NCBI RefSeq assembly: GCF_000316605.1
Contig: NC_019683.1
Location: forward strand, 478,036-542,035
DNA length: 64,000 bases
Reading direction: 5' to 3'
DNA from: [Leptolyngbya] sp. PCC 7376
GTDB lineage: Bacteria > Cyanobacteriota > Cyanobacteriia > Cyanobacteriales > MRBY01
The position numbers and the translations under genes are program-made. Positions 1-64,000 of the stretch are shown one piece after another. How positions within the stretch are numbered: position 1 is the stretch's first letter; each line of letters begins with the position of its first letter. The notes beneath the pieces were generated by a model. The model was given only the letters and a program-made list of their open reading frames with translations, was not told the DNA's origin and made no database searches.

Positions 1-485
1 CTACAGATAAGGAGAGCTTTCTTTAACGTTAGCGTGAAGTTTTTTGAGGAGAGTTCTAATCGAATATTTTGTCGTTTTTCTTAAACATTAATGTGATTTT
101 ATGTTTGATTTCTTTTTGAAAGTCCCATGACTTTGACAATATTCTCTGATCAACAAAAAGATAATATTAAGATTAGGAAAATGAATCCTAATAGCTTGTG
201 TTCTGGGGATCATGCTAAAAGCTTCTTCGATTTTATGCTGTGGGTTAATACGAGTTTTCTTGTACGGGTTTCTTCGCAAGTTAAAATTTTAATGTTTATC
301 TAAGGATTGCTTAGGGTATTCGTTGTAAATGCTATTTTTCTTCGTTTCTTGAGGCTATGGAGAGCTGAGATATCAAGTTAGGTTAAGAGTGGTGTAAAGG
401 TATTTTAAGAAGATATAAGAACCTGTTTTAAAAGTCGGAGGTGATCGCCCATCACTTCACGATCTTTACGTGTATTACTCGGAGA

Positions 486-1217
486 TTATTCCGGTTGAGG
501 ATAGTCATCCCAGAGGCTACAGTTTTGACGAAGACTGCTGAAATTATCATGCCCAAGAATGAGATGATCCATGAGAGGAATCCCAATGATTTGGGCGGCT
601 TGGAGGAGGCGTTCGGTCAGTTGGAGGTCTGTATTACTGGCTTCGAGGCTACCGGAGGGATGGTTGTGGGCAATGATAATGCGGGCAGCTCCCTGTTTAA
701 TCACTTCGCGAAACACTTCTCTAGGATGGGCGAGGGTTTCGGTGGCGAGTCCGATGGTAATTACTTTGGTCGCAATTAGCTTGTTTTTCACATCGAGGCA
801 CAGCACCGCAAATCGTTCTTGTTCCTGCCACATCAGGTCATTGCTGAGGGCGATCGCCGCCGCTTCGGGACTATCAATAATGACTTTTTCTCTGGGTTTT
901 GCTTGAAAAACACGTTTGCCAAGTTCGATACCTGCCAGGATTTGGGCAGCTTTGGCAGGCCCTACTCCTTGAATATTGGTAAGTTCTTGGGGATTGGCAC
1001 TACGGAGAATATCAAACGGATCTCGCTTGCCCTGACTAAAGGTTTGCAAAATCAATTGAGCGAGGCCAATGGCTGATAATCCTTGGTGGCGATCGCCCGA
1101 GCCAATCAAAATAGCGAGAAGTTCCGCATTGGAGAGATATTTGGCACCAATTTCGACAAGTCGTTCTCTGGGTCTTTCACTGGCTGGAATATCTTGAAGA
1201 CGGGGACTATAGCTCAT
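486..1217 (-). CDS. radC: RadC-like JAB-domain protein (UPF0758, DNA repair protein RadC)
   Basis: N-terminal HhH region ([14 protein letters not shown]) and C-terminal JAMM motif HNHPSG followed by E..S..D; typical 243-aa length. Confidence 0.85.
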
Positions 1218-1303
1218 TCGCCATCCTTTCTAAAGTTTGCGAGGGGTGGCATCGTGTCAGTTCTGCCTCCACAAATTTTAGGCGATCGCCCGAGCTCTAG
1301 ACT

Positions 1304-1846
1304 TTAAGACTCAATGAAGCTCACCGTCATCTCATCCCCTTCTGTCAAATTAATCTCATCAGACAAGCCACCGCGAATTTCAATCACCTGATCAATATCG
1401 CGTGGTGTTCCGTAGGTGGGGCAAGGTTCCGTTTCACAGGGCGGCACATCGCGGGCGATCGCCTGAACAACACCATCTTTTAGGAAAATAATATCGAGAT
1501 TAATCAGACAATTTTTCATCCAGAAGCTCACAGGACGAGCCGGCTCAAACTCAAACAACATCCCCCGATTGTCCGGTAAAAAGTCGCGGTACATTAGCCC
1601 TAACTGTTGTTGCTCTTGGGTCGCAGCTACCTCTAGTTCAAAAGATTGACTCGATGACTCAATTGTTGCCGTAGCGGTAATGGGGAGCATCTGTCCTTGA
1701 GGTGTTGGCGTTGTCACAACAGGTTGGGATGTTTCCGGAGGAGCTGTTGTTTCTGGATTAACACTATCGGGAGGTGCCGGTACACAACCGATTAGCAGAA
1801 CACCACAGAAGAGATAAGGCAATAAGCGTTGGGGCAAAGTCATCAT
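1304..1846 (-). CDS. DUF192 (COG1430) domain lipoprotein
   Basis: N-terminal signal/lipobox (LLIGCVPAPP), Pro/Thr-rich linker, conserved MLFEF...WMKNCLINLDIIFL DUF192 core. Confidence 0.6.
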   Translation of the reverse strand: MMTLPQRLLPYLFCGVLLIGCVPAPPDSVNPETTAPPETSQPVVTTPTPQGQMLPITATATIESSSQSFELEVAATQEQQQLGLMYRDFLPDNRGMLFEFEPARPVSFWMKNCLINLDIIFLKDGVVQAIARDVPPCETEPCPTYGTPRDIDQVIEIRGGLSDEINLTEGDEMTVSFIES

Positions 1847-1951
1847 AAATTTTTAATAAATAAGGGCTAATAATTTTTTGCACCATGGAGTATTGATTCC
1901 CACTCTCACAATCTTTTGGGCTAAATTATGAGCTTGTAATTAGCAAAAAGG

Positions 1952-2692
1952 TTAACCATCTTTAAGAACATAGCCGACACCACGCACTGTTTGGATAAGG
2001 CGTTTATGGCCTTTGGTTTCCACTTTGAGGCGTAGATAACGGATATAAACTTCAATGACGTTCGATTCTCCCTGAAAGTCTTCACCCCAAACATTTTTTA
2101 AGATTTGCTCCCGTGTTAATACCTGCTGTGGATAGGACATGAGATACTTCAGCAGTTCAAATTCCTTGACGGTGAGGTCAATAATTTCAGGCGTTTGATC
2201 ATCTTCTGATTCTGCGTCTATGCTTGTGGGCGATCGCCATACCTGCCGACTATTGAGATCGAGGACAAGATCGCCAAATAAGAGCTGCTCTCGTTGTTCT
2301 GGCTGTGGTTGGAGATAAACGCTCAGTACTTGATTCAGCTTTTCTCGTTGATAAGGTTGTAGTAAATAGTCATCGGCGCCTGCTTCAAGACACACCACCC
2401 TTTCCTCTACCCGATCTTGGGTAACGAGAAACAAGATGGGGAACACACGATTGTCACTGCGGAGCATCCGACAAAATTCAATACCTTTTTTGCCAAGGAC
2501 GTTATAGTCCACGACGAGCATACTGGGAGATGTCTGCTGAATTCGCTGAAATCCCTGTTCTGGATCCTCGACGGCGATAGTTTGATAACCTACCTTGGCG
2601 AGATCTGCGCTAATTTTCTGATTGAAACTAGGGCTAGTACCTATAAGAAGAACATAGGCTAAACCATCGGTAAAAGCAGGGAACTGGGTCAT
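1952..2692 (-). CDS. OmpR-family two-component response regulator (receiver + winged-helix)
   Basis: Receiver-like N-domain; C-terminal trans_reg_C motifs (LTVKEFELLKYLMSYPQQVLTREQIL...RYLRLKVE...IQTVRGVGY). Confidence 0.85.
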   Translation of the reverse strand: MTQFPAFTDGLAYVLLIGTSPSFNQKISADLAKVGYQTIAVEDPEQGFQRIQQTSPSMLVVDYNVLGKKGIEFCRMLRSDNRVFPILFLVTQDRVEERVVCLEAGADDYLLQPYQREKLNQVLSVYLQPQPEQREQLLFGDLVLDLNSRQVWRSPTSIDAESEDDQTPEIIDLTVKEFELLKYLMSYPQQVLTREQILKNVWGEDFQGESNVIEVYIRYLRLKVETKGHKRLIQTVRGVGYVLKDG

Positions 2693-2859
2693 GGAAAAGG
2701 ATTAATTTTTTCCTCAGGCAAATGAATACTGACACTGTCTTGATTCTAAAAATTACCTAAGGGCTACAGCATAAATTTTTATAAACCCATTCTCATTTAC
2801 CCTAGGTAGACGCGTGGTGATCGCCGCACACAACTCACTTCAAGGAGTAAGCAGAGATA

Positions 2860-3810
2860 TTAAGTAAATTTACTTGAGGATGGTTTTGCGACATGAGGCA
2901 TTCCCCAACCGAGCTTTTCTCGCAAAATACGGAAAAATTCAGGACGTTGTAACCGCACAAATTTTGCGTTGTAGGGCGATCGCTCTAAATAAACCCGGTC
3001 TTCTGGGAGTACATAGGCACCACCATTACCATCTACCACCAGCATCAAACGGTGGGAAGTGGCTGGCACGATATTGACTGGCTCACTATCCGAAAAGACG
3101 AGGGCACGGGAGGCAAGGGAATGGGGGCAAATCGGCGCAAGCTGGAAGACTGGGACATCCGGTGTCACAACCGGGCCACCTGCGCTGAGAGAATAGGCTG
3201 TTGAACCTGTGGGAGTCGCAATAATAATGCCATCTGCTGCAATATCCACCGGGGCATGGCGACCAATCTGAAGTTCAAAGTGGCACATCCCAGCCAATGG
3301 CTCACGGTGAAGTACCATCTCATTTAGGCTTAGGGCTTCCCACAACAAGTCATCATCACGGAAGAGTTGCACCGCAATCATCGACCGCTCTTCAATCTCA
3401 TAATTTCCGGCTAGGAGTTCGGTGATCGCCTCATCGAGATGCTGGAGATATATTTCCGTTAGAAATCCTAAATGACCTGTATTTACCGTCAGCATTGGCA
3501 GACCCATCGGTGCCACTTGCCGTGCTGCAGATAGCACTGTTCCATCTCCCCCTAACACAATGACAAATGCCATCTCCTTATCGAAATTGGGTGGGATTAA
3601 TTGATCAATTTGCGTATGGCAAACGGGGCGATTTGTGACAGCAGGGGATGTTGCATCTGCTGGTTTCGCATATCCTAACAAACCACCAAAACCAGTTGCA
3701 GTCTCTACTTCCCAATCGTTCTGCCGCAACATTTTAGTGAGTTTTTGGGCAACTTGGCAGGCGATCGGTTTGATATCGTTGTAAATAATGCCAGCTTTAG
3801 GCACAAGCAA
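2860..3810 (-). CDS. nadK: NAD+ kinase
   Basis: GGDGT(VL) motif and [19 protein letters not shown]-kinase signature. Confidence 0.9.
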
Positions 3811-3958
3811 AATTGTCCTGAAAACTTAGGGGATATAAGCCTATAGGTTATCATTTATGCTGCATTCCTCTAATGAGTGGATAGCAAGCATTTTGACCTC
3901 ATGGGAAGAGATATTAACGATTAAGCTTACGCATTAATGTCTCTTCCCAGAGCGTCAT

Positions 3959-4945
3959 TTAGAACGGAGTACGAATATTAGGCTTCTTCTTACCACTTTT
4001 CTTTTTATTCTTATTCTTCTCATAATCGATTTCCTTGAGCTTCTGCATAATACGACTGAAGTACTCCTGGAGATAGTTCTCAAGAGTTGTGGTATCTGCC
4101 GGGTCTAGCTCAAAGGTTTTGTAAACCTCTTCCATCGGTGCGTCAAGGGAATTGCCAGATGCCATCACCTCTGCAAAGGCAAGACGGTCAGATGCATTTT
4201 TGCTCCACTGGAAGAAACGAGTAATCGCTCGCATCAACCTAAGGAAACCGAGGGATAAGCGTGCAATACTAGACGGCTGACCAGAATATCGTTCACAAAT
4301 ACTAATAATCTCATCACCTTTCCAAGCACGGGTTCCAACAACAGGGAAAGAGCCTTTTTCGGTTGCTGGAATGTTTAATGCTTGTACCGCAAAACGGGCA
4401 ATATCCTGGGTATTCATATAGGCGATCGCCGAATTTTTTCCGGTGATCCAGACCGCCTGATTTTCGAGGATGGGGATTGCATATTGCGCAATCAAACCCT
4501 GCATGAAACCAGCAAGACGGAGGATGGTAAAGTCCATCTCCGCTTCTTCGAGATAGCGCTCTACACAATACTTTGCGTCCATGAGCGGCACTTCACGATA
4601 CTTCTCGGCATCGAGGATCGAGAAGAACACAAAGCGTGTAATACCAGCTTCCTTTGCTGCTTGGATTAAATTGACTTGACCTTGCCAATCAACTTCTTTT
4701 ACCCCAGCTGAATCCGTCGCACGGGCGGTCGCCGCATCGATAATGGCATCAATACCTTCGAGGGCAGGCGGCAAAGATTCTGGCTGGCAGATATTTCCAC
4801 CAACTAATTCTGCACCCCATTCCTTAAGAAAAGAGGCTTTGCGGGCGCTTCTAACAAGACAACGCACTTGATGACCTTCATCTAATGCTCGCCGCGCGAC
4901 CTGTCTGCCTAAAGTGCCCGTAGCACCGACCACCAGTACATTCAT
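3959..4945 (-). CDS. ycf39: Ycf39-like NAD(P)-binding NmrA/SDR-family protein with Lys-rich C-terminal tail
   Basis: MNVLVVGATGTLGRQVARRALDEGHQVRCLVRS Rossmann start characteristic of cyanobacterial/plastid Ycf39; 328 aa. Confidence 0.75.
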   Translation of the reverse strand: MNVLVVGATGTLGRQVARRALDEGHQVRCLVRSARKASFLKEWGAELVGGNICQPESLPPALEGIDAIIDAATARATDSAGVKEVDWQGQVNLIQAAKEAGITRFVFFSILDAEKYREVPLMDAKYCVERYLEEAEMDFTILRLAGFMQGLIAQYAIPILENQAVWITGKNSAIAYMNTQDIARFAVQALNIPATEKGSFPVVGTRAWKGDEIISICERYSGQPSSIARLSLGFLRLMRAITRFFQWSKNASDRLAFAEVMASGNSLDAPMEEVYKTFELDPADTTTLENYLQEYFSRIMQKLKEIDYEKNKNKKKSGKKKPNIRTPF

Positions 4946-5101
4946 TTAAATTTCGGTTAAGTAACGTTTTTTTAAGATTTTATAAGATCTTATCAGAAAT
5001 TGTTCGGTATTCCTGAGGATATCCCCCCAAAGAGGTTCTCCAAGGGTTTTGGGATTTTGTCTACAATCAAGGGGACAATCTCACTGTGAGCCTACTGTTT
5101 T

Positions 5102-5767
5102 ATGTTTTTTGGTTTACTCGGTAAAAAATCCGAAATGCCCAAGCCAGATCAGGCACTTCCCGGTCGCGATCACCAGATGCCTGTTCCCGGTCAGCACTTT
5201 GTAAACGGCAATCCCATTAAGGGGCCTTTCCCTGAATCTATTGAACTCGCAATGTTCGGTTTGGGCTGTTTTTGGGGTGCAGAACGCAAATTTTGGCAAA
5301 CTGAAGGTGTTTATAGCACTGCGGTAGGCTATGCGGCGGGTTACACCAAAAATCCTACTTACCAAGAAGTTTGCTCTGGGATGACGGGCCATAACGAAGT
5401 TGTCCTCGTTGCCTATGACCCCGCTCAGGTCTCCTACGACACATTATTAAAAGTCTTTTGGGAAAGTCATAACCCCACCCAAGGCATGCGCCAAGGTAAT
5501 GATGCTGGCACTCAATATCGTTCTGGTATCTACGCTTATACGGATGCTCAAAAGCAGGCTGCGGAAGCATCTCTGAAAATGTATCAAGGGGCGATCGCCG
5601 AGAAAGGTTACGGCCAAATCACCACAGAGATTCTTGATGCGCCCGAATTTTATTATGCTGAAGAATATCACCAGCAATATCTCGCTAAGAACCCGGGTGG
5701 TTACTGCGGTTTAGGCGGTACAGGTGTTACTTGTTCGATTGGTTTAGGCGTCGCTGACGCGAACTAA
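5102..5767 (+). CDS. msrA: peptide methionine-S-sulfoxide reductase MsrA
   Basis: GCFWGAE active-site motif; full-length MsrA fold; terminator downstream. Confidence 0.9.
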
Positions 5768-5817
5768 TTTGATGAACTAACTCACCTTTGCATTTGAGGT
5801 AGTGTAATTACGAAAGT

Positions 5818-5848
5818 CCTCCCGATTGAATCGAGGGGATTTTTTATT
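5818..5848 (+). terminator. rho-independent terminator after msrA
   Basis: Hairpin cctcccga-ttgaa-tcgagggg followed by attttttatt. Confidence 0.55.
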
Positions 5849-5877
5849 GCAAGGTGATGGCGATCGCCTGAAACTAC

Positions 5878-6102
5878 CTAGCCTTGAGAGAGGATAAAGG
5901 TTAAAAACGCATAGGTTTTTGGCGTATCAAAACGATACTCATTAGCTTGATAGTCAATGATGTAATCGCCTTTGACTTGTCCACAAGCAGTGCAAACGAC
6001 CATATGTTTATTAAGTGCATCGACACTCAGCCTGAGAATTTCCTGTTTAAGCCACTCATCAAATTGAGGATTATCGAAAACTGCAGAGGAAGCTGTACTC
6101 AT
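5878..6102 (-). CDS. hypothetical small protein (74 aa)
   Basis: ORF only; flanked by HIP1 sites; CxxC motif (CTACGQ); no recognisable family. Confidence 0.3.
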   Translation of the reverse strand: MSTASSAVFDNPQFDEWLKQEILRLSVDALNKHMVVCTACGQVKGDYIIDYQANEYRFDTPKTYAFLTFILSQG

Positions 6103-6299
6103 AATTTCTACAAAATGACTGAACAGAAGAGAACAAACATTAGAATTTATTGCTCATATTAGCCCACTTCCCCTTGGAATTCTGAACATCGCTGTATGAG
6201 CGCCAATTCAAGAATAGTTGCGTTTTGGGGAGGAGCGTAGACGAAGCCGCTATAATTACACACCGTAAATATTGACTTAGCGCAAGAGTAGAGAAGACT

Positions 6300-6935
6300 G
6301 TGGCGTCCAATCGGATTTTGGCGGTGATCAACGGGAAGGGTGGCGTGGGAAAAACCACGACTGCAGTAAATCTCTCGGCAATTTTTGCGGAAAAACAAAA
6401 GGTATTGTTAGTCGATAGTGATCCTCAGGGATCGGCAGCTTGGTGGGTTGATCGCAATCCTGAGCAGTGGAACCTGGATATTAGTATTGAGAAGAAGCCA
6501 AATTCACTTAAGAATTTACGGCAAATAGAAGGCTACGATCTGATTGTGGTAGATACGCCGCCAGCTTTGCGCTCAGAAGCTCTCAAAGCAGTGCTACAAA
6601 CAGCAGACTCTGTTGTTTTACCAACGCCTCCTGCACCGATGGATTTAAGTGCGCTCATCGAAACTGTGCAAACGGCGATTAAGCCTGTGGGAGTATCACA
6701 TCGCGTTCTGCTAACGAAGGTTGATAGTCGTAGTTTGCGGGAAAGTATCGATGCCCAAAATACTTTAATCGAGCTGGGCATTCCGGTGTGCCATTCGTTT
6801 GTGCGGGCGTATAAAGCTCATGAACAAGCGGTCTTAGCTGGCGTTCCCATTAGTCAGATGCGTGGTAAAAAGACTAAGGATGCAGAAACGGACTATCGTC
6901 GCGTCGCGGATGAATTGCAACGGGATTGGACATAA
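6300..6935 (+). CDS. ParA/MinD-family P-loop ATPase (GTG start); candidate type-2 McdA
   Basis: Deviant Walker A with signature lysine KGGVGKTT, Walker B LIVVDTPP; 211 aa; immediately followed by coiled-coil partner gene. Confidence 0.85.
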
Positions 6936-6950
6936 ATTAACGGGGGACTT

Positions 6951-7598
6951 ATGGCAACGAGTAAACAGAATTTATCGGATCTACTCCGGCAGGAAGTAAA
7001 ACAGGACACCACAGAGAAAGGTAAGGAGGCAGCCGCCGCTAAGCCTAAGGCCGCAGCTAAAAAGGTTGAATTACCGACGCAACCCTCGGCAACTGCGTTG
7101 TCCCGGATGACAAAGGCACAACTTTTAAAGCATATTGAATGGTTGCAAAGTCAGCCATCTGAGGTGAAGGCGGCTCCTATTCCTGATGCAGAAGCTGAAA
7201 AAGCGGCTGCGGAAGCAAAAAAAGTGGCTGCGAAAAATGCAGCCTTAGCGAAGCAGGTTAAGGCGCTAGAAGGTGAAATCGCGACTCAAAACAAGGCGAT
7301 CGCCACGGCAGAGAAAACCATTAAAACTCTCAAAACAGATTCTGCTGAAAAAACAAAATTAAAGAAAGAGTTAACGAAGCAGCAGGGTTTAGTGGAAAAA
7401 CTCTATGCACAGGTGCAGGTGCTTGAAGCTGAAGTGAATAAACCAGAGCCAGAACCGAAACCAGAGCCTAAAGAGCGCACTGTGGATGAAGACCGAGCAT
7501 TAGTGTTGGCGCGTATTTCTAGCTATCAAGCTAATTTGCAATTTCCGACACAACCGGCTTCTAGCATTCCTGAAGAAGATATTGGCTGGTTTGACTAG
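6951..7598 (+). CDS. charged Ala/Lys/Glu-rich coiled-coil protein, ParA partner; candidate McdB-like adaptor
   Basis: 15-nt downstream of the ParA gene on the same strand; low-complexity N-terminus, central heptad coiled coil, Pro/Glu repeat, C-terminus ...EEDIGWFD with Trp third from end. Confidence 0.5.
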   Translation: MATSKQNLSDLLRQEVKQDTTEKGKEAAAAKPKAAAKKVELPTQPSATALSRMTKAQLLKHIEWLQSQPSEVKAAPIPDAEAEKAAAEAKKVAAKNAALAKQVKALEGEIATQNKAIATAEKTIKTLKTDSAEKTKLKKELTKQQGLVEKLYAQVQVLEAEVNKPEPEPKPEPKERTVDEDRALVLARISSYQANLQFPTQPASSIPEEDIGWFD

Positions 7599-7680
7599 GG
7601 AAAACCATAAATGTCTTAAATTCTTCAGATTGATAGAATAAATCTAAGAATTTTTACTGAAATAACTTTGATAATCGATT

Positions 7681-8631
7681 ATGTTTAAACGCTTTTTATA
7701 CGGAGCTTTGGCAGTGATGCTGTCCTTTGCGCTCATTTTTACCCCAGCAGATAATGCTTGGGCGGCGCGCAGTGGTGGTCGTATGGGTGGCGGCTCTTTC
7801 CGTAGAAGTATGCCCAGTCGGAGTTATTCGGCTCCTGCTCGCCGTGCGCCCGTTGGTGGTGGCTATGGTTATGGCTATGGCGGTGGCTTTGGTTTCCCTT
7901 TCCTCTTACCCTTCTTTGGCTTTGGCGGCTTTAGCGGTATCTTTGGCATCTTCATCATGCTGGCGATCGCCAGTTTCTTGGTGCGCACATTCCAAAATGT
8001 GATGGCTGGCGGTAATGAAGGAGATAGCCTTAATGGTTACTCCTACTCTGGTACTCCGTCCAACCAAATCTCTGTAGCGAAAGTGCAAGTGGGTTTGTTG
8101 GCACAGGCGCGGGATTTACAAAAAGATTTAGACAAGTTGGCGGCAACTGCTGACACTGGTACCCAAGCTGGTCGTGCGAAGGTGCTGCAAGAGTCCACTT
8201 TGGCCTTGCTCCGTCACCCTGAATATTGGGTGTATGGTGCGGCTGAGACAACAAAGTCTGGTGTTGATGCGGCAGAAGCAAAATTTAATCAGTTGGCGCT
8301 CGGTGAACGTAGTAAATTCACTGCTGAGACCCTAACCAACGTCAATAATGAGCTTAATGTTCAGGCGAAAAGTGATGTGTCTGATCTCGTTAAAACTGAA
8401 GAAAATAATAACGAGTACATTATGGTGACCATCATTGCTGGTTCTCTCGGAAAACTCGATTTACCGAAAATTAATGATTCCCAAAGTCTTGAAAAAGCCA
8501 TTCGTCAAGTGGGTGCGCTCGGTGGCGATCGCCTCTTAGCTCTGGAGGTTCTATGGACACCCCAAGCAAAAGGTGACACCCTCAGCACAGACGATATTTT
8601 GACCTACTACCCCGATATCAAGCTCGTTTAG
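7681..8631 (+). CDS. DUF1517-family membrane protein with Gly/Tyr-rich low-complexity segment
   Basis: Signal peptide, GGGYGYGYGGGFGFPF region, hydrophobic helix, then conserved DUF1517 core (VAKVQVGLLAQARDLQKDLDKLA...). Confidence 0.7.
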   Translation: MFKRFLYGALAVMLSFALIFTPADNAWAARSGGRMGGGSFRRSMPSRSYSAPARRAPVGGGYGYGYGGGFGFPFLLPFFGFGGFSGIFGIFIMLAIASFLVRTFQNVMAGGNEGDSLNGYSYSGTPSNQISVAKVQVGLLAQARDLQKDLDKLAATADTGTQAGRAKVLQESTLALLRHPEYWVYGAAETTKSGVDAAEAKFNQLALGERSKFTAETLTNVNNELNVQAKSDVSDLVKTEENNNEYIMVTIIAGSLGKLDLPKINDSQSLEKAIRQVGALGGDRLLALEVLWTPQAKGDTLSTDDILTYYPDIKLV

Positions 8632-8653
8632 AACAAGCTTAATTCTCCAGATA

Positions 8654-8681
8654 TCCTCCTAATTTAGGGAGGATTTTTTTT
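8654..8681 (+). terminator. rho-independent terminator after DUF1517 gene
   Basis: tcctcc-taattta-gggagga hairpin followed by 8 T. Confidence 0.6.
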
Positions 8682-8690
8682 GCCCAATTT

Positions 8691-10019
8691 TTAGATGCTA
8701 TCGGTCACACTACTGAAATGGAAAGCGCTGGTTTTGATGGCTGGGACAACTGAACTGCCATGACGTTCTGGTGTGGCGATCGCCTCGATATTATTCAGTA
8801 GATTCGGGAGGGTTTCATTAAAACGGAGATTATAGATCGGTTGGGCGAGTTTCCCATTCTCAATCCAAAATGCCCCGTCTCGTGTCATGCCAGTTAGCTC
8901 TAAAGTCTTACGATTTACCGACTGAACATACCAAGCGCGATTCACGAAAATGCCCCGCTCTGTACCAGCAATCAAGTCCGCCAAGGTTTGGTCTGTGCCA
9001 GCCATAACTAATGGGAAGAAACTGCCATTCGGTGCACAGTTTTTTTGGGTGGCCCAATAGCGGTCGTAATTAAGATTTTTGACCACGCCCGCCTCAATAA
9101 TCGGTAGGCGATCGCCCGGTAAGCCGCCACTACTGAACGCACTAAATTGAAACAACGGATGGTTCGGGTCGCGATAAAGATTGACCTTGTCGTTAAACAG
9201 TTTTTCGCCGAGACGATTACTTCCTTCTTCACCAGAGAAAAAGCTACGACCTTCATCAGCCGACCGCGCTGACATATTCCAAATCATTCGGGGAATGAGA
9301 TTGGCGATCGCCCCAGCTCCAAAGACCACCGGATAAGTATCTGGCTCCAATCGTGTTGGATTTTGAGCCATGGTCGCCCGCTGCAAAGTTGTTGCAACAA
9401 TTTGCTCAATGGGCAGCTCCTCAAGACCCCAGGCAGTGCGACTCCCCCAACTCGAACCATTTCCAATCTTCGCGGTAAAACTAAACTCTGCGTTGGTTTT
9501 TTTGTCGTAGGCTCGTAACCCTGCCGAATTGCCTAGTGCATAGGCGGTTGCGCTCGTACTGAGAATGCCAGACCCCTCTGTCCCCGCTGCGGCACTCTGC
9601 TGACAAACTTTTTGGATCAGTTCTCCCCGCTCCAGAGGTGAATAGCTGTAGGTTGCCTCATCAAACTTTGCTGAAAAATCTACGTAGGTTTGTGGTTCTA
9701 AAAGCGGAATCCATTCTGGATCAGCTGGAGCAACGCGTGCTAAATCCTCACTCCGACGGAGAGCCGAAATAATGCCGTCCAAGTCCTGTGCAACGGTTGT
9801 TACGCTGGCACTTTGTTGTTTGAAATAGCTAGTGATGCGGATTTCAAACTGATTTTTCTGGAGGTTTTGGCGAATTTGATTTTCCCCGAATCGCCCTAGC
9901 GCAGATTCCCGCTCCTCAATGTAGACGGAGACCCCATCTGATTCGGCTCGCGCAATGATTTTGTCTACCCAATCAAATGCCTGTTCCTGAGAAATGAGGC
10001 GTGGCGCAGTGGCAACCAT
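8691..10019 (-). CDS. TldD/PmbA-family metallopeptidase
   Basis: 442 aa, typical PmbA/TldD length and architecture; conserved C-terminal Gly-rich region. Confidence 0.8.
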   Translation of the reverse strand: MVATAPRLISQEQAFDWVDKIIARAESDGVSVYIEERESALGRFGENQIRQNLQKNQFEIRITSYFKQQSASVTTVAQDLDGIISALRRSEDLARVAPADPEWIPLLEPQTYVDFSAKFDEATYSYSPLERGELIQKVCQQSAAAGTEGSGILSTSATAYALGNSAGLRAYDKKTNAEFSFTAKIGNGSSWGSRTAWGLEELPIEQIVATTLQRATMAQNPTRLEPDTYPVVFGAGAIANLIPRMIWNMSARSADEGRSFFSGEEGSNRLGEKLFNDKVNLYRDPNHPLFQFSAFSSGGLPGDRLPIIEAGVVKNLNYDRYWATQKNCAPNGSFFPLVMAGTDQTLADLIAGTERGIFVNRAWYVQSVNRKTLELTGMTRDGAFWIENGKLAQPIYNLRFNETLPNLLNNIEAIATPERHGSSVVPAIKTSAFHFSSVTDSI

Positions 10020-10088
10020 AGTTAAATGCCTTTCTAGCTATACAAATTATCGTAACGCTAGAGCCGACTCGCGGTAAAAATGGCCTGT

Positions 10089-11051
10089 TTAACGACTCAT
10101 CTCCAGCATCTTTTGGATAGGCTTGAGGGCAGCGGTTGAAGTCGCTTCAGGCAATGTGATTTCGGGGGTCTTATTTTTCATCGCCAAATACAATTTTTCG
10201 AGGGTATTTAGGCGCATATGAGGACATTCGTTACAGGCGCAGGTCTCGTCAGTTGAAGGTGCAGGAATAAAGGTTTTGTCGGGACTATCCTTTTCCATCT
10301 GGTGGATGATGCCCGGCTCTGTCGCCACGATAAATGTTTGGTGATCGCTCTCTTTTGAATATTTCAGCAATGCTGTCGTAGAACCGATGTAATCAGCATG
10401 GCTAAGCACAGGAGTTTCACATTCGGGGTGCGCCAAGATTTCAGAGCCTGGATTTTCCACCTTTAGTTCGATAATGCGTTTCTCAGAGAAAGTTTCGTGG
10501 ACAATGCAACTACCTTCCCACAGCAATAAATCTCGACCCGTTTGCTCCATCACATACCGACCAAGGTTTTTATCTGGTGCAAAAATAATCGGCTGATCTT
10601 CAGGAATTTGATTGACGATTTTGACGGCGTTGGAGCTGGTGCAAATAATGTCGCTCATTGCCTTAATTTCGGCGGTGCAGTTGATATAGGAAATGACGAT
10701 ATGGTCTGGGTTTGCGGCCTTAAACTTTGCAAATTCGGTAGGGGGACAACTATCAGCCAAAGAGCATCCTGCATTGAGATCGGGTAACAAAACCAATTTG
10801 TGAGGATTCAAAATCTTCGCGGTTTCTGCCATGAAGTGCACTCCAGCAAAAACGATCACCTCTGCATCTGTTTCGGCAGCTTGACGAGATAGTCCGAGAG
10901 AATCACCGATATAGTCGGCAATGTCTTGGATATCTGGCTCTTGGTAGTAGTGCGCCAAGACAATCGCGTTTAAGTCTTTTTTTAGGTCGGCGATCGCCGC
11001 AAACAGATCAGTAGGAATTTTGGGAGTAGTGGGGCGGGCAGCAGTAAACAT
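10089..11051 (-). CDS. nadA: quinolinate synthase
   Basis: NadA hallmark VLAHYYQ, three Cys ligands for the 4Fe-4S cluster, 320 aa. Confidence 0.9.
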
Positions 11052-11199
11052 GGTGCAGCAGTTCTCTCACTTATGGGTATAGAAACCTAGGCAAAACATG
11101 ATAACTGTTTATTTCCCAAATTAGTCTGTCTTCCCTGATTCTAGTGAGTATCAAAGTCGACTGAATACGTCACTATCTAGATTTTGCAACCTGAGATAT

Positions 11200-11952
11200 T
11201 TACACTTCAACGAGGAAATCAGGAATAAAACTAGGGTTCAATTCGTCAGGATAACCTTTGGGATTAGCAATTACTCTCGTTTGACCAATGAAGTAGTTTT
11301 GGGTGTGATGAATATGGCCATGTATCCACAGCATAGCGCTGGATTTTGCAACAAAATCGTCAAGATGAGAAGCATAAGCTGCACTGAGTATATTCGCTTT
11401 CTCTTTCTCTGCAATTGATCGCTTACTAGGAGCATGATGTGTAATCACAACAAATTTTTGCTCATTATTTTTGAGCTTTGTTATTTTCTGAGTTAGCCAA
11501 TCTAAAGATTTTCGATGAATAATGGCGGTATCTAGTGATCGAAGCTTTCGATACTGTGGACTAACGCGAATCTTCCTGTAATCCGTCATCACCTGAGTTG
11601 CTTCATAGCCTGCAATTTTAGGTGCGCCGAACAACTCAAAATTTGTCCATAATGTGCAGCCTAGAAAGGTTACTCCATCAATAACTAGACTATCTTTTTC
11701 CAAAATATGGATGTTGGTATCTTGAGCTAGACACTTTAGAGCATCAATATGTTTGGGATATGCTCTGCCATAATATTCATGATTCCCGAGAACGTAGATA
11801 ACAGGTTTATTTGGGAATGTTTTGATAGCCCAATCAATCCCTTTCTTGGCCACATGAATATCGCCAGCAAGAATCACCACATCTGCATTCGTTTGAGGTG
11901 CTTCAAATAGTTCGAATTCATTGTGTAAGTCACTTAAAATGTGCAACTTCAT
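11200..11952 (-). CDS. calcineurin-like metallophosphoesterase
   Basis: MKLHILSDLH, GDIH, GNHEY, GHIH motifs; lower GC than neighbours. Confidence 0.75.
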   Translation of the reverse strand: MKLHILSDLHNEFELFEAPQTNADVVILAGDIHVAKKGIDWAIKTFPNKPVIYVLGNHEYYGRAYPKHIDALKCLAQDTNIHILEKDSLVIDGVTFLGCTLWTNFELFGAPKIAGYEATQVMTDYRKIRVSPQYRKLRSLDTAIIHRKSLDWLTQKITKLKNNEQKFVVITHHAPSKRSIAEKEKANILSAAYASHLDDFVAKSSAMLWIHGHIHHTQNYFIGQTRVIANPKGYPDELNPSFIPDFLVEV

Positions 11953-12028
11953 CTCACTTCAGCCTGCCATCTTATATTTTTAGGACTACCGAATTACTTT
12001 TAAGGATATTCACACAATATTTAAAATT

Positions 12029-12406
12029 ATGGATTGGATTCCCTTGATCGTCGCTTACGGAGCTGTCTTCGGTGCATTAAGTCGTTACTACATAAGCTTA
12101 TTCTGGATACAAAAACAAGGTTCTCAATATCCCTATGGGACGTTATTTGTGAACCTGACTGGGGCGCTAATTATTGGTATATTTGCAGCTCTCGCTGCAG
12201 CTTATGAGCTGCCGATTGTGATTCAAAAATTTATCTTAGTTGGTTTCTTGGGAGCCTATACGACTTTTTCTTCTTACATATTCGACTCAGCCAATTTATT
12301 CCGCAGTGATAGACTTGCCGTCGCCTTTTTATATTGGTTGGGCAGTCCTATCTTAGGATTTGTTTGTGTTGAGCTAGGAATTTTCTTGGGTCGATATTGG
12401 CTATAA
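12029..12406 (+). CDS. crcB: fluoride channel CrcB/Fluc subunit
   Basis: GFLGAYTTFSSY signature, four TM helices, 125 aa. Confidence 0.85.
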   Translation: MDWIPLIVAYGAVFGALSRYYISLFWIQKQGSQYPYGTLFVNLTGALIIGIFAALAAAYELPIVIQKFILVGFLGAYTTFSSYIFDSANLFRSDRLAVAFLYWLGSPILGFVCVELGIFLGRYWL

Positions 12407-12427
12407 AACCGACGATTGATTCTCTTA

Positions 12428-12844
12428 TTAATCTTCAGAAATACTCCAAGATTTAAGAACCTTACCTAAAGTCACCCCTAGACCAAAACAAAAAAAACCT
12501 AGTAACGGACTACCTATCCAATATGTCAACTCTCCTAGTAGATTTCTAGTCTCCAGCAAGTTAGCGGCATCTAGCTCATAGGATGAAAATGTTGTGTAGG
12601 CTCCTAAAAAGCCTGTGGTAATTAACAGCAATTCGTCTGGATTTAATGATAGGCGATGGCTAGCTAAAGTTGTTATGAATCCCATTAAAAAGCAGCCACT
12701 GATGTTGATGAGCATAGTTCCAATAGGAAACTCTAGCGCTAGGGATTGAGTGAGCCACTGACCGACAAAATAGCGACAGAGTGCACCTATAATTGCCCCT
12801 AAACTAATCGCGATAGGTGTTCGGAGCGCTGGGCTATCTAACAT
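12428..12844 (-). CDS. crcB: fluoride channel CrcB/Fluc subunit (second paralog, convergent)
   Basis: GFLGAYTTFSSYE signature, 138 aa. Confidence 0.85.
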   Translation of the reverse strand: MLDSPALRTPIAISLGAIIGALCRYFVGQWLTQSLALEFPIGTMLINISGCFLMGFITTLASHRLSLNPDELLLITTGFLGAYTTFSSYELDAANLLETRNLLGELTYWIGSPLLGFFCFGLGVTLGKVLKSWSISED

Positions 12845-12925
12845 TCTTTTGATGTTTGACTAGTAAATGACATTTTGGTCTTGTCCTTGAAAAATCATAA
12901 AAATCTATACTTACAATTGCTCGCC

Positions 12926-13699
12926 TTATTCCAGAACTAGTTGAGACTCATTGTTAAAGAATTGCCGATAAATGCCTTCTGTGACGAGAGATGTACTGAG
13001 CATATTAGTGGCAGCAATCATAAACAGAATGAGGATTTGATAGGAAGCTGCGTTTAAAGGATCGATGCCAGATAAAACTTGTCCTGTAAAAATACCGGGC
13101 AAACTGACAAGTCCGACAACCATCATGACGTTAATAGTTGGGATTAGGCTGGCTCGGATTGCTTCGCGGCGATAGGTGGCGATCGCCTGTTTTGGAGTTG
13201 CGCCGAGACAGAGCTGAGTTTCGATTTCGAGGCGACTAGATTTGATTTGGCTACTGAGTCTTTCCCCCGCAAGAGACGCACTATTCATCGCATTGCCCAT
13301 CATCATTCCTGACAACGGAATCAAATATTGTGGGTCATACCAACGCTCAGGTTGCACGATAAAGATCAACACATAGGTTAGAGGCAACGCAAACCCAAGA
13401 AAAATTGACCCAAACATTAACGGAAAATTGCCTGCGCCCTGTAGACGATTTTTTGAGGCGATCGCCGCGATGGAGAGCATCACCAGAATAATGCCGAACA
13501 CAGGTATCGGATGTGCCAATGCAAAGACCGCTCCCAGCACATAGCCCACCACCGCAAGCTGGAGAAGAGTGCGTCCTGTGGCGATGAGAAATTGTCCTTC
13601 GAGATCAAGCTTTTGCCACCGAGATAGGGCGATCGCCAATGCGATTAATCCAAAAGCCCATCCCAAATCCCCTCCGTCGAGCTGAATAAATTCGTCCAT
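12926..13699 (-). CDS. UPF0014 (FetB/YbbM-like) ABC-type permease
   Basis: 257 aa, approximately 7 TM helices, family resemblance to FetB iron-export permease; no adjacent ATPase. Confidence 0.6.
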   Translation of the reverse strand: MDEFIQLDGGDLGWAFGLIALAIALSRWQKLDLEGQFLIATGRTLLQLAVVGYVLGAVFALAHPIPVFGIILVMLSIAAIASKNRLQGAGNFPLMFGSIFLGFALPLTYVLIFIVQPERWYDPQYLIPLSGMMMGNAMNSASLAGERLSSQIKSSRLEIETQLCLGATPKQAIATYRREAIRASLIPTINVMMVVGLVSLPGIFTGQVLSGIDPLNAASYQILILFMIAATNMLSTSLVTEGIYRQFFNNESQLVLE

Positions 13700-13769
13700 C
13701 TTGCTTTTTTTTTAAACTCCAATACCCTATAACAGTTATATTTATGCCACTTCTCCGTCACCGCCACCT

Positions 13770-14891
13770 ATGAGCCAAATTCCTCCCGTTGATTTAGGAC
13801 GCCAATACGCAACCATTGCAGATGAAGCCAATGCAGCCGTTCTAGATATTCTCAGCTCTGGGCGTTACATCGGCGGCGCACCTGTCACAGACTTTGAAAC
13901 TCATTTTGCGGCCTATCACGAAACTCCCTATGCAGCAGGTTGCAACTCTGGAACTGACGCATTATTTCTCGGCTTAAAAGGATTAGGCATTGGGGCTGGC
14001 GATGAAGTTATTACTTCTACCTTTACGTTTATTGCCACAGCCGAAGCAATTTGTATGATGGGGGCAACGCCCGTTTTTGTTGATATTACAGCGGATAGTT
14101 TTAATCTCGATCTCGACCAAGTTAAAGCTGCCATCACTCCCAAGACAAAAGCCGTCATTCCAGTGCATCTTTTCGGACGACCCGTTGATATGCATAAGCT
14201 CATGGCGATCGCCGCTGACCATAATTTAAAAATCATTGAAGACTGTGCCCAAGCCACTGGAGCTGCATGGGGTGATAAGAAAGTTGGGGCGATTGGTGAT
14301 GTCGGTTGTTTTAGTTTCTTCCCCACGAAAAATCTTGGTGGTTGCGGTGATGGTGGTGCCATTACGACCCACAATGAAAGACTGCTCGCTGAAGTCAAGA
14401 TGCTACGGCAACATGGCTCAAAAATTCGGTATCAACATGATGTAATGGGTGTAAACAGTCGTCTTGATACCATCCAAGCAGTCATCCTCAATATCAAACT
14501 GCGCCATCTCGACCAGTGGAATAAACAGAGGGCGGCGATCGCCCAACGCTATACAAAATTATTGGCCGGTTTAGAAGAGCAGATTCAATTACCCACTAGC
14601 CCTAATGGCGGAACTCATATTTGGAATCAGTACACACTTTTAGTGAAGGATGGCAAGCGGGATACTCTCAAAGCAAAACTTCAGGAACAGGGGGTTAGCT
14701 CTATGATTTATTATCCAAAGCCTCTACATTTACAGCCTGTCTTTTTGGAATATGACTATCAATCAGGTCAATTTCCTATTGCGGAAGAATGCTCCCATCA
14801 GGTTTTGTCGCTGCCGATGTTTCCCGATCTGAGCGAACCAGAACAGCAGCAAGTGGTGGCTGCTCTGAAAAAATCTCTCACTGAAATTTAG
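13770..14891 (+). CDS. DegT/DnrJ/EryC1/StrS-family PLP-dependent sugar aminotransferase
   Basis: Characteristic N-terminus (LGRQYATIADEANAAVLDILSSGRYIGG), PLP-Lys region FSFFPTKNLG. Confidence 0.85.
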   Translation: MSQIPPVDLGRQYATIADEANAAVLDILSSGRYIGGAPVTDFETHFAAYHETPYAAGCNSGTDALFLGLKGLGIGAGDEVITSTFTFIATAEAICMMGATPVFVDITADSFNLDLDQVKAAITPKTKAVIPVHLFGRPVDMHKLMAIAADHNLKIIEDCAQATGAAWGDKKVGAIGDVGCFSFFPTKNLGGCGDGGAITTHNERLLAEVKMLRQHGSKIRYQHDVMGVNSRLDTIQAVILNIKLRHLDQWNKQRAAIAQRYTKLLAGLEEQIQLPTSPNGGTHIWNQYTLLVKDGKRDTLKAKLQEQGVSSMIYYPKPLHLQPVFLEYDYQSGQFPIAEECSHQVLSLPMFPDLSEPEQQQVVAALKKSLTEI

Positions 14892-15016
14892 GTTTGTGTG
14901 TAGGGCGATCGCCTGAAGAGGTAACAAAACGCTGCAACAATCGAACGTCTCCAGACCGGACTTTCATAATGGGAGAGTACGGAATTTGGTGGCGCGAAAA
15001 AATAGCCTTGGCTCCT

Positions 15017-15955
15017 ATGAAAAATGATTGGCTCACAAAAACATTAACGGTTGGTTTGAGTGTCTTTGCTCTGACGGTGACAGCTTGTAGCCCTGCGATT
15101 GAAGAAGAGGCAATTGAAGAGACCCCATCAGAAACCTCTAACGCAATAACAAATGAGGCCGGTGAGACTTTAGAAGACAACCGAACACTTGGTGAACCTA
15201 TTGCCCAAAGTCCAGCAACAACTCCTGTTGCCGAGGCTCCCGAAACGGAAATCGACAACGAAAGTGAATTGGAATCGCCATCCACTGATACCGTTAGCGA
15301 GATTTTCTATTTGAGTCAATATCAGAGTGAGTCATGGGAGATTACCATTGCAGAAGGCGCCCAAGGATTTACCTATTATGGCTGTAACACTGGGGATGGT
15401 CTCGAAGACCCTTGTATCGTTCTGACAGAAGGCACACGTACCTGTGGTGGTGATGTTTGTATCTATGAGTGGGTATCAGGTGACATCACCTACGAAGCTG
15501 AAATCTCTGAGTATGGCAATAATTTGCTGGTGAGCCAAGGTGATACTGTCCTACTAGAAGAGCCTTATTTAGAGCCGTTTTATACCTCGGATGATGATAT
15601 TCCTGCCGACCGAGAAGATGTGACTGGTATTTCTGAGGCTCAACTCAAGGCCACCGCTGACCAAATTTATCAAGCTGTTTATGAGAGAAATTGGCAGGCA
15701 CTTGCCTCTCTCAGTACAGACCCTGTCAAAGTGAATTACCCTGATGAGGAAAAGTCCACCGAGGTCTCCAATAGCGACCTTCCCGATATCTTAAGCGAAG
15801 CTGACCTAACCCAGTGGGAAGCCCGAATTATGACAAATACAATTGATGACCTTTTGCTTAATCAATATGGCGCGATGTTTGGCGGTGGTGGAATTTGGAT
15901 CAGCGAAATTATTGGTGAGTCAGAACCGCAAATTTACAGCATCAACATTTGGTAA
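15017..15955 (+). CDS. acidic secreted lipoprotein, hypothetical
   Basis: Internal ATG at 15017 gives MKNDWLTKTLTVGLSVFALTVTAC lipoprotein signal (lipobox LTAC); very acidic (D/E-rich) mature protein. Confidence 0.5.
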   Translation: MKNDWLTKTLTVGLSVFALTVTACSPAIEEEAIEETPSETSNAITNEAGETLEDNRTLGEPIAQSPATTPVAEAPETEIDNESELESPSTDTVSEIFYLSQYQSESWEITIAEGAQGFTYYGCNTGDGLEDPCIVLTEGTRTCGGDVCIYEWVSGDITYEAEISEYGNNLLVSQGDTVLLEEPYLEPFYTSDDDIPADREDVTGISEAQLKATADQIYQAVYERNWQALASLSTDPVKVNYPDEEKSTEVSNSDLPDILSEADLTQWEARIMTNTIDDLLLNQYGAMFGGGGIWISEIIGESEPQIYSINIW

Positions 15956-15973
15956 ATCTCAAAGAGTAAACCG

Positions 15974-16744
15974 CTATAAACCCGGTTGAGTTTGGGCAAA
16001 TAGAGCGGAGAAATTATTGGTGACTGTTGCTTGAGATTCCGGCTTGGTTACCACATCAAATGCTTTATTGCGGGCATTGGGTTCGAGTAAAGCTTGCACT
16101 ACAACTTCTGCAACATCCGCGCGAGGAATGCCTGTTGTTATGCCATCAGGAGTGTTCTTGAGCAAGACATCATTTTTGCTGACGACGAGTTCTCGTTTAC
16201 CACCTTTTTCGTTGAGCAAACCACCTGCCCGAACGATGGTGTAGTCAATGCCGGAGTCGACAAGATATTGCTCTGCCTTGCGTTTCCAAATCAAAATATT
16301 GCCGTTGCCGAGGGTATTCAGAAAATGATTTTCGTCAGTACCGCCCATCGAACCAATGAGCACAATATGCTGAACTCCAGCCTTTTTTGCGGCATTAATT
16401 TGGTTAAGCTGACCTTGATAGTCAATCTGTTCGGGCATTTCTCCGTCTGGAAAGGCGAATTCTGGCCGTTGTCCGGTTTGGGAAGGCGCTTTCATTTGAG
16501 GTGTTGCGCTGGTGAGAATCACTAAGGCATCACAGCCTACAATAGCTGTCTCAAGAGCCTGTGTTTCCAGAATGCTACCGAAGTAAAAATTCTCAGTGGA
16601 GCCAAATATTTCTGTGGCTTTCTGAGGCGATCGCCCAAAGCATTTAACCGAAAATTGCTTTGGTAATGCTTGCAGCTTTTGAACGACTAAGGAGCCTGTG
16701 CGTCCAGTGGCACCAGTGACAAGAATTTGGAGAGGATTAGACAT
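15974..16744 (-). CDS. NAD(P)H-binding atypical SDR (NmrA-like) oxidoreductase
   Basis: Start at MSNPLQILVTGATGRTGSLVVQKL (GxxGxxG); intact paralog of the two truncated fragments at 29.4 and 33.4 kb. Confidence 0.8.
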   Translation of the reverse strand: MSNPLQILVTGATGRTGSLVVQKLQALPKQFSVKCFGRSPQKATEIFGSTENFYFGSILETQALETAIVGCDALVILTSATPQMKAPSQTGQRPEFAFPDGEMPEQIDYQGQLNQINAAKKAGVQHIVLIGSMGGTDENHFLNTLGNGNILIWKRKAEQYLVDSGIDYTIVRAGGLLNEKGGKRELVVSKNDVLLKNTPDGITTGIPRADVAEVVVQALLEPNARNKAFDVVTKPESQATVTNNFSALFAQTQPGL

Positions 16745-16916
16745 TCCGGTTAACAGCAAATAAAAATAGCAATACCAAGCCATACTCTAAAGTAATCGTC
16801 AGTCTTAAACAAACTCCTAACATGAGTTATTGACTCTAGAAAGTGTGGCATCTTCTGGGGCGATCGCCATACTTGATTGAAAAAAATAGAGACAATCCAA
16901 TATCTCTAGATTATCT

Positions 16917-17336
16917 ATGATGAAACATATGGATTTAAATCAAGCATTTAACCAAATACGAACTTTAGGAACGAATGGCATCAATTGCGATGTGACGACA
17001 GAAAATATTATTGAACGCCTATCAACATGGTCAAAGAATTTTGAGTTCGATGTTTTAGAAATCGATTATGCCACAGTGAAATTAGCTTTCAAGACAATGC
17101 CGAAAGAGCTGCGTAAATTTTGCGAAGAAGTCTATGAGTTTTGCCCTGACACTATTGATCAAGGATATGGCTGTTTAATGGATCTCATCGAGATCGCGGA
17201 GGCACATGGGCAACAGATACCACCTGAAAATCTAGAGCTAATGGAAGGGCTTGATCCAGATTCCGATGATTTTGGATTAGAGGTGATGCAGAGAGATTTA
17301 TTAAGGACAAAGACATTAACGCTTTGGTGGGATTAG
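16917..17336 (+). CDS. hypothetical protein (139 aa)
   Basis: ORF with RBS; acidic; no family recognised; preceded by a repeated ~70-bp element. Confidence 0.4.
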   Translation: MMKHMDLNQAFNQIRTLGTNGINCDVTTENIIERLSTWSKNFEFDVLEIDYATVKLAFKTMPKELRKFCEEVYEFCPDTIDQGYGCLMDLIEIAEAHGQQIPPENLELMEGLDPDSDDFGLEVMQRDLLRTKTLTLWWD

Positions 17337-18041
17337 TCTAAACTTACCCTCTTGAAAATACTTCGATGATCAAGAGCTAATTGACTCTAGAAATTGTGTA
17401 ATCCGTTGAGGCGATCGCCATACTCAATAAAAAAGGTTAGAGAGAATTCTTTATTGCTAATTTATTCATGCTTGAAGTATATAGTTAGTGTTCTGAAAAG
17501 ATTGCTTTATTCAAAGTTCGTGGCATTCGGATTTAGATCTACTTTTGATTGAAAAAATATAGGCTTAAAAATCGTTGATAATAGAGTGCCGCTATAAGAT
17601 GGAAATCGAAAATACTTATCTCTGGAAGAATTTAAAGATAGTGTAAATGGTTTTTCGTTATTGCTTGAATTGTTAAAGAATAATGAAAAAAGAGATTTGT
17701 TATAATAGTCTTAGTAAAGTGTCAGTCTAAAGAAATTGGAGGTGAATCCAATTCTCTGTTGTAACTTATTAAGATCTTTTCTTGGAAGCCAAATGATCGT
17801 AAGCTGCCGCCTATGGCGACCTTTCGTCAAGGTGATCGATTGTGTTTTTGTAAGATCTTATAGACTAGCCTTTCGGTAACAGGATATTTGTGAGGTGATA
17901 GGTGATTCTATTGCCTTCTGATTAAAACTTTAAAGAAACAAGTCCACATTGATTTTCTGAATAGGACTTGCTCAAAAAGTTTCACTTCGCAGTAAATACT
18001 CCTGTTTCAAAAGTGCATAAGGCAGTATTTTCTGATTTGAG

Positions 18042-18257
18042 GTGAAGACAATGACAGATAATCCAAGTACGCTCCGAATGGAGCAGCAGTTTCGTTTGAA
18101 GATGTTAGGCGATGCAGTGAAAGGTGCTAGCCATGAGCAACTAGAGGAGCTTTTTCTCGAAGCTTCGAGGCAGTTGATGTTAAAAGATAACTGGATTCAT
18201 CAAATGTTCAGAGAATGTCATTTTTCTGGATTCCCTGGTTTGAAAAAATCAACATAG
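18042..18257 (+). CDS. nblA: phycobilisome degradation protein NblA
   Basis: Matches NblA consensus: ...LRMEQQFRLKML...SHEQLEELFLEASRQLMLKDN..MFRE; approximately 60-70 aa; long AT-rich leader upstream. Confidence 0.75.
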   Translation: MKTMTDNPSTLRMEQQFRLKMLGDAVKGASHEQLEELFLEASRQLMLKDNWIHQMFRECHFSGFPGLKKST

Positions 18258-18552
18258 GTAAAAAATAACTAGGACTGAAGTAATCCTTTATCAGTAAATC
18301 GTTGATAGGGAAGTATTTTTCGTGAAGAGATATAGGTTGCATAATGCTTCCCTAATTGACGATCGTCCTTTAGTAGCCAGGTAAAGTCGAGAGTTTATCT
18401 GATATTTGGGTTTGTGGCAGTAGAAAAAGTCTATGCCGTAGTAAATTGTGCTGGCTGAATAATGAGATAAAGCTCGGATTCTCGAAAAAAATATAGGCCG
18501 TTTTTTAATGTGGCTCCCTTGCGACAGGGATGTCCGGTCAGGAGGTTAAATT

Positions 18553-20562
18553 ATGTCAGTAATTAGTGATGAATTACAAGACAAAAAAAAGATTGTATTG
18601 GAAGATTTTTCTTTGGTTAATCAGTCAAAGAAATTAGAAAGGCATGAAATAAAAAGTCATATGGATGGTTTGAAAGAGTATTTTCGTGACCAAAAATCTC
18701 ACTTTGCAGGATATCAAGTTAACGCTGACTTTGATTATTCTGCTCTGTCTGATTTTTTGGAGTTCCATATTAATAATGTTGGTGACCCATTTGTCGCGGG
18801 CACCTATGGCATTCACTCACGGATGATGGAACGCCCTATCATCGAATTCTTTGCCAAACTTTTTCATGCAAAAGAGAAGGATTATTGGGGTTATGTGACT
18901 AGTGGTGGCACTGAGGCAAATATGTATGGTCTGTATACAGGCCGTGTTTTTCTAGAGTCAGAATCAACATCGTCTGTATCTCCCAAGCCCATCGCCTATT
19001 TTTCTGAGGAGACCCATTATTCGATCCGTAAGGCGCTGCGAATGTTGGCGATTGACTCTGAGATTATCTCGTCTACGCCAAAAGGATCTATCAAGGTATC
19101 CAAATTAATGGATGCCATTCTGCAAAGTGATATCGATGCGAATCCTCCTCTGATTGTGGTGACCATGGGGACATCCTTTAAATGTGCCTACGATGATTTG
19201 GAGGAGATTGTTAAACAATTGCGTCAACACCATATCGAGAAGTTTTACATTCATGTTGATGCGGCATTGAGTGGACTATTTCTACCTTTTCTTGAGGTGA
19301 GTCAGGAAAATGATCATGATGCTAAGCTCTCCACAAACAAGATTCCTATTTTCGATTTTCGTCTCCCCATCGGCAGTATCGCGGTCTCCGGACATAAGTT
19401 TATTGGGACGCCTTTTCCTTGCGCCATTTTTATGACGCTGAAAGGCAACATGAGGCATGAGTGGGAAAAAATTGACTACGTGGGTAGTCTTGATTCCACG
19501 ATGTCAGGGTCACGTAATGGGTTGGCTCCCATCTTCCTTTGGTATGCGATCGCCACAAAAGGATTTAGTGGATTGACTAAATATGCGTTAAAAATGCTCG
19601 AAACCGCAGACTATGCCGTTCAGCGGATTACCGATGCAGGCTTGAATGTTTGGAAAAATGATCTTGGTTTATCCGTGATCTTTGATCGTCCGCCGGAGTG
19701 GATTGTTCGCAAATGGTCTTTGGCAACGGTCGGAAATATGTCCCACATCTTCACGATGGGTCATGTCACTCATGAAATGATCGATGAACTTACCCAAGAT
19801 TTACAGCAAGCAAGGCAAACTGGGCTGCGGAAAGAACAGCTGCCGAGTCATCATGTTCCCGCATTGACGATGGATGCGACGAATATTCCAAGTGTTAATT
19901 TCAATTGTCGAACTGACTACGCTTTGGAGCATGTTAATTCGATTGACCTGAAAAAACTTGAGCCGTTTTTCGAGGATATGCCTGCTGATGCTTATCTCGA
20001 AGGTGGTTATCGATTCAGACGTTTTTCGCATATAGAAGTGGTTGGCGATCGCATTCATCGATTACCCCATGGCTATTTATTCCAGAGTCAAGATTACAAT
20101 CCCTTGCTAGGTGACGTGGTGAGAGATTATCCCGAATGTGACCAAGCATTGATTGATCTGCCTGATTTCCAGAAGTTGATATTTGAATTCTTTGAATTTG
20201 CGCGACTATGCACAACCTCCAATAAGATTGGTGTTCATCAAATTCGCACAATCGCCAGGATGGATCATGTTGGTCATCCTGCCCCAGAAGGTCGCCATCA
20301 AGATGGTGTGGATACGATCGGTATCTTTTGTTTGCGTCGCCACAACATTGAAGGAGCTGAAACCTCGCTATTTAAATCGAAGGATAGTGAGCAACCTGTG
20401 ATGACAAAAATCCTCAATCCTGGGGAATTACTCGTGGTCAGTGATCGCCAATATTTCCATTACACATCTCCCACCCGTGCACTCTCGACTGAGAACGGTA
20501 TTCGGGATGTATTTGTCCTCACTTGTCCTGACTTAGTCACGACAGAATTACCGAAACGATGA
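18553..20562 (+). CDS. bifunctional fusion: group-II PLP-dependent decarboxylase (histidine-decarboxylase-like) + C-terminal PF10014-type Fe(II)/2OG dioxygenase domain
   Basis: N-domain approximately 430 aa with SGHKFIGTPFPC PLP-lysine motif of the bacterial HDC type; C-domain approximately 235 aa with HQDG (HxD) and distal FHYTSP His, about 60% identical to the downstream stand-alone gene. Confidence 0.75.
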   Translation: MSVISDELQDKKKIVLEDFSLVNQSKKLERHEIKSHMDGLKEYFRDQKSHFAGYQVNADFDYSALSDFLEFHINNVGDPFVAGTYGIHSRMMERPIIEFFAKLFHAKEKDYWGYVTSGGTEANMYGLYTGRVFLESESTSSVSPKPIAYFSEETHYSIRKALRMLAIDSEIISSTPKGSIKVSKLMDAILQSDIDANPPLIVVTMGTSFKCAYDDLEEIVKQLRQHHIEKFYIHVDAALSGLFLPFLEVSQENDHDAKLSTNKIPIFDFRLPIGSIAVSGHKFIGTPFPCAIFMTLKGNMRHEWEKIDYVGSLDSTMSGSRNGLAPIFLWYAIATKGFSGLTKYALKMLETADYAVQRITDAGLNVWKNDLGLSVIFDRPPEWIVRKWSLATVGNMSHIFTMGHVTHEMIDELTQDLQQARQTGLRKEQLPSHHVPALTMDATNIPSVNFNCRTDYALEHVNSIDLKKLEPFFEDMPADAYLEGGYRFRRFSHIEVVGDRIHRLPHGYLFQSQDYNPLLGDVVRDYPECDQALIDLPDFQKLIFEFFEFARLCTTSNKIGVHQIRTIARMDHVGHPAPEGRHQDGVDTIGIFCLRRHNIEGAETSLFKSKDSEQPVMTKILNPGELLVVSDRQYFHYTSPTRALSTENGIRDVFVLTCPDLVTTELPKR

Positions 20563-20658
20563 GAGTGTTTTTGGCGCAAACATGCTCTCACTAACTTTGC
20601 TGTTTAGTTGGGCGATCGCCACATTTTTGAAGTATTCCAAATCCAAATAGGAGTAATC

Positions 20659-21363
20659 ATGTTGCAAACACGACAGACTCAAAACTTTAATTGCAAAACT
20701 GACTATGCGATTGAAAGCCTTAATGCCATTGATTTGGCAAAATTTGAACCCTTCTTTGAGAATCTCCCAGTCGATCCATATTTGGAGAGAGGGTATCGCT
20801 GCCGACGTTTTTCTCGTGTGCAAGTTTTGGGCGATCGCCTCTATCCATTAGCACCCAACTATTTCTCTCAAGGTCAAGATGGCAACTCATTACTAGGGGG
20901 GGCTGTACGAGAATATGCAGAATTAGAGCCAGAATTATTTACCTTGCCAGATTTTCAAAAATTAGTGCTTGAATTCTTTGATTTTGCCCGCCTTTGTTCT
21001 GGGTCTAGCGAAGTCGGTATCCACCAAATTCGTACTGTGGCGACGAGTGGACAACCTGCACAACCTTGTCCAGAAGGGATTCATCAGGATGGCGGGGAAA
21101 CTATGGGGATCTTTTGTCTGAGTCGTCAAAATGTTGATGGGGCGAAAACGTCTTTGTACACTTCCCCAGAGAGTAAGCCAATCATCACGAAAATTCTGAA
21201 TCCCGGTGAATTTCTTGTGATTAGCGATCGCCGATATTTCCATTACACATCTCCTTTCTTTGTGGATGATGCTGAGCGAGGTACAGGAATTAGAGATGTG
21301 TTTGTCTTTACGAGTCCGGGTTTAGTGATTACCGATTTTCACAAACCGATGTTGTCAACCTAG
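20659..21363 (+). CDS. PF10014-family Fe(II)/2-oxoglutarate dioxygenase (amino-acid hydroxylase, IDO/LdoA-like)
   Basis: Start at ATG 20659 (RBS ggagtaatc); HQDG facial-triad motif, YFHYTSP distal His; paralog of C-domain of upstream fusion. Confidence 0.7.
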   Translation: MLQTRQTQNFNCKTDYAIESLNAIDLAKFEPFFENLPVDPYLERGYRCRRFSRVQVLGDRLYPLAPNYFSQGQDGNSLLGGAVREYAELEPELFTLPDFQKLVLEFFDFARLCSGSSEVGIHQIRTVATSGQPAQPCPEGIHQDGGETMGIFCLSRQNVDGAKTSLYTSPESKPIITKILNPGEFLVISDRRYFHYTSPFFVDDAERGTGIRDVFVFTSPGLVITDFHKPMLST

Positions 21364-21408
21364 TTCAGCACATCGTTTATCCATACCGTTGCGATAGGAG
21401 AGAGTGTC

Positions 21409-22680
21409 ATGTCTTTTGATATTGATTGGATTCGCCAACAGTTCCCAGCACTAACCCAGAAACACAATGGGCAACCCGTCATCTTTTTCGATGGGCCGGG
21501 TGGGACACAGGTCCCTAATTCAGTGATTTCAGCGATGACAAACTATCTGGTGCACTCGAACGCCAATGCCCACGGTGCTTTTATCACGAGTGAACGTACC
21601 GATGCCACCATCACAGCGGCAAGGGAGGCGATGGCCGATTTTCTGGGTTGCGATGGTGATGAAATTGTCTTCGGTGCAAATATGACCTCGCTCACTTTTC
21701 GCTTTAGTCGGGCGATCGCCAGAGAACTAAAGGCGGGCGATGAAATTGTTGTGACGCGATTAGACCATGATGCTAATGTTGCGCCGTGGATGGCATTGGA
21801 GGAAAAAGAGGTTGTGGTGCGAATGGTGGATATCAACCCGAGTGATTGCACCTTGGATATGGCAGATCTTGAAAAGAAGGTGGGCGATCGCACAAAGTTA
21901 ATCGCGGTGGTCTATGCCTCTAACGCCAGTGGCTCGGTTAATAATATTCCGGCGATCGTTCGTTTAGCTCATCAGGTAGGGGCTTGGGTATTTGTTGATG
22001 CAGTGCATTATGCTCCCCATGGTTCGATCGATGTGCGGGCAATGGACTGCGATTTTCTTGTTTGTTCTGCCTACAAATTTTTTGGCCCCCATGTCGGTAT
22101 TCTCTACGGCAAACGGAAACATTTGGCACGTTTGCGTCCCTACAAAGTTCGACCTGCGGCGGATGTCGTTCCCTCTCGCTGGGAAACTGGCACACTGAAT
22201 TTTGAGGGGTTGGCTGGAGTCATCGGCACAATTGACTATCTGACTGAGTTGGGTCGTCGGGTATCATCTGCCCGTGGCGATCGCCATGCGCTTTTAGTTG
22301 CGGCTCTAGATGCGACTCGCCAATACGAACGAAAACTTTGCGAGCATTTAGTGATGGGATTGTTGCAGATATCGGGGGTCACCATCTATGGCATTACGGA
22401 ACTGGTACATTTTGATTGGCGTGTCCCCACTGTTTCAATTCATCTGCAAGGATATACGCCCTATGAACTGGCTAAAGCATTAGGCGATCGCGATATTTTC
22501 ACTTGGCACGGTAATGTTTATGCTCTCAATCTCACTGAGCGGTTGGGTATTGAATCAAAGGGTGGTTTTTTGCGGATTGGTTTAGTTCACTACAACACAT
22601 TGGCAGAGATAGATCGGCTATTGGCAACTCTCCAGGCGATCGCCCCAAAGTTATCCCTCATCATTCCTGCACTGTTATAA
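21409..22680 (+). CDS. class-V aminotransferase-fold PLP enzyme (cysteine desulfurase/SufS-CsdA-like)
   Basis: 423 aa; PLP-Lys context SAYKFFGPHVGILYG; class-V fold N-terminal motifs. Confidence 0.8.
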   Translation: MSFDIDWIRQQFPALTQKHNGQPVIFFDGPGGTQVPNSVISAMTNYLVHSNANAHGAFITSERTDATITAAREAMADFLGCDGDEIVFGANMTSLTFRFSRAIARELKAGDEIVVTRLDHDANVAPWMALEEKEVVVRMVDINPSDCTLDMADLEKKVGDRTKLIAVVYASNASGSVNNIPAIVRLAHQVGAWVFVDAVHYAPHGSIDVRAMDCDFLVCSAYKFFGPHVGILYGKRKHLARLRPYKVRPAADVVPSRWETGTLNFEGLAGVIGTIDYLTELGRRVSSARGDRHALLVAALDATRQYERKLCEHLVMGLLQISGVTIYGITELVHFDWRVPTVSIHLQGYTPYELAKALGDRDIFTWHGNVYALNLTERLGIESKGGFLRIGLVHYNTLAEIDRLLATLQAIAPKLSLIIPALL

Positions 22681-23235
22681 ATGACTATTGTAGCTGGAAC
22701 ACTCATATTGACTTTGGCACCATTGTTTTAATTTGATTTAATACGTTTGATTTGCCATCAAAAAATAACGCAGATAAGTATTAGATTAGAGATGCTGATT
22801 CCGAGCTTATTGCAATCGAAATTGCTTTCTTTTTGTTGTTGCTTAAAGCAGGAAGAAACAGAGAGACAAACTACACAAAAGACTACACAAAACCTGACAC
22901 TCTCTAAAAGAATGAATACAATAGATGTAATAGCGTTCAATTTTTGGATTCTAGTCATGACGGGTCGATTTCGATATAAAAACCGTCAATAATGATTGTG
23001 TTAGCTGCTATTGATGAGTTCCCTAAATCCATTTGAAAATTTATCTGTCAATAAACTTCTCAGCTAACCCTATAAGTTTTTCTGTTTTTTGTTTCTAATG
23101 ATTTTAGTGGATTTCAAGGCGTCGATCTACCCAGAATAAAGCTCCCGAATTCAATAGAAATGGGCATTCTCAGTTCATTCTGATGTTTTTTGTTGCTTGA
23201 ATTTAACTCTGAAAATGATTTGCTGGGAGGGGATT

Positions 23236-24195
23236 TTGACTAAAGTAGAAAGTATTTTAATTACCGGTGCTAATGGTCAGATTGGAAGTGATTTAGCGAT
23301 CGCCCTGCATGACTATCATGGCGTGAAAAAAGTAATTGAAACTGGCCGCCGACTCCCCTCTAACTCAGGCGCAAATCGCCAGTCGTATCGGATTCTGGAC
23401 GTCACAGATATATGGCGACTGCAAGAACTTGTAGAGCAAGATCATATTGATACCATCTATCATCTCGCAGGGGTGTTGTCGGCAACGGGGGAAATGCAAC
23501 CTTATCGTTGCTGGCAGGTAAACATCGAGGGTCTCAGAAATGTTCTGGAAGTGGCGAAAGCGCACCAAGTGAAAGTGTTTTGGCCAAGTTCGATTGCTGT
23601 GTTTGGGGCGAATACTCCCAAGATTAATACTCCCCAAATCGTGATCGAAGATCCTTCCACCATGTATGGCATTACAAAATCTACAGGGGAAATGCTTTGC
23701 CACTATTACGCTGATCGATTTGGCGTGGATGTACGCAGTCTGCGTCTACCCGGCATCATTAGCCATCGCACTTTGCCCGGAGGCGGCACGACGGATTTTG
23801 CAGTAGAAATCTTTTACGATGCACTCAAATTTGGCAATTACAGTTGTTTTGTCCGCCCTGATACTCGCTTACCAATGATGTATATGCCGGATGCGATCGC
23901 CGCTATTTTGGGTCTGATGGATGCGAAATCTGATTCGATTACCGTTCGCTCTAGCTATAACATTGCCGCTGTCAGTTTTTCCGCCGCAGAACTCGTTGCA
24001 GAGATTCAAAAGCATTTGCCTGATTTTAGTTGTGATTATGCTCCCGATTTCCGGCAGGCGATCGCCGATTCTTGGCCAATGGTAATTGATGATTCCCAAG
24101 CGCGGCAGGATTGGGGGTGGCAACATCATTATGATTTGTCGGCAATTGTGACAGATATGCTCCAGCAACTGTCTCGCAAAGGTATTGGCAATTAG
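23236..24195 (+). CDS. tdh: L-threonine 3-dehydrogenase, NAD-dependent epimerase/dehydratase-fold type
   Basis: [14 protein letters not shown] Rossmann, YxxxK; TTG start at 23236 preferred (GGGAGGGG RBS); followed by kbl. Confidence 0.7.
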
Positions 24196-24236
24196 TTAGA
24201 GACAGGTTTTATGTCGAAATAGCAGGAGATACCACG

Positions 24237-25469
24237 ATGATGAAAACAGCTTCCCCCGTCTTTCAGTCAATTTTGGCAGAGATTCGCCAGTCCGGTCTGC
24301 ATAAAGAAGAACGCATTCTTATATCGCCTCAGGGAACCGATATTTCTGTGAGCACAGGGCTAGACGTGATTAACTTTTGTGCAAATAACTATTTAGGGTT
24401 GTGCAATAGTCCAGAGCTGGTGGCGATCGCCCAGGAAGGTCTTGCTAAATATGGTTTTGGTCTGTCTTCGGTGCGATTTATCTGCGGTACTCAAACTATC
24501 CATAAAGAGTTAGAAGCGAAGATTTCACAGTTTCTCGGCACAGAAGATACCATTCTCTATGGGTCTTGTTTTGATGCCAATGGTGGCTTGTTTGAAACGC
24601 TTTTAGATGATGACTGTGCGGTATTTAGTGATGCTCTTAACCATGCCAGCATTATTGATGGATTACGGTTATGCAAAGCGAAATGTTATCGCTATAACCA
24701 CAGTGATATGGCGGATTTGGAGCAGGCTCTACAGCAAACTCAGTCTGCCAAAATTCGATTAATTGCCACCGATGGTGTCTTTAGCATGGATGGGGAGATC
24801 GCCAAGTTAAAGCAAATCTGCGATTTAGGCGATCGCTATGATGCTTTAGTGATGGTCGATGATAGTCACGCCACTGGTTTTTTCGGTGCAACAGGTCGAG
24901 GCTCTATCGAATACTGCGGTGTAATGGGTCGAGTCGATATTATTACCAGCACGCTGGGTAAAGCTTTGGGCGGAGCTTCGGGGGGCTTCACTTCCGGTCG
25001 CCAAGTCATTATTGATTTATTGCGTCAGCGATCGCGCCCTTATTTATTTTCCAATAGTCTGGCTCCAGTCATTGTTTACACGAGTCTCAAAGCGTTAGAG
25101 ATAATTGAGCAGAATCGAGAGTTAGGCGATCGCCTTGCTGAGAATACCCACTATTTTCGCCAGAGGCTAACGGATTTGGGTTTTGATATTAAACCTGGTA
25201 TCCATCCGATTGTGCCGATTATGCTTTACGAGGCTCAACTGGCCAAAGATATGTCCCGCGATTTGCTGGAAGAGGGGATTTATGCCATTGGTTTTAGCTA
25301 TCCGGTTGTGCCCAAAGGTCAGGCTCGCATTCGTCTACAGATTTCCGCTGCCCATACCCGCAAACATCTCGATCGTTGCATTGATGCATTAGCTCGAATT
25401 GGCAGAAAGTATGGTGTTATCTCAGATAAAATTCCTGTCCTAGCCGAGCACACGAGTCGAGGAGGTTGA
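24237..25469 (+). CDS. kbl: glycine C-acetyltransferase (2-amino-3-ketobutyrate CoA ligase)
   Basis: alpha-oxoamine synthase family; PLP-Lys in STLGKALGG; 410 aa. Confidence 0.85.
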
Positions 25470-25470
25470 G

Positions 25471-26685
25471 ATGACTGTCACGCTTCAGGATATTCGCAAG
25501 GCTGCTGAGATTATTCATGAACGAGTATCAAATACGCCCTGTCGTCAGTCGCGATCGCTATCGGAACTGGTTGGCACAGAAGTTGTACTGAAATTTGAAA
25601 ATCTGCAATTTACTGGCTCATTTAAAGAGCGTGGTGCTTTGGTGAAATTGCTGTCTTTAAATGCAGCACAACGAGAAAAAGGCATTGTGGCAATGTCTGC
25701 GGGCAACCATGCTCAGGCTGTGGCTTATCAATCGAAACAGCTTGGTATTCCAGCAACGATTGTGATGCCAAAATTCACTCCCAATATCAAAGTGGAGCGT
25801 ACCCGTGCGTTTGGAGCTGAGGTGATCTTTCATGGGGATACCCTAGACGATTCGATTATGCTCGGACAAAAACTAGCCCATGAGCAGGGATTGCAGACGG
25901 TTCATCCCTACGATGACGAGCGCATTATTGCGGGACAGGGAACGATCACCCTTGAAATGTTGACCGTTTACCCTGAGCTGGATGTGCTCCTTGTGCCAGT
26001 GGGTGGTGGTGGTTTGATTGGTGGGAATGCGATCGCCGCAAAAAGTATAAAACCTGAGATCAAAATTATCGGCGTACAAACCCAGCGATTTCCTTCGATG
26101 TTCCGAGCTTTGCAAGGAGAGTTGGCAGTTTGCGGTAGTTCAACAATTGCGGAAGGCATTGCCGTAAAATCTCCTGGTCAATTGACGTTACCGATTGCGA
26201 GGGAATGGGTGAATGAGATTTTATTGGTGTCGGAAGCTGAGATTGAAAATGCCGTACGGTTTTTGTTAGAGCGAGAAAAAACGGTTGTCGAGGGAGCCGG
26301 AGCCGTTGGGGTTGCAGCCTTAATGAAATATGGCGATCGCTTTTCTGATCAGTCAGTGGGAATCATTCTGAGTGGTGGAAATATCGACTTACCGATTTTG
26401 TCCCGCATTGTGCAGCGGGGATTGGTGCGTTCCGGTCGATTGGTTCGGCTGGATGTAGATGTCAAAGATCTGCCGGGAGGATTGGCCGGAGTATCCCAAT
26501 GTATTGGTGATGCTGGCGCGAATATTATCGAAGTACAGCATCAGCGGGCATTTACTAGCTTGCCGCTTCAATCAGTCAATATTCAGTTTGTGTTGCAAAC
26601 GCGAGGAACGGAACACCTCCAGCAAATTATTGCCGCGCTTTTGGAACAAGGTTATCCAATTCATACTTCCCAACAAGTTGACTGA
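25471..26685 (+). CDS. ilvA: threonine ammonia-lyase (threonine dehydratase) with single C-terminal ACT-like domain
   Basis: FTGSFKERGA PLP motif, GGGGL loop, 404 aa; strong RBS gaggagg. Confidence 0.85.
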   Translation: MTVTLQDIRKAAEIIHERVSNTPCRQSRSLSELVGTEVVLKFENLQFTGSFKERGALVKLLSLNAAQREKGIVAMSAGNHAQAVAYQSKQLGIPATIVMPKFTPNIKVERTRAFGAEVIFHGDTLDDSIMLGQKLAHEQGLQTVHPYDDERIIAGQGTITLEMLTVYPELDVLLVPVGGGGLIGGNAIAAKSIKPEIKIIGVQTQRFPSMFRALQGELAVCGSSTIAEGIAVKSPGQLTLPIAREWVNEILLVSEAEIENAVRFLLEREKTVVEGAGAVGVAALMKYGDRFSDQSVGIILSGGNIDLPILSRIVQRGLVRSGRLVRLDVDVKDLPGGLAGVSQCIGDAGANIIEVQHQRAFTSLPLQSVNIQFVLQTRGTEHLQQIIAALLEQGYPIHTSQQVD

Positions 26686-26795
26686 CAAAATTCTCCATCA
26701 GGGATTTTAAATTATGTTTGAATGGGCAAATGTAAAAAACAAAACTAACTGCCGATTGATTCAATGAATTTTGCGATTTCGTTGGGCAATCATCT

Positions 26796-27125
26796 CTAAA
26801 ATTTAATCCTTTGCAATGAGCTTAATAAGTTTGGAATATCGATCCGAATTACTTCCCACAAAATTGAAGAGTCTACTTCTTTGTATTCATGAATGACGCG
26901 ATTTCGCATGCCGCGAATTGCATGGAATGGTATTTGAGGGTTTTCCGCAATGAATTTTGTAGAAAAGCGATTTGTTGTTTCTCCTAAAATCGCTATCTGA
27001 TATAGAACTGACGATTGTGTCTTTTTATCTTCCTCAAAGTTTGTATAGTTGTAGCCTTGGCTAAATTGCAAAATGAGATTACACGCTTCTATTGCATCTA
27101 GCAATATCTCTTGGTCTCGATTCAT
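26796..27125 (-). CDS. hepT: HepN (DUF86) HEPN-domain toxin of HepT/MntA-type TA pair
   Basis: Rx4HxY motif (RNRVIHEY); 109 aa; overlaps upstream MNT gene by 4 nt. Confidence 0.8.
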   Translation of the reverse strand: MNRDQEILLDAIEACNLILQFSQGYNYTNFEEDKKTQSSVLYQIAILGETTNRFSTKFIAENPQIPFHAIRGMRNRVIHEYKEVDSSILWEVIRIDIPNLLSSLQRIKF

Positions 27126-27490
27126 CGATTGTATAAAACCTGGCTGTGTTCAAGAATATTGCGGCGGCGGATTGGATTATGACTGTTTTCGATGGAATGG
27201 CGGGTCACAATGTCTATGGGGCGATCGCCAAAAAGCTCGCTAAATTCTTGTTCGATGGTATCGAGATTGAAAAAAGTAATCTTGGCATCTGCGGCAAAAC
27301 TAACCAACAAATCAATATCACTATCTATTCGAAAATCATCCCGCAGTACAGAACCAAAACAGGATAGCTCAGTAATTTTCCAACGTTGACAAATCTCTTC
27401 TAAAGCGCGGCTTGGGATTTTAACTGTTGGGTTTAATACGACAACCTCATCTGTCGAAACCATGGCGATCACCTCAAAATAAGATTGCAT
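27122..27490 (-). CDS. mntA: minimal nucleotidyltransferase (MNT) antitoxin
   Basis: GSVLRDDFRIDSDIDLLV nucleotidyltransferase motif (GS...DxD); 122 aa. Confidence 0.8.
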   Translation of the reverse strand: MQSYFEVIAMVSTDEVVVLNPTVKIPSRALEEICQRWKITELSCFGSVLRDDFRIDSDIDLLVSFAADAKITFFNLDTIEQEFSELFGDRPIDIVTRHSIENSHNPIRRRNILEHSQVLYNR

Positions 27491-27771
27491 TCTAATTATA
27501 AACAGTGCTACCTGAGTAAATTTTGTCTAGTGATAATGAAATGCGAGAACAAAATCAAGAGCTGGTTTATTCGAGGAATTGTGAGATTTCTTGGGGCGAT
27601 CGCCGCGCTAAGTTCAAACGCAATAACGCCAAGACTGGGAATTGCTCTCGTCGCTCGCTAGTTCCTGCTATAAGATCTCTAATACTATTAAGGCGATCGC
27701 CACACCGTATCCTTTGGTCTTTAGTATGGAGGCTACAGGTATTTCGATTGATGTTCAGCTGAGAGAAAACC

Positions 27772-29322
27772 GTGCCGAGTGCTTCCGATGATTTCCAATC
27801 CTTCGCCGCATTGCAGCATCAGCTGAAAAAATGTTGGCAAGATGACGAAGAGCTAGAAACGGGTAACCAAGATATTTTAGTGATTCCGTCCTTTAGTATC
27901 GACCAGCAGGTTGGTCAGAACGTGCCAGGTTTCTTGCACTACGAGGAACGTTTACTCTTCTCTCTCATTCGGCTGCGTAATCCCCTCACTCGGCTCATCT
28001 ATGTCACCGCGCAGCCCCTCGCCCCTCTGATCATTGATTACTATCTCCAACTTTTATCGGGAATTCCGTTTTCCCATGCCCGCGATCGCCTGCTGCTGAT
28101 TACCACCTACGACACCTCTTACAAGCCACTAACAAAAAAAATTCTGGATCGACCCCGCCTCGTCGCTAAAATCCGACGGGCACTGCGTCCCAATCAGTCA
28201 TTTATGGTGTGTTATAACGCCACTGAGTTAGAAAAAGAACTCTCGGAAAAGCTCCAAGTGCCACTCTTTGCAGCTAGTCCAGACGTGAGTCACTGGGGTT
28301 CAAAAAGTGGTAGTCGTCAAGCTTTTGAGTTGGCAGAAATTCCATTCCCTGATGGTAGTCATCTCGTGAAAACAGTCCCAGATTTAGTTGAAGTCACAGC
28401 GTCGCTATGGCATCGAAAGCCGGAACTTCAGAGGATTGTAATTAAGCTGAATGAGGGGTTTTCCGGGGAGGGAAATGCAGTGCTTGATCTGCGCCCATTG
28501 CCTCCCGTTTCAACCCTGACTGAACGGCAAACATTAATTGCGAAAGCTTTACCGGAAATGAATTTCCAAGCAGCAACGGAAACTTGGGAACATTTTGCTT
28601 CACGAATTCCAGAACTTGGGGCGATCGCCGAAGCATTTATCGAAGGGGAAACCAAGCGATCACCGAGTGTGCAAGGGTTGATTTTGCCGAGTGGAAAGGT
28701 CGAAATTCTCTCTACCCATGATCAAATTTTAGGTGGGCAGGATGGTCAAATTTACTTGGGATGTACCTTCCCTGCTGCGGCAGAATATCGTCTCCAGTTA
28801 CAAATCCTCGGTTTAAAGGTCGGTGAAATTCTGGCAGCAAAGGGTGCAATGGAGCGCTTTGGTGTTGACTTTATCGCGACCCAACAGCCAGACAAATCCT
28901 GGGATCTCCAAGCAATTGAAATTAACCTCCGTAAAGGAGGAACAACCCATCCTCTGATGACCCTCAAGTTATTGACTAATGGTGAGTATGATTATCAATC
29001 AGGCTTATTTTTTACACCGCAAGGACAAGAAAAATACTACATTGCCTCTGATAATCTCCAGAAAAACCAATACCAAGGACTTTTGCCCAGTGATTTGATG
29101 GATATCATTGCGGCGCACGGCTTACATTTCGATAGCAGCACGAAAACAGGTACTGTATTTCATTTGATGGGAACCCTATCCCAACACGGCAAACTTGGCC
29201 TCACCAGTATTGGGAATTCACTGGCCGAAGCGGAAGCCCATTACCAACGTGTTGAAGAGGTGCTCGATCTAGAAACTTCTGGTTATTATGCAACCTCTAG
29301 CCATTTGCCTTTAACTTGGTAG
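27772..29322 (+). CDS. conserved hypothetical protein, possible ATP-grasp-like fold
   Basis: 516 aa, GTG start; weak ATP-grasp-like C-terminal motif (AIEINLRKGGTTHP); 3' end overlaps truncated SDR fragment on opposite strand. Confidence 0.4.
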   Translation: MPSASDDFQSFAALQHQLKKCWQDDEELETGNQDILVIPSFSIDQQVGQNVPGFLHYEERLLFSLIRLRNPLTRLIYVTAQPLAPLIIDYYLQLLSGIPFSHARDRLLLITTYDTSYKPLTKKILDRPRLVAKIRRALRPNQSFMVCYNATELEKELSEKLQVPLFAASPDVSHWGSKSGSRQAFELAEIPFPDGSHLVKTVPDLVEVTASLWHRKPELQRIVIKLNEGFSGEGNAVLDLRPLPPVSTLTERQTLIAKALPEMNFQAATETWEHFASRIPELGAIAEAFIEGETKRSPSVQGLILPSGKVEILSTHDQILGGQDGQIYLGCTFPAAAEYRLQLQILGLKVGEILAAKGAMERFGVDFIATQQPDKSWDLQAIEINLRKGGTTHPLMTLKLLTNGEYDYQSGLFFTPQGQEKYYIASDNLQKNQYQGLLPSDLMDIIAAHGLHFDSSTKTGTVFHLMGTLSQHGKLGLTSIGNSLAEAEAHYQRVEEVLDLETSGYYATSSHLPLTW

Positions 29323-29369
29323 ATGGTCATCGCTGGCAGGGTGATCGCCACTTCAAGATCCGTGGGGTT

Positions 29370-29546
29370 GAGAATGCTACCAAAGTAAAAGTTATCGGTA
29401 TTGCCAAAAATCTCAGTCGCTTTTTCCGGCGATCGCCCAAAACCTTTAGCGATAAATTTCTCTGGTAATGCTTGCAATTTCTGTAAAACGAGGGAGCCTG
29501 TGCGTCCCGTTGCGCCAGTCACCAAAACTTTGAGAGGAGTTGCCAT
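29370..29546 (-). pseudogene. truncated 5' fragment of NAD(P)H-binding SDR gene (paralog of 15974..16744)
   Basis: MATPLKVLVTGATGRTGSLVLQKLQALPEKF...GRSPEKATEIFGNTDNFYFGSIL then frame runs into unrelated sequence. Confidence 0.7.
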
Positions 29547-29573
29547 CTCGATTTATCACCAATGAAAATACTA

Positions 29574-29707
29574 AGAGGATGTCTGAAAAGGGTCTGACCG
29601 TAACTTTTGTCGAAATGAGTTGCACGTAAAAATAAGTACTTCAGGCGATCAACCTGGCGGAATTTACGCAGTATTTATCGAACATAAAGACTTTTCAGAC
29701 ATCCTCT
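29574..29707. repeat. 134-nt element bounded by perfect 17-bp inverted repeats (MITE-like / long hairpin)
   Basis: agaggatgtctgaaaag at 29574-29590 and its exact reverse complement at 29691-29707; intergenic, HIP1-free. Confidence 0.6.
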
Positions 29708-29891
29708 AAGCCACACCTTAAAGCAATCTGCTCCACGACATGAATCAGTGTGTGGGAGATTAATTTAGCGGGCGATCACTAATACAGCAAAACTTTACCG
29801 TATTTTTCTGTTGTGGCAAGGAGAATACGAGTGATTTTATCTCTAGTCTCTAATGGCTTAAGGTGTTTGGAAGCATCGATCCAAAATAACA

Positions 29892-31004
29892 ATGGCAAAA
29901 CCACCAAAACCTATTCCTGAAAAGTTAACTGAAAAGACGGCATTTGAGATTTATCAGCAACGTTTAAAGCATGGTATCGAAGAGAATTCGGATGCAGATT
30001 GGCAGCAAGCAATAGAGTATTTACAGAAGCATCGTTTCAAAGTGCGCTTGTGGCAATTAAAACAATATGTGATTACCTTCGCTTTTCAGACAGAAAGAAG
30101 ACTGGAAGACTTAGCTGCGCTACTTTATAAAATGGCAATTTTTGAGATCCTAGATTTCGCAGGGAAAGCAGCCATAATTATTGCTGTTTACAGCTATTTT
30201 GCAGGAGCAGAAGATCGACAGAAACAATCAAATTATCAGGCTTGGCAAGTTATTAATTCAGCGGTTGGACAAGTTCATGGTGGTGGTCGTACAGATGCTC
30301 TAGAGGATCTAAATGAAAATAATGTGTCATTACTTGGGATCAATCTCCAAAATGCTCATATTCCAGGAGTCAACCTAAAAGAGGCATATCTTGTCAATGC
30401 GAACTTAAAAGACGCAGATCTTAGCTGGGCAAATCTAGAAAGAACATTGCTTTGGGATGCGAATTTAGAAGGGGCAGATCTTGTTAAGGCGAATTTACAA
30501 GAAGCAGGGCTAGTGAATGCGAATCTAGAAAAAGCAAATCTTATGCTTGCAAGTCTAGAAGAAGCATATCTTATGAGCGCAAATTTAGAGAAAACAGATT
30601 TTATAAGTGCAAATCTGGAAGGAGCAAATTTTACTGAAGCAAATCTAAAAGGAGCAAGACTTACTGGTGTAAATTTAAAAAGAGTAAATTTCACCAAAGC
30701 GAATCTAAAAGGAGTGAGGCTTGTCAGTATAAATTTAGATGAGGCAGATTTTACGAAGGCCAATCTGTCAGAGATACAATTTTTAGGAGGCATCTCTGAC
30801 TTCCAAAAACTCACACTGGAACAGCTTGAACAGTCCTGCTTTTGGGACAATGGCATAACAGTTTGGGATGAACAAACAAAGAAACGTATTTCTCTTGGTG
30901 TAGCGGTTATTGAAAAAGCAATGAACGAATCCCCTTATAATGTGGCCGCTTGCACTGAGTATTGGGATGAGCGTAAAACTAGAGAAACTGAATTGAAACA
31001 GTGA
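29892..31004 (+). CDS. pentapeptide-repeat protein with N-terminal membrane-associated domain
   Basis: About 30 consecutive A(N/D)LxxA(N/D)L pentapeptide repeats from about aa 160-320. Confidence 0.85.
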   Translation: MAKPPKPIPEKLTEKTAFEIYQQRLKHGIEENSDADWQQAIEYLQKHRFKVRLWQLKQYVITFAFQTERRLEDLAALLYKMAIFEILDFAGKAAIIIAVYSYFAGAEDRQKQSNYQAWQVINSAVGQVHGGGRTDALEDLNENNVSLLGINLQNAHIPGVNLKEAYLVNANLKDADLSWANLERTLLWDANLEGADLVKANLQEAGLVNANLEKANLMLASLEEAYLMSANLEKTDFISANLEGANFTEANLKGARLTGVNLKRVNFTKANLKGVRLVSINLDEADFTKANLSEIQFLGGISDFQKLTLEQLEQSCFWDNGITVWDEQTKKRISLGVAVIEKAMNESPYNVAACTEYWDERKTRETELKQ

Positions 31005-31291
31005 TTTTTCAATAAACTTATTTGACAAATCGTTTTAAGCAATTAGTAAGATATTCACTTTTAGATAAACGGCTGTTATCAGTTATTGATAGATTCTATG
31101 AATTGTGCAATTTCTTTGGGCGATCGCAGATGATAGACAGCTTTAGTTTCTTTGGATTTCTCGATGTTTGGTGGTGGAAGTATTGGGATGAGCGAAATAA
31201 TTGGTGAGAAAAACCAACAAATCTATCGCATTAATATTTCGCAGACTTCTTCTGTTTTAATTGTGCAAATCTGCCGACTGATCAATAAGCA

Positions 31292-32710
31292 TTAATCATT
31301 TCCTGAGTTTTTCTCTCTCAAAAAATCTTGAGTGAAATTTGAAACGCCAGCGAGCAGCGCTAAAAGGGGATTGAGTGCACTTTCTTGGGCATCAGCAGAA
31401 ATAATTGTTGTTCGTTGTTCTTGGGGAGCAGGCAAGTTCTTTGCAATTTCTGGTAACTGAGTGATCAATCGTGCCTGAAGATTTGCTTCCGATAATTCAT
31501 TTTCAATTTCCCGCTGCTTCCGATCCAATTCTAGTTGGCGATCGCCCTGAGCCATTTTTGTGGTGTGACGCAGCTCTGCGATATCCAAATTAGCTGCAAC
31601 CTCAGCACGATTCTTTTCAGCTTCGATTGCGTCTAACTGCATTTGCTGTTGTAACTTGTCTATTTCCGCTGTAATTTGTTGTTGTTCCAGTTCTAGCTCT
31701 TGCAACGCCAACTCTAAACGGGCTTGATTTTTCGCTTGGGCAGTACGATTTTGTTCTGCCAACATTTGCCGTTCAGCTTCCTGTTCAACTTGGTTCCGTC
31801 GTAACTTTTCTGCTTGTTCCCGGTCATAGGCAACCCGCGCTTGTTGAGCTTGCAACTGTTCAATTTCACTCGTAACGTTTAGGTCGCCCCGTTCACTACT
31901 CAGACGATTGGTTAATTCCCGCTCATTGATTTCTTCTTCGCTTTCGAGTTGCGCTAGCCGAGCCATTTTTGCCCGTTCTGCCCGAAAAGGAGCCTGAAGG
32001 TTTTGCCACAGTTGCGTGGAGCTGACGACTGCTTCTTTGATTTGTACTGTCACAATTTTTAGCCCTAACCCTTCCGATGTATTGAGGCGATCGCCATCAT
32101 TGCGGCTTCCCTCTGCCACCGTCTGCAAACGATGAGTCAACTCTTCAATAATTGACTGTTTATCACTCAAGACATCATTAATGCTGAGGGTTGCGACTTT
32201 ATCTTTAATTGCAGCTTCGGCTTGCTCCCTCAGTTGTACATTCACAATGCCCATGGGATCTTCTGGATCTGAAAAATCAAGCTTCCAATAGGCAGTATCA
32301 ATATCATCAATGATCCACTGCACATAGGCTTGCACCAAAATCCCTTGCCGCTCGATGCAAATACAATTGGCATTAATCAAGATGGTTTGTACCGCAGCCG
32401 GAATAACGAGAAATGCATCAGTTAGGGGATTAAACCGAAACGAAATACCTTTACCAATATGAATCGGCTGCTGATGTCCACGACGCGTATGCACAATGTA
32501 TACATTAGGCGGAACAATGACACTTTTCCAAAGCCAGAAACCTGTAATGCGATAATCGATAGCTCTGTGGATGGGCTGTGGAATTACCGCACCAGTATTG
32601 GATTGGGGAATAGGAGAGGATGGCGCACGACGTCGAAGTTTCCGATCGATTTCTGCTTTTTCTTGTAAGACTTGCTGAAGATATTTATTCTCGCCCTTTT
32701 TTTTATCCAT
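31292..32710 (-). CDS. SPFH/band-7 (flotillin-like) domain protein with long C-terminal coiled coil
   Basis: N-terminal SPFH core (GIVNVQLREQAEAAIKDKVATLSINDVL...), extended EA-rich coiled-coil, 472 aa. Confidence 0.75.
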   Translation of the reverse strand: MDKKKGENKYLQQVLQEKAEIDRKLRRRAPSSPIPQSNTGAVIPQPIHRAIDYRITGFWLWKSVIVPPNVYIVHTRRGHQQPIHIGKGISFRFNPLTDAFLVIPAAVQTILINANCICIERQGILVQAYVQWIIDDIDTAYWKLDFSDPEDPMGIVNVQLREQAEAAIKDKVATLSINDVLSDKQSIIEELTHRLQTVAEGSRNDGDRLNTSEGLGLKIVTVQIKEAVVSSTQLWQNLQAPFRAERAKMARLAQLESEEEINERELTNRLSSERGDLNVTSEIEQLQAQQARVAYDREQAEKLRRNQVEQEAERQMLAEQNRTAQAKNQARLELALQELELEQQQITAEIDKLQQQMQLDAIEAEKNRAEVAANLDIAELRHTTKMAQGDRQLELDRKQREIENELSEANLQARLITQLPEIAKNLPAPQEQRTTIISADAQESALNPLLALLAGVSNFTQDFLREKNSGND

Positions 32711-32927
32711 AGTGACTTCTTTTCTCTCTATCGGTTTTGAGGTCGCTTTATGCCTTCTGTAAGTTCACCATAACGAAGTTTTTTTGCATTGTTCCTTGCC
32801 ACAAAAAATATTTATCTTATTTGTCTCGCTTTCCACTGTTCATTAGAGGCCGTAGCACAAAGGAATGAAGCAAATGATCAATGGCTACCGTCACTCTCAC
32901 GGGCTGCATTAGTTTGACAGTGAGTCG

Positions 32928-33338
32928 ATGAATTGTTTGATTTGTTTGGGTGATCGCTTTGCCGATCAGTCAGTGGGAATCATTCTGAGTGGCGGAAATA
33001 TTGATTTGCCGATTTTGTCTCGCATTGTGCAGCAAGGATTAGTGCGTTCTGGCCAATTAGTCCGGCTAAATGTCGATGTAAAGGATTTGCCCGGAAGATT
33101 AGCCGCAGTCTCTCAATGTATTGGTGATGCCGGTGCGAATATTATCGAAGTTCAACATCAGCGAGCTTTTACCAGTTTGCCGCTTCAGTCTGTCAATATT
33201 CAGTTTGTGTTGCAGACGCGGGGAACGGAACACCTCCAGAAAATTATTTCTGCGCTTTCTAAAGAAGGTTATGCGATTCACTCTTCCCAGCAAGTAGACT
33301 TACAAGATTCTCCACTAGAGATTCTGAGTTGTGCTTGA
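32928..33338 (+). pseudogene. duplicated 3' fragment of threonine dehydratase gene (C-terminal approximately 135 codons)
   Basis: about 90% aa identity to residues about 270-404 of the intact ilvA at 25471..26685; no upstream catalytic domain. Confidence 0.8.
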
Positions 33339-33349
33339 AATGAACGAAG

Positions 33350-33481
33350 AAAAGATGCGTGAGGCGATCGCCCAAAACCTTTAGCGGTAAATTGCTCCGG
33401 TAACGCCTGCAATTTCTGTAGAACAAGGGAGCCAGTTCGTCCCGTTGCACCAGTCACCAAAACTTTTAAAGTATTTGTCAT
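33350..33481 (-). pseudogene. second truncated 5' fragment of NAD(P)H-binding SDR gene
   Basis: MTNTLKVLVTGATGRTGSLVLQKLQALPEQFTAKGFGRSP then divergence; DNA about 85% identical to 29400..29546. Confidence 0.7.
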
Positions 33482-33629
33482 CTTGATTTGTCTACTAGCG
33501 AGAGTAGTCGGTCAACTGTATAGTTGAAGTGAGTTGAATCAACAACAGATTGATGTGTTTATAAAATAGTTGATTCTTGATACAAAAACTGTATTCAAGT
33601 GAAGCACTATTATGAAGTTCTCTGTTCCA

Positions 33630-34691
33630 CTATAGGTCTATAATCCGATCCTGACATGCTGGACAGAAAGATACGTCATCATCTTCGAGTATCTGTAAAA
33701 TTTCTCTTTCTGAAAGCTCAGTTCTGCACTCACCTTTTTCCCACTCACCCATATACTCTAAATAAAATTGATCGCACATTGAGCATATATAGCCTTTGTA
33801 TTTTGAACGACAATTATAACAATGAGTGATCATGGAATATGTTCTCGGATCTGGTAGAACAACTGCTTCCTCGCTACATAGCTCACAAGTGTAGAATGTA
33901 TGATCAACTCTTCTCTTTGGATGCAGTGGTATACCTTGATCTGACAAAGAATGTATATAAGATAAAAAAGCAAGTGAAAGTGTTTTATAGCTGTCTTGAT
34001 CTTGTATATTCTCTTCTGAAACACCGGCTTCAATCAACTCATTTATTCGAAGTTCATCAAGCTCTTCTAATTTCTCAGACAAACTTATTCCGAGCTCTAA
34101 ACTAACGAAGTCATCCAAAAAGCGAAATGCTACACCTAAGAAACTTTCAACATCACTTTTGCTAATCTCAACTTCTTTATGTTCAATATTATTTCTTGAT
34201 TGTCGTAATTCTTCTAATTCTCTAGAAAATTGATATTCGACTTTTTGAAATTTAACATGTTTGTCAAGATTAATTACACACCAATTGAGTAAACATAGCT
34301 CTAGCAAAGTGTCTTTTAAGCTTGGAGTATTTTGTACCACACAATATTTTTTCCAGTAAAGTGATAAAAGAGTCCTATGTTTATCTGCTTTCTTACTATT
34401 TGATATGCGCTCTATATAACCACTTAGTGGAATATTTGCTTCATCGATTAAGCGTTTTACTGCTTCTGAACAATTAATGGTATGTCCATTTTTTCGATTG
34501 CTATAGATAAGCTTCTCATCATATTTAGCAAGTCTAGCTTTCAACATAAGTTCGACTGCATGAAAAACATGCAGAATTGTGTACTTCCAATCTGATTTTC
34601 GTTTTCCATGGAGATAATGTTCAATGCCATGAACAAGAGAGTCGAGAGCATTTTCTTCAAGAGTTATTACTAGCTTTTGTTTCTCTTCCAT
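33630..34691 (-). CDS. hypothetical protein with C-terminal 4x CxxC zinc-ribbon region; AT-rich, likely horizontally acquired
   Basis: 353 aa; GC visibly lower than surroundings, no HIP1 inside; CELC, CYNC, CSMC, CPAC motifs in last 80 aa. Confidence 0.4.
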   Translation of the reverse strand: MEEKQKLVITLEENALDSLVHGIEHYLHGKRKSDWKYTILHVFHAVELMLKARLAKYDEKLIYSNRKNGHTINCSEAVKRLIDEANIPLSGYIERISNSKKADKHRTLLSLYWKKYCVVQNTPSLKDTLLELCLLNWCVINLDKHVKFQKVEYQFSRELEELRQSRNNIEHKEVEISKSDVESFLGVAFRFLDDFVSLELGISLSEKLEELDELRINELIEAGVSEENIQDQDSYKTLSLAFLSYIHSLSDQGIPLHPKRRVDHTFYTCELCSEEAVVLPDPRTYSMITHCYNCRSKYKGYICSMCDQFYLEYMGEWEKGECRTELSEREILQILEDDDVSFCPACQDRIIDL

Positions 34692-34694
34692 AAT

Positions 34695-35207
34695 TCAACT
34701 CAGTGATTTTACGAATTGAGTGATTTCTTTGGGCGATCGCAGATGGTAGACATTTTTAGTTGTCTTTGATTTCTCTACATACTCTCGATATTTCGGAGTG
34801 AGGTACTTTTCGCAGAGATAAAGAGTTTTGTAGCTATTCATCGAACTTTTCCAAAGGGGACTATTCTCTGGCCAACCTTTAGGGGGATGAATATAACCCG
34901 TGATAAATCGCTTGGTTACCCACCAAAAATGTATATAGATCGGCAAGTCGATATAAACGAGAGTATCGGCAATATCCAGTCGTTGCCACAGCAATTTTGG
35001 ATTGCCGAAGCCATCAATAACCCATCTTTCACTATCTAGAATTCTTTGATGAGCTTGTGTGAATTCTTCAGGAGAGACGGGGATTCCACCCGATTTAAAT
35101 TGAACTTTATCTAAGACATGTAATGGTAAACCTGTGACTGCGGCGATCTGTCTGCTAAGAGTTGATTTTCCGCCGCCAGTATTACCAAAAACTGCAACTC
35201 TGTTCAT
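34695..35207 (-). CDS. P-loop NTPase, adenylate-kinase/topology-modulation-protein-like
   Basis: Walker A GNTGGGKST at N-terminus; 170 aa; 3 nt from upstream gene. Confidence 0.55.
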   Translation of the reverse strand: MNRVAVFGNTGGGKSTLSRQIAAVTGLPLHVLDKVQFKSGGIPVSPEEFTQAHQRILDSERWVIDGFGNPKLLWQRLDIADTLVYIDLPIYIHFWWVTKRFITGYIHPPKGWPENSPLWKSSMNSYKTLYLCEKYLTPKYREYVEKSKTTKNVYHLRSPKEITQFVKSLS

Positions 35208-35224
35208 TTTTTCTGCAAAAAATA

Positions 35225-36160
35225 TTAGTGCACTCGAAAAGCTTTTGGGGTCATTCCGGTCATTTTGCGGAATTTATTCGTTAAATGACTATGGCTATTA
35301 AAACCGCACTCTAGGGCAATATCTGTAATTAAATAATCGGTATTTTTTAAAAGTCTTTTTGCCCGTTCGACTCGCTGCTGAATGAGATATTGATAGGGAG
35401 ATAGACCGATAGATTGTTTAAACAGGCGGCCAAAATGAAATTGGCTCATATCTAATAGTTGAGCAAGGTCAGTGAGCTTAATATCCTGTTCTAGTGAGCT
35501 GTCGATATAGTCCAAAATTTGGCTCAGTTGATGTGGAGGCAAACCGCCTTCATAGGTTTTGATTTTTGGCTTTTTCGTTGTGTATTGACGCAGTAAATTG
35601 ACGGTAAAAATATTGGCGAGGGAGTCAATATATAGCTGACTAGTGGGTTGATTTTGCTCTAATTCAGTTAGCAACATCATGGCGATCGCCTCGACTTGAG
35701 TATTGCGTGTGCGAAATTCTGTGATGAGGGAAATGCGATCAGGATCGGTGTTGAGACTTTCTGTGGCGACGGTGCGTAAAAATTGATCGCTGAGACGAAT
35801 TTGCAAAAGATGATCGTCGGTTTCCCAGCGGGCAAAAAAACGGGATTGGGCTGGGGTGATAACCATGTCCCCTTTGCCATACATCCCTGTATAAGTTTTG
35901 TCGTCTTGTTTTTGCAATAGATGCACAGGGCGGGGCGCTAACGACATACAGAGGATGTGATCATTTGGCGCGGTCGAGTCACATTCCCCGGCGGGATGGC
36001 GCATATGGGCAAGCTGGATGTTTTGCCAGCTCTGGGTTTCGTCGGATGAATGGAAGAAAAAATTGCCTTGGTCTGGCTCGGAAGAAGGACTATTCATTGC
36101 ACCAATGCCGTTCGTCTTGCCTCGATTGTAAAGGGGTTCTCGATGTTTGCATGCAACCAC
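35225..36160 (-). CDS. AraC-family transcriptional regulator with N-terminal cupin-like sensor domain
   Basis: C-terminal double HTH (LTDLAQLLDMSQFHFGRLFKQSIGLSPYQYL...FNSHSHLTNKFRKMTGMTPKAF). Confidence 0.8.
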   Translation of the reverse strand: MVACKHREPLYNRGKTNGIGAMNSPSSEPDQGNFFFHSSDETQSWQNIQLAHMRHPAGECDSTAPNDHILCMSLAPRPVHLLQKQDDKTYTGMYGKGDMVITPAQSRFFARWETDDHLLQIRLSDQFLRTVATESLNTDPDRISLITEFRTRNTQVEAIAMMLLTELEQNQPTSQLYIDSLANIFTVNLLRQYTTKKPKIKTYEGGLPPHQLSQILDYIDSSLEQDIKLTDLAQLLDMSQFHFGRLFKQSIGLSPYQYLIQQRVERAKRLLKNTDYLITDIALECGFNSHSHLTNKFRKMTGMTPKAFRVH

Positions 36161-36269
36161 CGCAAAAAACTTGTCGCAAGATCATGATAGTTCCACAAGA
36201 ATGTGCAAGTTTCAAAAAGTTGTTTTGCCTAATCTGAAAGAGTCAATTTCAAACGAAGGACAGAAACAA

Positions 36270-36899
36270 ATGAAAGTCGTAATTTTTGGTGCTACTGGAA
36301 CAGTTGGTCATCAGGTTGTGGAGCAGGCTTTGGCGCAAGGTCATGAGGTAACTGCTTTTTCTCGCCATCCTGAAAAGCTAGAGATTCCACAGAAAAACTT
36401 GCAACTTTTTGCGGGGGATGTGATGGATTCTTCAACTGTTGAGAAGGCGATCGCCGGACAAGATGCGGTGGTTTGTGTGTTGGGTTCAGGCAAAAAACTG
36501 TCGGGTCATGTGCGTTCGGAAGGCACTCGCAACATTATCCAAGCGATGGAAAAAACTGGGGTGCGTCGCCTCATTTGTCAGTCTACGCTCGGTGCGGGTG
36601 AAAGCTGGAATAACCTCGATTTCTATTGGAAATACGTGATGTTTGGGTTCATCCTCAGAAAGGTTTTCGCAGATCATCTGGTTCAGGAAGAGCTTGTTGC
36701 CCAGAGTCAACTCGATTGGACAATTGTTCGTCCCAGCGCTTTTATCGACGGCGATCGCACTGGAAATTATCGCCATGGTTTTCCGACGGATGATCGCACT
36801 ATCACTCTCAAAATCTCCACGGCAGATGTCGCAGACTTTCTATTGCAGCAGCTCACTAACTCTCTCTACATCGGCAAAACTCCGGGCTTGTCCTACTAA
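36270..36899 (+). CDS. NAD(P)H-binding oxidoreductase (atypical SDR, NmrA/BVR-like)
   Basis: MKVVIFGATGTVGHQVVEQAL Rossmann start at ATG 36270; divergent from AraC regulator. Confidence 0.75.
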   Translation: MKVVIFGATGTVGHQVVEQALAQGHEVTAFSRHPEKLEIPQKNLQLFAGDVMDSSTVEKAIAGQDAVVCVLGSGKKLSGHVRSEGTRNIIQAMEKTGVRRLICQSTLGAGESWNNLDFYWKYVMFGFILRKVFADHLVQEELVAQSQLDWTIVRPSAFIDGDRTGNYRHGFPTDDRTITLKISTADVADFLLQQLTNSLYIGKTPGLSY

Positions 36900-36949
36900 T
36901 CACCAAGCAATTTCACAACTTCTAAATCACATTATTTTCGAGGACTATT

Positions 36950-37432
36950 ATGGACATTTTTCAAACTTGGCGATCGCCCCTAATCCTTTTTGCAGCGGTG
37001 GGTTGTGCTGTTAGCGGTGGTATTTTCTACGCGTTTTCAACCTTTGTGATGCAAGCCCTCGGTGAACAACCCTCGGCATCGGGCATTGCAACCATGCAAT
37101 CGATCAACATCACGGTGATTAATCCCTTGTTTATGGCTGCATTTTTCCTGCCTGCGGTCGCTTCCTTAATCTTGGCGATTGCCGCGTTACGAGATTGGAG
37201 CAATCCAAATTCCAGCTACTTATTGATTGGCAGTTTGCTGTATCTTATTGGCACAATTGGCGTCACCATTGCCGGAAATATCCCGCTCAACGATGCCCTT
37301 GCCGTGGTCAATCCCAGTAGTAATGAAGGTTTTACCCTCTGGACGAAATTTCTTAAAGACTGGACATTGTGGAATCATGTACGCACCATTGCTGGAATGC
37401 TTGCCTCCATCTGTTTTGCGATCGCCCGTTAG
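36950..37432 (+). CDS. DUF1772-like (anthrone-oxygenase-like) 4-TM membrane protein
   Basis: 160 aa, four predicted TM helices, family resemblance. Confidence 0.45.
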   Translation: MDIFQTWRSPLILFAAVGCAVSGGIFYAFSTFVMQALGEQPSASGIATMQSINITVINPLFMAAFFLPAVASLILAIAALRDWSNPNSSYLLIGSLLYLIGTIGVTIAGNIPLNDALAVVNPSSNEGFTLWTKFLKDWTLWNHVRTIAGMLASICFAIAR

Positions 37433-37861
37433 TTGGAGCAAAAAATCATGAAAGACGCAATATCTTTAAAACTCGTTTTGGCCATTGATGCCCTTGTGGC
37501 GATCGCCGTCGGTGCAATGATTCAATTATCCCCAGCCGACTTCTATGCCATGAACCACATTGATATCGGCGAAAACTTGAATTTACTCAGCGAAATTCGT
37601 GCTCCAGCAATGGCGTTATTGTCCTATGGCATTTTGATTCTGGCAGGCATCTTTATCTCGCGACTGACCTTCACCGCAACATTGCTCGCCAGTACTTTTT
37701 ATCTCTCCTATGGTGTCGCTAGGATTGTGAGTATTGGTCTTGATGGATGGCCGAGTGAATCATTAATCACAGCTGCCGTTATCGAGATAGTGCTTGGTTT
37801 AGCTTCGTTATTTTGCCTCTGGAAATATGCCAATGTTCCAAATTTAGGAGAACAACAATAA
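37433..37861 (+). CDS. small 4-TM membrane protein, hypothetical
   Basis: 142 aa hydrophobic ORF immediately following previous gene. Confidence 0.4.
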   Translation: MEQKIMKDAISLKLVLAIDALVAIAVGAMIQLSPADFYAMNHIDIGENLNLLSEIRAPAMALLSYGILILAGIFISRLTFTATLLASTFYLSYGVARIVSIGLDGWPSESLITAAVIEIVLGLASLFCLWKYANVPNLGEQQ

Positions 37862-37904
37862 TTAGGAATGGAAATAACAGGAAAATTGGCGATCGCCCGC
37901 TAGC

Positions 37905-38360
37905 CTAACCAATTAGCTCATCTTTGACTTCAAACTTGAGATTGTTTTCATCCAGATCGTAGAGCAGATGTAACCAACAATTTCCATCTTTCCCTGTCGC
38001 ACTTTTATATGACAATAGCCATTGCCGCATCTGCTCAAATCCATGCTCATCAAGCAACTTTTTTACCGCACTGACAGAAGTTCTTGGGACAGGATAAACT
38101 ATGATTTTCCATTTTGGGTCATACCAACCTTGCTCGATACTTTTGTTATCACTGCTCAAATTGACTCGCCGATAGGAATAGCCAATCCGTAAAATACAAC
38201 AAGGATTTTCTAGCTTATTTGGGTGTTGGCAAGAGTCGAAAAATGCAACCGATAACTCCTCAAATTGTGGTGTATCTTTCAAAGCTTCTGAAAGTTTTCC
38301 CGCACTAGTTGGGTAAGACATTAAATGTGAGAGTTTACTTTTGTAGCGCGTTGGAATCAT
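37905..38360 (-). CDS. hypothetical protein (151 aa)
   Basis: ORF only. Confidence 0.35.
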   Translation of the reverse strand: MIPTRYKSKLSHLMSYPTSAGKLSEALKDTPQFEELSVAFFDSCQHPNKLENPCCILRIGYSYRRVNLSSDNKSIEQGWYDPKWKIIVYPVPRTSVSAVKKLLDEHGFEQMRQWLLSYKSATGKDGNCWLHLLYDLDENNLKFEVKDELIG

Positions 38361-38552
38361 GATTTTTCACCAATACATCGCATTACCAATTTTTTTGTTT
38401 TAGCTGAAATCTTCGGCACAGTATTTCAATCCTCAACGATCTTTCCATTATCATCCAGGGATATGAGGTATCTATCGCCATAAAAATATGAAGACAATCA
38501 CGATCACGATTCTGATTCACAGCTTGCAGAAAATAACAGGAGGCGATCGCTG

Positions 38553-38999
38553 ATGTTGTTTAAAATTTTGGTGATTTTACATACCCTCGGCGCAACTGTT
38601 TGGACTGGAGGACATCTCGTTCTTGCTGCCACGGTACTACCCCAAGCTCTCAAACACCGAGATCCTGATCGCATCCATCAATTTGAATCACACTTTGAGA
38701 ACTTTGGTTTGGCAGCGTTACTCCTTCAGGTCATTACTGGTCTGGGACTCACTTGGATTTATTTTCCCGGACTCGAAACCTTCTGGGCATTTGATTCATT
38801 TCTCTCCACCTATATCGGCATCAAATTGCTATTGCTACTAGGCACATTGGCATTAGCTATCCATGCTCGCTTTTTTATCATCCCCAACCTCACCTCTGAA
38901 ACCTTGAATTCTTTAGCATTCCATATTGTGGGTGTGACGACCCTCGCTGTTTTATTTGTCATCATGGGAGCAGGCATTCGCTTGGGCGGACTCACCTAA
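38553..38999 (+). CDS. membrane protein, CopD-like / hypothetical
   Basis: 148 aa, 4 TM helices. Confidence 0.35.
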   Translation: MLFKILVILHTLGATVWTGGHLVLAATVLPQALKHRDPDRIHQFESHFENFGLAALLLQVITGLGLTWIYFPGLETFWAFDSFLSTYIGIKLLLLLGTLALAIHARFFIIPNLTSETLNSLAFHIVGVTTLAVLFVIMGAGIRLGGLT

Positions 39000-39049
39000 T
39001 TTTCACCTTATCTCACTGGGTATCTCTGCAATGAAGATAGGAGACGGCC

Positions 39050-39892
39050 ATGACCCTTTCTAATCCCGACACAACTACTAAACCTGGAGCGGTTACATCC
39101 TCGTCTTCATCCCGTGCTCGGACTTGGTATCGTCCAGTTGTTTCTCCGGAACATGGAGTGTATGTGATTTTGTTGGTGTCTTTTATCACGGGAGCTGCTG
39201 CCGCTCAACGATGGACATTCTTAACCACATTGGCTTTAGTTTGTGCATTTGCTGGGTTTCAGGCAGAGCATCCTTTGGTGTTGCAAATTAAACAACGACG
39301 CAGTTGGAAGCCTCGATTGCTCTTGTGGGGGAGCCTTTATGCTGGGCTATCGTTGGGTGCTGCCATGTATTTATATCTACAAGTTCCCTCATTGTTATGG
39401 ATCTATCTAGGGGCGATCGCCGCTTTGATTATTGATAGCATTGCCGTGTTTTATCGTCGACAAAAGACCGTATTCAATGAAATTTTAACGTTCGCTGCCG
39501 TTTGTTTAGCCGTCCCGTTTACCTATGTTGCTACCACTGGCACTTGGACAATCTCTCTCTTCGGTCTGTGGTGTCTCAATACCTTGTTTTTTAGCAGCAC
39601 TATTTTTACGGTAAAGTTGCGCAAGCCAAAGACTGCTTCACTCATTCCGGCCATGATTTACCATGCGGTCGCCAGTTTGATCATTTTAGGACTGTGGTGG
39701 ATTGGTTGGTTAGCAAGCCTAAGTGCGATCACCTTTACCATTGTTCTCGCGAAATTTAGCTTGATTCTCTGGCAACGGGATTGGTACAAAACGACTCAGA
39801 TCAAAAATGTTGCCTTTTTAGAAACAATCACTGCAATCTTATTTTTAGCCACCACGGCCATCTCCCTATTACCTGCCCATCTTGCCCAATGA
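39050..39892 (+). CDS. polytopic membrane protein, hypothetical
   Basis: 280 aa, about 8 TM helices. Confidence 0.45.
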   Translation: MTLSNPDTTTKPGAVTSSSSSRARTWYRPVVSPEHGVYVILLVSFITGAAAAQRWTFLTTLALVCAFAGFQAEHPLVLQIKQRRSWKPRLLLWGSLYAGLSLGAAMYLYLQVPSLLWIYLGAIAALIIDSIAVFYRRQKTVFNEILTFAAVCLAVPFTYVATTGTWTISLFGLWCLNTLFFSSTIFTVKLRKPKTASLIPAMIYHAVASLIILGLWWIGWLASLSAITFTIVLAKFSLILWQRDWYKTTQIKNVAFLETITAILFLATTAISLLPAHLAQ

Positions 39893-40054
39893 TCTTGGAC
39901 TTACTGAAGTCTTTTCCTCATTGATTTACCAGACTTTGATTTGCATACGATATTGAGCTAAAAACTCGATTTAATACATCGTATTGCCATGTTTCGGTTC
40001 AGCCGGAATTGATGGCTTGAAGAGAGGATACAAAAAGATGTAATTGCCCTACGC

Positions 40055-43000
40055 CTAGGAAATACTTGATATGGGTAATTGGATACAGAATGTCGTAGAT
40101 TGGCCTAACTCGGATTGAACGGTGAGGCTGCCGCCATGTTTTTTAACAATAATTTGATGGGCGATCGCCAGCCCTAGCCCAGTGCCTTGACCCGCTTTTT
40201 TAGTGGTAAACAAATGCTCGAAAATCTTATCTTGTACCGTCTCAGAAATGCCGCGACCATTATCTGAAATGGTGATTTTGACTTGATTATTGTCTACCTC
40301 TGTGCGAATCGTAATTTGAGGTGAACACTTCTCGATGTCTGCAAAATGAGAGTGAAGATTAGCTTCGTCTAAAGCATCAATGGCATTTGCCAAAATGTTC
40401 ATAAAGACTTGGTTTAATTGTCCAGGGAAACAATCAATAGGCGGAATGTCACCATAGTCGCTAATAACTTTAATTTCAGGACGTTCAGGATTTGCTTTGA
40501 GACGATGGCGCAGAATTAAAATGGTACTTTCCATGCCTTCGTGAATATCAAAACGTTGCTTTTGATCTGTGTCAGCACGAGAAAAGACACGCAAACTTTT
40601 ACTAATAGATGTGATGCGATCGCCACTATCTTCCATGGCTCGAATCAGTTTGGGTAAATCTTCGCGTACATACTCTAGATCGACAGCTTCCAATTCTTCT
40701 TTGAGCCCATCGCTGGGATGAGGAAGTTCTTCGGCATAGAGATCGAGCAACCCGAGTAAATCACTGATGTATTCCTGAGTGGCCCCGACATTGCCGAGAA
40801 TGCAACCAACAGGATTATTAATTTCATGGGCAACCCCCGCCACTAAGCCACCTAAGGCTGACATTTTTTCACTCTGTACCAGTTTTAATTGGGCTTGCTG
40901 TAAATCTGTTAATGTCTGCTGCACCTTTCCATATAGCCGCGCATTTTCTAAAGAAATAGCCGCCTGAGTGCAGAGGATGTTGATCGTCTGGATCCGTTCT
41001 TCTGTAAACACCCCTCTAGTCAAACGATTTTTGAGATATAAAATGCCAATGAGGCTACCTTGGTTGAGTAGCGGCATGCACAAAACACTTTTGGGTTGAC
41101 GCTGGATGAGGTAGTTATCAATGACAGGTAAGTCCGTTTCTAAATCATCGATGACAATAATCTCCTGCGTATTTTTAACGTATTGAATAAGTTTGACTGG
41201 AAGGTCGGGATTATTATCGAGGGGAGTTGTACAAAGCTGGAGTTCTTCTGGGGTGGCGATCGCTCTGACTTGCCACTCGTTAGCTTCACTCGGCAAAATT
41301 AAGGCGCAGCGATCGCCACCAGAATTTTGCAAAATAATCCGAGTGACCTCGGTAAGTAAGGCATTGAGGTCAATGTTACTGGCGATCGCTTGAGAGGCTT
41401 TAAAGATAGCCTGTTGGTCTAACGTTGCATTGATGGAGTAACTCGTATTCGATTGCGCTCTCGTCTGCACGCCAACATAGCGATTAATCATTGAAGTAGA
41501 AACTGAATCGCTCCCAGTGCTTTGTGCTGGTCTAGAAATCCGAGGGGATTGGGTTTCAATCTGAATCGTCTTGGCTCCAGCCCCCCAACGGGCATAGCCA
41601 TAAAAAGCCTCTTGGATATGGGGCATCGCAAAGCTATCCTTACCCTGTTGGTGGTAAAGCCGAGCCGCAAATTCATGGATGAGTGCTTCTTCTTGCATAA
41701 ATCCATTAGTGTGCGCTTCGTCGATTGCCCGATGATATAAGTCCATTGCACCGAGGCGATCGCCTTTTACTCGGCAGCATTCAGCTTTTACCAACAAATA
41801 TTTATGCAGGAAATTTTCTGGGCAACTATCAACCCAAATTTTGAGCTGTTTTTGATTTGCCTCAATCCATTCCCAACGCTTGTGTTCAAGATCTGATGCC
41901 TCGTCAAATTCCGTGTTTAGAAGAACGAGGGAGCCATAGTAAAAGTAGTAGCTATGGGTTGGAAAGCCCACTAGAGAAGACACTATCGGTTGAAGCTGCT
42001 GAAAAAATTGCCACCCTTTCTCAAAGTCTTCGATGATGCAGCAGCGATGCATTTCCAATGAGTAGTGAATGGCTAACCCCAACTGATTACGAGATATCTC
42101 CCCTGCTCGGATAACAGCTTGGGCTTCGGTAATAATTTCTGTTTGTTCCGGGCTAGTGGTATTGGCAGCGACTAACTGTTGCACAAAAATCTGGGCACCT
42201 GCCAGTGCAATTCGGAGCATCTCACTATCTACCTGTTTTTCAACAGCGTCATAGCTCGGCAGAATAGTATTCGCTAAACTCCCTAAGTCTTCTCCTTGGA
42301 AGAGGAGATTCAAGACACTGCCAAAGAGGTTATAGGCTGCATACTGGGTTTCTCCTGCTTCCATCCCGGCTAAAAAACTGTCGTTATTGACCTTCGAGGA
42401 ACCTGCAATTGGTCGAGCCCAAGGATGGGCAAATGAGCCAAGCATGAGTCCCGCTTGACATTGCATCGCCTTACTATTGAATCGATGGGCTAGCTCAACC
42501 CCCATTTCAGCAAAAGTATAGCCTCGTTGATAGTCACCCTGAATTGAGCCGAGCAGCATACCGTAGTTGGCATAGGATTTAGATGATTCTGCAATGTTGC
42601 CATATTCGATAGAGTAACGAGTTCCGAGGAGACCGACTAACGCATAGAGGCTATTTCTGCCCGTAATGTAGACTGGCGGATCAATCGCCACTAATAACTT
42701 AATTGCGGCTTGGATTTTGAGGGGTGGGACTTGATCATTGTGTTCTAATAAGTCATAGATGTGGCGATCGCCCATCATTTCAGCTAAGCGAATAAACTCT
42801 TGCTCAACTAGTGCTGGAATATTGTCCTCTTGGATGTCAATGTCCAAATCTCGCAGCCCTGTTAAACCCCAATCAATCGCCTCAGCATAGCGCCCTTGCA
42901 AACAACAGCCGACTAACTGTAAGACACAAATTTCGGCGCGATCGGTTGCTGATGTAATCTCTGCAAAGGCTTTGTCTGTAGTTTGTTCCAACTCCACATA

Positions 43001-45457
43001 GTTCGCACTACTCAGTTGAGCTGACCCCAATGCTTGATAGAGAGACAGTGTCAGATCATAGTGATGTTGCCATCCTTCATCCCCCAATAGCTCGATACCC
43101 GTTTTACAGTAATCAATAGTGGCATCGTAAGCCGTTGAATTAAGAGCCTTCTGGGCGGCGGCTAAGTTCAGCTGGATGAGTTGTCGCTGTTCATCGTCGT
43201 CCACTAAAAAATCGCGACCGAAATTAAGATAACCCACCACATTGAAGAGGAGGGCATCGTCGTTTGCTTCATTCATACAGGCCAGTAGCAACTGACCGAT
43301 GTGATACTGAGTTGCTACTTTTTCGGCCTCAGGGATTAAGGCGTAAGCCGCCTGTTGTACACGATCATGTAAAAATTGATAGCCCACTGCTAGCTTGTCT
43401 ACGGTGGGGATGCAATCATCATGGTTCTGAAAAAATTTGTAAGTTTCACTTTCTGGAATCACCAACCCTTCTTTTAGGGCGGCCCATAACGCAGTGGCGA
43501 CCTCCTCTTGACTTTGCTCACACACCACAGCCAGTGTTACCAAGTCAAAACGACTACCGATGCAAGCTGCAAGCTTTAACACTGTTTGAGTTGCACTGCT
43601 TAGTCTTTTCAGCCGACTCACCATAAAAGCCACCACATCATTAGTGAGTGCTAAGGCTCTGACCTGGGCGATATCGCATTGCCAACATCCCCCCTCTGCT
43701 GAATAGGCAATAAAACCATCTTCATGCAAGCCTTGCAAAAATTGCGTCGTAAAAAATGGATTACCTTGGGCTTTTTGGAATACTAATTTAGCTAATGCTA
43801 GTGCCGATTCTTGGGAGCATAGTAATGTATCCGCGATTAGGCTCGTAATATCGTCTAGATCTAGAGGGGCTAACGTAATGGTTCCAATATTTGCTCCCTT
43901 TTGAAGCATCTCTTCCAAAGTGAGCATCAACGGATGAGCTGGGGAAACCTCATTGTCCCGATAGGCTCCAAGCACCAATAGGTAGCCTGCATCTGAGTCT
44001 CCCATTAAGAGTTTGACCAACCCCAAAGAAGCCGAATCTGCCCATTGCAGATCATCTAGGAAAATGACTAGGGGATGTTCTTTCGTGGTGAAGACTCGCA
44101 CAAATTGACTAAAGAGGCGATTAAATCGATTTTGTGCGGCGATGCCGGATAGTTCGGGCAAGGGAGGCTGTTCACCAATGATTGTCGCTAGTTCTGGGAT
44201 GACATCAATGATGACTTGACCATTTTCGCCCACAGCTTCAAGGATTTTTGTCCGCCAGCGGGTGAGGTCAGTATCAGATTCTCCTAAAAGCTGTCCCATT
44301 AAGCTACGGAAGGCTTGGACAAAGGCTGAAAAGGGAGTGCTACGGTTAAATTGGTCAAATTTTCCTTTGATAAAGTAACCGTTCTGGCGGGTAATCGGCT
44401 TATGAACTTCATTGATGACTGCTGTTTTACCAATCCCTGAGAAGCCTGCTACCAGCATCATTTCGGTTTGACCCTGGGCAACGCGTTCAAAGGCATTGAG
44501 TAAGGTTTTTGTTTCGGCTTCGCGTCCGTAGAGCTTTTCGGGAATGAGGAAGCGATCGCTGACGTCCCTTAGTCCTAAGCAAAATTCAGCAATCTCTTCT
44601 TGTTTTTTCCATTGTGTGAGGCATTGTTCTAGATCGTATTTCAGACCCAGAGCACTCTGATAGCGGTCTTCCGCATTTTTTTGCATCAGTTTTGCCACGA
44701 GCGCTGCCACCATGGTTGGTATGTTTGGATTGGCCTCAGCGATGGGAGTGGGTTGCTGTGCCATATGGCAATGGATAAGTTCTAGCGGCTCGTCGCTATG
44801 GAAAGGTAATTGCCCAGTCAATAGCTGGTATAGCGTTACCCCGAGGGCATAGAAATCAGTACGATAATCAATTGCTCGGTTCATCCGGCCCGTTTGCTCT
44901 GGGGCAAGATAGGCGAGGGTGCCTTCTAGGCTTTTGGGACTTTGGAGTGCCTGGGTTTCTTTGGGCAGTAGAGAGGCGATGCTAAAGTCAATTAGCTTTA
45001 TTGTTTTTGACTCAGGATGAATCAGAATATTGGCAGGTTTGATGTCTTTATGAATAACTCGATGCTGATGAAGGTCGTGAAGAATATCGGCGAGTTGGCT
45101 GGCGATCGCCAGCACATCAGTTAGATCTAAGGTTTGCTCTTGAAGGAAAGTGTCTAGGGAAATACCACCCCAATCCTCCATCACCAGCACATAGCTATTA
45201 TCTATGGCCTCTAAACTAAGGGGCTTGATAATGCCTGAAATCGGCAGGTTGGCAGTGATCGTATATTGATTGCGAAACTGAACGAGTTCTTTAAAACTCG
45301 GGTAATCTCGCTGTAATACTTTGAGGATAACTGGATTGTTTGAGCCTGATTGTCTAGCGCGATAAACTGCTGTGCGAGACCCCAGATATAGTTGCTCGAC
45401 AATATTAAAACCCGCAATTTCGGGCTTTACGTTAGATCGATTGTCGATGGCGGTCAT
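40055..45457 (-). CDS. multi-sensor signal-transduction multi-kinase: Ser/Thr protein kinase + AAA/NTPase + TPR-like + GAF + HisKA + HATPase_c (1800 aa)
   Basis: HKDIKPANIL catalytic loop and DFS (DFG-like) motif; P-loop GFSGIGKT; GAF region; phospho-acceptor box AHEINNP (HisKA); G-boxes DNGRGI and GTGLGL. Confidence 0.9.
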   Translation of the reverse strand: MTAIDNRSNVKPEIAGFNIVEQLYLGSRTAVYRARQSGSNNPVILKVLQRDYPSFKELVQFRNQYTITANLPISGIIKPLSLEAIDNSYVLVMEDWGGISLDTFLQEQTLDLTDVLAIASQLADILHDLHQHRVIHKDIKPANILIHPESKTIKLIDFSIASLLPKETQALQSPKSLEGTLAYLAPEQTGRMNRAIDYRTDFYALGVTLYQLLTGQLPFHSDEPLELIHCHMAQQPTPIAEANPNIPTMVAALVAKLMQKNAEDRYQSALGLKYDLEQCLTQWKKQEEIAEFCLGLRDVSDRFLIPEKLYGREAETKTLLNAFERVAQGQTEMMLVAGFSGIGKTAVINEVHKPITRQNGYFIKGKFDQFNRSTPFSAFVQAFRSLMGQLLGESDTDLTRWRTKILEAVGENGQVIIDVIPELATIIGEQPPLPELSGIAAQNRFNRLFSQFVRVFTTKEHPLVIFLDDLQWADSASLGLVKLLMGDSDAGYLLVLGAYRDNEVSPAHPLMLTLEEMLQKGANIGTITLAPLDLDDITSLIADTLLCSQESALALAKLVFQKAQGNPFFTTQFLQGLHEDGFIAYSAEGGCWQCDIAQVRALALTNDVVAFMVSRLKRLSSATQTVLKLAACIGSRFDLVTLAVVCEQSQEEVATALWAALKEGLVIPESETYKFFQNHDDCIPTVDKLAVGYQFLHDRVQQAAYALIPEAEKVATQYHIGQLLLACMNEANDDALLFNVVGYLNFGRDFLVDDDEQRQLIQLNLAAAQKALNSTAYDATIDYCKTGIELLGDEGWQHHYDLTLSLYQALGSAQLSSANYVELEQTTDKAFAEITSATDRAEICVLQLVGCCLQGRYAEAIDWGLTGLRDLDIDIQEDNIPALVEQEFIRLAEMMGDRHIYDLLEHNDQVPPLKIQAAIKLLVAIDPPVYITGRNSLYALVGLLGTRYSIEYGNIAESSKSYANYGMLLGSIQGDYQRGYTFAEMGVELAHRFNSKAMQCQAGLMLGSFAHPWARPIAGSSKVNNDSFLAGMEAGETQYAAYNLFGSVLNLLFQGEDLGSLANTILPSYDAVEKQVDSEMLRIALAGAQIFVQQLVAANTTSPEQTEIITEAQAVIRAGEISRNQLGLAIHYSLEMHRCCIIEDFEKGWQFFQQLQPIVSSLVGFPTHSYYFYYGSLVLLNTEFDEASDLEHKRWEWIEANQKQLKIWVDSCPENFLHKYLLVKAECCRVKGDRLGAMDLYHRAIDEAHTNGFMQEEALIHEFAARLYHQQGKDSFAMPHIQEAFYGYARWGAGAKTIQIETQSPRISRPAQSTGSDSVSTSMINRYVGVQTRAQSNTSYSINATLDQQAIFKASQAIASNIDLNALLTEVTRIILQNSGGDRCALILPSEANEWQVRAIATPEELQLCTTPLDNNPDLPVKLIQYVKNTQEIIVIDDLETDLPVIDNYLIQRQPKSVLCMPLLNQGSLIGILYLKNRLTRGVFTEERIQTINILCTQAAISLENARLYGKVQQTLTDLQQAQLKLVQSEKMSALGGLVAGVAHEINNPVGCILGNVGATQEYISDLLGLLDLYAEELPHPSDGLKEELEAVDLEYVREDLPKLIRAMEDSGDRITSISKSLRVFSRADTDQKQRFDIHEGMESTILILRHRLKANPERPEIKVISDYGDIPPIDCFPGQLNQVFMNILANAIDALDEANLHSHFADIEKCSPQITIRTEVDNNQVKITISDNGRGISETVQDKIFEHLFTTKKAGQGTGLGLAIAHQIIVKKHGGSLTVQSELGQSTTFCIQLPISSIS

Positions 45458-45739
45458 GGGGAGTGTATGGAGGCTTTAACAAGATGGACAATTTGATTTG
45501 TTTTAAATATCAGCTAAGCATCGCTCTAGAATTTGCTGCGCTGCATATATTCGAGCCATATGATGAAGCTGACAATTACACCCAAAAGAACTTTTAGAAT
45601 CTTAGCTATAGGCTAGACAGTAGGCTGTGATCTCAAACAGCGATCACGTCATTATCCAGACTATAGGCAATGATCTGAGTTGGAGATTCTCGATACCGGA
45701 GAATTATTTTTTTCGGATATAGGTCTTTGAATGCAAAAT

Positions 45740-46040
45740 GCTGTGGCGTGATTAGGTGCAGATTGGACGGTGATGCTGCCACCAAGTTTTTTAGTGATAA
45801 TTTTGATGGGCGATCGCCATCCTTAGCTCAGTTCCGTTTTTCGTTTTTTGTGTAAACAAATGCTTAAAAATCTTTTCTTTTATAGTCTTAGAAATTTTGC
45901 GACTATTATCTGAAATTTTTATTTTGGCATGATGATTTTTTATCTCAGTGCAAATTATTGTCTGAAGAGAATGTTGCTCTGATTTTCTGAGATTAAAGTG
46001 AAGACTAGCGTCATTCAACGTATCAATGGCATTTACCAAG
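45740..46040 (-). pseudogene. decayed duplicate of the histidine-kinase 3' end (HATPase_c fragment)
   Basis: DNA and translated similarity to 40100..40400 (…KIKISDNSRKISKTIKEKIFKHLFTQK… vs …KITISDNGRGISETVQDKIFEHLFTTK…); AT-shifted, truncated. Confidence 0.6.
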
Positions 46041-46396
46041 ATCCCGCCCTTTATACAAATCTAGTTCAGAGAGAATATTCCTTACATTTCAATATTTCAG
46101 TACATCATGCGACTAAGGCATAAGTAAGAAGAGGCAATCGTCAAAAACATTTAAAAAAATGGTTTCTCAATTGATTTACGGAAGAATATCTTATTGAGGA
46201 ATGAAGAGTATTGTCTCACTAAGAATCTACATCAAGAAAATTCTGGTTCACCATAGAGCTTACAGGCCAATATATGTAATTGATTCGATGTATTTGATAT
46301 AGACGGTTAAACGTGGCTCTCTGTGTACAATAATGTCGATGAAATTCAACATTAATACCTCTTCTGCTAAGTCATAAAATGCAAATATTTTAGACT

Positions 46397-46440
46397 TAGC
46401 AAGTATCAATGGATACGTACGTATCCATTGATACTTGCTA
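46397..46440. repeat. 44-bp perfect palindrome
   Basis: tagcaagtatcaatggatacgt|acgtatccattgatacttgcta, exact reverse-complement symmetry. Confidence 0.9.
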
Positions 46441-46538
46441 TATTTCAAGCAGATTTTTAAGTTCCAAAACTTAATCTAAAGAGATAGTTGACACCGACCT
46501 GATTATCAGTTTTCTAAAAAATAATAATTAATAATTTG

Positions 46539-46650
46539 TATCTAGGGTTCCAGCTCTTTGACATGACTGGGTGTTTGGTCCGAGAGATACAGCCAGTCGA
46601 TTTCTCACATCCAGAAATACTGGTTCACGGAGGGATAAAAGCCCGGGAGG
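46539..46650 (+). ncRNA. guanidine-I (ykkC) riboswitch aptamer
   Basis: Conserved blocks CUAGGGUUCC (46542-46551), GGUCCGAGAG (46576-46585) and ACGGAGGGAUAAAAGCCCGGGAG (46627-46649) in canonical order and spacing; followed by U-rich expression platform and the SSF transporter ORF. Confidence 0.8.
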
Positions 46651-46744
46651 CGTTTGTTGATTTTTCAAGATCACACACTGTCTCTTGGGCTTTCGTTTTT
46701 GCAGAAACTTACAAATGTTCGATATCTAGTTTGGAGATAGATCA

Positions 46745-48250
46745 ATGGAACATACTTCTTTTTCCTATGGAATTATTATTTTTCTATTGGGAACATTGGG
46801 GATTGGAGCCTGGGCTTCCCAGCAAATTAAGGGTGATAGCGTTAACTTTTTGGTCGCTGGACGGGGATTAGCGTTGCCCTTGGCCGCCGCTACTTTGATG
46901 GCTCAGTCGGTGGATTCTAATGCAACGTTGGGTAATACAGATTTGTCGTCTGAGTTTGGCTTTTGGGCTGGTGCAGCTTTACCTATCGGCTTATCTTTAT
47001 GCTTATTTTTAACTGGGACATTTTTGGCAAAACCCATGAATCGCATGGGATTGATTACCATTCCTGACTTCTATCGAGTTAAGTATGGTCGCACTGTTGA
47101 GCTGATTGCAGCTTGCATTATGTGTGTGAGTTTTTCGTTTCTGCTGGCTGGTAACCTCGTTGCGGGTGGCTATATGTTCCAAACGTTCCTCGGAACTAGC
47201 TATGTCGGTGGCATTACTTTGCTCGCAGCTCTTGTCTTTGCCTATACGGTATCTGGAGGCTTATTTGCTGTGGCTTATACCGATGCCATGCAAGTCGTGA
47301 TTGCTTTGCTTGGTACATTAGGTTTGTTGTTTTATCTCGTGGCCAATTTCGGTATTGTGATCGAGCCTGGGATGGGTCCTCTGGCACTGGAACAGTTGAC
47401 GGCGGTAAGTTCTGGGGCTGCGATTAACTGGGCTAGTATTTTGGCTCTAGGACTAGGCAATATGGTAGCGATTGATTTTATGGCTCGAATTTTTGCGGCT
47501 GCAAGCCCCGAAACAGCTCAAAAATCTTGTTATGCAGCTTCTCTTGGCACATTAATCATTGGTATCCCATTTTCAGTCATTGCACTTTCAGCGAATAGAA
47601 TTCTCGACGAGGCTGGAGTTGTCGCTGATGGACCAGTACTGTTTGCTTTACTTCAAAATGCTGTGCCGCCTTTGTTAGGTCTGCTTGTATTAGCGGCAAT
47701 TTTGTCGGCTTCTCTCTCAACTGCTGATGGTGCAATTTTAGGAACATCGTCAGTCTTAGCCCACAATGTTTTTGGAATTCGCCATGAAATTGGTGATGGC
47801 CATAGTGGTGGCGGCGATCGCCTGTTATTCATTACCCGCTTAATGGCTATTTTTATTACGCTCTTAGGGGTCTTCTTGGGACTTAGGGTTCCCCAAACGG
47901 GAGTGCTATTGCTGCTGGGCTTTGACCTGGGTTTTGCTGGATTAGTTGTTCCTCTGTTGGGTGGTCTGTTTTGGAGAAAGGCAACGCCAGAAGGAGCTTT
48001 CGCTTGTATCATTGCAGGTTCTATCACCCGACTTGTGTTCTTTGCCTTTATGCCCACCATGTTTGGCATTGACAACACCCTTTTTTATATTCCCAACAGC
48101 ACATTCACCATTGATTTTGACGGTTTCCCAACGCTGATTAGTCCAATCGTGGGTTTGATTGCCTTCGTCCTCGTCTCTAATCTCACTTACCGTCGCCTTG
48201 ATGCTGGCAAGTTACGGGAAAGAACTTTAGAGGAAATCAAACATCTTTAA
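46745..48250 (+). CDS. sodium:solute symporter family (SSF, DUR3/PutP-like) transporter; candidate guanidine/urea-type importer
   Basis: 501 aa, about 13 TM helices, SSF-typical N-terminus; RBS ggaga; directly downstream of riboswitch. Confidence 0.85.
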   Translation: MEHTSFSYGIIIFLLGTLGIGAWASQQIKGDSVNFLVAGRGLALPLAAATLMAQSVDSNATLGNTDLSSEFGFWAGAALPIGLSLCLFLTGTFLAKPMNRMGLITIPDFYRVKYGRTVELIAACIMCVSFSFLLAGNLVAGGYMFQTFLGTSYVGGITLLAALVFAYTVSGGLFAVAYTDAMQVVIALLGTLGLLFYLVANFGIVIEPGMGPLALEQLTAVSSGAAINWASILALGLGNMVAIDFMARIFAAASPETAQKSCYAASLGTLIIGIPFSVIALSANRILDEAGVVADGPVLFALLQNAVPPLLGLLVLAAILSASLSTADGAILGTSSVLAHNVFGIRHEIGDGHSGGGDRLLFITRLMAIFITLLGVFLGLRVPQTGVLLLLGFDLGFAGLVVPLLGGLFWRKATPEGAFACIIAGSITRLVFFAFMPTMFGIDNTLFYIPNSTFTIDFDGFPTLISPIVGLIAFVLVSNLTYRRLDAGKLRERTLEEIKHL

Positions 48251-48436
48251 TGCTTCTGAAGTGGTTTTCGCTCAGCAAAGAAGAAAATCATTTCTTCTGT
48301 CTGTCTAAACCAAGGTGTATCCCTCGATAGGCAAACCTAATTGTCGAGGGAATATATCAGCCTAATCCCCTCAACATTGACCAAAAGAAATTGGTAAAAG
48401 TATCAACTCAGAATTTTGATTATGAACGTGTAAATC

Positions 48437-49630
48437 ATGACAGATAACCCAACTTTTCAGGAACCAGACTCCAATTCAGAGCCGATGTCAGAAGCTAAAC
48501 GGGCACTGGAACTCGAAACTCATCTTCCCTTAACGGGTTGGCAGCAGGAAGTTGACCAAGGTCTGGAATATGGTCTAGAGGCCGCAGACAGTATCGGTGA
48601 TCGCACGATTTCTACATTCTCTAGGGGTGAGCTGCCCCACTATGCGGGTATCAATACCTTCATGAAGGCGCCTTATGTCGAGGATGTTCGCCTAGTCGGT
48701 AATTATGATGTGGCGATCGTCGGTGTCCCCCACGATTCCGGAACCACTTATCGTCCGGGCACTCGCTTTGGTCCCCAAGGTATTCGCCGAATATCAGCTT
48801 TGTACACTCCCTATAATTTTGAATTAGGCGTTGATCTTCGCGAACAAATTAAGCTCTGCGATGTCGGTGATATCTTTACGATTCCTGGCAATAACGAAAA
48901 ATCATTTGATCAAATTTCTAAAGGAATCGCTCACATTTTTAGTTCGGGTGCTTTCCCAATTATCTTGGGCGGTGACCATTCCATTGGCTTTCCGACAGTG
49001 CGTGGAATTTGTCGTCATTTAGGCGATAAAAAAGTCGGCATTATTCACTTTGACCGCCATGTCGATACCCAAGAAACGGACTTAGACGAGCGGATGCACA
49101 CTTGTCCCTGGTTTCATGCGACCAATATGGCCAATGCCCCCGCGAAGAATCTGGTACAGCTAGGCATCGGTGGCTGGCAAGTGCCTCGCCAGGGCGTCAA
49201 AGTTTGCCGGGAACGTGCGACCAATATCCTAACTGTGACCGACATCATGGATATGGGCATGGATGCAGCGGTAGATTTCGCATTAGAGCGCGCGATGGAT
49301 GGCACGGACTGTGTCTGGATTAGCTTTGATATTGACTGTATCGATGCTGGATTCGTGCCGGGTACAGGTTGGCCTGAGCCAGGTGGATTACTCCCCCGTG
49401 AAGCGCTTTATTTGTTGGGTAAAATTGTCTCACGTGCGCCGGTTTGTGGCCTAGAGATAGTTGAAGTTTCTCCGCCCTATGACGTGAGCGATATGACTTC
49501 GCTGATGGCGACCCGTGTGATTTGCGATACGATGGCTCAGCTTGTGCTCTCTGGTCAATTGCCACGTACAGAAAAGCCTAGTTATATCCATGAAGAAGCC
49601 AATATGGATATAGATCAACCCTGGCGTTAA
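48437..49630 (+). CDS. arginase/agmatinase-family ureohydrolase with N-terminal extension; candidate guanidine hydrolase (GdmH-like) or agmatinase
   Basis: GGDHS, FDRHVDT, SFDIDCIDAGFVPGTG metal-binding motifs; 397 aa; same operon as riboswitch-controlled transporter. Confidence 0.85.
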   Translation: MTDNPTFQEPDSNSEPMSEAKRALELETHLPLTGWQQEVDQGLEYGLEAADSIGDRTISTFSRGELPHYAGINTFMKAPYVEDVRLVGNYDVAIVGVPHDSGTTYRPGTRFGPQGIRRISALYTPYNFELGVDLREQIKLCDVGDIFTIPGNNEKSFDQISKGIAHIFSSGAFPIILGGDHSIGFPTVRGICRHLGDKKVGIIHFDRHVDTQETDLDERMHTCPWFHATNMANAPAKNLVQLGIGGWQVPRQGVKVCRERATNILTVTDIMDMGMDAAVDFALERAMDGTDCVWISFDIDCIDAGFVPGTGWPEPGGLLPREALYLLGKIVSRAPVCGLEIVEVSPPYDVSDMTSLMATRVICDTMAQLVLSGQLPRTEKPSYIHEEANMDIDQPWR

Positions 49631-49695
49631 GTTAGTGCGCAACAGCTTTTTATAAGCACTATGGCGATCGCCACTCTGACGAAAGATAAAAACGG

Positions 49696-50682
49696 TTAGG
49701 CGATCGCCTGTAGATTTTCTTCGATGTGAGCGTTCGGGTCATGGGAGCGGATTTGCTCAATAAAAAAGTCTTCGAGGGTCGGTCGCGCCAATTTTAGATC
49801 CATGAGCTTTGCACCCATCAGATTGAGAGATGCTAAAAAGGCTTGTTGATCACCGACCAGATGCCCATGCCATTTCCCCTCGCGTAACTGTAGATCTGGG
49901 AGCCATTTTTTGAGCTGGGTTTGGTCTCCCCCGCGTACGATGGCTTGATAACGATCTTCTGTCCCCAATAATTCACTCAGAGTACCTGTGCAAATGATTT
50001 CGCCCTTCGACAAAATTGCGAGGCGATCGCAAATTTGTTCGACGTCAGCGAGAATGTGAGAATTAAAAAAGATGGTTTTGCCTTGCTCCTTTAGCGACAA
50101 AATAATTTCCCGCACCTGAAAGCGTCCCAGTGGATCAAGACCAGACATCGGCTCATCGAGGAACACCAAATCTGGGTCATTAATTAATGCCTGTGCCATC
50201 CCAACTCGTTGGAGCATCCCCTTGGAATACTTGCGCATTTGGCGTTTCTTGGCGATTTCTTTTGCCAAACCCACCGTATCCAACAGTGTGTTGATACGTT
50301 TGTGGCGACGCTTCTTGGGGATTTGAAAGAGTGACCCCGTAAAGTCCAAAAATTCCCAAGCCGTTAGATAGTCATAGAAATAGGCATTTTCCGGTAGATA
50401 ACCAATTTTTTCTCTCGTTTGGCGATCGCCGATCGGCTTACCTAGGAGCGTTGCCTGCCCTGCACTTTTCCGAATAATCCCCAACAAAATCTTGAGCATG
50501 GTTGTTTTACCAGCACCGTTAGGCCCCAATAGCCCAAACGTTTCCCCCGGCATCACCTCAAGAGAACAGTTCTTTAGAGATTGACTTGTTTTATTGAGCC
50601 AGAACCCTGTGCGATAAATTTTACTGATACGGTTTGTTGTCAGGATCGCCGCGTTATCTAGGATTCTGGGGTCAGTCTGCAT
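49696..50682 (-). CDS. ABC transporter ATP-binding protein
   Basis: Walker A GPNGAGKTT, signature YSKGMLQR, Walker B LVFLDEP. Confidence 0.85.
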   Translation of the reverse strand: MQTDPRILDNAAILTTNRISKIYRTGFWLNKTSQSLKNCSLEVMPGETFGLLGPNGAGKTTMLKILLGIIRKSAGQATLLGKPIGDRQTREKIGYLPENAYFYDYLTAWEFLDFTGSLFQIPKKRRHKRINTLLDTVGLAKEIAKKRQMRKYSKGMLQRVGMAQALINDPDLVFLDEPMSGLDPLGRFQVREIILSLKEQGKTIFFNSHILADVEQICDRLAILSKGEIICTGTLSELLGTEDRYQAIVRGGDQTQLKKWLPDLQLREGKWHGHLVGDQQAFLASLNLMGAKLMDLKLARPTLEDFFIEQIRSHDPNAHIEENLQAIA

Positions 50683-50830
50683 AGCAATATTTTGTGACGA
50701 ATTGAAACAATTTTTATTAATTTGGCAGAAGCGTTTGAACGAAGCAGTAACATCGCTAAAATGATCACTGGTTGATTATATTAAACCTTAATCAAATCTT
50801 TTTTCGTTGAGAGCTTTAAGAGGAAGATCC

Positions 50831-51184
50831 TTGAAAAAATTACTGGCTATTACTTTAACTGTACTCGTATCCCTTTTCACTTTCAGTACTGCTGCATTTG
50901 CGGCTGATCTTGCTGCTGGTGAACAAGTTTTCACCGCTAACTGTAATGCTTGCCACATCGGTGGTAACAATGCAGTTATGCCCCCCAAAACCCTTAAAGA
51001 AGATGCTCTAAAGGCTAATCTTGAAGGCTACAAAGATGGTTCCAAATCCCTTGCAGACGCTATTGCTTACCAGGTAGAAAATGGTAAGAATGCAATGCCT
51101 GCTTTTGGTGGTCGCCTCCCTGCAGATCAGATCGCTAACGTTGCAGCTTATGTTGCTGATCAAGCTGAAAACAACAAGTGGTAA
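50831..51184 (+). CDS. petJ: cytochrome c6
   Basis: Signal peptide then ADLAAGEQVFTANCNACH (CxxCH) and ...NAMPAF... Met ligand region; TTG start 50831 with AGAGGAAGA RBS assumed (alternative TTG at 50807). Confidence 0.85.
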   Translation: MKKLLAITLTVLVSLFTFSTAAFAADLAAGEQVFTANCNACHIGGNNAVMPPKTLKEDALKANLEGYKDGSKSLADAIAYQVENGKNAMPAFGGRLPADQIANVAAYVADQAENNKW

Positions 51185-51253
51185 ATCGATTTTTCCTGCT
51201 AGTGGATAATCTTTCTTGATCTTCTACTCAGAGAAAAAAATATTTTGATGACC

Positions 51254-51289
51254 AGCTCCTGTCGATCAGGGGCTGATTTTTTTTATTTT
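51254..51289 (+). terminator. rho-independent terminator after petJ
   Basis: cagctcctg-tcgat-caggggctg hairpin followed by 11 T/A-rich U-run (attttttttatttt). Confidence 0.7.
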
Positions 51290-51310
51290 ATTGCTAGTCT
51301 CTTGAGAAGC

Positions 51311-52057
51311 TCAGGATATTGGTCTCGCGACAAATCGCAGCCGGACATAATCAGCGACCCAACCGGCATTGTCTGTATATAAATGAGGTCTCACTTTTTC
51401 TGTGACAGCATCAAGAAAAGTTTGCTGTTGGTTTGGAGTGAGGTCGGCAATCACCTGATCTGCAAAAATCTTTAGCCATGGCTGTACTCCTGCTTTAAGA
51501 GGAGTTGCCCGAGGAATCAATTCCATATAATCAACTTGAAATCCGCCTTCTGCTAAGGCTTTTGTATAGTCTTCTGGGCTGGGAAAATACCAAGGTGATT
51601 GGAACTCTCCAAATTCTGGATTCTCATTAAATACTGCGGCGATCGCCTCTAGCAAACATTGAATATTCCCTGCTCCACCAAACTCTCCGACAAATCTACC
51701 CGTTGGTTTTAATACTTGGTGAACGCCAGCAATCACTGCTTTATAATCCAACATCCAATGCAATGCTGCATTCGTAAATACGGCATCAAATTCCGACTCA
51801 AAAGTTAATACCTCACCATTCATGACTTGGGCATTGAGACCTTTTTGTTGTGCAGCAGCAACCATACTTTCACTAAAATCCACCGCAACCACAGAACTGC
51901 CAGCTTGCTGAATGTGCAGCGCTAACGTGCCATCACCACAGCCTAGATCTAAGATATGCTCACTTGCTTGGGGACTCAGCAAGGCTAAAACAGGTGACCC
52001 AAGTTCTGAGACAAAAGCTGCGTTTTGCCCATATTCGTTTGCTCGCCATGTTTGCAT
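51311..52057 (-). CDS. class-I SAM-dependent methyltransferase (Tam-like)
   Basis: LDLGCGDG motif I, acidic loop VVAVDFS; 248 aa. Confidence 0.8.
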   Translation of the reverse strand: MQTWRANEYGQNAAFVSELGSPVLALLSPQASEHILDLGCGDGTLALHIQQAGSSVVAVDFSESMVAAAQQKGLNAQVMNGEVLTFESEFDAVFTNAALHWMLDYKAVIAGVHQVLKPTGRFVGEFGGAGNIQCLLEAIAAVFNENPEFGEFQSPWYFPSPEDYTKALAEGGFQVDYMELIPRATPLKAGVQPWLKIFADQVIADLTPNQQQTFLDAVTEKVRPHLYTDNAGWVADYVRLRFVARPIS

Positions 52058-52115
52058 AGTGAAACCTACTTATTTTTTATTTCAGAGAGATGGGCGATCG
52101 CCCCGCTTTCAAGTT

Positions 52116-53480
52116 CTAAACTCTAGTGGCTCGGTTACTCGTGCCGCCGCGTTCCACTTCCCGAACCTTCTTACCACGCCAAACAAGACGAATGGGCGTA
52201 CCAGGGAACGCTAAATCTTTACGGAATTGCTTTTCAATATAACGGCGGTAATTATCATTAAATCGCTTCGGATCATTCACAAACAGTGAAATTGTTGGTG
52301 GTTGATTGCGCACTTGTGTGCCGTAATAAATTTTGCCCTGCTTACCTTGGCGAGTGGTTGGTGGGGAGTGCCAGGTTACTGCTTCTTTGATGACTTCGTT
52401 AATAACAGAAGTACTGACACGACGACGGTGAGATTCGGCAGCTTGATCGACGAGGTCTAAAATTTTGTTGACTCGCTGACCCGTCTGAGCACTGATAAAT
52501 AGCATTTCCGCCCATTCCATAAAGAAGAGACGCGCCTGTAATTCTTTCTTGTGCTCATTAATCGTGTAGGTGTCTTTTTCGACAGCATCCCATTTATTCA
52601 CGATCAGCACCACTGCCCGACCTTCTTCAATGATCCGTCCGGCTAATTTAAGGTCTTGCTCTGTTACGCCATCGAGCACATCCACCACAAACAGCACTAC
52701 ATCGGAACGACGAATTGCTTTAAAGGCACGGTTAATACTGAAAAATTCTGCGCCGTAATTGACATTCTTTTTACGGCGAATCCCGGCAGTATCAATCAGT
52801 CGATATTGCTGGTCATTACGCTCGACAAGCATGTCAATGGCATCGCGAGTTGTGCCGGAAATGGGAGAAACGATCGCCCGTTTTTCCCCAGTCATAGCAT
52901 TGAGCAAACTTGATTTACCAACATTTGGACGACCAATAATTGCGACATTAATGGTTGTATCTTCTTCTAAATCACCCATTGCCGGGAGATGTTCAATCAC
53001 CTTATCGAGCATGTCGCCCGTACCACTACCGTGAATGGCAGAGATCGGGAACGGTTCACCCATACCCAATTCCCAAAATTCAGCGGCTTGGGCATAACTC
53101 TGCTCAGCAGATTCACACTTATTTACGGCAATCACAATGGGCACTTTCTGTTGACGCAACCATTCTGCAATTTCGGTATCTGCTGCACTAATACCGTTTT
53201 TACCATCCACTACAAAAATACCAACAGATGCTTCGCTGAGGGCGATCGCCGCCTGCTCGCGAATGAGTGGTAAAAACTCTTCAATATCATCAAAGACGAT
53301 ACCGCCTGTATCCACAATCTGAAAATTGCGATCCTGCCAAAAACCAGGACGATAGGTACGATCACGAGTAATGCCAGGTTCGTCATGGACGATCGCCTGT
53401 TGGTCACCAGCAATACGATTCACAAGGGTCGATTTACCCACGTTGGGACGACCGATTACGGCAATGATAGGGAGCTTCAT
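52116..53480 (-). CDS. der: ribosome-biogenesis GTPase Der (EngA), tandem GTPase domains
   Basis: Two G-domains (GRPNVGKST x2, DTGG/DTAG), KH-like C-terminus, 454 aa. Confidence 0.9.
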
Positions 53481-53703
53481 AGGATTTCGAGAACTGGTTT
53501 GCGTGCGGAAAAGACTGGATATTTAGGCTGAATTTAATACTGGCAGGACTCGTAGCGTGATTATCCGCTAAAATAGTACTCATGAACTAGCTAGCGTTGC
53601 CAGCGCCTAACTTCTAAATTTTCAGAATAATCAATACTACAGGATTTTTGGTGAGATTGCCATCATCCGCTATCATCTGTTCAGTTTTAAGGAACTATCA
53701 TCT

Positions 53704-54258
53704 ATGTCTGCTGATTACGCGTTGCCTCAGTTGCTACGACCAATTGCTAAATACTTTGGGAGAAAATTCAGCTATGAAGTCAGTCGGATGCGTTTGCCGA
53801 ATGGGACTGTGGGGGAATATGGTTGCGTGCGGCATCCAGGTGGTGCCTTGATCGTGCCTGTGACAGATGATGGCAAGTTGGTTTTGGTAAAGCAATATCG
53901 ATTTGCGATGCAAGGTCGTATTTTTGAGTTTCCGGCTGGCACGATTGAGGATGGTGAAGAATCTCTCGATACAGTGAAGCATGAGTTACCAGAAGAAGCT
54001 GGCTATGACGCAAAAAACTGGCAATTCCTCGGTAAATTCCCAATTTGTCCTGGCTATTCAGATGAGTGGATTTTCTCTTATTTAGCAACGGGTCTAACAA
54101 AGCTTGAAAATCCTCCAGCTCAGGATGAGGATGAGGATATCGAAGTCGTTTTGTGGACACCTGCTGAATTTGAAGAGGCGATCAAGCGCGGCGATCGTAT
54201 CGATGCAAAAACCATTGCAAGTTTCTATTTAGCGAAATCACTTCTCGATACTCTCTAA
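53704..54258 (+). CDS. NUDIX hydrolase (ADP-ribose pyrophosphatase-like)
   Basis: Nudix box GTIEDGEESLDTVKHELPEEAGY (Gx5Ex7REUxEExGU-like). Confidence 0.8.
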   Translation: MSADYALPQLLRPIAKYFGRKFSYEVSRMRLPNGTVGEYGCVRHPGGALIVPVTDDGKLVLVKQYRFAMQGRIFEFPAGTIEDGEESLDTVKHELPEEAGYDAKNWQFLGKFPICPGYSDEWIFSYLATGLTKLENPPAQDEDEDIEVVLWTPAEFEEAIKRGDRIDAKTIASFYLAKSLLDTL

Positions 54259-54484
54259 GGTGTAGAAGTTAAGAGGTGATCGCCAACTAGATGCCGTTAG
54301 ATTTTGAAATTCACCATGCTCAGAGTATGGTGAGTTTCACTTTTGAAATATTTGCAAATGGCAACTCGGATAAAAAAAGAGACCTACCTAAACGTCAGAT
54401 AAGTCCCGATATATTGCACAAAGCGAAAACTCTATTTCAACTATTTGTGGCGTAAGTTAAGCCACCCCAATCATCGCATTTGCT

Positions 54485-54718
54485 TTAGAAATCGTCTACC
54501 GGAATAGGTTTAAGTTGGAAGCGAAACCGGTAGCGCATTAAGACCAATAGGCAAAGTAAATGTAAGCCCCAGTGGGTGGTTGCAAAGCCCCAAATAATGC
54601 AGACTGCGGCGGCTGAGATAGCAAGAAGTTTCATGACTTCATGATCAGATGATTGATAAAGATAAACGCTCGCTAGGGCGATCACCCAGAGAAATGCGAT
54701 CAATAAAAAACTCACCAT
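54485..54718 (-). CDS. small 2-TM membrane protein, hypothetical
   Basis: 77-aa hydrophobic ORF. Confidence 0.3.
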   Translation of the reverse strand: MVSFLLIAFLWVIALASVYLYQSSDHEVMKLLAISAAAVCIIWGFATTHWGLHLLCLLVLMRYRFRFQLKPIPVDDF

Positions 54719-54913
54719 GCTGTTGCCTCCGCATCTTCCGAAAACTGCAAGTCAACTGTTAGAAAAACTGCGATTGTTCAGCTTCACTTGTTCTTCACAT
54801 TAGCATTGCTTATGAAGCGTTTTCGTAAAGAGCAGTACTTTTGAAAAGAGTTTTAAGAAAAGTACATAGTTAGTGGCTCAGGTGGCATTATTTGGTCATA
54901 AACCAATTGGGGA

Positions 54914-56383
54914 TCAAGATAAAAGAGCAACTTTTGCTTTGGAGTCAATAAACTCTGTAACCCATTGTTTGAGATGATGAGTCGCCCGACAATCATCTTC
55001 GTTGTAGCGAATGATCGCATCTAAAAGTTGGCGATCGCCCGTTTCAAGCCAGGTGTCATACCAACAAACTGTTTGATCTCCGCTGACTCCCGCTTCATAC
55101 CAGCGATAACCTAAGGAATTAGCAAGGGATTTTAGAGAATAACTCTCGACAGGGAAGATGAGATATTTAGTAACCCATTGGTGAATATCCATTAACCGAC
55201 TCACAATACTTTGTATGTCGTTGGAATGTGTGCCATATTTTTTGCCGAGGCGATTGAGAGTATCTCGCTCATAAGGGGAAAAATGGTAGATCGGTGCAGT
55301 GGGGAATTGTTGCACAAACTCTACAAACTCATGCCAAATTTTTTCTTCTTCGTCTAAAGTTTCGGCGACAAAAGCATAAAATTTTTCGACTTGATTGCGA
55401 TGGTCGACAAAATAAACACCGAGCAAATAATCAACATTGCGGTCAGGTTCTGCTTCGATATCAAAAAAGAGTTCAACATCCTGTTTGGGGAGAGGCTGCA
55501 CTTTATTCGGACGATTAATCCGCCATGCCACTTCTTTATGGACAATTGCGCGAGCCTGCTGTTGCAGTTGCATTGCGATATCGGCACCGAGATGTTGACC
55601 GAGATGTTTCGGAGAGGTTTTTGCGAGGGTTTCGATGCTATCAATGCCCATGATTTGCAGAGATTCGTAGCGATTGGGGGTGACACCAGGGACAAGAGAA
55701 AGGTGTTGGTCGGCTTGGGCGATCGCATAGCAATGATTATGCCAAGAGCAGAGATGGCAGCGTTGCCGTGAGATAAAAACTTCCGGTTCTATTGGATGAC
55801 TGAGGACTTTGACACAGTCAGTAATTGTTTGCTGGAGTTTCTCTGACCAAAGCTCCATGTCAACTTTGTGAGGCCGGCGCGATCGCAAAATTACTTGAGT
55901 TAGCCGTGGCGATCGCCCTTGAATATTTTCGAGCAAAAAACTGTAAAGCATCGAGGTGAGCTTATATTCAGGCTTTGGTTTTTGACCAAGCTTGACACTC
56001 ACAGATCGATAATGCCATTTGCCCCAACGCGATTCACCCACTTGCCGCAACAATACTGTCGGTTTGCCAATCAGAGTGAGCTGTTCAATCTCTGTCCCTT
56101 CCCACCCATCGAAATGATGCAGCAACACACCTTTATATATGCACTCCACCCCTTCCGCCATGAGCGCTTCCGTTTCCTGCGCCCGCGTTTCCCAGTCCTT
56201 TGATTGCGGCTGGCTATAAGGACGTTGACCTAAATATGCGTCGATTTGCAGTTGGTTTTCCTTGCGGAGCTTCATCAAAAAATCTTTTTCCGAAGACTTT
56301 TCGCGGCGATCGCCATACAGATTCAGAAAAGCTCGCCGCTCGCACCGCTTAAAATTCAACAACAAATCATCGGTCAATAACAT
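54914..56383 (-). CDS. TM0106-family RecB/Cas4-like nuclease
   Basis: N-terminus MLLTDDLLLNFKRCERRAFLN typical of the family; Cys cluster CHLCSWHNHC; 489 aa. Confidence 0.7.
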   Translation of the reverse strand: MLLTDDLLLNFKRCERRAFLNLYGDRREKSSEKDFLMKLRKENQLQIDAYLGQRPYSQPQSKDWETRAQETEALMAEGVECIYKGVLLHHFDGWEGTEIEQLTLIGKPTVLLRQVGESRWGKWHYRSVSVKLGQKPKPEYKLTSMLYSFLLENIQGRSPRLTQVILRSRRPHKVDMELWSEKLQQTITDCVKVLSHPIEPEVFISRQRCHLCSWHNHCYAIAQADQHLSLVPGVTPNRYESLQIMGIDSIETLAKTSPKHLGQHLGADIAMQLQQQARAIVHKEVAWRINRPNKVQPLPKQDVELFFDIEAEPDRNVDYLLGVYFVDHRNQVEKFYAFVAETLDEEEKIWHEFVEFVQQFPTAPIYHFSPYERDTLNRLGKKYGTHSNDIQSIVSRLMDIHQWVTKYLIFPVESYSLKSLANSLGYRWYEAGVSGDQTVCWYDTWLETGDRQLLDAIIRYNEDDCRATHHLKQWVTEFIDSKAKVALLS

Positions 56384-56599
56384 GAAGCTTTAGTCATAAA
56401 AAGTCTTCCTTGGAAAATAACACATTCAAATGAGTCAGTAAAAATACCTTCCGATCCCCCCAAACTCTGAAGGGTTAACAAATATAATCGGCGATCACCC
56501 CAAACATAGAAAACTCAATACTTACCTCGTGTACAAATCACCCAGATCTAAACAGCAACTAGTCGTTTCTAAACACACACATATCCTAGATAGATCCCC

Positions 56600-56905
56600 T
56601 TAAGCAGATTCATCAAAACGACTTTTGAAACTGCCTTTCTGATACCAATATTGCTTTAAAGCATGGTGTGGTGTATGTAAGCTGGCCTTCGCTTGGTATA
56701 ACAAAATTCGACGATGAGTTCCGATCCAAACCCGTTTCAAAGGCTCAACTGAAATCAAAGTGCCGCCCAAACTTTCGACACATTGCTCAAATCGTTCAAT
56801 CGTTGAATAATCAAGTGTTTCAAAAATAAAAAAATTACCGGAACAAATCAAGTGACGACTCCGAATCCAAGCTTTCATTTTTTTGTTGGCAACCGGAGGT
56901 AGCAT
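56600..56905 (-). CDS. hypothetical 101-aa protein; positional candidate for CpeR-type activator
   Basis: Small ORF at the distal end of the cpeC-D-E-S-T gene string, the position cpeR occupies in cpeCDESTR operons; no sequence motif verified. Confidence 0.35.
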   Translation of the reverse strand: MLPPVANKKMKAWIRSRHLICSGNFFIFETLDYSTIERFEQCVESLGGTLISVEPLKRVWIGTHRRILLYQAKASLHTPHHALKQYWYQKGSFKSRFDESA

Positions 56906-57090
56906 CGCAATCCCAAGTCAAGTCACTAAGCTATCTAAACGCGAGTTAAAAATAAAATCATCAAACAATATGATAGCGACTTTTCTTCCTCAAAGTGGAC
57001 TGTTTTTCAGAATATCTATCTAGACAATTTTCAAACATTGATTGAATCGTTTTAATCTGTAAATAATGACCAAATAAAAAACAGGTTAAC

Positions 57091-57717
57091 CTAATAATTC
57101 TCTAGAACTTCAGTTGCATAAGAATCTGTTTTGTCGAATTCTAAAGGCCCAATAGCTGAGCCCCAGACTTGTTCATCAGTATCTACATCTAAACCTCGAT
57201 CCCACCCAATAAAGCTTGTCTCCGTAAAACGTGCATCGCTCACCAAATAAGTTCTTTTCCCACGCTTTTCGATTACACAACATTTCCCTTCTACTCGACC
57301 TTGAAAACCATTATTTTCAGGCCGAAAGATCATTGAGCAATTACAGCGGCGTTCGATTACCTCTGGTTTAATACTGCGGAGGATATCTAGATTGCGACCA
57401 GCACCAGCATAGAGCAAAGCATCTTTGAGACTATAGTTTTCGATATAAACCTCATCGCCATGGGGTACGAACCGATGAATGCCTTGGCGGTAAGGTAACC
57501 AGAGATCATAGTCATAGACTTGCTCTGAATAAAACCCAATGCCATTAAAAAATTCCCAGGGCAAAGGGCGAAAGAAAACACGGATGTGGGCGTAATTTTT
57601 TGAATCAGCAAAAGATTGCTTTTGGTTGCTAAATCCACCGGCCATGGTGCGCGCCAGAGAATACATTAATGTCTGCTCTGCTGGAGAGGGACTTTTTTTA
57701 TCGACTTGATAAACCAT
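57091..57717 (-). CDS. cpeT: phycobilin lyase CpcT/CpeT family
   Basis: DUF1001-type beta-barrel sequence (…AGGFSNQKQSFADSKNYAHIRVFFRPLPWEFFNGIGFYSEQ…). Confidence 0.85.
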   Translation of the reverse strand: MVYQVDKKSPSPAEQTLMYSLARTMAGGFSNQKQSFADSKNYAHIRVFFRPLPWEFFNGIGFYSEQVYDYDLWLPYRQGIHRFVPHGDEVYIENYSLKDALLYAGAGRNLDILRSIKPEVIERRCNCSMIFRPENNGFQGRVEGKCCVIEKRGKRTYLVSDARFTETSFIGWDRGLDVDTDEQVWGSAIGPLEFDKTDSYATEVLENY

Positions 57718-57750
57718 AGCTACAGTCAGTTTTAAGTATTTTTAAAATAA

Positions 57751-58284
57751 TTAGGCTGTCGCTTCTTCGCGAATTTCTGATGAAAAAGAAGCTGTCACGA
57801 CACCACTACCCGCACTTGTTTTAATCAATGAGACTCGCATTCTGAAATTAGGATTTGCGAACCAAATTCTCTCTTCTGCTGCGGCACGATCATATGTTGT
57901 CTTTAAAACAAATGCACCATCTTGATCGAAGTAATATTCACCGGCAGAGCTAATTGTTTCAGCATATCCTTGATCACGTAATAACTTTCCTTTTTGAGAA
58001 TCTGTTGTATCAGGGATCGGAATTAGAATTGTTGTGCCAGAAAAGGTTTCATCGTCATCCCAGTCAGATTCTCCTTCCCAGCTCATCCGAAATGGTGTCG
58101 CTGTAACTTCTGGGTCTATATCGTAGGTTTTGCAAAGAGCAATAACGTCAGGATTTTCTTTCGGGAGAGGTTCGATATTAATTGTCGATGTCACCTGTTC
58201 AAAGTGACCGAAGGCAAGATGGTGAGCACTACGCTGCGATCGCCACTGACCGAGCGAACTCTCTACAAATTTTTCTATATCCAT
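57751..58284 (-). CDS. cpeS: phycobilin lyase CpcS/CpeS family
   Basis: N-terminal FVESSLGQWRSQRSAHH motif of S-type lyases; 177 aa. Confidence 0.8.
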   Translation of the reverse strand: MDIEKFVESSLGQWRSQRSAHHLAFGHFEQVTSTINIEPLPKENPDVIALCKTYDIDPEVTATPFRMSWEGESDWDDDETFSGTTILIPIPDTTDSQKGKLLRDQGYAETISSAGEYYFDQDGAFVLKTTYDRAAAEERIWFANPNFRMRVSLIKTSAGSGVVTASFSSEIREEATA

Positions 58285-58526
58285 AAAAATCTTAAAAAAG
58301 AATTAAAAATCGACTTTTGTTTTGACTAAATTGCCAGGTTTTTAAAAGGAATTATTATAAAAATATTTCTTTAGTTTAAATTAATGGCGATGCTTTTGCG
58401 AAGGATATGTCGTAATATTCCGCAATATAAAAAACGGACTACCGAAATAGTCCGCTGCATTTGGATCCGCAATACTTGTGAGATGAGTGCAATCTAAAAC
58501 AAGTTCAGAATTGCTTAAACAGAAAT

Positions 58527-59294
58527 TTACGCGACTTCGGTGATCCCGAGAATAGTGCCGCCTGCCTTCTGGATGTTTTGAATGTTACGAGAGAGCTGCT
58601 TGTAGTTGACTTCGATGTAAGTCTTGCTCAACTTCTTGACAGGAGTTGTACCTGCGCCAGCAATGTCGATGCGGAAGCGCTTGTTTGTTGCGCCTGTTGC
58701 ACCACCGCGGGAGCTTGCAACTTTAACTTCTTGGGGAAGGTTACCTGCAATGCTGCCAACGAGTGCTGCATCACCACCGCGATCGCTAGTTGCATAGCCA
58801 CCAAGGAGGGAAACAGTTTGATTGAACGTATTGTTCTTAAAGCCAGTTTGAGTGCTGATTGTACGGGGATAAGGTACAACGTTTTCACCGAAAGCATTAG
58901 CGTATTCTTCGCTATCGATATAAGAATCGATATCAGCGCTATAGCCTTCTGTGGTGTAAGTTGTGACGTGCTCAGAGATTTCGCCTTGACCTTCAGGTGC
59001 ACGACCGAGCAGATGTTTGAAGTTTAGTTCAATGCTGCGGTAAGCAGGGCTGCCTTCGAAGAAGAGACTCTGATAAAAATCAGACTGAGCAACTGTGCGG
59101 ACAAAGTCACGGACAGTGATGTCACCGTTGCGAAGCATGGACTCTGCACTTTCAAATGCTTGTGCAGAGAGAACATGAACGTTGCCGAGGACCTGCTTGT
59201 AGATTGCGCGGATAACGACTTGCAGTTCGTCTTCAGTCGCGTTGTCGCGGAGCTCGACGGGGGCACCCGTAAAGCCAGCTGTTAAAGTCGACAT
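58527..59294 (-). CDS. cpeE: phycobilisome rod linker polypeptide (PBS-linker domain + C-terminal CpcD domain), CpeE-like
   Basis: VIRAIYKQVLGN...ELNFKHLLGR...DSYIDSEEY linker domain; C-terminal KRFRIDIAG...GGTILGITEV CpcD domain. Confidence 0.8.
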   Translation of the reverse strand: MSTLTAGFTGAPVELRDNATEDELQVVIRAIYKQVLGNVHVLSAQAFESAESMLRNGDITVRDFVRTVAQSDFYQSLFFEGSPAYRSIELNFKHLLGRAPEGQGEISEHVTTYTTEGYSADIDSYIDSEEYANAFGENVVPYPRTISTQTGFKNNTFNQTVSLLGGYATSDRGGDAALVGSIAGNLPQEVKVASSRGGATGATNKRFRIDIAGAGTTPVKKLSKTYIEVNYKQLSRNIQNIQKAGGTILGITEVA

Positions 59295-59375
59295 TCGTTG
59301 TCTCCTAAAGTATTAGTGATTTTTTAAAAGGTTGTTTATGCTGCCAATTTGCAGGGGCAATGGAAATAAATCGCC

Positions 59376-60110
59376 TTACAAATTGATGATTTCAAATGCA
59401 GCAAGGGCAACTGAAACTGTTCCCAGTAAAAGTAGCCCAGCACCACCGTAGGTGATGATTTTGCCGACAACACTGACCCAAGTAGGTGCCACCCAAGGCT
59501 TGTCTACAAAAGGAATATCACCGAAGTAGCCTTGTGCAATTAGGCGATCACGGTGATCGTTGCCATAGCGTGGCATCCGAGCAATGGGAGACTCTCCCTG
59601 GAGTTGCTGCGGCAAAATACGACGTCTTTGGTAGGGTACTGTGTCGAGCCCAAAATTATCCAGATACTCGTCACTATTGAGCAGGTCATTCACAAAACCC
59701 TGCATGCCTTTGGTCGCAATGACGATGGACCAAGCAATTTTTTCCTGCTCGTTGTAGACTTCTCGTCCTAGCACTCGCTGAACGCACATCTGGACAAGAC
59801 GATAATTATTGTTGACATCAACATTACGTTGACGGAATGAATCGGATAGCAGGAGACCTTGAATAAAGTCTCTAACCGTAATCTGTTTATTTTTGAGCTG
59901 GGATTCCAATTCGCGCTTGCGGTTCGCAACTAACATCTGTTGCTCGTTGAAAATCTGGCGATATGCAGCTCTAATTACTAACTCGATCTCTAAGCTCGAT
60001 GATGTATTTTCGACATTGAAAAATTGAGATTGTTCTTCACCAGCGACTTCAAAGCCTTTTACTCTATGGTTTCGGCTGTTTGGCGCGTAATCAAGTCGAG
60101 GAATAGCCAT
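59376..60110 (-). CDS. cpcL: CpcG-family rod-core linker with hydrophobic C-terminal membrane anchor (CpcL/CpcG2-type)
   Basis: MAIPRLDYAPNSRNHRVKGFEV CpcG N-terminus; PBS-linker domain; C-terminal WVSVVGKIITYGGAGLLLLGTVSVALAAF TM helix. Confidence 0.8.
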   Translation of the reverse strand: MAIPRLDYAPNSRNHRVKGFEVAGEEQSQFFNVENTSSSLEIELVIRAAYRQIFNEQQMLVANRKRELESQLKNKQITVRDFIQGLLLSDSFRQRNVDVNNNYRLVQMCVQRVLGREVYNEQEKIAWSIVIATKGMQGFVNDLLNSDEYLDNFGLDTVPYQRRRILPQQLQGESPIARMPRYGNDHRDRLIAQGYFGDIPFVDKPWVAPTWVSVVGKIITYGGAGLLLLGTVSVALAAFEIINL

Positions 60111-60312
60111 GGTGTTAAAAATTTAAATTTTTATAAAAAGGGGTCGGTACAGGCATGGGTAGCAATTGGCGATCGCCCCTAAAGGCAATGAATAATCTAA
60201 TGAATTCGTTGTCGAGAGCGGCGATCACCAACGACTAAACCCATGCTCAATGTGGGGTTTGCCTAGTTATCCTGACCAATATCGATTGAACACAACCGAA
60301 ACAGGACAATAA

Positions 60313-61077
60313 CTAGTTGACTTCAGTGATGCTGACGATACGACCACCAGCACGGTGAATGCGCTGAATCTGAGGTGTCATGCGATTGCCAGGAACGATG
60401 TACTCGCTGTTGCTGACGCGGCGGGGGCTGTCAAACTTGAAGCTAGTTGCAACAATTTTGAAAGTCTTACCAGTTGCATCTGCATAACCAGCAATACGAC
60501 CACCAGTGGAAGGAGTCTCAGCATCAGTGGAGAGATCACAAGCAAGATCGTCAACAAGACGCGCATCAGTAAACGCACTGTCAACACCTGCATAACCCTG
60601 ATAAACAGAGAGCGTACGGTTATAAGTTACGTTCTTTTGACCTACCTGAGTCTGCGCACCACAGTAGTAAGGAACGATGTTCTCACCGAAGTTGGTAATA
60701 TACTCTTCACTGTCGATATAAGAATCAATCTCAGCATCGTAGCCAGCATCAACTGTCTTGCAGATGTGCTCAGAAAGCTCTGCTTGGTCAGCAGGAGAAC
60801 GACCGAGAAGATGCTTGAAATTTAGCTCTACGAAACGGTAGGGCGCACAGGATTCAAAATAGCGGCTTTGGTAAAAACTAGACTTTGCAACAGCACGAAC
60901 AAATTCACGTACTGTTAGCTCACCATTAGCAAGCTGAGACTCAGCTTCAACTAGACGCTCACTTTCCATTACATGGGGATTTCCAAGCACTTGCTTGTAA
61001 ACCGCACGAACGACAGTGGATACATCGGCATTGCTTGTACTGGAAAGTTCGACTGGAGTATCTAAAACTACACTCAT
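60313..61077 (-). CDS. cpeD: phycobilisome rod linker polypeptide with CpcD domain, CpeD-like
   Basis: PBS-linker domain + C-terminal CpcD domain; RBS aggag. Confidence 0.8.
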   Translation of the reverse strand: MSVVLDTPVELSSTSNADVSTVVRAVYKQVLGNPHVMESERLVEAESQLANGELTVREFVRAVAKSSFYQSRYFESCAPYRFVELNFKHLLGRSPADQAELSEHICKTVDAGYDAEIDSYIDSEEYITNFGENIVPYYCGAQTQVGQKNVTYNRTLSVYQGYAGVDSAFTDARLVDDLACDLSTDAETPSTGGRIAGYADATGKTFKIVATSFKFDSPRRVSNSEYIVPGNRMTPQIQRIHRAGGRIVSITEVN

Positions 61078-61139
61078 GGAATGAAAGCTCCTAAAGAAAT
61101 TAAAGAGGTTTTTTTAAAAAAAGCTTAGAATTGCGAGAT

Positions 61140-62021
61140 CTAGCAAGGTGTGATGCTAGAGATTACACCGCCAGTTGCATGGATCCGCTTGTACTCATCG
61201 CTAAGACGATTGAAAGGTACGTAGTAAACTTTGTTGCTACGGCGGAACTTGGAAATGCGATTGACTTTGCCGGGAGAAGCATAGCCTGTAACTTCGATGC
61301 GGAACATCTTGCCGTTTTCGCCTGCACCAGAACCAAGACGAGTCAAGCCAGCATCGCGCACATTGGACTCTTGGAAAGACCAGCCATTACCAGCAGAACC
61401 AGCAGAAGGTGAAACAACAGGAATTGGAGTGTTGTTGATCACGTTGCGGTTGAGGACAGGGTTAATGCCAGAGATACTACCTTTTAGGTCACTGCTAGAT
61501 GCGCCACGCTGCATTGCAAATGTATGCGTGAAGCTAACCATGCTGATGCCAGCGGAAGTCTTATAACCACGGAGGTAAGGGACAAAGTCTTCACCGAATG
61601 TCGCTTGATATTCGTCACTGTCGAGGTAAGAGTCGATTTCTGCTTCATAGCCACCGTTGTCGAGGAGGGTGCTATGCACACGCATTTCTTCAAGGTCTTT
61701 GGGAGTACGACCCAAGAAGTGTTTGAAGTTGAGCTCGATGAAACGGTAACGAGGTGTTGTTTCAAAGAAACGGCTACTGTACAAATCGGATTTGGCGATC
61801 GCCCGTACAAATTCACGAACGCTCAATTCGCCTCTTTTGAATTGCGATTCTGCTACAGAAGCACGCTCGCTTTCCATTACATAGGCATTACCTAAGATTT
61901 GGCGGTAGATAGCACGAATGATAGCTTCTTGCTCATCTGCACGTTGTCCCGGAATGGACTCAATCGGGTCAGTCTCTTCAAAGAGAGCAACGCCGAGTCT
62001 GGATGCGGGTCCAAAAGTCAT
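61140..62021 (-). CDS. cpeC: phycobilisome rod linker polypeptide with CpcD domain, CpeC-like
   Basis: Start at MTFGPASRLGV (RBS ggag); linker domain + CpcD domain (MFRIEVTGY...VYYVPFNRLSDEYKRIH). Confidence 0.8.
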   Translation of the reverse strand: MTFGPASRLGVALFEETDPIESIPGQRADEQEAIIRAIYRQILGNAYVMESERASVAESQFKRGELSVREFVRAIAKSDLYSSRFFETTPRYRFIELNFKHFLGRTPKDLEEMRVHSTLLDNGGYEAEIDSYLDSDEYQATFGEDFVPYLRGYKTSAGISMVSFTHTFAMQRGASSSDLKGSISGINPVLNRNVINNTPIPVVSPSAGSAGNGWSFQESNVRDAGLTRLGSGAGENGKMFRIEVTGYASPGKVNRISKFRRSNKVYYVPFNRLSDEYKRIHATGGVISSITPC

Positions 62022-62626
62022 AAGAAGAGGATCTCCTTTATCAATCAATATTTGGGTTTTCGGTGGGGGAAATGACCGTTAAAGGTGGGGTTCCCAACCC
62101 GATCCCTGAGCAATCCTAGTGCATCTCTTAATGCTGAATTTCAGCTCGAAATCTCAAAAAAATACCGAGCTAGCACAAAGTACTGCTACGCGTTATCCGA
62201 GCAGCAGCGCCAGAGAAATCCGTAGCATATATAACGAAAAACATTGGATACTCAAGACAAATATTGCGTTCTCCCGGACACAAACTATCGGTGGACGCAA
62301 TATAACGTAATAAACGTTACAGAACGTCACGCGCCGACACTCATGGTTCAAAAAGTTCCAATGTTTGGTGTGAACTGTAAATGCTGCTAGCTAAGCTTTT
62401 CTAGTATCTACAGTACGGGTGCTTGAAATATAAATTTTAGTAGTGTTCTCTTAATGTTTAAGGCCGTTTTCTGATGTTGATCGCGGTGATTTTAGGAACA
62501 ATCTTCCGAAAAGTATCTGGCTAGGCTTAAATAAGTGCCTTTGTGAAGAAATGTTTGGCTACGATGCGGATGGCGATCGCCTACAATCAGATCTTGATGT
62601 TGAGTTGTATTTGATTTGCCTGTCTA

Positions 62627-63142
62627 ATGAACTATTTGATCGCTGTTTACCCTGACCGCATCACCGCTGAAGCTGCATACACCGATCTAGAGCAATCCGA
62701 GATTCCGAAGTCTGATCTAACGATCCTTGGGAAAGGCTATCAAACAGCAGATGAGTTTGGGTTTATCGATCCCACTCAGCAAGGGAAAAAACAAGCAAAG
62801 TTAATGTCATTTTGGTTGGTGCCTTTTGGCTTTTTCGGTGGATTTGTTTTTGACTACATCACTGGGCTAAATACTTTCGCTTGGGCTGGAACGCCAGGGA
62901 ATCATATTGTTGGTGGTTTGGCTGGTGCTATCGGTGGGGCAATGGGCAGTTTTTTCGTAGGGAATAGTATCGGTGTTTTAATGGGTAGTGGTGATGCGTT
63001 GCCCTATCGTAATCGTCTCAATATGGGTAAGTATCTCGTTATTTATAAGTACGATGTGAGTCAGTATCGTGATTTAGCAACTCGGATTTTCCAAGATACA
63101 AATCCCGAAAATTTACAGGGGTACTCGGAAGAGTCTGCTTAA
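62627..63142 (+). CDS. hypothetical membrane protein with glycine-zipper segment
   Basis: 171 aa; GGLAGAIGGAMGSFFVGNSIGVLMG Gly-zipper TM region. Confidence 0.4.
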   Translation: MNYLIAVYPDRITAEAAYTDLEQSEIPKSDLTILGKGYQTADEFGFIDPTQQGKKQAKLMSFWLVPFGFFGGFVFDYITGLNTFAWAGTPGNHIVGGLAGAIGGAMGSFFVGNSIGVLMGSGDALPYRNRLNMGKYLVIYKYDVSQYRDLATRIFQDTNPENLQGYSEESA

Positions 63143-63349
63143 TTTGTGATTGCTCCTGCTTTTGAGGCGATCGCCCATTTGTTGCCCAATGCTCGTCATG
63201 GGAGTGTTGGTTAGAAGTGAAGATAAAAATAGGCGATCGCCTGATCACAATTCTGCGGAGCTGCGGCTTCTGCAATCGGGGAAAGTGAGGTTAAATGGGA
63301 TGGGAATTTTTCTCATAGCCCTTAGTTACCGAGCCTTAAACAGAAAATT

Positions 63350-64000
63350 ATGGTTGCCCTCACCCCAAATCCGAGTTACAGCGTTACCCTCCGTCTGCGT
63401 ATTCCCAACCAAGCAGGGACTTTGGCGCAAGTAACCCAGGCGATTGCCAAGGTCGGGGGTAGCTTAGGAAATATTGAGCTGATTGAACGGGATTTGAAAT
63501 TTTTGCTGCGGGATATCACCGTGGATGCGTCTAGTGATAAGCATGCCGATGAAATTGTCGAGGCCGTTAAAGCTGTCGAAAATATCGAAGTTGTAGATGT
63601 TGCTGACCGTACTTTTGCGATTCACCGTGGTGGAAAAATCACTGTAGAAAGTCGTATTCCCCTAACGGTGCAATCAGATTTGGCAATGGCCTATACACCT
63701 GGTGTTGGTCGTGTTTGTAAGGCGATCGCCGAATCTCCAGAGCGGGTTTTTGATCTCACAGTAAAAAGCAATATGGTGGCGATCGTCACCGATGGTAGTG
63801 CTGTGCTGGGTTTAGGAAATCTTGGAGCAGAAGCATCGATGCCTGTGATGGAAGGGAAAGCAATGCTCTTCAAAGAATTTGCAGGTATTAATGCCTTTCC
63901 CATCTGTCTCGATACCCAAGATGTTGATGAAATCGTCAAAACCGTTAAATATTTAGCGCCTGTTTTCGGTGGGGTGAACCTTGAGGATATTGCTGCACCC
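63350..64000 (+). CDS. NAD(P)-dependent malic enzyme (N-terminal ACT-like domain + malic enzyme domain), 3' partial, runs off window
   Basis: …SMPVMEGKAMLFKEFAGINAFPICLDT…VNLEDIAAP malic-enzyme signatures; no stop before window end. Confidence 0.85.
   Translation, partial: MVALTPNPSYSVTLRLRIPNQAGTLAQVTQAIAKVGGSLGNIELIERDLKFLLRDITVDASSDKHADEIVEAVKAVENIEVVDVADRTFAIHRGGKITVESRIPLTVQSDLAMAYTPGVGRVCKAIAESPERVFDLTVKSNMVAIVTDGSAVLGLGNLGAEASMPVMEGKAMLFKEFAGINAFPICLDTQDVDEIVKTVKYLAPVFGGVNLEDIAAP

What the first reader, a model, noticed from the sequence alone, without database searches (positions are those of the whole stretch)
18553..21363. Decarboxylase-dioxygenase fusion with a tandem stand-alone dioxygenase paralog
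The 669-aa protein has a complete group-II PLP decarboxylase at its N-terminus, of the bacterial histidine-decarboxylase type (SGHKF PLP-lysine motif). Its C-terminus is an approximately 235-aa domain with an HxD...H facial triad (HQDG, then FHYTSP). That domain has the overall features of the PF10014 Fe(II)/2-oxoglutarate amino-acid hydroxylase family, which includes isoleucine 4-hydroxylase IDO and leucine 5-hydroxylase LdoA. The next gene (start 20659) is a free-standing paralog about 60% identical to that domain. A covalent decarboxylase-hydroxylase fusion next to a second hydroxylase suggests a short pathway making a hydroxylated biogenic amine or a modified amino acid. I do not recognise this fusion architecture from described systems.
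Basis: partly seen in the sequence, partly recalled or inferred. Interest (0 to 1): 0.7.

Follow-up and report, generated by a model that had tools for sequence, protein, structure and literature searches.

The report
Decarboxylase–dioxygenase fusion in starvation-linked amino-acid operon
A cyanobacterium carries a real, very rare single protein joining an amino-acid decarboxylase to an iron/2-oxoglutarate oxygenase, and it sits in a gene cluster headed by the starvation gene nblA that looks like an undescribed route for breaking down amino acids.

Summary
Window 18553-20562 (+) is one intact 669-aa ORF in [Leptolyngbya] sp. PCC 7376. It has a catalytically complete group-II PLP decarboxylase, a roughly 30-residue disordered linker, and a PF10014 Fe(II)/2OG dioxygenase. 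A stand-alone PF10014 paralogue, 59% identical, follows it.

The fusion is not a frameshift artefact. Two other fused proteins (60-62% identical) exist, and they are the only ones found among 5.8 billion protein clusters. The fused proteins are not monophyletic in either domain tree, which suggests at least two independent fusions.

The label 'histidine decarboxylase' is not established. The domain is closer to plant serine/alanine decarboxylases, and the specificity position carries Val.

The context changes the interpretation. The usual partner of the dioxygenase, directly downstream in 49 of 87 loci, is a class-V PLP enzyme of the cysteine-desulfurase fold in which Tyr replaces the catalytic Cys. 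Its best solved relative is Fgm3, a gamma-hydroxy-amino-acid retro-aldolase. Tdh-Kbl, threonine ammonia-lyase, other amino-acid catabolic genes and nblA recur around the pair.

My best reading is a starvation-linked catabolic module: gamma-oxidation followed by Cbeta-Cgamma cleavage. In three lineages the decarboxylase became tethered to the oxygenase. The substrate and the order of reactions are unresolved.

The parts
18051..18257 (+). nblA (phycobilisome degradation protein, 68 aa), 295 nt upstream of the fusion on the same strand
   Evidence: PF04485 at 49.1 bits, cutoff 25. An NblA HMM finds nblA next to the dioxygenase/decarboxylase module in 9 of 80 genome loci, and also in L001, L009 and L013.
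18553..19830 (+). Fusion protein, N-terminal group-II PLP decarboxylase domain (residues 1-426). Key residues: V56 at the specificity position, H155, D236, K282 (PLP lysine), Y309 (catalytic loop Tyr).
   Evidence: PF00282. Alignments to the solved SerDC, AlaDC and HDC structures. Residue mapping. Fold match to 8jg7, 8jij and 7erv.
19831..19923 (+). Inter-domain linker (residues 427-457)
   Evidence: pLDDT below 50 in the AlphaFold2 model. No conservation among the three fusions.
19924..20562 (+). Fusion protein, C-terminal PF10014 Fe(II)/2OG dioxygenase domain (residues 458-669). Facial triad H582/D584/H636, and invariant R651.
   Evidence: PF10014 at 201.5 bits. Invariant columns in alignment A1. 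pLDDT about 90, with fold matches to HrmJ, BelL, 8w8h and 3pl0 at TM 0.67-0.73. 74% identical to the unfused dioxygenase of L013.
20659..21363 (+). Stand-alone PF10014 dioxygenase paralogue (234 aa; H142/D144/H195, R212). It is the faster-evolving copy and occupies the ancestral position upstream of the class-V PLP gene.
   Evidence: Every homologue examined is closer to the fused domain than to this copy.
21409..22680 (+). Class-V PLP enzyme, TIGR01976 (VC1184) 'cysteine desulfurase-like' family. It lacks the desulfurase Cys, which is replaced by Tyr. This is the conserved partner of the dioxygenase.
   Evidence: TIGR01976 at 491.6 bits, cutoff 352. Best solved relative is Fgm3, 9x4u. The Cys-to-Tyr replacement is conserved in 45 of 46 family members. 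The gene lies directly downstream on the same strand in 49 of 87 loci.
23197..24195 (+). L-threonine 3-dehydrogenase, SDR type. The likely true start is the TTG at 23236, preceded by GGGAGG.
   Evidence: 337-386 bits to solved TDHs. Sequence read. Syntenic with the dioxygenase-PLP pair in 12 loci.
24237..25469 (+). Glycine C-acetyltransferase (Kbl)
   Evidence: TIGR01822 at 635.6 bits, cutoff 493.
25471..26685 (+). Threonine ammonia-lyase with one ACT domain
   Evidence: NF005600 at 584.8 bits, cutoff 496. PALP plus ACT domains.
27772..29322 (+). BesA/PGM1-like ATP-grasp ligase. Possibly linked to the module; membership is uncertain.
   Evidence: PF24923 plus PF18105. BesA model at 145 bits, against a cutoff of 750. 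Homologues 60-63% identical lie next to PF10014 genes in L063, L075, L078 and L088.

Best explanation
The 669-aa protein is a real bifunctional enzyme. Its N-terminal half is a catalytically complete group-II PLP amino-acid decarboxylase of the SerDC/AlaDC/HDC subfamily. The specificity residue is Val56, so the substrate is probably not His, Ser or Ala. A flexible linker joins it to a PF10014 Fe(II)/2-oxoglutarate dioxygenase that is orthologous to unfused enzymes widespread in cyanobacteria.

The protein belongs to an nblA-headed cluster of amino-acid catabolic genes: nblA, decarboxylase-dioxygenase fusion, dioxygenase paralogue, Cys-less class-V PLP enzyme, Tdh, Kbl and threonine ammonia-lyase.

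Inferred mechanism:
1. The dioxygenase oxidises the gamma (C4) position of a free L-amino acid. The substrate is most likely aliphatic (Leu, Ile, Val) or Thr.
2. The class-V PLP partner then breaks the Cbeta-Cgamma bond by a retro-aldol reaction of the Fgm3 type. This gives L-alanine, or a related 3-4-carbon amino acid, plus a carbonyl compound.
3. In the fusion, the tethered decarboxylase acts on the hydroxylated amino acid made by its own dioxygenase domain, or on the same amino-acid pool, and yields an amine.

The module would recycle amino acids released during phycobilisome degradation under nutrient starvation, when the co-substrate 2-oxoglutarate is abundant.

What is shown: the architecture, the catalytic residues, the rarity and polyphyly of the fusion, and the gene associations. 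What is inferred: the reaction types, the substrate, the order of steps and the physiological role.
For: - Architecture and residues.
- Rarity: only P0001-P0003 are fused among 5.8e9 clusters. No representative among 1.84e9 matches both halves. Other long HDC-like proteins carry no dioxygenase domain.
- Polyphyly: the window's dioxygenase domain groups with the unfused L013 enzyme (74% identity). Those of P0002 and P0003 group with unfused L007, L014, L015, L018 and L026 (73-81%). In the decarboxylase tree, 0 of 100 bootstraps make the fused proteins monophyletic. Repeated fusion argues for direct functional coupling.
- Conserved partner: the class-V PLP gene is directly downstream on the same strand in 49 of 87 loci. 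The pair also occurs in Chthoniobacterales and Methylocaldum.
- The partner is not a desulfurase: the SufS catalytic Cys is replaced by Tyr in 45 of 46 sequences.
- Its best solved relative is Fgm3 (188.6 bits), described as a PLP retro-aldolase acting on gamma-hydroxy-L-arginine (bioRxiv 10.1101/2023.03.21.533663).
- PF10014 enzymes characterised so far attack C4 or C5 of free L-amino acids: 4-hydroxy-Ile, 4-hydroxy-Leu and 4-hydroxy-Thr (PMC3684760; PMC7954711).
- Where the class-V gene is absent, an HpaI/GarL-type 4-hydroxy-2-oxoacid aldolase sits directly upstream (L019, L076, L085, L090), or a TnaA/TPL-family lyase sits directly downstream (L001, L018). All three partner families cleave the C3-C4 bond.
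- Catabolic neighbourhood: Tdh-Kbl in 12 loci; also HPPD, a homogentisate-dioxygenase-like gene, an acetoacetate/acetate-CoA-ligase-like gene, thiolase, acyl-CoA dehydrogenase, amino-acid dehydrogenase, arylpyruvate decarboxylase, aldehyde dehydrogenase, IDO and a kynureninase-like gene.
- nblA lies within the flanks of 9 of 80 genome loci, often as the first gene on the same strand less than 200 nt upstream.
- Order of steps: the fused dioxygenase keeps every invariant residue of the unfused clade. That clade is far more widespread (at least 565 genomic loci) than the decarboxylase clade (about 13 clusters; 10 close metagenome loci). The dioxygenase substrate therefore cannot depend on this decarboxylase.
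Against: - No biochemical data exist for any member of this dioxygenase clade, this PLP family or this decarboxylase clade.
- The PLP enzyme scores almost as well against true desulfurases (182 bits) as against Fgm3 (188.6 bits). The Tyr proposed as the general base in Fgm3 (Y225) aligns with Phe here.
- The TnaA-like and IDO neighbours may simply be a separate tryptophan pathway.
- The recurrent link with Tdh-Kbl is not explained by the proposed chemistry.
- The decarboxylase clade also occurs without a nearby dioxygenase (L009, L094-L096). Its substrate therefore need not be a dioxygenase product.
- A decarboxylation step has no obvious benefit for nitrogen recovery.
- No NtcA box (GTA-N8-TAC) lies upstream of nblA or of the fusion.
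- In this genome a 555-nt spacer with a promoter-like site separates tdh-kbl-ilvA from the upstream genes.
- The trees are simple neighbour-joining trees. Only the best 80 of at least 565 loci were examined.
Confidence: 0.4

Rival explanations
1. This is the first reader's reading: specialised biosynthesis. The fusion and the paralogue make a hydroxylated biogenic amine or a non-proteinogenic amino acid as a natural product, antimetabolite or signal. The product might be conjugated by the nearby BesA/PGM1-like ATP-grasp ligase, for example as a gamma-glutamyl derivative.
For: PF10014 enzymes occur in secondary-metabolite operons: IDO/AMKP, the Hil operon with its ATP-grasp ligase HilD (PMC3684760), and HrmJ/BelL. 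ATP-grasp homologues 60-63% identical to window 27772-29322 lie next to PF10014 genes in four Oscillatoriales loci. PCC 7376 is reported to make gamma-glutamyl dipeptides without a ggt gene, and to contain strain-specific unidentified betaines (PMC3826126). The fusion is patchily distributed, as accessory metabolism often is.
Against: No NRPS, PKS, exporter or tailoring genes surround the module in the window. The dioxygenase-PLP pair is widespread across cyanobacterial orders and highly conserved (PLP enzyme 65-77% identical). That pattern fits core or accessory primary metabolism better. Its neighbours are catabolic enzymes and nblA. In the window, a toxin-antitoxin pair on the opposite strand separates the ATP-grasp gene from the module.
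Confidence: 0.25
2. Decarboxylase first, oxygenase second. The amino acid is decarboxylated to an amine. The tethered dioxygenase then hydroxylates the carbon next to nitrogen, and the product collapses to an aldehyde plus ammonium. The result is a 2OG-driven way to strip nitrogen from amino acids during starvation.
For: In L013 the position between nblA and the dioxygenase-PLP pair is occupied by an amino-acid dehydrogenase, a 2-oxoacid decarboxylase and an aldehyde dehydrogenase. Together these achieve the same net conversion of an amino acid to an aldehyde plus CO2 and NH3. Tethering would prevent loss of a membrane-permeant amine. From general knowledge, 2OG rises under nitrogen starvation. 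Repeated independent fusion implies channelling of an intermediate.
Against: The fused dioxygenase domain is 74-81% identical to unfused orthologues in loci without this decarboxylase, and it keeps all clade-invariant residues. All characterised PF10014 enzymes use alpha-amino acids with a free carboxylate.
Confidence: 0.12
3. The two halves are functionally independent. A true histidine (or other) decarboxylase makes a biogenic amine such as histamine, and it happens to be fused to an unrelated hydroxylase only for co-expression.
For: NCBI names the protein histidine decarboxylase, and it passes NF002748. The decarboxylase clade occurs alone next to nblA or a universal stress protein. It also fuses to regulatory cNMP-binding or ACT domains.
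Against: NF002748 does not discriminate, because AtSerDC scores 460 bits on it. Val56 differs from the Glu of the solved bacterial HDC. The fused proteins are non-monophyletic in both domain trees, and the unfused genes are adjacent in L007. Chance is an unlikely explanation for both.
Confidence: 0.1
4. The fusion is an artefact or a decaying pseudogene.
For: None was found. Rarity alone might raise the suspicion.
Against: The ORF is intact in a finished genome. There are three independent fused sequences of nearly equal length. All catalytic residues are retained in both halves, and the dioxygenase domain folds with high confidence.
Confidence: 0.02

Closest known systems
Plant serine/alanine decarboxylases (AtSerDC 8JG7, CsAlaDC 8JIJ/8JIK) and the PLP-dependent bacterial histidine decarboxylase (Photobacterium 7ERV)
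   Same: The same group-II fold and subfamily: 247-280 bits and top fold matches. The same SxHK lysine, the same catalytic-loop Tyr and the same GY[PQ]X specificity motif.
   Different: The specificity residue is Val56, against Tyr in SerDC, Phe in AlaDC and Glu in HDC. In AtSerDC the Y111V mutation abolishes Ser decarboxylation and gives no Ala decarboxylation (PMC11407765). The clade has its own insertions, after GRVFLES and after LPFLE. It is fused to a dioxygenase. The substrate is unknown.
PF10014 free-amino-acid oxygenases: IDO, HilB, LdoA, L-threonine dioxygenase, HrmJ/BelL
   Same: The same Pfam family, HxD...H triad and DSBH fold. The family acts on C4/C5 of free L-amino acids.
   Different: The relationship is only distant: IDO 24.5 bits, HilB model 24 bits against a cutoff of 350, best solved relative 3PL0 at 61.6 bits. 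None of the known members is fused to a decarboxylase or paired with a TIGR01976 PLP enzyme.
Fgm3 of the fusaoctaxin pathway (PDB 9X4U), together with its upstream arginine gamma-hydroxylase
   Same: Best solved relative of the downstream PLP enzyme. It has the same cysteine-desulfurase-like fold without the catalytic Cys. The logic matches too: gamma-hydroxylation followed by PLP retro-aldol cleavage.
   Different: Similarity is only 188.6 bits, and the proposed Fgm3 base Tyr225 aligns with Phe here. Fgm3 belongs to a fungal biosynthetic pathway. From memory, the hydroxylase there is not a PF10014 enzyme. Here the context is catabolic and the substrate is unknown.
Hil and IDO operons (Pantoea, Bacillus thuringiensis)
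   Same: A PF10014 oxygenase works in tandem with a second oxygenase and a dehydrogenase on one free amino acid, and an ATP-grasp ligase is present in some operons.
   Different: In the Hil operon the two oxygenases belong to different families (PF13640 and PF10014). There is no decarboxylase and no class-V PLP enzyme. The proposed role there is antibiotic or quorum-related, not starvation catabolism.
Tdh-Kbl threonine degradation and catabolic threonine ammonia-lyase
   Same: The window genes at 23197-26685 meet the equivalog models and match solved TDH structures.
   Different: Their recurrent linkage to a PF10014 dioxygenase and a TIGR01976 PLP enzyme (12 loci) is not part of the textbook pathway. 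It remains unexplained.

Membership tests
[quoted passage not shown] | Profile match above the curated threshold | tested here: met
   84.4 bits against a cutoff of 27, residues 63-361.
[quoted passage not shown] | PLP-binding Lys in an S-x-H-K motif, Asp to the pyridine N, His stacking on the ring, and the catalytic-loop Tyr that protonates the carbanion | tested here: met
   K282, D236, H155 and Y309 align with the corresponding residues of the solved SerDC, AlaDC and HDC. All are invariant in the clade. The role of the Tyr is taken from PMC11407765.
Histidine decarboxylase (NCBIfam NF002748 equivalog) | Score above the cutoff, with the model specific for histidine | tested here: inconclusive
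   The window protein scores 381.7 bits against a cutoff of 305. The proven Arabidopsis serine decarboxylase scores 460 bits on the same model. The specificity position is Val56, not the Glu of Photobacterium HDC.
Serine / alanine decarboxylase | Tyr (Ser) or Phe (Ala) at the third position of the YPX motif | tested here: not met
   The motif is Y-Q-V, and the Val is invariant in the clade. The Y111V mutant of AtSerDC is inactive on Ser and Ala.
PF10014 Fe(II)/2OG dioxygenase | Profile match, HxD...H facial triad, conserved C-terminal Arg, DSBH fold | tested here: met
   201.5 and 183.2 bits. H582/D584/H636/R651 in the fusion and H142/D144/H195/R212 in the paralogue are invariant in A1. Fold TM 0.67-0.73 to HrmJ, BelL, 8w8h and 3pl0.
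IDO / HilB / LdoA amino-acid hydroxylases (specific orthology) | Equivalog-level similarity to a characterised hydroxylase | tested here: not met
   HilB model at 24.3 and 19.2 bits against a cutoff of 350. IDO 6LNH at 24.5 bits.
PF10014 Fe(II)/2OG dioxygenase | 2OG-dependent oxidation of a free L-amino acid | not testable with these tools
   Requires an enzyme assay.
Cysteine desulfurase (SufS/NifS/IscS), for the downstream gene 21409-22680 | Catalytic Cys on the active-site loop (..GHHCA..) | tested here: not met
   The Cys aligns with Tyr (WHGNVYA) in the window. The same replacement is seen in 45 of 46 family members.
TIGR01976 (VC1184) cysteine-desulfurase-like family | Score above the model cutoff | tested here: met
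   491.6 bits against 352.35. The family has no assigned function.
Fgm3-type PLP retro-aldolase | Close similarity, plus conservation of the proposed general-base Tyr225 | tested here: inconclusive
   Fgm3 is the best solved hit at 188.6 bits, but true desulfurases score 182 bits. The residue aligned with the proposed Tyr is Phe. A different conserved Tyr occupies the desulfurase Cys position.
L-threonine 3-dehydrogenase / Kbl / threonine ammonia-lyase | Equivalog scores or strong matches to solved enzymes | tested here: met
   TDH at 337-386 bits. Kbl at 635.6 bits against 493, and threonine ammonia-lyase at 584.8 bits against 496.
NblA | PF04485 match above threshold | tested here: met
   49.1 bits against a cutoff of 25.

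The most novel reading that the evidence does not exclude
The PF10014 dioxygenase and the Cys-less class-V PLP enzyme form an undescribed O2/2OG-dependent amino-acid cleavage pathway. Gamma-hydroxylation is followed by PLP retro-aldol cleavage to alanine plus a carbonyl compound. Cyanobacteria would co-express this pathway with nblA to dispose of amino acids released from phycobilisomes during chlorosis, possibly the branched-chain amino acids, for which most cyanobacteria lack the classical dehydrogenase complex. The repeated, independent fusion to a novel-specificity decarboxylase would create a channelled branch of this pathway.
Probability: 0.25. Interest if true: 0.8.

Novelty: new variant of a known kind. 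Interest (0 to 1): 0.6.

Why it matters
Both domains belong to well-known enzyme families. Their covalent fusion is undescribed, extremely rare, and appears to have arisen more than once, which is strong evidence that the two activities cooperate.

The fusion also led to a widely conserved but uncharacterised cyanobacterial gene pair: a PF10014 dioxygenase plus a TIGR01976 PLP enzyme. That pair is repeatedly embedded among amino-acid catabolic genes and is headed by nblA. What happens to the amino acids released when cyanobacteria dismantle their antennae under starvation is poorly understood, and so is how these organisms degrade aliphatic amino acids. This locus offers concrete, clonable candidates and a specific chemical hypothesis to test.

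There are two further practical points. The fusion supplies a decarboxylase of unknown specificity and new C-H-oxidising enzymes for biocatalysis. It has also already caused annotation errors, with stand-alone dioxygenases labelled 'histidine decarboxylase'.

Tried and rejected
- Rfam scan of 16500-30000 at E up to 1: no riboswitch or leader RNA.
- Promoter/terminator scan: counts no higher than in shuffled sequence, no convincing terminator between nblA and the fusion, and a single 10/12 promoter-like site before tdh.
- NtcA box GTA-N8-TAC: none upstream of nblA or the fusion, and the window-wide count is as expected by chance.
- Literature searches for PF10014, DUF2257, nblA with histidine decarboxylase, PCC 7376/Lepto7376, Fgm3 and PDB codes: no description of the fusion or of the dioxygenase-PLP pair. 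The MetDC specificity paper was not held.
- Search of 1.84e9 representatives for further, more distant fusions: none.
- Metagenome scan with the decarboxylase clade: only about 10 close loci, mostly short contigs. The other 70 were distant decarboxylases and uninformative.
- Small ORFs upstream of the fusions (39-83 aa): not conserved. The exception is a 44-aa ORF shared by L001, L018 and L101.
- Contexts of the PLP enzyme in Methylocaldum and two other genomes: no transporter or regulator that would reveal the substrate.
- Rejected: the PLP enzyme as a cysteine desulfurase (no Cys); the decarboxylase as a serine or alanine decarboxylase (Val56); the fusion as a frameshift artefact.
- Considered but not supported by the neighbours: a sulfur-scavenging role (desulfinase-type chemistry). 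No sulfur-metabolism genes accompany the pair.

Full report
**Source and observation.** The window comes from [Leptolyngbya] sp. PCC 7376. The protein of ORF 18553-20562 is 100% identical to a 669-aa protein on that strain's 5.1-Mb contig, where it is named 'histidine decarboxylase'. The ORF is uninterrupted and has a good ribosome-binding site. Pfam places PF00282 at residues 63-361 and PF10014 at residues 471-657, both far above threshold. The next gene (20659-21363, 234 aa) is a stand-alone PF10014 protein, 59% identical to the C-terminal domain. An AlphaFold2 model gives a confident dioxygenase domain (pLDDT about 90, residues 458-664), a moderately confident decarboxylase domain, and a disordered linker at residues 427-457. 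Foldseek matches the two halves to serine/alanine/histidine/methionine decarboxylases, and to the PF10014 structures HrmJ, BelL, 8W8H and 3PL0.

**Is the fusion real, and how rare is it?** Two other full-length fusions exist: P0002 (667 aa, 62% identity) and P0003 (664 aa, 60%). They lie on several independent contigs from MAGs and metagenomes. Among 5.8 billion clusters, every other relative is single-domain. In an exhaustive HMMER scan of 1.84 billion representatives, no protein matched both halves. Ten other unusually long HDC-like proteins carry no dioxygenase domain. The literature I could search does not describe the architecture.

**The fused proteins are not monophyletic.**
- In a neighbour-joining tree of the dioxygenase domains, the window's fused domain groups with the unfused enzyme of L013 (74% identity) and with the window paralogue.
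- The fused domains of P0002 and P0003 sit in another clade, next to unfused enzymes of L007, L014, L015, L018 and L026 (73-81% identity).
- In the decarboxylase tree, the three fused proteins were monophyletic in 0 of 100 bootstraps.
- In L007 the two genes are adjacent but unfused, and in the opposite order.

Either fusion happened at least twice or fission happened repeatedly. Both possibilities indicate that selection favours proximity of the two activities. These are simple distance trees, so the number of events is provisional.

**The decarboxylase half.** All catalytic residues of group-II decarboxylases are present and invariant in the clade: K282, D236, H155 and the loop Tyr309. The name 'histidine decarboxylase' is not secure.
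- The domain scores higher against plant serine/alanine decarboxylases (279-280 bits) than against the solved bacterial HDC (248 bits).
- The proven Arabidopsis serine decarboxylase scores 460 bits on the NCBIfam 'histidine decarboxylase' model, more than the window protein's 381.7 bits.
- At the position shown experimentally to set Ser or Ala specificity (AtSerDC Tyr111, CsAlaDC Phe106; PMC11407765), this clade has an invariant Val56, in a GYQV motif. The solved HDC has Glu there.
- In AtSerDC the Y111V mutation abolishes activity on Ser and gives none on Ala.

The substrate is therefore probably not His, Ser or Ala, and it is currently unknown. Relatives of this clade are fused to cNMP-binding or ACT domains. 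That suggests a regulated metabolic enzyme.

**The dioxygenase halves.** Both copies keep the HxD...H triad, the C-terminal RDVFV arginine and the other clade-invariant residues. They are only distant relatives of characterised PF10014 enzymes. Known family members oxidise C4 or C5 of free L-amino acids (Ile, Leu, Thr). From general knowledge, HrmJ and BelL abstract the C4 hydrogen of 6-nitronorleucine. Every homologue examined is closer to the fused domain than to the stand-alone paralogue. The paralogue is therefore the faster-evolving copy, even though it occupies the ancestral position just upstream of the PLP gene.

**Genomic context.** I fetched 80 genomic loci encoding relatives of the dioxygenase (at least 565 exist) and clustered all neighbouring ORFs without prior assumptions.
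- The dominant neighbour is the homologue of window gene 21409-22680. It lies directly downstream on the same strand in 49 of 87 loci.
- This is a TIGR01976 (VC1184) 'cysteine desulfurase-like' PLP enzyme. It is very conserved: 65-77% identity across cyanobacterial orders and 67-68% in the methanotroph Methylocaldum, where a PF10014 gene lies 3.5 kb away.
- It cannot be a desulfurase, because the catalytic Cys is replaced by Tyr in 45 of 46 members.
- Its best solved relative is Fgm3, reported as a PLP enzyme that performs a retro-aldol cleavage of gamma-hydroxy-L-arginine.
- Where this gene is missing, the dioxygenase is preceded by an HpaI/GarL-type 4-hydroxy-2-oxoacid aldolase (L019, L076, L085, L090) or followed by a tryptophanase/tyrosine-phenol-lyase family enzyme (L001, with overlapping stop and start; L018).

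All three alternative partners belong to families that cleave the C3-C4 bond of amino or 2-oxo acids. A family of gamma-C-H oxidising enzymes paired with Cbeta-Cgamma-cleaving enzymes is chemically coherent. This is the basis of my mechanistic proposal. It is an inference, not a demonstration. Similarity to Fgm3 barely exceeds similarity to true desulfurases, and the Tyr proposed as the Fgm3 base is Phe here.

**A catabolic, starvation-linked neighbourhood.**
- Threonine dehydrogenase and Kbl accompany the pair in 12 loci from several subclades and in different arrangements. In the window a threonine ammonia-lyase follows them.
- Other loci add 4-hydroxyphenylpyruvate dioxygenase, a homogentisate-dioxygenase-like protein, an acetoacetate/acetate-CoA-ligase-like enzyme, thiolase and acyl-CoA dehydrogenase.
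- Further additions are an amino-acid dehydrogenase with an arylpyruvate decarboxylase and an aldehyde dehydrogenase, and indoleamine dioxygenase with a kynureninase-like gene.
- nblA, the trigger of phycobilisome degradation, lies 295 nt upstream of the fusion in the window.
- An NblA HMM finds nblA in the flanks of 9 of 80 genome loci (1.33 Mb in total). It is often the first gene on the same strand, less than 200 nt upstream of the PLP gene, the dioxygenase gene or the CoA-ligase gene. It also lies next to the decarboxylase-only locus L009 and the fusion locus L001.
- If a genome carries at most about three nblA copies per 5 Mb (general knowledge, not tested), fewer than one occurrence would be expected in that much sequence.

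I therefore read 18051-26685 as part of an amino-acid recycling island expressed with nblA. There are caveats. No NtcA box was found. In PCC 7376 a 555-nt AT-rich spacer with a promoter-like site separates tdh-kbl-ilvA from the upstream genes. No expression data exist.

**How the fusion most likely works.** The fused dioxygenase domain is 74-81% identical to unfused orthologues, and the dioxygenase clade is far more widespread than the decarboxylase clade. Its substrate must therefore be available without the decarboxylase, presumably a free L-amino acid as for all characterised family members. The likeliest order is oxidation first and decarboxylation second, giving a hydroxy-amine. Alternatively, both domains draw on one amino-acid pool. 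The diverged paralogue and the PLP enzyme would carry out the conserved oxidation-cleavage route. A 4-hydroxy amino acid can be toxic (4-hydroxythreonine). From general knowledge such compounds also lactonise readily, which would give a rationale for tethering.

The reverse order remains a minority possibility. In it, decarboxylation is followed by oxidative deamination of the amine. This is attractive for nitrogen recovery and parallels the dehydrogenase/2-oxoacid-decarboxylase set that occupies the same position in L013. It is supported mainly by the nearby BesA/PGM1-like ATP-grasp ligase, whose homologues neighbour PF10014 genes in four Oscillatoriales loci, and by reports of unusual gamma-glutamyl dipeptides and betaines in this strain.

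**Unexplained points.**
- The identity of the substrate.
- Why Tdh-Kbl repeatedly joins the dioxygenase-PLP pair.
- What a decarboxylation contributes to catabolism.
- Why the decarboxylase clade also occurs alone, next to nblA or a universal stress protein.

**Verdict.** The feature is real, intact and rare. It is a new variant built from known enzyme families, namely a new fusion with probably new substrate specificities. It also points to a conserved, uncharacterised and experimentally tractable cyanobacterial module. Confidence is high for the anatomy, moderate for the catabolic, nblA-linked setting, and low to moderate for the specific chemistry.

Noticed in passing
window 18051-18257: nblA lies immediately upstream of the fusion on the same strand. 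The same adjacency recurs with the dioxygenase/PLP pair or the decarboxylase in many other cyanobacterial loci, often with nblA as the first gene of the cluster.
   Followed up: yes
window 27772-29322: A BesA/PGM1-like ATP-grasp ligase. Homologues 60-63% identical sit next to PF10014 genes in L063, L075, L078 and L088. PCC 7376 is reported to make gamma-glutamyl dipeptides although it lacks ggt (PMC3826126), so this ligase is a candidate source.
   Followed up: partly
window 26796-27490 (- strand): A HepT-like RNase plus MNT nucleotidyltransferase toxin-antitoxin pair lies between the threonine ammonia-lyase gene and the ATP-grasp gene.
   Followed up: no
P0126: A 234-aa stand-alone PF10014 protein is named 'histidine decarboxylase' by JGI. 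The name was apparently transferred from the fused protein, which makes this an annotation error propagated by the fusion.
   Followed up: no
P0014, P0017, P0019-P0024, P0069, P0093, P0097: Relatives of the same decarboxylase clade are fused to cNMP-binding domains, ACT domains or a class-IV aminotransferase domain. This suggests ligand-regulated or multi-step variants.
   Followed up: no
window 22681-23235: A 555-nt AT-rich spacer with the best promoter-like site of the region (22894-22922) lies between the PLP gene and tdh. In other genomes the same two genes are only 30-130 nt apart. The mechanical 81-aa ORF at 22747-22992 has no Pfam match.
   Followed up: partly
L174 (Methylocaldum), 3792-4463 and 8001-9254: A gammaproteobacterial methanotroph carries the PLP enzyme at 67-68% identity to the cyanobacterial ones, plus a PF10014 gene immediately after the succinate dehydrogenase operon. 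Horizontal transfer of the pair is likely.
   Followed up: partly
L001 9472-9606; L018 6367-6498; L101 795-926: A 44-aa ORF (MNQAQELAKTQKNLPKEDSG...) is conserved at 43-55% identity upstream of the fusion or decarboxylase, or within the catabolic cluster, in three loci. It has no counterpart in the window.
   Followed up: partly
L094 2116-2688; L095 2055-2627: In these loci the unfused decarboxylase is followed, with overlap, by a universal stress protein (PF00582) gene.
   Followed up: no
window 40055-45457 (- strand): A very large ORF of 1800 aa. It was not examined.
   Followed up: no

What the first reader, a model, noticed from the sequence alone, without database searches (positions are those of the whole stretch)
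46539..46650. Guanidine-I (ykkC) riboswitch upstream of a transporter/hydrolase operon
Three conserved sequence blocks of the ykkC / guanidine-I aptamer occur in the canonical order in the leader of the SSF transporter gene. They are CUAGGGUUCC, GGUCCGAGAG and ACGGAGGGAUAAAAGCCCGGGAG. The P2 segment AAAGCCC (46638-46644) has a downstream complement GGGCUUU (46687-46693) followed by CGUUUUUGC. Together they could form a terminator. This fits the known ON-switch logic, in which ligand binding sequesters the 3' aptamer strand. The six-frame ORF 46536..46871 that covers this stretch is therefore spurious.
Basis: partly seen in the sequence, partly recalled or inferred. Interest (0 to 1): 0.8.

Follow-up and report, generated by a model that had tools for sequence, protein, structure and literature searches.

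The report
Guanidine-I riboswitch controlling transporter-guanidinase operon
This is a genuine but ordinary guanidine-sensing riboswitch in a cyanobacterium; it turns on a two-gene operon for a membrane transporter and a guanidine-degrading enzyme, and only the transporter family looks possibly unreported.

Summary
The observation and the interpretation both hold. Rfam RF00442 (Guanidine-I) matches window 46531-46651 (+) over its full length, at 76.4 bits against a gathering score of 63 (E 7.8e-12). It is the only Rfam hit in the 64 kb. All ligand-pocket nucleotides are subtype 1 (guanidine), not subtype 2.

A strong hairpin (46638-46693, -28.1 kcal/mol, z -6) followed by UUUCGUUUUU overlaps the 3' half of P3. 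This gives the classic ON-switch terminator. The same platform follows 62 of 67 related cyanobacterial aptamers, and the aptamer helices covary strongly.

Downstream lie an SSS-family symporter (46745-48250) and a GdmH guanidine hydrolase (48437-49630) with near-90% identity to Synechocystis Sll1077. An NtcA-type promoter sits upstream. The source is Leptolyngbya sp. PCC 7376.

The riboswitch class, its link to gdmH and its NtcA co-regulation are published. The one possibly new point concerns the transporter. This SSS family lies behind a guanidine-I riboswitch in 61 of 80 cyanobacterial loci, and I found no paper describing it. It is a candidate secondary guanidinium importer.

The parts
46403..46416 (+). 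NtcA-type box GTATCAATGGATAC (GTA-N8-TAC), the predicted activator site of the operon promoter
   Evidence: Read directly from the sequence. A GTAN8TAC box lies within 260 nt upstream of 44 of 67 related aptamers, against 0.048 expected per region. Synechocystis gdmH is NtcA-regulated (PMC12704784). Function here is inferred.
46397..46440 (.). Perfect palindrome (20-bp arms, 4-nt loop) holding the NtcA box and its mirror copy GTATCCATTGATAC (46421-46434)
   Evidence: Folds at -31.8 kcal/mol with z -10.5. It is unique in the window. The reason for the mirrored duplication is unexplained.
46439..46444 (+). Candidate -10 hexamer TATATT (TA-N3-T), 22 nt after the NtcA box; predicted transcription start near 46451
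   Evidence: The sequence and spacing match the canonical NtcA class-II promoter layout (regex match). Inferred; there are no transcription-start data.
46531..46651 (+). Guanidine-I (ykkC subtype 1) aptamer. P1 is 46538-42 with 46586-90. The P1a/P1b region includes CUAGGGUUCC (46542-51) and GGUCCGAGAG (46577-86). P2 is a hairpin at about 46591-46625. P3 with its S-turn is 46626-46649.
   Evidence: RF00442 at 76.4 bits against a gathering score of 63, E 7.8e-12, full length. In 45 related aptamers 93.1% of cells are paired, with 195 compensatory cells against 59.6 in shuffles and 29-49% paired in slid controls.
46584..46585 (+). The G-A dinucleotide bulge (Dda_ykkC G37/A38) that lines the guanidinium pocket; the A is the subtype-1 marker
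   Evidence: Mapped from the numbering in PMC5340920 onto. PMC6031431 states this position is A in guanidine-I and a pyrimidine in subtypes 2a/2b.
46626..46649 (+). P3 with pocket residues: C64=46626, C66=46628, G67=46629 (cation-pi floor), G68=46630, the AAAA loop at 46637-40, G84=46646, G85=46647 (bidentate contact to the ligand), A86=46648 and G87=46649
   Evidence: sequence set against the structure description. All positions carry the subtype-1 nucleotide.
46638..46700 (+). Intrinsic terminator (expression platform). The 5' arm 46638-46649 is the 3' half of P3 and includes the ligand-contacting G46647. The 3' arm is 46682-46693, followed by the U-rich tract UUUCGUUUUU (46691-46700).
   Evidence: Folds at -28.1 kcal/mol with z -6.0, and 0 of 200 shuffles fold as well. 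It is also present in the minimum-energy fold of the whole leader. An equivalent hairpin with a U-rich tail follows 62 of 67 related aptamers.
46733..46737 (+). Shine-Dalgarno-like GGAGA, 7 nt before the ATG of the transporter gene
   Evidence: Read directly from the sequence.
46745..48250 (+). SSS/SSF-family symporter, 501 aa; a candidate guanidinium importer
   Evidence: PF00474 at 104.6 bits. It is 100% identical to 'Na+/solute symporter [Leptolyngbya] sp. PCC 7376'. In 61 of 80 homologous loci the gene lies behind a guanidine-I aptamer. The substrate is inferred.
48251..48436 (+). Structured 186-nt spacer between the two genes, with no canonical terminator
   Evidence: No terminator-like site is reported here. 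The fold has z -3.5 with two hairpins, neither followed by a U-run.
48437..49630 (+). GdmH, a Ni-dependent guanidine hydrolase of the arginase family, 397 aa
   Evidence: PF00491 at 257.9 bits. E 2.5e-241 and near-90% identity (read from the alignment) to Synechocystis Sll1077, PDB 7ESR/7OI1. E 8e-176 to 9FEK.
46536..46871 (+). Spurious six-frame ORF (TTG start, 111 aa) lying over the riboswitch and the start of the transporter gene
   Evidence: Listed and has no Pfam family at E<=1. Its sequence is accounted for by the RNA element and by the out-of-frame SSF coding region.

Best explanation
A guanidine-I (ykkC subtype 1) riboswitch in the 5' leader of a two-gene operon (SSS-family symporter, then guanidine hydrolase GdmH) of the cyanobacterium Leptolyngbya sp. 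PCC 7376. Transcription probably starts near 46451 from an NtcA-activated (nitrogen-limitation) promoter; this step is inferred. Without guanidinium, nucleotides 46638-46649 pair with 46682-46693 to form an intrinsic terminator, and RNA polymerase stops at the U-tract near 46700, before the genes. When guanidinium binds the pocket, P3 and its docking onto P1a are stabilised. The pocket is formed by G46584/A46585, G46629, G46630 and G46647. The 5' arm of the terminator is then sequestered, so transcription reads through into the transporter and gdmH: an ON switch. The transporter is inferred to import guanidinium. GdmH hydrolyses it to urea and ammonium, by orthology to Sll1077. Expression would therefore need both nitrogen limitation and the presence of guanidine. 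What is shown here: family membership, the pocket signature, structural covariation, the terminator and its conservation, and the gene identities. What is inferred: ligand binding by this particular RNA, the transcription start and NtcA dependence, co-transcription of gdmH, and the transporter's substrate.
For: RF00442 matches at full length, 76.4 bits against a gathering score of 63, E 7.8e-12, and is the only gathering-level Rfam hit in 64 kb. The pocket nucleotides are all subtype 1 (mapped). In 45 related cyanobacterial aptamers, 17 of 27 pairs show compensatory changes, 93.1% of cells are paired against 79.6% in shuffles and 29-49% when slid, and the covariation score is 0.461 against 0.199. 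The terminator folds at -28.1 kcal/mol with z -6, and an equivalent terminator follows 62 of 67 related aptamers. GdmH matches Sll1077 at E 2.5e-241. The Synechocystis RF00442 element upstream of gdmH binds guanidine (Kd about 58 uM) and gives guanidine-dependent reporter expression, and that operon is NtcA-regulated (PMC12704784). NtcA boxes lie upstream of 44 of 67 aptamers against 0.048 expected. No terminator-like site lies between the two genes.
Against: There are no experimental data for this instance. The score is only 13 bits above the gathering score, and cmscan flags non-canonical pairs at the top of P1b and one in P2. The U-tract is interrupted (UUUCGUUUUU), and the simple terminator scan missed the hairpin because its loop exceeds the scan's 8-nt limit. 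gdmH lies 186 nt beyond the transporter across a structured spacer. A promoter-like site at 48063-48091 could give gdmH some independent expression. The Ni-insertion chaperones (HypA/HypB-like GhaA/GhaB) that accompany gdmH in Synechocystis and in the Xenococcus locus examined (L062) are absent from the whole 64 kb.
Confidence: 0.93

Rival explanations
1. It is a ykkC subtype 2 variant (a ppGpp, PRPP, nucleoside-diphosphate or 2d riboswitch) that merely scores on the RF00442 model.
For: Subtype 2 RNAs share the fold and most conserved nucleotides with guanidine-I, so they can resemble it (PMC6031431, PMC5912903).
Against: The discriminating positions are A (46585) and G (46629), where subtype 2 has pyrimidines. 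G84 and G85 are both G. The downstream genes are a guanidine hydrolase and a transporter, not the ilv, pur, NUDIX or phn_DUF6 genes linked to subtype 2. A permissive Rfam scan of the region gave no competing riboswitch family.
Confidence: 0.02
2. The riboswitch acts mainly on translation (ribosome-binding-site access) or on RNA stability, rather than on transcription termination.
For: The minimum-energy fold of the whole leader places the SD/AUG region (about 46715-46755) in a local hairpin. The U-tract is imperfect.
Against: The stable hairpin that competes with P3 lies 40 nt upstream of the SD and does not include it. The P3-overlapping hairpin with a U-rich tail is conserved in 62 of 67 relatives. 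Guanidine-I elements are described as transcriptional ON switches, including in the Synechocystis gdmH study, which reports transcriptional control.
Confidence: 0.05
3. The riboswitch controls only the transporter, and gdmH is expressed independently from its own promoter.
For: The 186-nt spacer is structured (z -3.5). A 10-of-12 sigma-70-like site sits at 48063-48091. In most related genomes the riboswitch-controlled transporter is monocistronic and gdmH is elsewhere or has its own aptamer.
Against: No terminator-like site lies in the spacer. Promoter-like sites are fewer than in shuffles (4 against 7.2), so that site is not evidence of a promoter. No second aptamer or GTAN8TAC box precedes gdmH. 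In other genomes gdmH is normally riboswitch-controlled.
Confidence: 0.15
4. The stretch is the protein-coding ORF 46536-46871, or a chance match.
For: An uninterrupted 111-codon frame with a TTG start exists.
Against: E 7.8e-12 for the RNA model. There is no Pfam family at E<=1. Homologous elements differ by indels confined to helix tips and carry compensatory base-pair changes, which is the signature of RNA rather than coding constraint. The frame runs out of phase into the well-supported transporter gene.
Confidence: 0.01

Closest known systems
Guanidine-I riboswitch upstream of gdmH (sll1077) in Synechocystis sp. PCC 6803 (Itzenhauser et al. 2025, PMC12704784)
   Same: Same Rfam family (RF00442) and same phylum. 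The regulated enzyme is the same (GdmH, near-90% identity). A predicted NtcA box lies upstream, matching the NtcA control shown there. Both are ON switches induced by guanidine.
   Different: In Synechocystis the aptamer directly precedes gdmH-ghaA-ghaB, and an ABC importer (gimABC) follows under its own promoter. In this window an SSS-family symporter lies between the aptamer and gdmH. No HypA/HypB-type chaperone gene was found in the 64 kb. The neighbouring ABC ATPase gene (49696-50682) is on the opposite strand, so it is not in the operon.
[quoted passage not shown] 2024, PMC11410670)
   Same: The operon logic and gene order are identical: riboswitch, secondary permease, then a GdmH-type guanidinase. 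Ni chaperones and an ABC importer are absent from the locus in both.
   Different: The comammox permease was collected with PTHR45649/TIGR03428/PTHR42770 models, which describe amino-acid/polyamine/organocation permeases. The transporter here is PF00474/TIGR00813 (solute:sodium symporter) and gave no TIGR03428 match. The phylum also differs.
Structurally characterised guanidine-I aptamers (Dickeya dadantii, PMC5340920; Sulfobacillus acidophilus, cited therein)
   Same: All nucleotides described as forming the pocket and the tertiary contacts are identical: the G37/A38 bulge, G67, G68, G84, G85, A86, G87, C64, C66 and the AAAA loop.
   Different: The variable P1b and P2 helices differ in length and sequence. 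P1b here is weak, with mismatches near its tip.
High-affinity choline transporters CHT1/SLC5A7 and a bacterial CHT (PDB 8J74, 9RWS), the closest solved relatives of the transporter
   Same: Same SSS family (E about 1e-18). They carry a small organic cation coupled to Na+.
   Different: Similarity is only distant (E about 1e-18; alignment). The aromatic choline cage (W62, Y67, Y91, W141, W254, W406; PMC11589582) is replaced here by S55, A60, L83, L133, A242 and L389. Two invariant aspartates, D57 and D244, sit in the TM1 and TM6 motifs.

Membership tests
Guanidine-I riboswitch (ykkC subtype 1, Rfam RF00442) | Scores at or above the curated gathering threshold of the covariance model over the full model | tested here: met
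   76.4 bits against 63, model positions 1-107/107, E 7.8e-12.
Guanidine-I riboswitch (ykkC subtype 1, Rfam RF00442) | Three-hairpin architecture (P1/P1a/P1b, P2, P3) supported by covariation | tested here: met
   In 45 related aptamers, P1, P1b and P2 have compensatory changes in 17 of 27 pairs, and P3 is invariant. 93.1% of cells are paired, and no shuffle in 500 reaches the observed covariation score.
Guanidine-I riboswitch (ykkC subtype 1, Rfam RF00442) | Subtype-1 pocket nucleotides: A at the A38(Dda)/A46(Sac) position, G at G67, and G at G84/G85 | tested here: met
   46585=A, 46629=G, 46646=G and 46647=G (mapped).
Guanidine-I riboswitch (ykkC subtype 1, Rfam RF00442) | Downstream genes for guanidine removal or assimilation | tested here: met
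   A GdmH ortholog, E 2.5e-241 to Sll1077, lies in the same transcription direction, 186 nt after the first gene.
Guanidine-I riboswitch (ykkC subtype 1, Rfam RF00442) | Expression platform: an intrinsic terminator whose 5' arm overlaps the 3' side of the aptamer (ON switch) | tested here: met
   Hairpin 46638-46693 at -28.1 kcal/mol with z -6, followed by a U-rich tract. Conserved in 62 of 67 relatives. In silico only.
Guanidine-I riboswitch (ykkC subtype 1, Rfam RF00442) | Selective binding of guanidinium, and guanidine-dependent read-through | not testable with these tools
   Needs in-line probing or ITC and transcription assays. It has been shown for the Synechocystis homolog.
ykkC subtype 2 (ppGpp / PRPP / 2c / 2d variants) | Pyrimidine at the A38/A46-equivalent and G67-equivalent positions | tested here: not met
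   These positions are A and G (criteria).
ykkC subtype 2 (ppGpp / PRPP / 2c / 2d variants) | Association with branched-chain amino acid, purine, NUDIX or phn_DUF6 genes | tested here: not met
   The downstream genes are an SSS symporter and GdmH.
GdmH guanidine hydrolase (arginase family) | Close sequence relationship to the characterised enzyme Sll1077, including its active-site segments | tested here: met
   E 2.5e-241. In the alignment, the segments VPHDSGTTYRPG, ERMHTCPWFHATN and FVPGTGWPEPGG are identical. The exact positions of the Thr/His/Trp signature were not numbered here.
GdmH guanidine hydrolase (arginase family) | Adjacent Ni-insertion chaperones GhaA/GhaB (HypA/HypB-like), as in Synechocystis | tested here: not met
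   tblastn with HypA/HypB from the Xenococcus locus L062 finds nothing in the 64 kb. They are also absent in comammox loci, so this feature is not strictly defining.
Solute:sodium symporter family (PF00474 / TC 2.A.21) | Match to the family profile above its threshold across the whole domain | tested here: met
   PF00474 at 104.6 bits against 22.8, profile positions 1-406/406. No NCBIfam equivalog threshold is reached, so the substrate is not assigned by homology.
Comammox-type guanidine permease (APC family, TIGR03428/PTHR45649) | Match to the models used to define it | tested here: not met
   TIGR03428 is not among the NCBIfam matches at E<=0.001. The PANTHER models could not be run.

The most novel reading that the evidence does not exclude
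The SSS-family protein encoded at 46745-48250 may belong to a cyanobacterial family of dedicated, ion-coupled guanidinium importers. The family has invariant TM1 AQSVDSNA and TM6 AIDFM motifs. It is distinct from both the GimABC ABC importer and the comammox APC permease. It might be the kind of second, low-affinity uptake route that Itzenhauser et al. (2025) inferred but did not identify. I did not check whether Synechocystis has an ortholog. In 61 of 80 loci the family is wired to a guanidine-I riboswitch, which would make uptake self-inducing.
Probability: 0.5. Interest if true: 0.5.

Novelty: new member of a known kind. Interest (0 to 1): 0.3.

Why it matters
The riboswitch itself adds nothing new. 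It is a standard RF00442 member in a phylum and gene context where the class has been validated experimentally. A routine Rfam-based genome annotation would be expected to flag it.

Its value is as a pointer. Across 80 cyanobacterial loci the same SSS-family transporter is the gene most often placed directly behind a guanidine-I aptamer, or at the end of a riboswitch-gdmH-hypA-hypB operon. That is strong guilt-by-association evidence for a guanidinium transporter of a family not yet linked to guanidine in the literature I could search.

If confirmed, it would name a secondary guanidine uptake system in cyanobacteria and add a third importer type to guanidine nitrogen assimilation. The compact riboswitch-importer-hydrolase cassette could also be useful as a guanidine-inducible module in cyanobacterial engineering.

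Tried and rejected
1. Subtype 2 identity was rejected from the pocket nucleotides and the gene context.
2. A permissive Rfam scan of 46300-46900 gave only sub-threshold miRNA-like hits on the upstream palindrome and nothing that competes with RF00442.
3. The sigma-70 scan found no canonical promoter for the operon. The TTGACA at 46489 has no acceptable -10 hexamer at 16-18 nt (and inspection). The NtcA-type promoter is preferred.
4. The simple terminator scan did not report the riboswitch terminator, because its loop exceeds the scan's 3-8 nt limit. Folding was used instead.
5. I tried to read Nelson et al. 2017 (PMC5360189) for the original gene-association list, but it is not held. An earlier mention of SSS transporters there cannot be excluded.
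6. I searched GdmH homologs hoping to reach the Synechocystis locus and test for an SSS ortholog. Sll1077 was not among the 120 proteins listed, so this was left untested.
7. I looked for another genome with the window's gene order (riboswitch, SSF, gdmH). None of the 80 loci has it, nor does the context of P0006. Only contigs that encode the identical transporter sequence share it.
8. Three literature searches for guanidine or gdmH together with an SSS/solute symporter returned nothing relevant.
9. The palindrome was tested as a repeat family and is unique in the window.

Full report
**Observation.**
- CUAGGGUUCC at 46542-46551
- GGUCCGAGAG at 46577-46586
- ACGGAGGGAUAAAAGCCCGGGAG at 46627-46649

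A gathering-threshold scan of the whole 64 kb against Rfam 15 returned a single hit. RF00442 (Guanidine-I) matches 46531-46651 (+) over model positions 1-107 of 107, at 76.4 bits against a gathering score of 63, with E 7.8e-12. A permissive scan of 46300-46900 gave no competing riboswitch family. This is far beyond chance.

**Subtype.** I mapped the window onto the Dickeya dadantii crystal-structure numbering, using the pairs described in PMC5340920. That paper gives C6-G39, U7-A36, A8-G35, G9-C34 and G10-C33 for the CUAGGG/CCGAGAG blocks, and C64...G87 for P3.
- The G37/A38 bulge is G46584/A46585.
- G67 (the cation-pi floor) is G46629, and G68 is G46630.
- The AAAA loop is 46637-46640.
- G84 is G46646, and G85 (the bidentate contact to guanidinium) is G46647.
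- A86 and G87 are 46648 and 46649. C64 and C66 are 46626 and 46628.

PMC5340920 and PMC6031431 state that subtype 2 RNAs carry pyrimidines at the A38 (A46 in the S. acidophilus numbering) and G67 positions. They also state that sorting on the A38/A46 position alone separates guanidine gene contexts from the rest.

**Comparative support.** The transporter encoded downstream has 292 relatives in the genome collection, and the best 80, all cyanobacterial, were fetched. A pattern search plus Rfam scans gave the following:
- In 49 of 80 loci a guanidine-I aptamer lies directly upstream of the transporter gene on the same strand.
- In 12 more, the aptamer heads an operon beginning with gdmH that ends in the transporter.
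- All 11 such aptamers (direct or operon-heading) that were re-scanned with Rfam passed the gathering score, at 74-89 bits.

An alignment of 45 of these aptamers with the window's shows invariant pocket and tertiary-contact blocks alongside covarying helices. Of 27 predicted pairs, 17 have compensatory double changes. With the structure imposed, 93.1% of cells are paired, against 79.6% in shuffles and 29-49% when partners are slid. There are 195 compensatory cells against 59.6 in shuffles, and the covariation score is 0.461 against 0.199, reached by none of 500 shuffles. P1, P1b and P2 carry the covariation. P3 never varies, as expected for the ligand-binding helix.

**Expression platform.** Folding 46636-46702 gives one dominant hairpin at -28.1 kcal/mol, with z -6.0 and no shuffle in 200 folding as well. 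The same hairpin appears in the minimum-energy fold of the whole leader. Its 5' arm, 46638-46649 (AAAGCCCGGGAG), pairs with 46682-46693 (CUCUUGGGCUUU) and is followed by CGUUUUUG.

It includes C46642-44 (paired to G46632-34 in the aptamer), G46646 (the long-range pair to C46626) and the ligand-contacting G46647. Ligand binding and terminator formation are therefore mutually exclusive at the level of individual nucleotides, which is the ON-switch logic described for this class.

An equivalent arrangement follows 62 of 67 related aptamers. It consists of AAAAGCCCGGGAG, a variable inner hairpin, then CUCYYGGGCUUU and a U-rich tail. The platform is therefore conserved, not incidental. The simple terminator scan missed it only because the loop exceeds that scan's 8-nt limit.

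**Genes.**
- ORF 46745-48250 is a 501-aa solute:sodium symporter family protein (PF00474 at 104.6 bits, full-length; no NCBIfam equivalog threshold reached). It is 100% identical to a protein of [Leptolyngbya] sp. PCC 7376, which identifies the source organism.
- ORF 48437-49630 is an arginase-family protein. It matches Synechocystis Sll1077, the characterised Ni-dependent guanidine hydrolase GdmH (PDB 7ESR/7OI1), at E 2.5e-241 with near-90% identity (read from the alignment) and identical active-site segments. It matches 9FEK at E 8e-176.
- The next gene (49696-50682) is an ABC ATPase on the opposite strand, so the operon has two genes.
- No terminator-like site lies in the 186-nt spacer between them, although the spacer is structured (z -3.5).
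- No HypA/HypB-type Ni chaperone was found anywhere in the window. They do accompany gdmH in Synechocystis and in the Xenococcus PCC 7305 locus L062.

**Promoter.** A perfect palindrome at 46397-46440 (-31.8 kcal/mol, z -10.5, unique in the window) consists of two mirrored GTA-N8-TAC boxes. The first, GTATCAATGGATAC (46403-16), is followed after 22 nt by TATATT (46439-44). This is the canonical layout of an NtcA-activated promoter and predicts a start near 46451.

On its own this would be weak evidence. However, a GTAN8TAC box lies within 260 nt upstream of 44 of 67 related aptamers, against 0.048 expected per region. The boxes cluster in two tight distance classes: about -62 to -74 for operons that begin with gdmH, and about -121 to -198 for operons that begin with the transporter. 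Itzenhauser et al. 2025 showed NtcA control of gdmH in Synechocystis. The operon therefore probably needs both nitrogen limitation (for initiation) and guanidine (for anti-termination). This step is inferred.

**The overlapping ORF.** ORF 46536-46871 (111 aa, TTG start) has no Pfam family even at E<=1. It is fully explained by the RNA element. Homologous elements vary by indels at helix tips whose lengths are not multiples of three. The ORF also runs out of frame into the well-supported transporter gene.

**Comparison with what is known.** The class, its structure and its subtypes are well described. The element upstream of gdmH has been validated in Synechocystis, with a Kd of about 58 uM, guanidine-induced reporter expression and NtcA co-regulation.

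The closest match in operon logic is comammox Nitrospira. There a guanidine-I riboswitch precedes an APC-superfamily permease and then a guanidinase, and Ni chaperones and ABC transporters are absent. That permease was defined with the PTHR45649, TIGR03428 and PTHR42770 models. The transporter here is PF00474/TIGR00813 and does not match TIGR03428. The architecture is therefore shared, but the transporter family is not. The window's exact gene order (aptamer, SSS transporter, gdmH) was not seen in any of the 80 related loci. Three other layouts occur:
- aptamer followed by the transporter alone;
- divergent gdmH and transporter genes, each with its own aptamer;
- aptamer, gdmH, (GST), hypA, hypB, then the transporter.

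**The transporter as the only possibly new element.** Three full-text searches found no paper that links a guanidine riboswitch, gdmH or guanidinase to an SSS/solute symporter. The 2025 review lists only ABC and APC importers. Itzenhauser et al. infer an unidentified additional uptake route in Synechocystis.

The closest solved relatives of the transporter are the Na+-coupled choline (organic cation) transporters CHT1 and a bacterial CHT, at E about 1e-18. In the alignment, the CHT1 aromatic cage residues (W62, Y67, Y91, W141, W254, W406; PMC11589582) are replaced by S55, A60, L83, L133, A242 and L389. Two aspartates, D57 and D244, sit in the TM1 motif AQSVDSNA and the TM6 motif AIDFM. These two motifs are invariant in all 80 homologs, despite overall identity of 67-89%.

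This fits a small-cation site different from the choline site, but it is inference from a distant alignment (E about 1e-18). I could not read Nelson et al. 2017, so an earlier listing of this gene association cannot be excluded.

**Verdict.** The finding is correct and well observed. The object is an ordinary member of a thoroughly characterised riboswitch class, in a context (cyanobacterial gdmH) where the class has already been validated. Interest is low to moderate and rests on the transporter association rather than on the RNA.

Noticed in passing
window 46397-46440: A perfect 20-bp-arm palindrome made of two mirrored NtcA-type boxes (GTATCAATGGATAC and GTATCCATTGATAC). It is unique in the window. 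Why the box is duplicated as an inverted repeat is unexplained. Related loci appear to have a single box, shared by divergent promoters in L035.
   Followed up: partly
window 45791-46039 (-): An 82-aa ORF with a weak HATPase_c match (E 2.8e-4). Its sequence resembles the C-terminal catalytic segment of the neighbouring 1800-aa kinase (40055-45457). It is probably a decayed partial duplicate, sitting in a 1.3-kb stretch that otherwise appears non-coding.
   Followed up: no
window 46745-48250 (protein residues 53-60 and 242-246): The TM1 motif AQSVDSNA and the TM6 motif AIDFM are invariant in all 80 homologs. They occupy the positions of the choline-cage residues of CHT1, which places two aspartates (D57, D244) at the predicted substrate site.
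   Followed up: partly
window 48251-48436: The spacer between the transporter gene and gdmH folds more stably than shuffles (z -3.5) into two hairpins, neither followed by a U-run. It might be a processing or stability element.
   Followed up: no
L057 2349-2454, L067 5924-5999, L070 2271-2347, L074 5963-6038 (all - strand): Four transporter homologs that have no guanidine aptamer in the fetched DNA carry a glutamine riboswitch (RF01739) on the opposite strand just downstream. This is another nitrogen-metabolism context for the family.
   Followed up: no
L027 3725-3842: The aptamer of this Acaryochloris MAG reads CACAGAGGG...CCCAGGAG. It has A at the G67 (pocket floor) and G83 positions, and a C-to-U change in GGGUUCC. 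G67A lowered guanidine affinity about 200-fold in D. dadantii, so this copy may be impaired, altered in specificity, or an assembly error.
   Followed up: no
alignment A1 (for example L004, L006, L014, L021-L023, L027, L028, L031-L033, L035, L041, L042, L044, L054, L055): Many transporter-linked aptamers have GGUCCAAGAG rather than GGUCCGAGAG, that is, A at the Dda G35 position (the A8-G35 sheared pair). The window has the canonical G.
   Followed up: no
L006, L035, L044, L049, L051, L054, L055, L072: These loci have two guanidine-I aptamers back to back on opposite strands. In the six loci where a gdmH match was found (L006, L044, L049, L051, L054, L055) they drive divergent gdmH and transporter genes. 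In at least L035 the two share one NtcA-type box between them.
   Followed up: partly
L081 (Acaryochloris marina MBIC11017 plasmid pREB7, record 44110-45612): A riboswitch-controlled copy of the transporter sits on a conjugative plasmid, directly downstream of an ammonium transporter gene. A second copy on the chromosome (L075) has no riboswitch.
   Followed up: no

What the first reader, a model, noticed from the sequence alone, without database searches (positions are those of the whole stretch)
46539..49630. Riboswitch-controlled SSF (DUR3-like) symporter plus arginase-family hydrolase: candidate guanidine import and guanidinase module
Guanidine-I riboswitches are best known upstream of Gdx exporters, urea carboxylases and ABC importers. 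Here the aptamer precedes a sodium:solute-symporter-family transporter, the family that contains the DUR3 urea transporters. That gene is followed by an arginase/agmatinase-fold enzyme with an approximately 60-aa N-terminal extension. The enzyme resembles the recently described Ni-dependent guanidine hydrolase (GdmH) class. No hypA/hypB-type nickel-chaperone genes are adjacent; the next gene is a convergent ABC ATPase. An SSF-type guanidine importer paired with a guanidinase under direct riboswitch control would be an unusual, compact guanidine-assimilation unit.
Basis: partly seen in the sequence, partly recalled or inferred. Interest (0 to 1): 0.75.

Follow-up and report, generated by a model that had tools for sequence, protein, structure and literature searches.

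The report
Guanidine riboswitch, symporter and guanidinase operon
A guanidine-sensing RNA switch in this cyanobacterium ([Leptolyngbya] sp. PCC 7376) sits in front of an uncharacterised sodium-symporter gene followed by a clear orthologue of the known nickel guanidine hydrolase; the same symporter is under the same switch in dozens of other cyanobacteria, so it is a strong but untested candidate for a new kind of guanidine importer.

Summary
A Guanidine-I aptamer lies at 46531-46651 (76.4 bits, gathering 63). Its 3' end overlaps an intrinsic terminator. It precedes a 501-aa SSF transporter gene (46745-48250) and a 397-aa arginase-fold gene (48437-49630).

The hydrolase is 88.5% identical to Synechocystis GdmH and keeps the four guanidinase signature residues and the metal motifs. 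It is a guanidinase, not an agmatinase.

The transporter belongs to a conserved cyanobacterial SSF clade. In 67 of 80 species-level loci it is under a Guanidine-I riboswitch: directly in 54, and as the last gene of riboswitch-gdmH-hypA-hypB-SSF operons in 13. NtcA boxes (GTAN8TAC) lie upstream of 50 of 76 such leaders, including this one. The Na2-site residues are intact, and the choline cage of its nearest solved relative (CHT1) is absent. This points to nitrogen-scavenging Na+-coupled guanidinium import. Transport is untested.

"DUR3-like" is not supported. The order riboswitch-SSF-gdmH was not found in any of the 83 other loci checked. [quoted passage not shown] No paper linking this SSF clade to guanidine was found.

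Verdict: a new variant of a known kind, of moderate interest.

The parts
46397..46440 (+). Perfect 44-bp palindrome holding two NtcA-consensus boxes: GTATCAATGGATAC (46403-46416) and GTATCCATTGATAC (46421-46434). Putative NtcA-activated promoter.
   Evidence: The box at 46403 is followed 22 nt later by TATATT. A perfect GTAN8TAC lies within 250 nt upstream of 50 of 76 homologous riboswitch leaders, against a background of 0.04 per 250 nt. NtcA binding was not tested.
46439..46444 (+). Putative -10 hexamer TATATT, 22 nt after the first NtcA box. The inferred transcription start is near 46450.
   Evidence: The spacing GTAN8TAC-N22-TAN3T is the known NtcA promoter geometry (my own knowledge, consistent with PMC12704784). 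Inference only.
46531..46651 (+). Guanidine-I riboswitch aptamer (RF00442).
   Evidence: 76.4 bits against a gathering score of 63; 111 bits with my own model; the structure is kept with compensatory changes across 79 homologous leaders.
46638..46700 (+). Expression platform. The terminator hairpin (46638-46693) has a 5' arm, AAAGCCCGGGAG, that is the conserved 3' end of the aptamer. A U-tract follows at 46696-46700. This is the layout of a transcriptional ON switch.
   Evidence: -33.2 kcal/mol, z -5.5, none of 200 shuffles as stable; the same overlapping hairpin plus U-run in 43 of 53 SSF leaders by a strict rule, and the complementary arm with a shorter U-run in the 7 of the other 10 that were folded (3 lack the search motif; by eye their arm is also there).
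46733..46737 (+). Shine-Dalgarno-like GGAGA, 7 nt before the SSF start codon.
   Evidence: Read directly from the sequence.
46745..48250 (+). SSF (sodium:solute symporter family) transporter, 501 aa. Candidate Na+-coupled guanidinium importer.
48251..48436 (+). 186-nt spacer between SSF and gdmH. It has hairpins (about 48314-48358) but no hairpin-plus-U-tract terminator, no aptamer and no strong promoter match.
48437..49630 (+). gdmH: Ni-dependent guanidine hydrolase (guanidinase), 397 aa.
   Evidence: E 2.5e-241 to PDB 7esr/7oi1; 88.5% identity; signature residues and metal motifs are present.

Best explanation
The locus is a two-gene guanidine-assimilation operon under two controls.

Under nitrogen limitation, NtcA is predicted to activate a promoter about 80 nt upstream of the aptamer. 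Without guanidine, the leader folds into a terminator whose 5' arm is the 3' end of the aptamer, and transcription stops before the SSF gene. When intracellular guanidine binds the Guanidine-I aptamer, that arm is sequestered and RNA polymerase reads through.

The first gene encodes an SSF transporter proposed to take up guanidinium together with Na+. The second encodes GdmH, which hydrolyses guanidine to urea and ammonium. Because gdmH has no aptamer of its own here, its guanidine response would have to come from read-through from the SSF leader. Read-through would also mean the importer of a toxic cation is always made together with the enzyme that removes it.

Shown by sequence analysis: the identity of the aptamer, the terminator overlap, the identity of GdmH, and the conserved link between the riboswitch, NtcA boxes, the SSF gene and gdmH across species.

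Inferred: the substrate and direction of transport, NtcA binding, co-transcription, and how nickel is loaded without adjacent GhaA/GhaB.
For: Riboswitch and terminator:
- RF00442 scores above the gathering score.
- The terminator is -33.2 kcal/mol, z -5.5, and overlaps the conserved AAAGCCCGGGAG. The layout is conserved in homologous leaders.
- Across 79 aptamers, 96.5% of cells pair and 18 of 25 pairs show compensatory changes.

GdmH:
- 88.5% identical over 383 aa to Synechocystis Sll1077 (PDB 7esr/7oi1) and 68% to the N. inopinata-type guanidinase 9fek. The score is 804 bits, against at most 169 bits for any other ureohydrolase.
- T104, H221, W312 and E343 match the guanidinase signature Thr105/His222/Trp313/Glu344 of PMC11410670. 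The metal motifs GGDHS, DRHVD and DIDCID are present.

SSF:
- In 80 species-level loci, the aptamer lies 80-220 nt upstream of the SSF gene in 54. Fifty of these are full-strength matches (at least 82 bits with model R1).
- Thirteen more loci have riboswitch-gdmH-hypA-hypB-SSF on one strand, with mostly 66-160 nt between hypB and SSF. There the SSF gene occupies the place gimABC has in Synechocystis.
- Rfam itself confirms the aptamers in 17 of 18 sampled loci; the 18th holds only a fragment cut by the contig end.
- gdmH and the riboswitch-SSF unit co-occur unlinked in at least Halomicronema CCY15110 and MAG P01_G01_bin.39.
- NtcA boxes are enriched more than tenfold upstream of the leaders. 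This places the SSF gene in the nitrogen-scavenging regulon, as shown experimentally for gdmH and gimABC in PMC12704784.
- The Na2-site residues (A53, V56, A322, S325, T326) and two of the three Na3-site residues (the Asp pair D180, D328) align with those of CHT1 and are invariant in 81 homologues. The third Na3 residue, S350, is a Gly (G329) here (PMC11589582).

Operon:
- All 21 gdmH genes in the other loci have their own aptamer. The window gene has none.
- There is no canonical terminator in the 186-nt spacer.
- Precedent: in comammox Nitrospira, riboswitch, permease and guanidinase are co-induced by guanidine, with no Ni chaperones nearby (PMC11410670).
Against: - No transport, binding or expression data exist for any member of this SSF clade. 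I found no paper on it.
- Thirteen of the 80 SSF loci are not under a riboswitch: 12 hold no aptamer at all (one of these is cut at the SSF 5' end), and in L056 only the divergent gdmH has one. Three of the 54 direct leaders have degenerate or weak aptamers (L046, L060, L077); L027 has substitutions at conserved positions but still scores 98 bits.
- The SSF-gdmH spacer is long (186 nt) and structured (z -3.5). A hairpin at about 48314-48358 could attenuate or process the transcript. An imperfect NtcA-like box (GTAN8AAC, 48394) sits before gdmH.
- No hypA/hypB, urease, Ni transporter or gimABC is in the window, so complete assimilation depends on genes I could not see.
- The binding-site mapping rests on an alignment with about 20-25% identity.
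Confidence: 0.7

Rival explanations
1. The SSF protein is under guanidine control but does not import guanidine. It might export guanidinium for detoxification, like Gdx or PrqA. Or it might carry a related solute, such as urea (the GdmH product), a substituted guanidine, or a choline-like cation.
For: Guanidine-I riboswitches most often control exporters (PMC12186494). Guanidine is toxic above 5 mM in Synechocystis, where efflux matters (PMC12704784). SSF members such as fungal UreA transport urea and show some affinity for guanidine (PMC9783183). The nearest solved relative carries an organic cation, choline.
Against: The Na2-site residues are intact. Characterised SSF members are Na+-driven importers, and pushing a cation out against an inside-negative potential through a Na+ symporter is unfavourable (general knowledge). 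The NtcA boxes place the gene in the nitrogen-scavenging regulon. The gene sits in the gimABC position of gdmH-hypAB operons. The six aromatic cage residues of CHT1 are all replaced by small or aliphatic residues. GdmH is specific for guanidine (PMC12186494), so a substituted guanidine would not feed it.
Confidence: 0.15
2. The two genes are neighbours but not an operon. The riboswitch controls only the SSF gene, as in most other species, and gdmH is transcribed from its own promoter in the spacer or in the 3' end of the SSF gene. On this reading gdmH does not respond to guanidine in this strain.
For: In 63 of 76 other loci the gene after SSF is on the opposite strand, so the SSF gene is normally the last or only gene of its unit. 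The spacer is 186 nt with stable hairpins. A sigma-70-like match (TTGGCA-17-TATATT) lies at 48063-48091, and an imperfect NtcA-like box lies at 48394.
Against: There is no hairpin-plus-U-tract terminator between the genes. Promoter-like matches in the region are fewer than in shuffled sequence (3 against 6.0). The imperfect NtcA box would place the transcription start after the conserved ATG. Every other gdmH examined (21 of 21) is riboswitch-controlled, so loss of that control without a replacement would be odd.
Confidence: 0.25
3. The arginase-fold gene is an agmatinase (SpeB), as the databases name it, and the module deals with agmatine or polyamines rather than guanidine.
For: NCBIfam TIGR01230 agmatinase scores 174.7 bits against a cut-off of 174.3. 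Sources name the homologues 'agmatinase'.
Against: The protein is 88.5% identical to Sll1077, which was shown to hydrolyse guanidine and not agmatine (PMC12186494, PMC12704784). It scores 804 bits to GdmH against 118-129 bits to solved agmatinases. The guanidinase signature residues are present. It lies downstream of a guanidine riboswitch.
Confidence: 0.03

Closest known systems
Synechocystis sp. PCC 6803 gdmH-ghaA-ghaB (sll1077-1079) plus gimABC (sll1080-1082), with an NtcA promoter and a Guanidine-I riboswitch (PMC12704784)
   Same: The enzyme is orthologous (88.5% identity). The riboswitch class is the same, with a terminator-type ON switch. An NtcA-type box lies upstream. The physiological logic is the same: guanidine as a nitrogen source.
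   Different: The riboswitch precedes the transporter, not gdmH. The transporter is a single-gene SSF secondary carrier, not a NitT/TauT-type ABC importer. There are no ghaA/ghaB (HypA/HypB-like) Ni chaperones in 64 kb. gdmH has no aptamer of its own.
[quoted passage not shown]
   Same: The order is identical: riboswitch, secondary permease, guanidinase. Ni chaperones and ABC transporter genes are absent nearby. The guanidinase is homologous (68% identity to 9fek).
   Different: The phylum and physiology differ. On two Nitrospira-type contigs (L083-L085) the permease next to the guanidinase is PF00324/PF13520 (AA_permease), not PF00474 SSF. The N. inopinata gene itself was not retrieved, so the family difference is inferred from relatives.
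CHT1/SLC5A7 and bacterial sfCHT, Na+-dependent choline transporters. These are the nearest solved structures (8j74, 9rws; PMC11589582, PMC13220886).
   Same: The family is the same (PF00474). The substrate is a small organic cation. The Na2-site residues (Ser-Ser/Thr on TM8) and the two Na3-site Asp residues align.
   Different: The match is weak, E about 1e-18. All six cage residues (W62, Y67, Y91, W141, W254, W406) align with S55, A60, L83, L133, A242 and L389. The Cl- loop VGGGY is VDSNA here, with an invariant Asp57. It is not a choline transporter.
DUR3/UreA urea transporters of the SSF family
   Same: They belong to the same Pfam family. UreA has measurable affinity for guanidine (PMC9783183).
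   Different: No specific similarity was found. The best NCBIfam hits are PutP (101 bits against a cut-off of 515) and the generic sss superfamily model (99 against 184). No DUR3 sequence was available for a direct comparison.
Gdx (SugE-type SMR) guanidinium exporters under guanidine riboswitches
   Same: They share the regulatory signal (a guanidine riboswitch, ON switch) and the substrate, guanidinium.
   Different: The fold is unrelated (4-TM SMR dimer) and the direction is the opposite (H+ antiport export). They are not linked to NtcA or gdmH.

Membership tests
Guanidine-I riboswitch (Rfam RF00442, ykkC subtype 1) | Match to the covariance model at or above the curated gathering score | tested here: met
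   76.4 bits against 63, full-length match 1-107.
Guanidine-I riboswitch (Rfam RF00442, ykkC subtype 1) | Conserved core nucleotides and helices P1, P1a/b, P2 and P3, kept through covariation | tested here: met
   All 42 columns invariant across the 28 aligned SSF and gdmH leaders are present in the window. Across 79 leaders, 96.5% of cells pair and 18 of 25 pairs show compensatory changes; slid controls give 30-53% paired.
Guanidine-I riboswitch (Rfam RF00442, ykkC subtype 1) | Expression platform: an intrinsic terminator competing with the 3' part of the aptamer (ON switch) | tested here: met
   Hairpin 46638-46693 plus U5, -33.2 kcal/mol, z -5.5. Conserved in at least 43 of 53 leaders.
Guanidine-I riboswitch (Rfam RF00442, ykkC subtype 1) | Selective binding of guanidine and guanidine-dependent read-through | not testable with these tools
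   Needs in-line probing and reporter assays. This was done for the Synechocystis homologue (Kd about 58 uM, PMC12704784).
GdmH-type Ni-dependent guanidinase (ureohydrolase superfamily) | Orthology to the biochemically characterised enzymes (Sll1077; N. inopinata guanidinase) | tested here: met
   E 2.5e-241 and 88.5% identity over 383 aa without gaps to 7esr/7oi1. 68% identity to 9fek. The next family scores at most 169 bits.
GdmH-type Ni-dependent guanidinase (ureohydrolase superfamily) | Guanidinase signature residues (N. inopinata Thr105, His222, Trp313, Glu344) and the binuclear metal ligands | tested here: met
   Window T104, H221, W312 and E343. Motifs GGDHS at 178, DRHVD at 206 and SFDIDCID at 296 (PMC11410670).
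GdmH-type Ni-dependent guanidinase (ureohydrolase superfamily) | Adjacent GhaA/GhaB (HypA/HypB-like) Ni-insertion genes. This is common but not universal. | tested here: not met
   None in 64 kb. They are also absent next to gdmH in MAG P01_G01_bin.39 and in comammox (PMC11410670), so this is an accessory feature and not a defining one.
GdmH-type Ni-dependent guanidinase (ureohydrolase superfamily) | Guanidine-specific hydrolysis to urea and ammonium, dependent on Ni2+ | not testable with these tools
   Needs an enzyme assay.
Sodium:solute symporter family (SSF/SSS, PF00474, TC 2.A.21) | Full-length match to the family profile | tested here: met
   PF00474 at 104.6 bits, profile positions 1-406 of 406.
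Sodium:solute symporter family (SSF/SSS, PF00474, TC 2.A.21) | Na2-site residues (TM1 backbone positions and the TM8 Ser-Ser/Thr pair) | tested here: met
   CHT1 A60, V63, A343, S346 and S347 align with A53, V56, A322, S325 and T326, all invariant in 81 homologues. The alignment has low identity, so confidence is moderate.
Sodium:solute symporter family (SSF/SSS, PF00474, TC 2.A.21) | Membership of a characterised subfamily (PutP, PanF, ActP, VC_2705) | tested here: not met
   All NCBIfam equivalog and subfamily models score far below their cut-offs; the best is PutP at 101.5 against 515.5.
DUR3-type urea transporters | Specific sequence similarity to DUR3/UreA | not tested
   No DUR3 sequence or model was available. 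Nothing or 31 points to DUR3.
CHT-type choline transporters (SLC5A7) | Aromatic cage W62, Y67, Y91, W141, W254, W406 and the Cl- loop VGGGY | tested here: not met
   The six cage residues align with S55, A60, L83, L133, A242 and L389. The loop is VDSNA.
NtcA regulon (cyanobacterial nitrogen control) | GTAN8TAC box about 22 nt upstream of a -10 element (TAN3T) | tested here: met
   Box at 46403-46416, then 22 nt, then TATATT. A perfect box is found upstream of 50 of 76 homologous leaders, against 0.04 expected.
NtcA regulon (cyanobacterial nitrogen control) | NtcA binding and induction under nitrogen limitation | not testable with these tools
   Needs EMSA, ChIP and expression data.

The most novel reading that the evidence does not exclude
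This SSF clade is a previously unrecognised family of Na+-coupled guanidinium importers. It would be gated jointly by NtcA and a Guanidine-I riboswitch in at least 67 cyanobacterial species. It may coexist with the high-affinity GimABC system, as in Halomicronema, or replace it, as in the gdmH-hypAB-SSF operons. It would be the kind of 'additional uptake mechanism' that Itzenhaeuser et al. 2025 inferred but did not identify. The invariant Asp57 in the unwound TM1 segment, at the position of the CHT1 chloride loop, and Asp244 in TM6 are candidate guanidinium ligands.
Probability: 0.65. Interest if true: 0.65.

Novelty: new variant of a known kind. Interest (0 to 1): 0.55.

Why it matters
Guanidine has only recently been recognised as a natural nitrogen source. 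So far only an ABC importer (GimABC) has direct experimental support (substrate binding and knockouts), and an APC-superfamily permease in comammox is proposed from guanidine-induced expression. The Synechocystis study explicitly leaves a second uptake route unidentified.

A conserved, single-gene, riboswitch- and NtcA-linked SSF carrier gives a concrete candidate that simple uptake and knockout experiments can test. It would add a third transporter family to the guanidine regulon. It would also be a new substrate class, a planar guanidinium cation, for the medically important SLC5/SSF fold.

The PCC 7376 arrangement is the most compact form found here: one leader, one carrier and one hydrolase. 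That makes it a convenient test system and a possible portable 'guanidine utilisation cassette' for synthetic biology. The riboswitch and the enzyme themselves are ordinary members of known families.

Tried and rejected
- **Agmatinase reading of the hydrolase.** Rejected on identity to GdmH and on the signature residues.
- **DUR3-like label.** No support was found. A direct comparison was not possible.
- **Choline transporter.** Rejected because the aromatic cage is absent.
- **Hidden second aptamer or a remnant before gdmH.** None found, with filters off.
- **Ni chaperones, urease, Ni transport or gimABC in the window.** None found.
- **Same gene order in the closest relatives.** L086-L088 (86-90% identical SSF proteins) have riboswitch-SSF but no gdmH downstream. 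The L087 downstream ORF is unrelated to GdmH.
- **Recent horizontal transfer.** The GC profile is not distinctive: gdmH about 0.50 against 0.42-0.47 around it.
- **Retrieving the Synechocystis PCC 6803 locus.** I wanted to see whether an SSF homologue lies near sll1077; I recall sll1087 being annotated as a Na+/glucose cotransporter-like gene. This failed: a search with the Sll1077 sequence returned no 100% hit.
- **Retrieving the N. inopinata permease.** Only Nitrospira-type contigs with AA_permease genes were found.
- **First automated terminator classifier.** It under-counted terminators and was replaced by a stricter, better-defined rule.
- **Literature searches for SSF plus guanidine, ykkC plus symporter, and PCC 7376 plus guanidine.** Nothing relevant was found. 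Nelson et al. 2017 was requested and is not held; Funck et al. 2022 and Sinn et al. 2021 were not looked up. An earlier mention of the SSF clade there cannot be excluded.
- **Structure prediction.** Not run, because the tools return no coordinates for binding-site analysis.


Full report
**1. What is in the window**

The window comes from [Leptolyngbya] sp. PCC 7376. The SSF protein is 100% identical to a protein of that strain.

Rfam finds one family at gathering score in all 64 kb: Guanidine-I (RF00442) at 46531-46651 on the + strand, 76.4 bits against 63, matching the full model.

Ninety-three bases downstream, after a GGAGA Shine-Dalgarno sequence, a 501-aa ORF begins (46745-48250). It matches PF00474 SSF over the whole profile.

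After a 186-nt spacer comes a 397-aa ORF (48437-49630) of the arginase family, PF00491. The next gene (49696-50682) is a convergent ABC ATPase.

**2. The RNA switch**

The 3' conserved segment of the aptamer, AAAGCCCGGGAG (46638-46649), is also the 5' arm of a long hairpin. The hairpin closes with CTCTTGGGCTTT (46682-46693) and is followed by a T5 run at 46696-46700. Folded alone, the region has -33.2 kcal/mol and z = -5.5, and none of 200 shuffles is as stable.

This is the usual design of a Guanidine-I ON switch. A ligand-stabilised aptamer withholds the 5' arm of the terminator.

I built a covariance model from 28 homologous leaders and searched 80 related loci. It found 79 matches at E up to 0.01, one of them a chance-level match (17.7 bits) inside a gdmH gene. 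Rfam's own model confirmed every full-length hit in the 18-locus sample; one locus held only a fragment cut by the contig end.

Across those leaders, 96.5% of pair cells are standard pairs and 18 of 25 pairs show compensatory changes. Slid controls give 30-53% paired.

The overlapping terminator is found by a strict rule in 43 of 53 SSF leaders. The 7 others that were folded have the complementary arm with a shorter U-run. Three leaders lack the search motif and were not folded; by eye the complementary arm is also there.

**3. The enzyme**

The hydrolase scores E 2.5e-241 against PDB 7esr/7oi1, which is Synechocystis Sll1077 (GdmH). It scores E 8e-176 against 9fek, the N. inopinata guanidinase. 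The next ureohydrolases score far lower: proclavaminate amidinohydrolase, guanidinobutyrase, metformin hydrolase and agmatinases all fall at 169 bits or below, against 804 bits for GdmH.

Identity is 88.5% over 383 ungapped residues to Sll1077 and 68% to 9fek.

The four residues highlighted for guanidinases in PMC11410670 (Thr105, His222, Trp313, Glu344) are T104, H221, W312 and E343 here. The metal motifs GGDHS, DRHVD and DIDCID are intact.

The N-terminal region ahead of the Pfam domain and the C-terminal tail are shared with Sll1077, so they are family traits.

The database name 'agmatinase' comes from TIGR01230, which scores just at its threshold. It is superseded by the experimental work on Sll1077 (PMC12704784, PMC12186494).

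**4. The transporter**

No curated subfamily model accepts this protein. PutP scores 101 bits against a cut-off of 515, and the generic sss model scores 99 against 184.

The nearest solved structures are the Na+-dependent choline transporters sfCHT and CHT1 (E about 1e-18), followed by vSGLT.

I mapped CHT1's published sites (PMC11589582) through the HMMER alignment.

| CHT1 site | CHT1 residues | Residues here |
|---|---|---|
| Na2 site | A60, V63, A343, S346, S347 | A53, V56, A322, S325, T326 |
| Na3 site | D188, D349, S350 | D180, D328, G329 (Ser replaced by Gly) |
| Choline aromatic cage | W62, Y67, Y91, W141, W254, W406 | S55, A60, L83, L133, A242, L389 |
| Chloride loop | VGGGY | VDSNA |

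D57, D66, D180, D244, D328 and D394 are invariant in 81 homologues.

So the protein looks like a functional Na+ symporter with a small, acidic pocket and no aromatic cage. The alignment is low-identity, so this is suggestive only. Nothing specifically links the protein to DUR3.

**5. Comparative genomics: the key evidence**

A scan of one genome per species returned 292 hits that encode a relative (tblastn E up to 1e-3). The best 80 are all from cyanobacteria where the record names a taxon (several are labelled only 'uncultured bacterium'), at 67-89% identity.

How the SSF gene is controlled:

| Arrangement | Loci (of 80) |
|---|---|
| Guanidine-I aptamer 80-220 nt upstream of the SSF gene | 54 |
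| Riboswitch-gdmH-HypA-like-HypB-like-SSF on one strand | 13 |
| Total with the SSF gene under riboswitch control | 67 |
| No aptamer found in the locus | 12 |
| Aptamer only before a divergent gdmH (L056) | 1 |

- Of the 54 direct cases, 50 are full-strength matches (at least 82 bits with R1), 3 are degenerate or weak, and 1 is cut by a contig end.
- Seven of the 54 also carry a divergent riboswitch-gdmH unit.
- One of the 12 loci with no aptamer is truncated at the SSF 5' end. In L010 and L015 the upstream region is filled with repeats.
- In the 13 operon loci the spacers before the SSF gene are short. There the SSF gene occupies the place that gimABC has in Synechocystis and Cyanobacterium aponinum.
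- The only recurrent neighbours of the SSF gene across lineages are gdmH (21 loci), hypB (17) and hypA (15).
- The gene after SSF is on the opposite strand in 63 of 76 loci.

gdmH and the riboswitch-SSF unit also co-occur unlinked in one genome:

- Halomicronema CCY15110 has gdmH-hypA-GlnSynt_C-hypB-gimABC (L089) and a separate riboswitch-SSF unit (L033).
- MAG P01_G01_bin.39 has a lone gdmH (L090) and a riboswitch-SSF unit (L079).

The SSF protein is therefore a regular member of the cyanobacterial guanidine regulon. Sometimes it accompanies the ABC importer and sometimes it stands in for it.

**6. Nitrogen control**

Upstream of the window's aptamer lies a perfect 44-bp palindrome (46397-46440). 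It contains two NtcA consensus boxes, GTAN8TAC. The first (46403-46416) is followed after 22 nt by TATATT.

On its own this could be chance. The window has 7 such boxes, against 5.7 expected.

However, a perfect box lies within 250 nt upstream of 50 of 76 homologous riboswitch leaders, against a background of 0.04 per 250 nt. The distances cluster at about 110-165 nt before SSF leaders and about 55-63 nt before gdmH leaders.

This matches the experimentally shown NtcA control of gdmH and gimABC in Synechocystis (PMC12704784). It argues that the SSF protein serves nitrogen scavenging by import, not detoxification.

**7. What is peculiar to this strain**

All 21 gdmH genes in the other loci have their own aptamer. 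The window's gdmH has none, even with filters off. It lies downstream of the SSF gene, an order seen in none of the 80 loci or in the three closest SSF relatives.

The spacer has hairpins but no hairpin-plus-U-tract terminator and no convincing promoter. The simplest reading is read-through from the single leader, with a probability of about 0.7. This is not shown.

No HypA/HypB, urease, nickel transporter or gimABC is present anywhere in the window. I could not examine the rest of the genome.

**8. Comparison with what is known**

The riboswitch and GdmH are ordinary members of known families.

The architecture parallels comammox Nitrospira. There a Guanidine-I riboswitch precedes an 'APC superfamily permease' and the guanidinase, again without Ni chaperones, and both genes are induced by guanidine (PMC11410670). 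On two Nitrospira-type contigs the permease adjacent to the guanidinase is an AA_permease (PF00324/PF13520), not an SSF protein.

Reviews and primary papers list ABC importers, the APC permease, and Gdx and PrqA exporters as guanidine transporters. None mentions a symporter of the SSF family. Full-text searches found nothing linking SSF and guanidine riboswitches.

PMC12704784 explicitly infers an unidentified additional uptake system.

**9. Verdict**

This is a new variant of a known kind of system. The component worth following up is the SSF clade as a candidate Na+/guanidinium importer. I put the probability of that function at about 0.65-0.7.

Interest is moderate (0.55). It would not overturn anything, but it gives a directly testable answer to an open question in a young field.

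Noticed in passing
window 46397-46440: A perfect 44-bp palindrome (22-nt arms, no spacer) made of two NtcA-consensus boxes 18 bp apart. Homologous loci carry a single box. It is unclear whether the duplication binds two NtcA dimers or forms a cruciform or hairpin.
   Followed up: partly
window 45791-46039 (-): An 82-aa ORF that reads like a decayed copy of the HATPase_c C-terminus of the neighbouring 1800-aa gene (40055-45457, Ser/Thr kinase, AAA_16, GAF and His kinase domains). It is probably a pseudogene remnant lying between that gene and the riboswitch promoter.
   Followed up: no
window 18553-29322 (+): A run of biosynthetic-looking genes: a PLP-decarboxylase fused to a PF10014 2OG-Fe dioxygenase, a second PF10014 protein, a class-V aminotransferase, an epimerase, a class-I/II aminotransferase, a PALP+ACT enzyme (threonine-dehydratase-like) and an ATP-grasp/PGM1_C protein. 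This may be a cluster for a modified amino acid or other small molecule.
   Followed up: no
window 12029-12406 (+) and 12428-12844 (-): Two convergent CrcB (fluoride channel) genes, with no fluoride riboswitch at the Rfam gathering score.
   Followed up: no
window 57091-62048 (-): CpeT and CpeS bilin-lyase genes followed by four phycobilisome linker genes. This is a pigment-rod gene cluster.
   Followed up: no
L027 3721-3843; L046 5784-5907; L060 5787-5907; L077 5727-5849: SSF leaders whose aptamers carry substitutions at otherwise invariant positions (for example GCCTGGGAAG, ACAGAGGGA). Model scores are low for L046, L060 and L077 (19-40 bits); L027 still scores 98 bits. These may be riboswitches in decay or with altered specificity.
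   Followed up: no
L010 about 5840-6000; L015 about 5680-5990: Two close SSF homologues (82-85% identity) have no aptamer. Their upstream regions are filled with short tandem or hairpin repeats, as if the leader had been replaced.
   Followed up: partly
L089 8001-15537 (Halomicronema sp. CCY15110): This gdmH cluster has a glutamine-synthetase-like gene (Gln-synt_C) inserted between hypA and hypB, followed by gimABC. The same genome also has a separate riboswitch-SSF unit (L033), so it carries both transporter types.
   Followed up: partly
L002, L003, L005, L008, L012, L034 (flanks of the SSF gene): An NMT1_2 (NitT/TauT-type) substrate-binding protein gene of about 535 aa recurs next to the SSF gene, usually convergent. 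A PAS histidine kinase gene recurs upstream. The binding protein was not compared with GimA.
   Followed up: no
L035 4235-4323 (-): A glutamine riboswitch (RF01739) match lies about 1.6 kb downstream of the SSF gene (1180-2676), on the opposite strand, in a locus that carries two Guanidine-I aptamers. So two nitrogen-related riboswitch classes lie within a few kb of each other.
   Followed up: no
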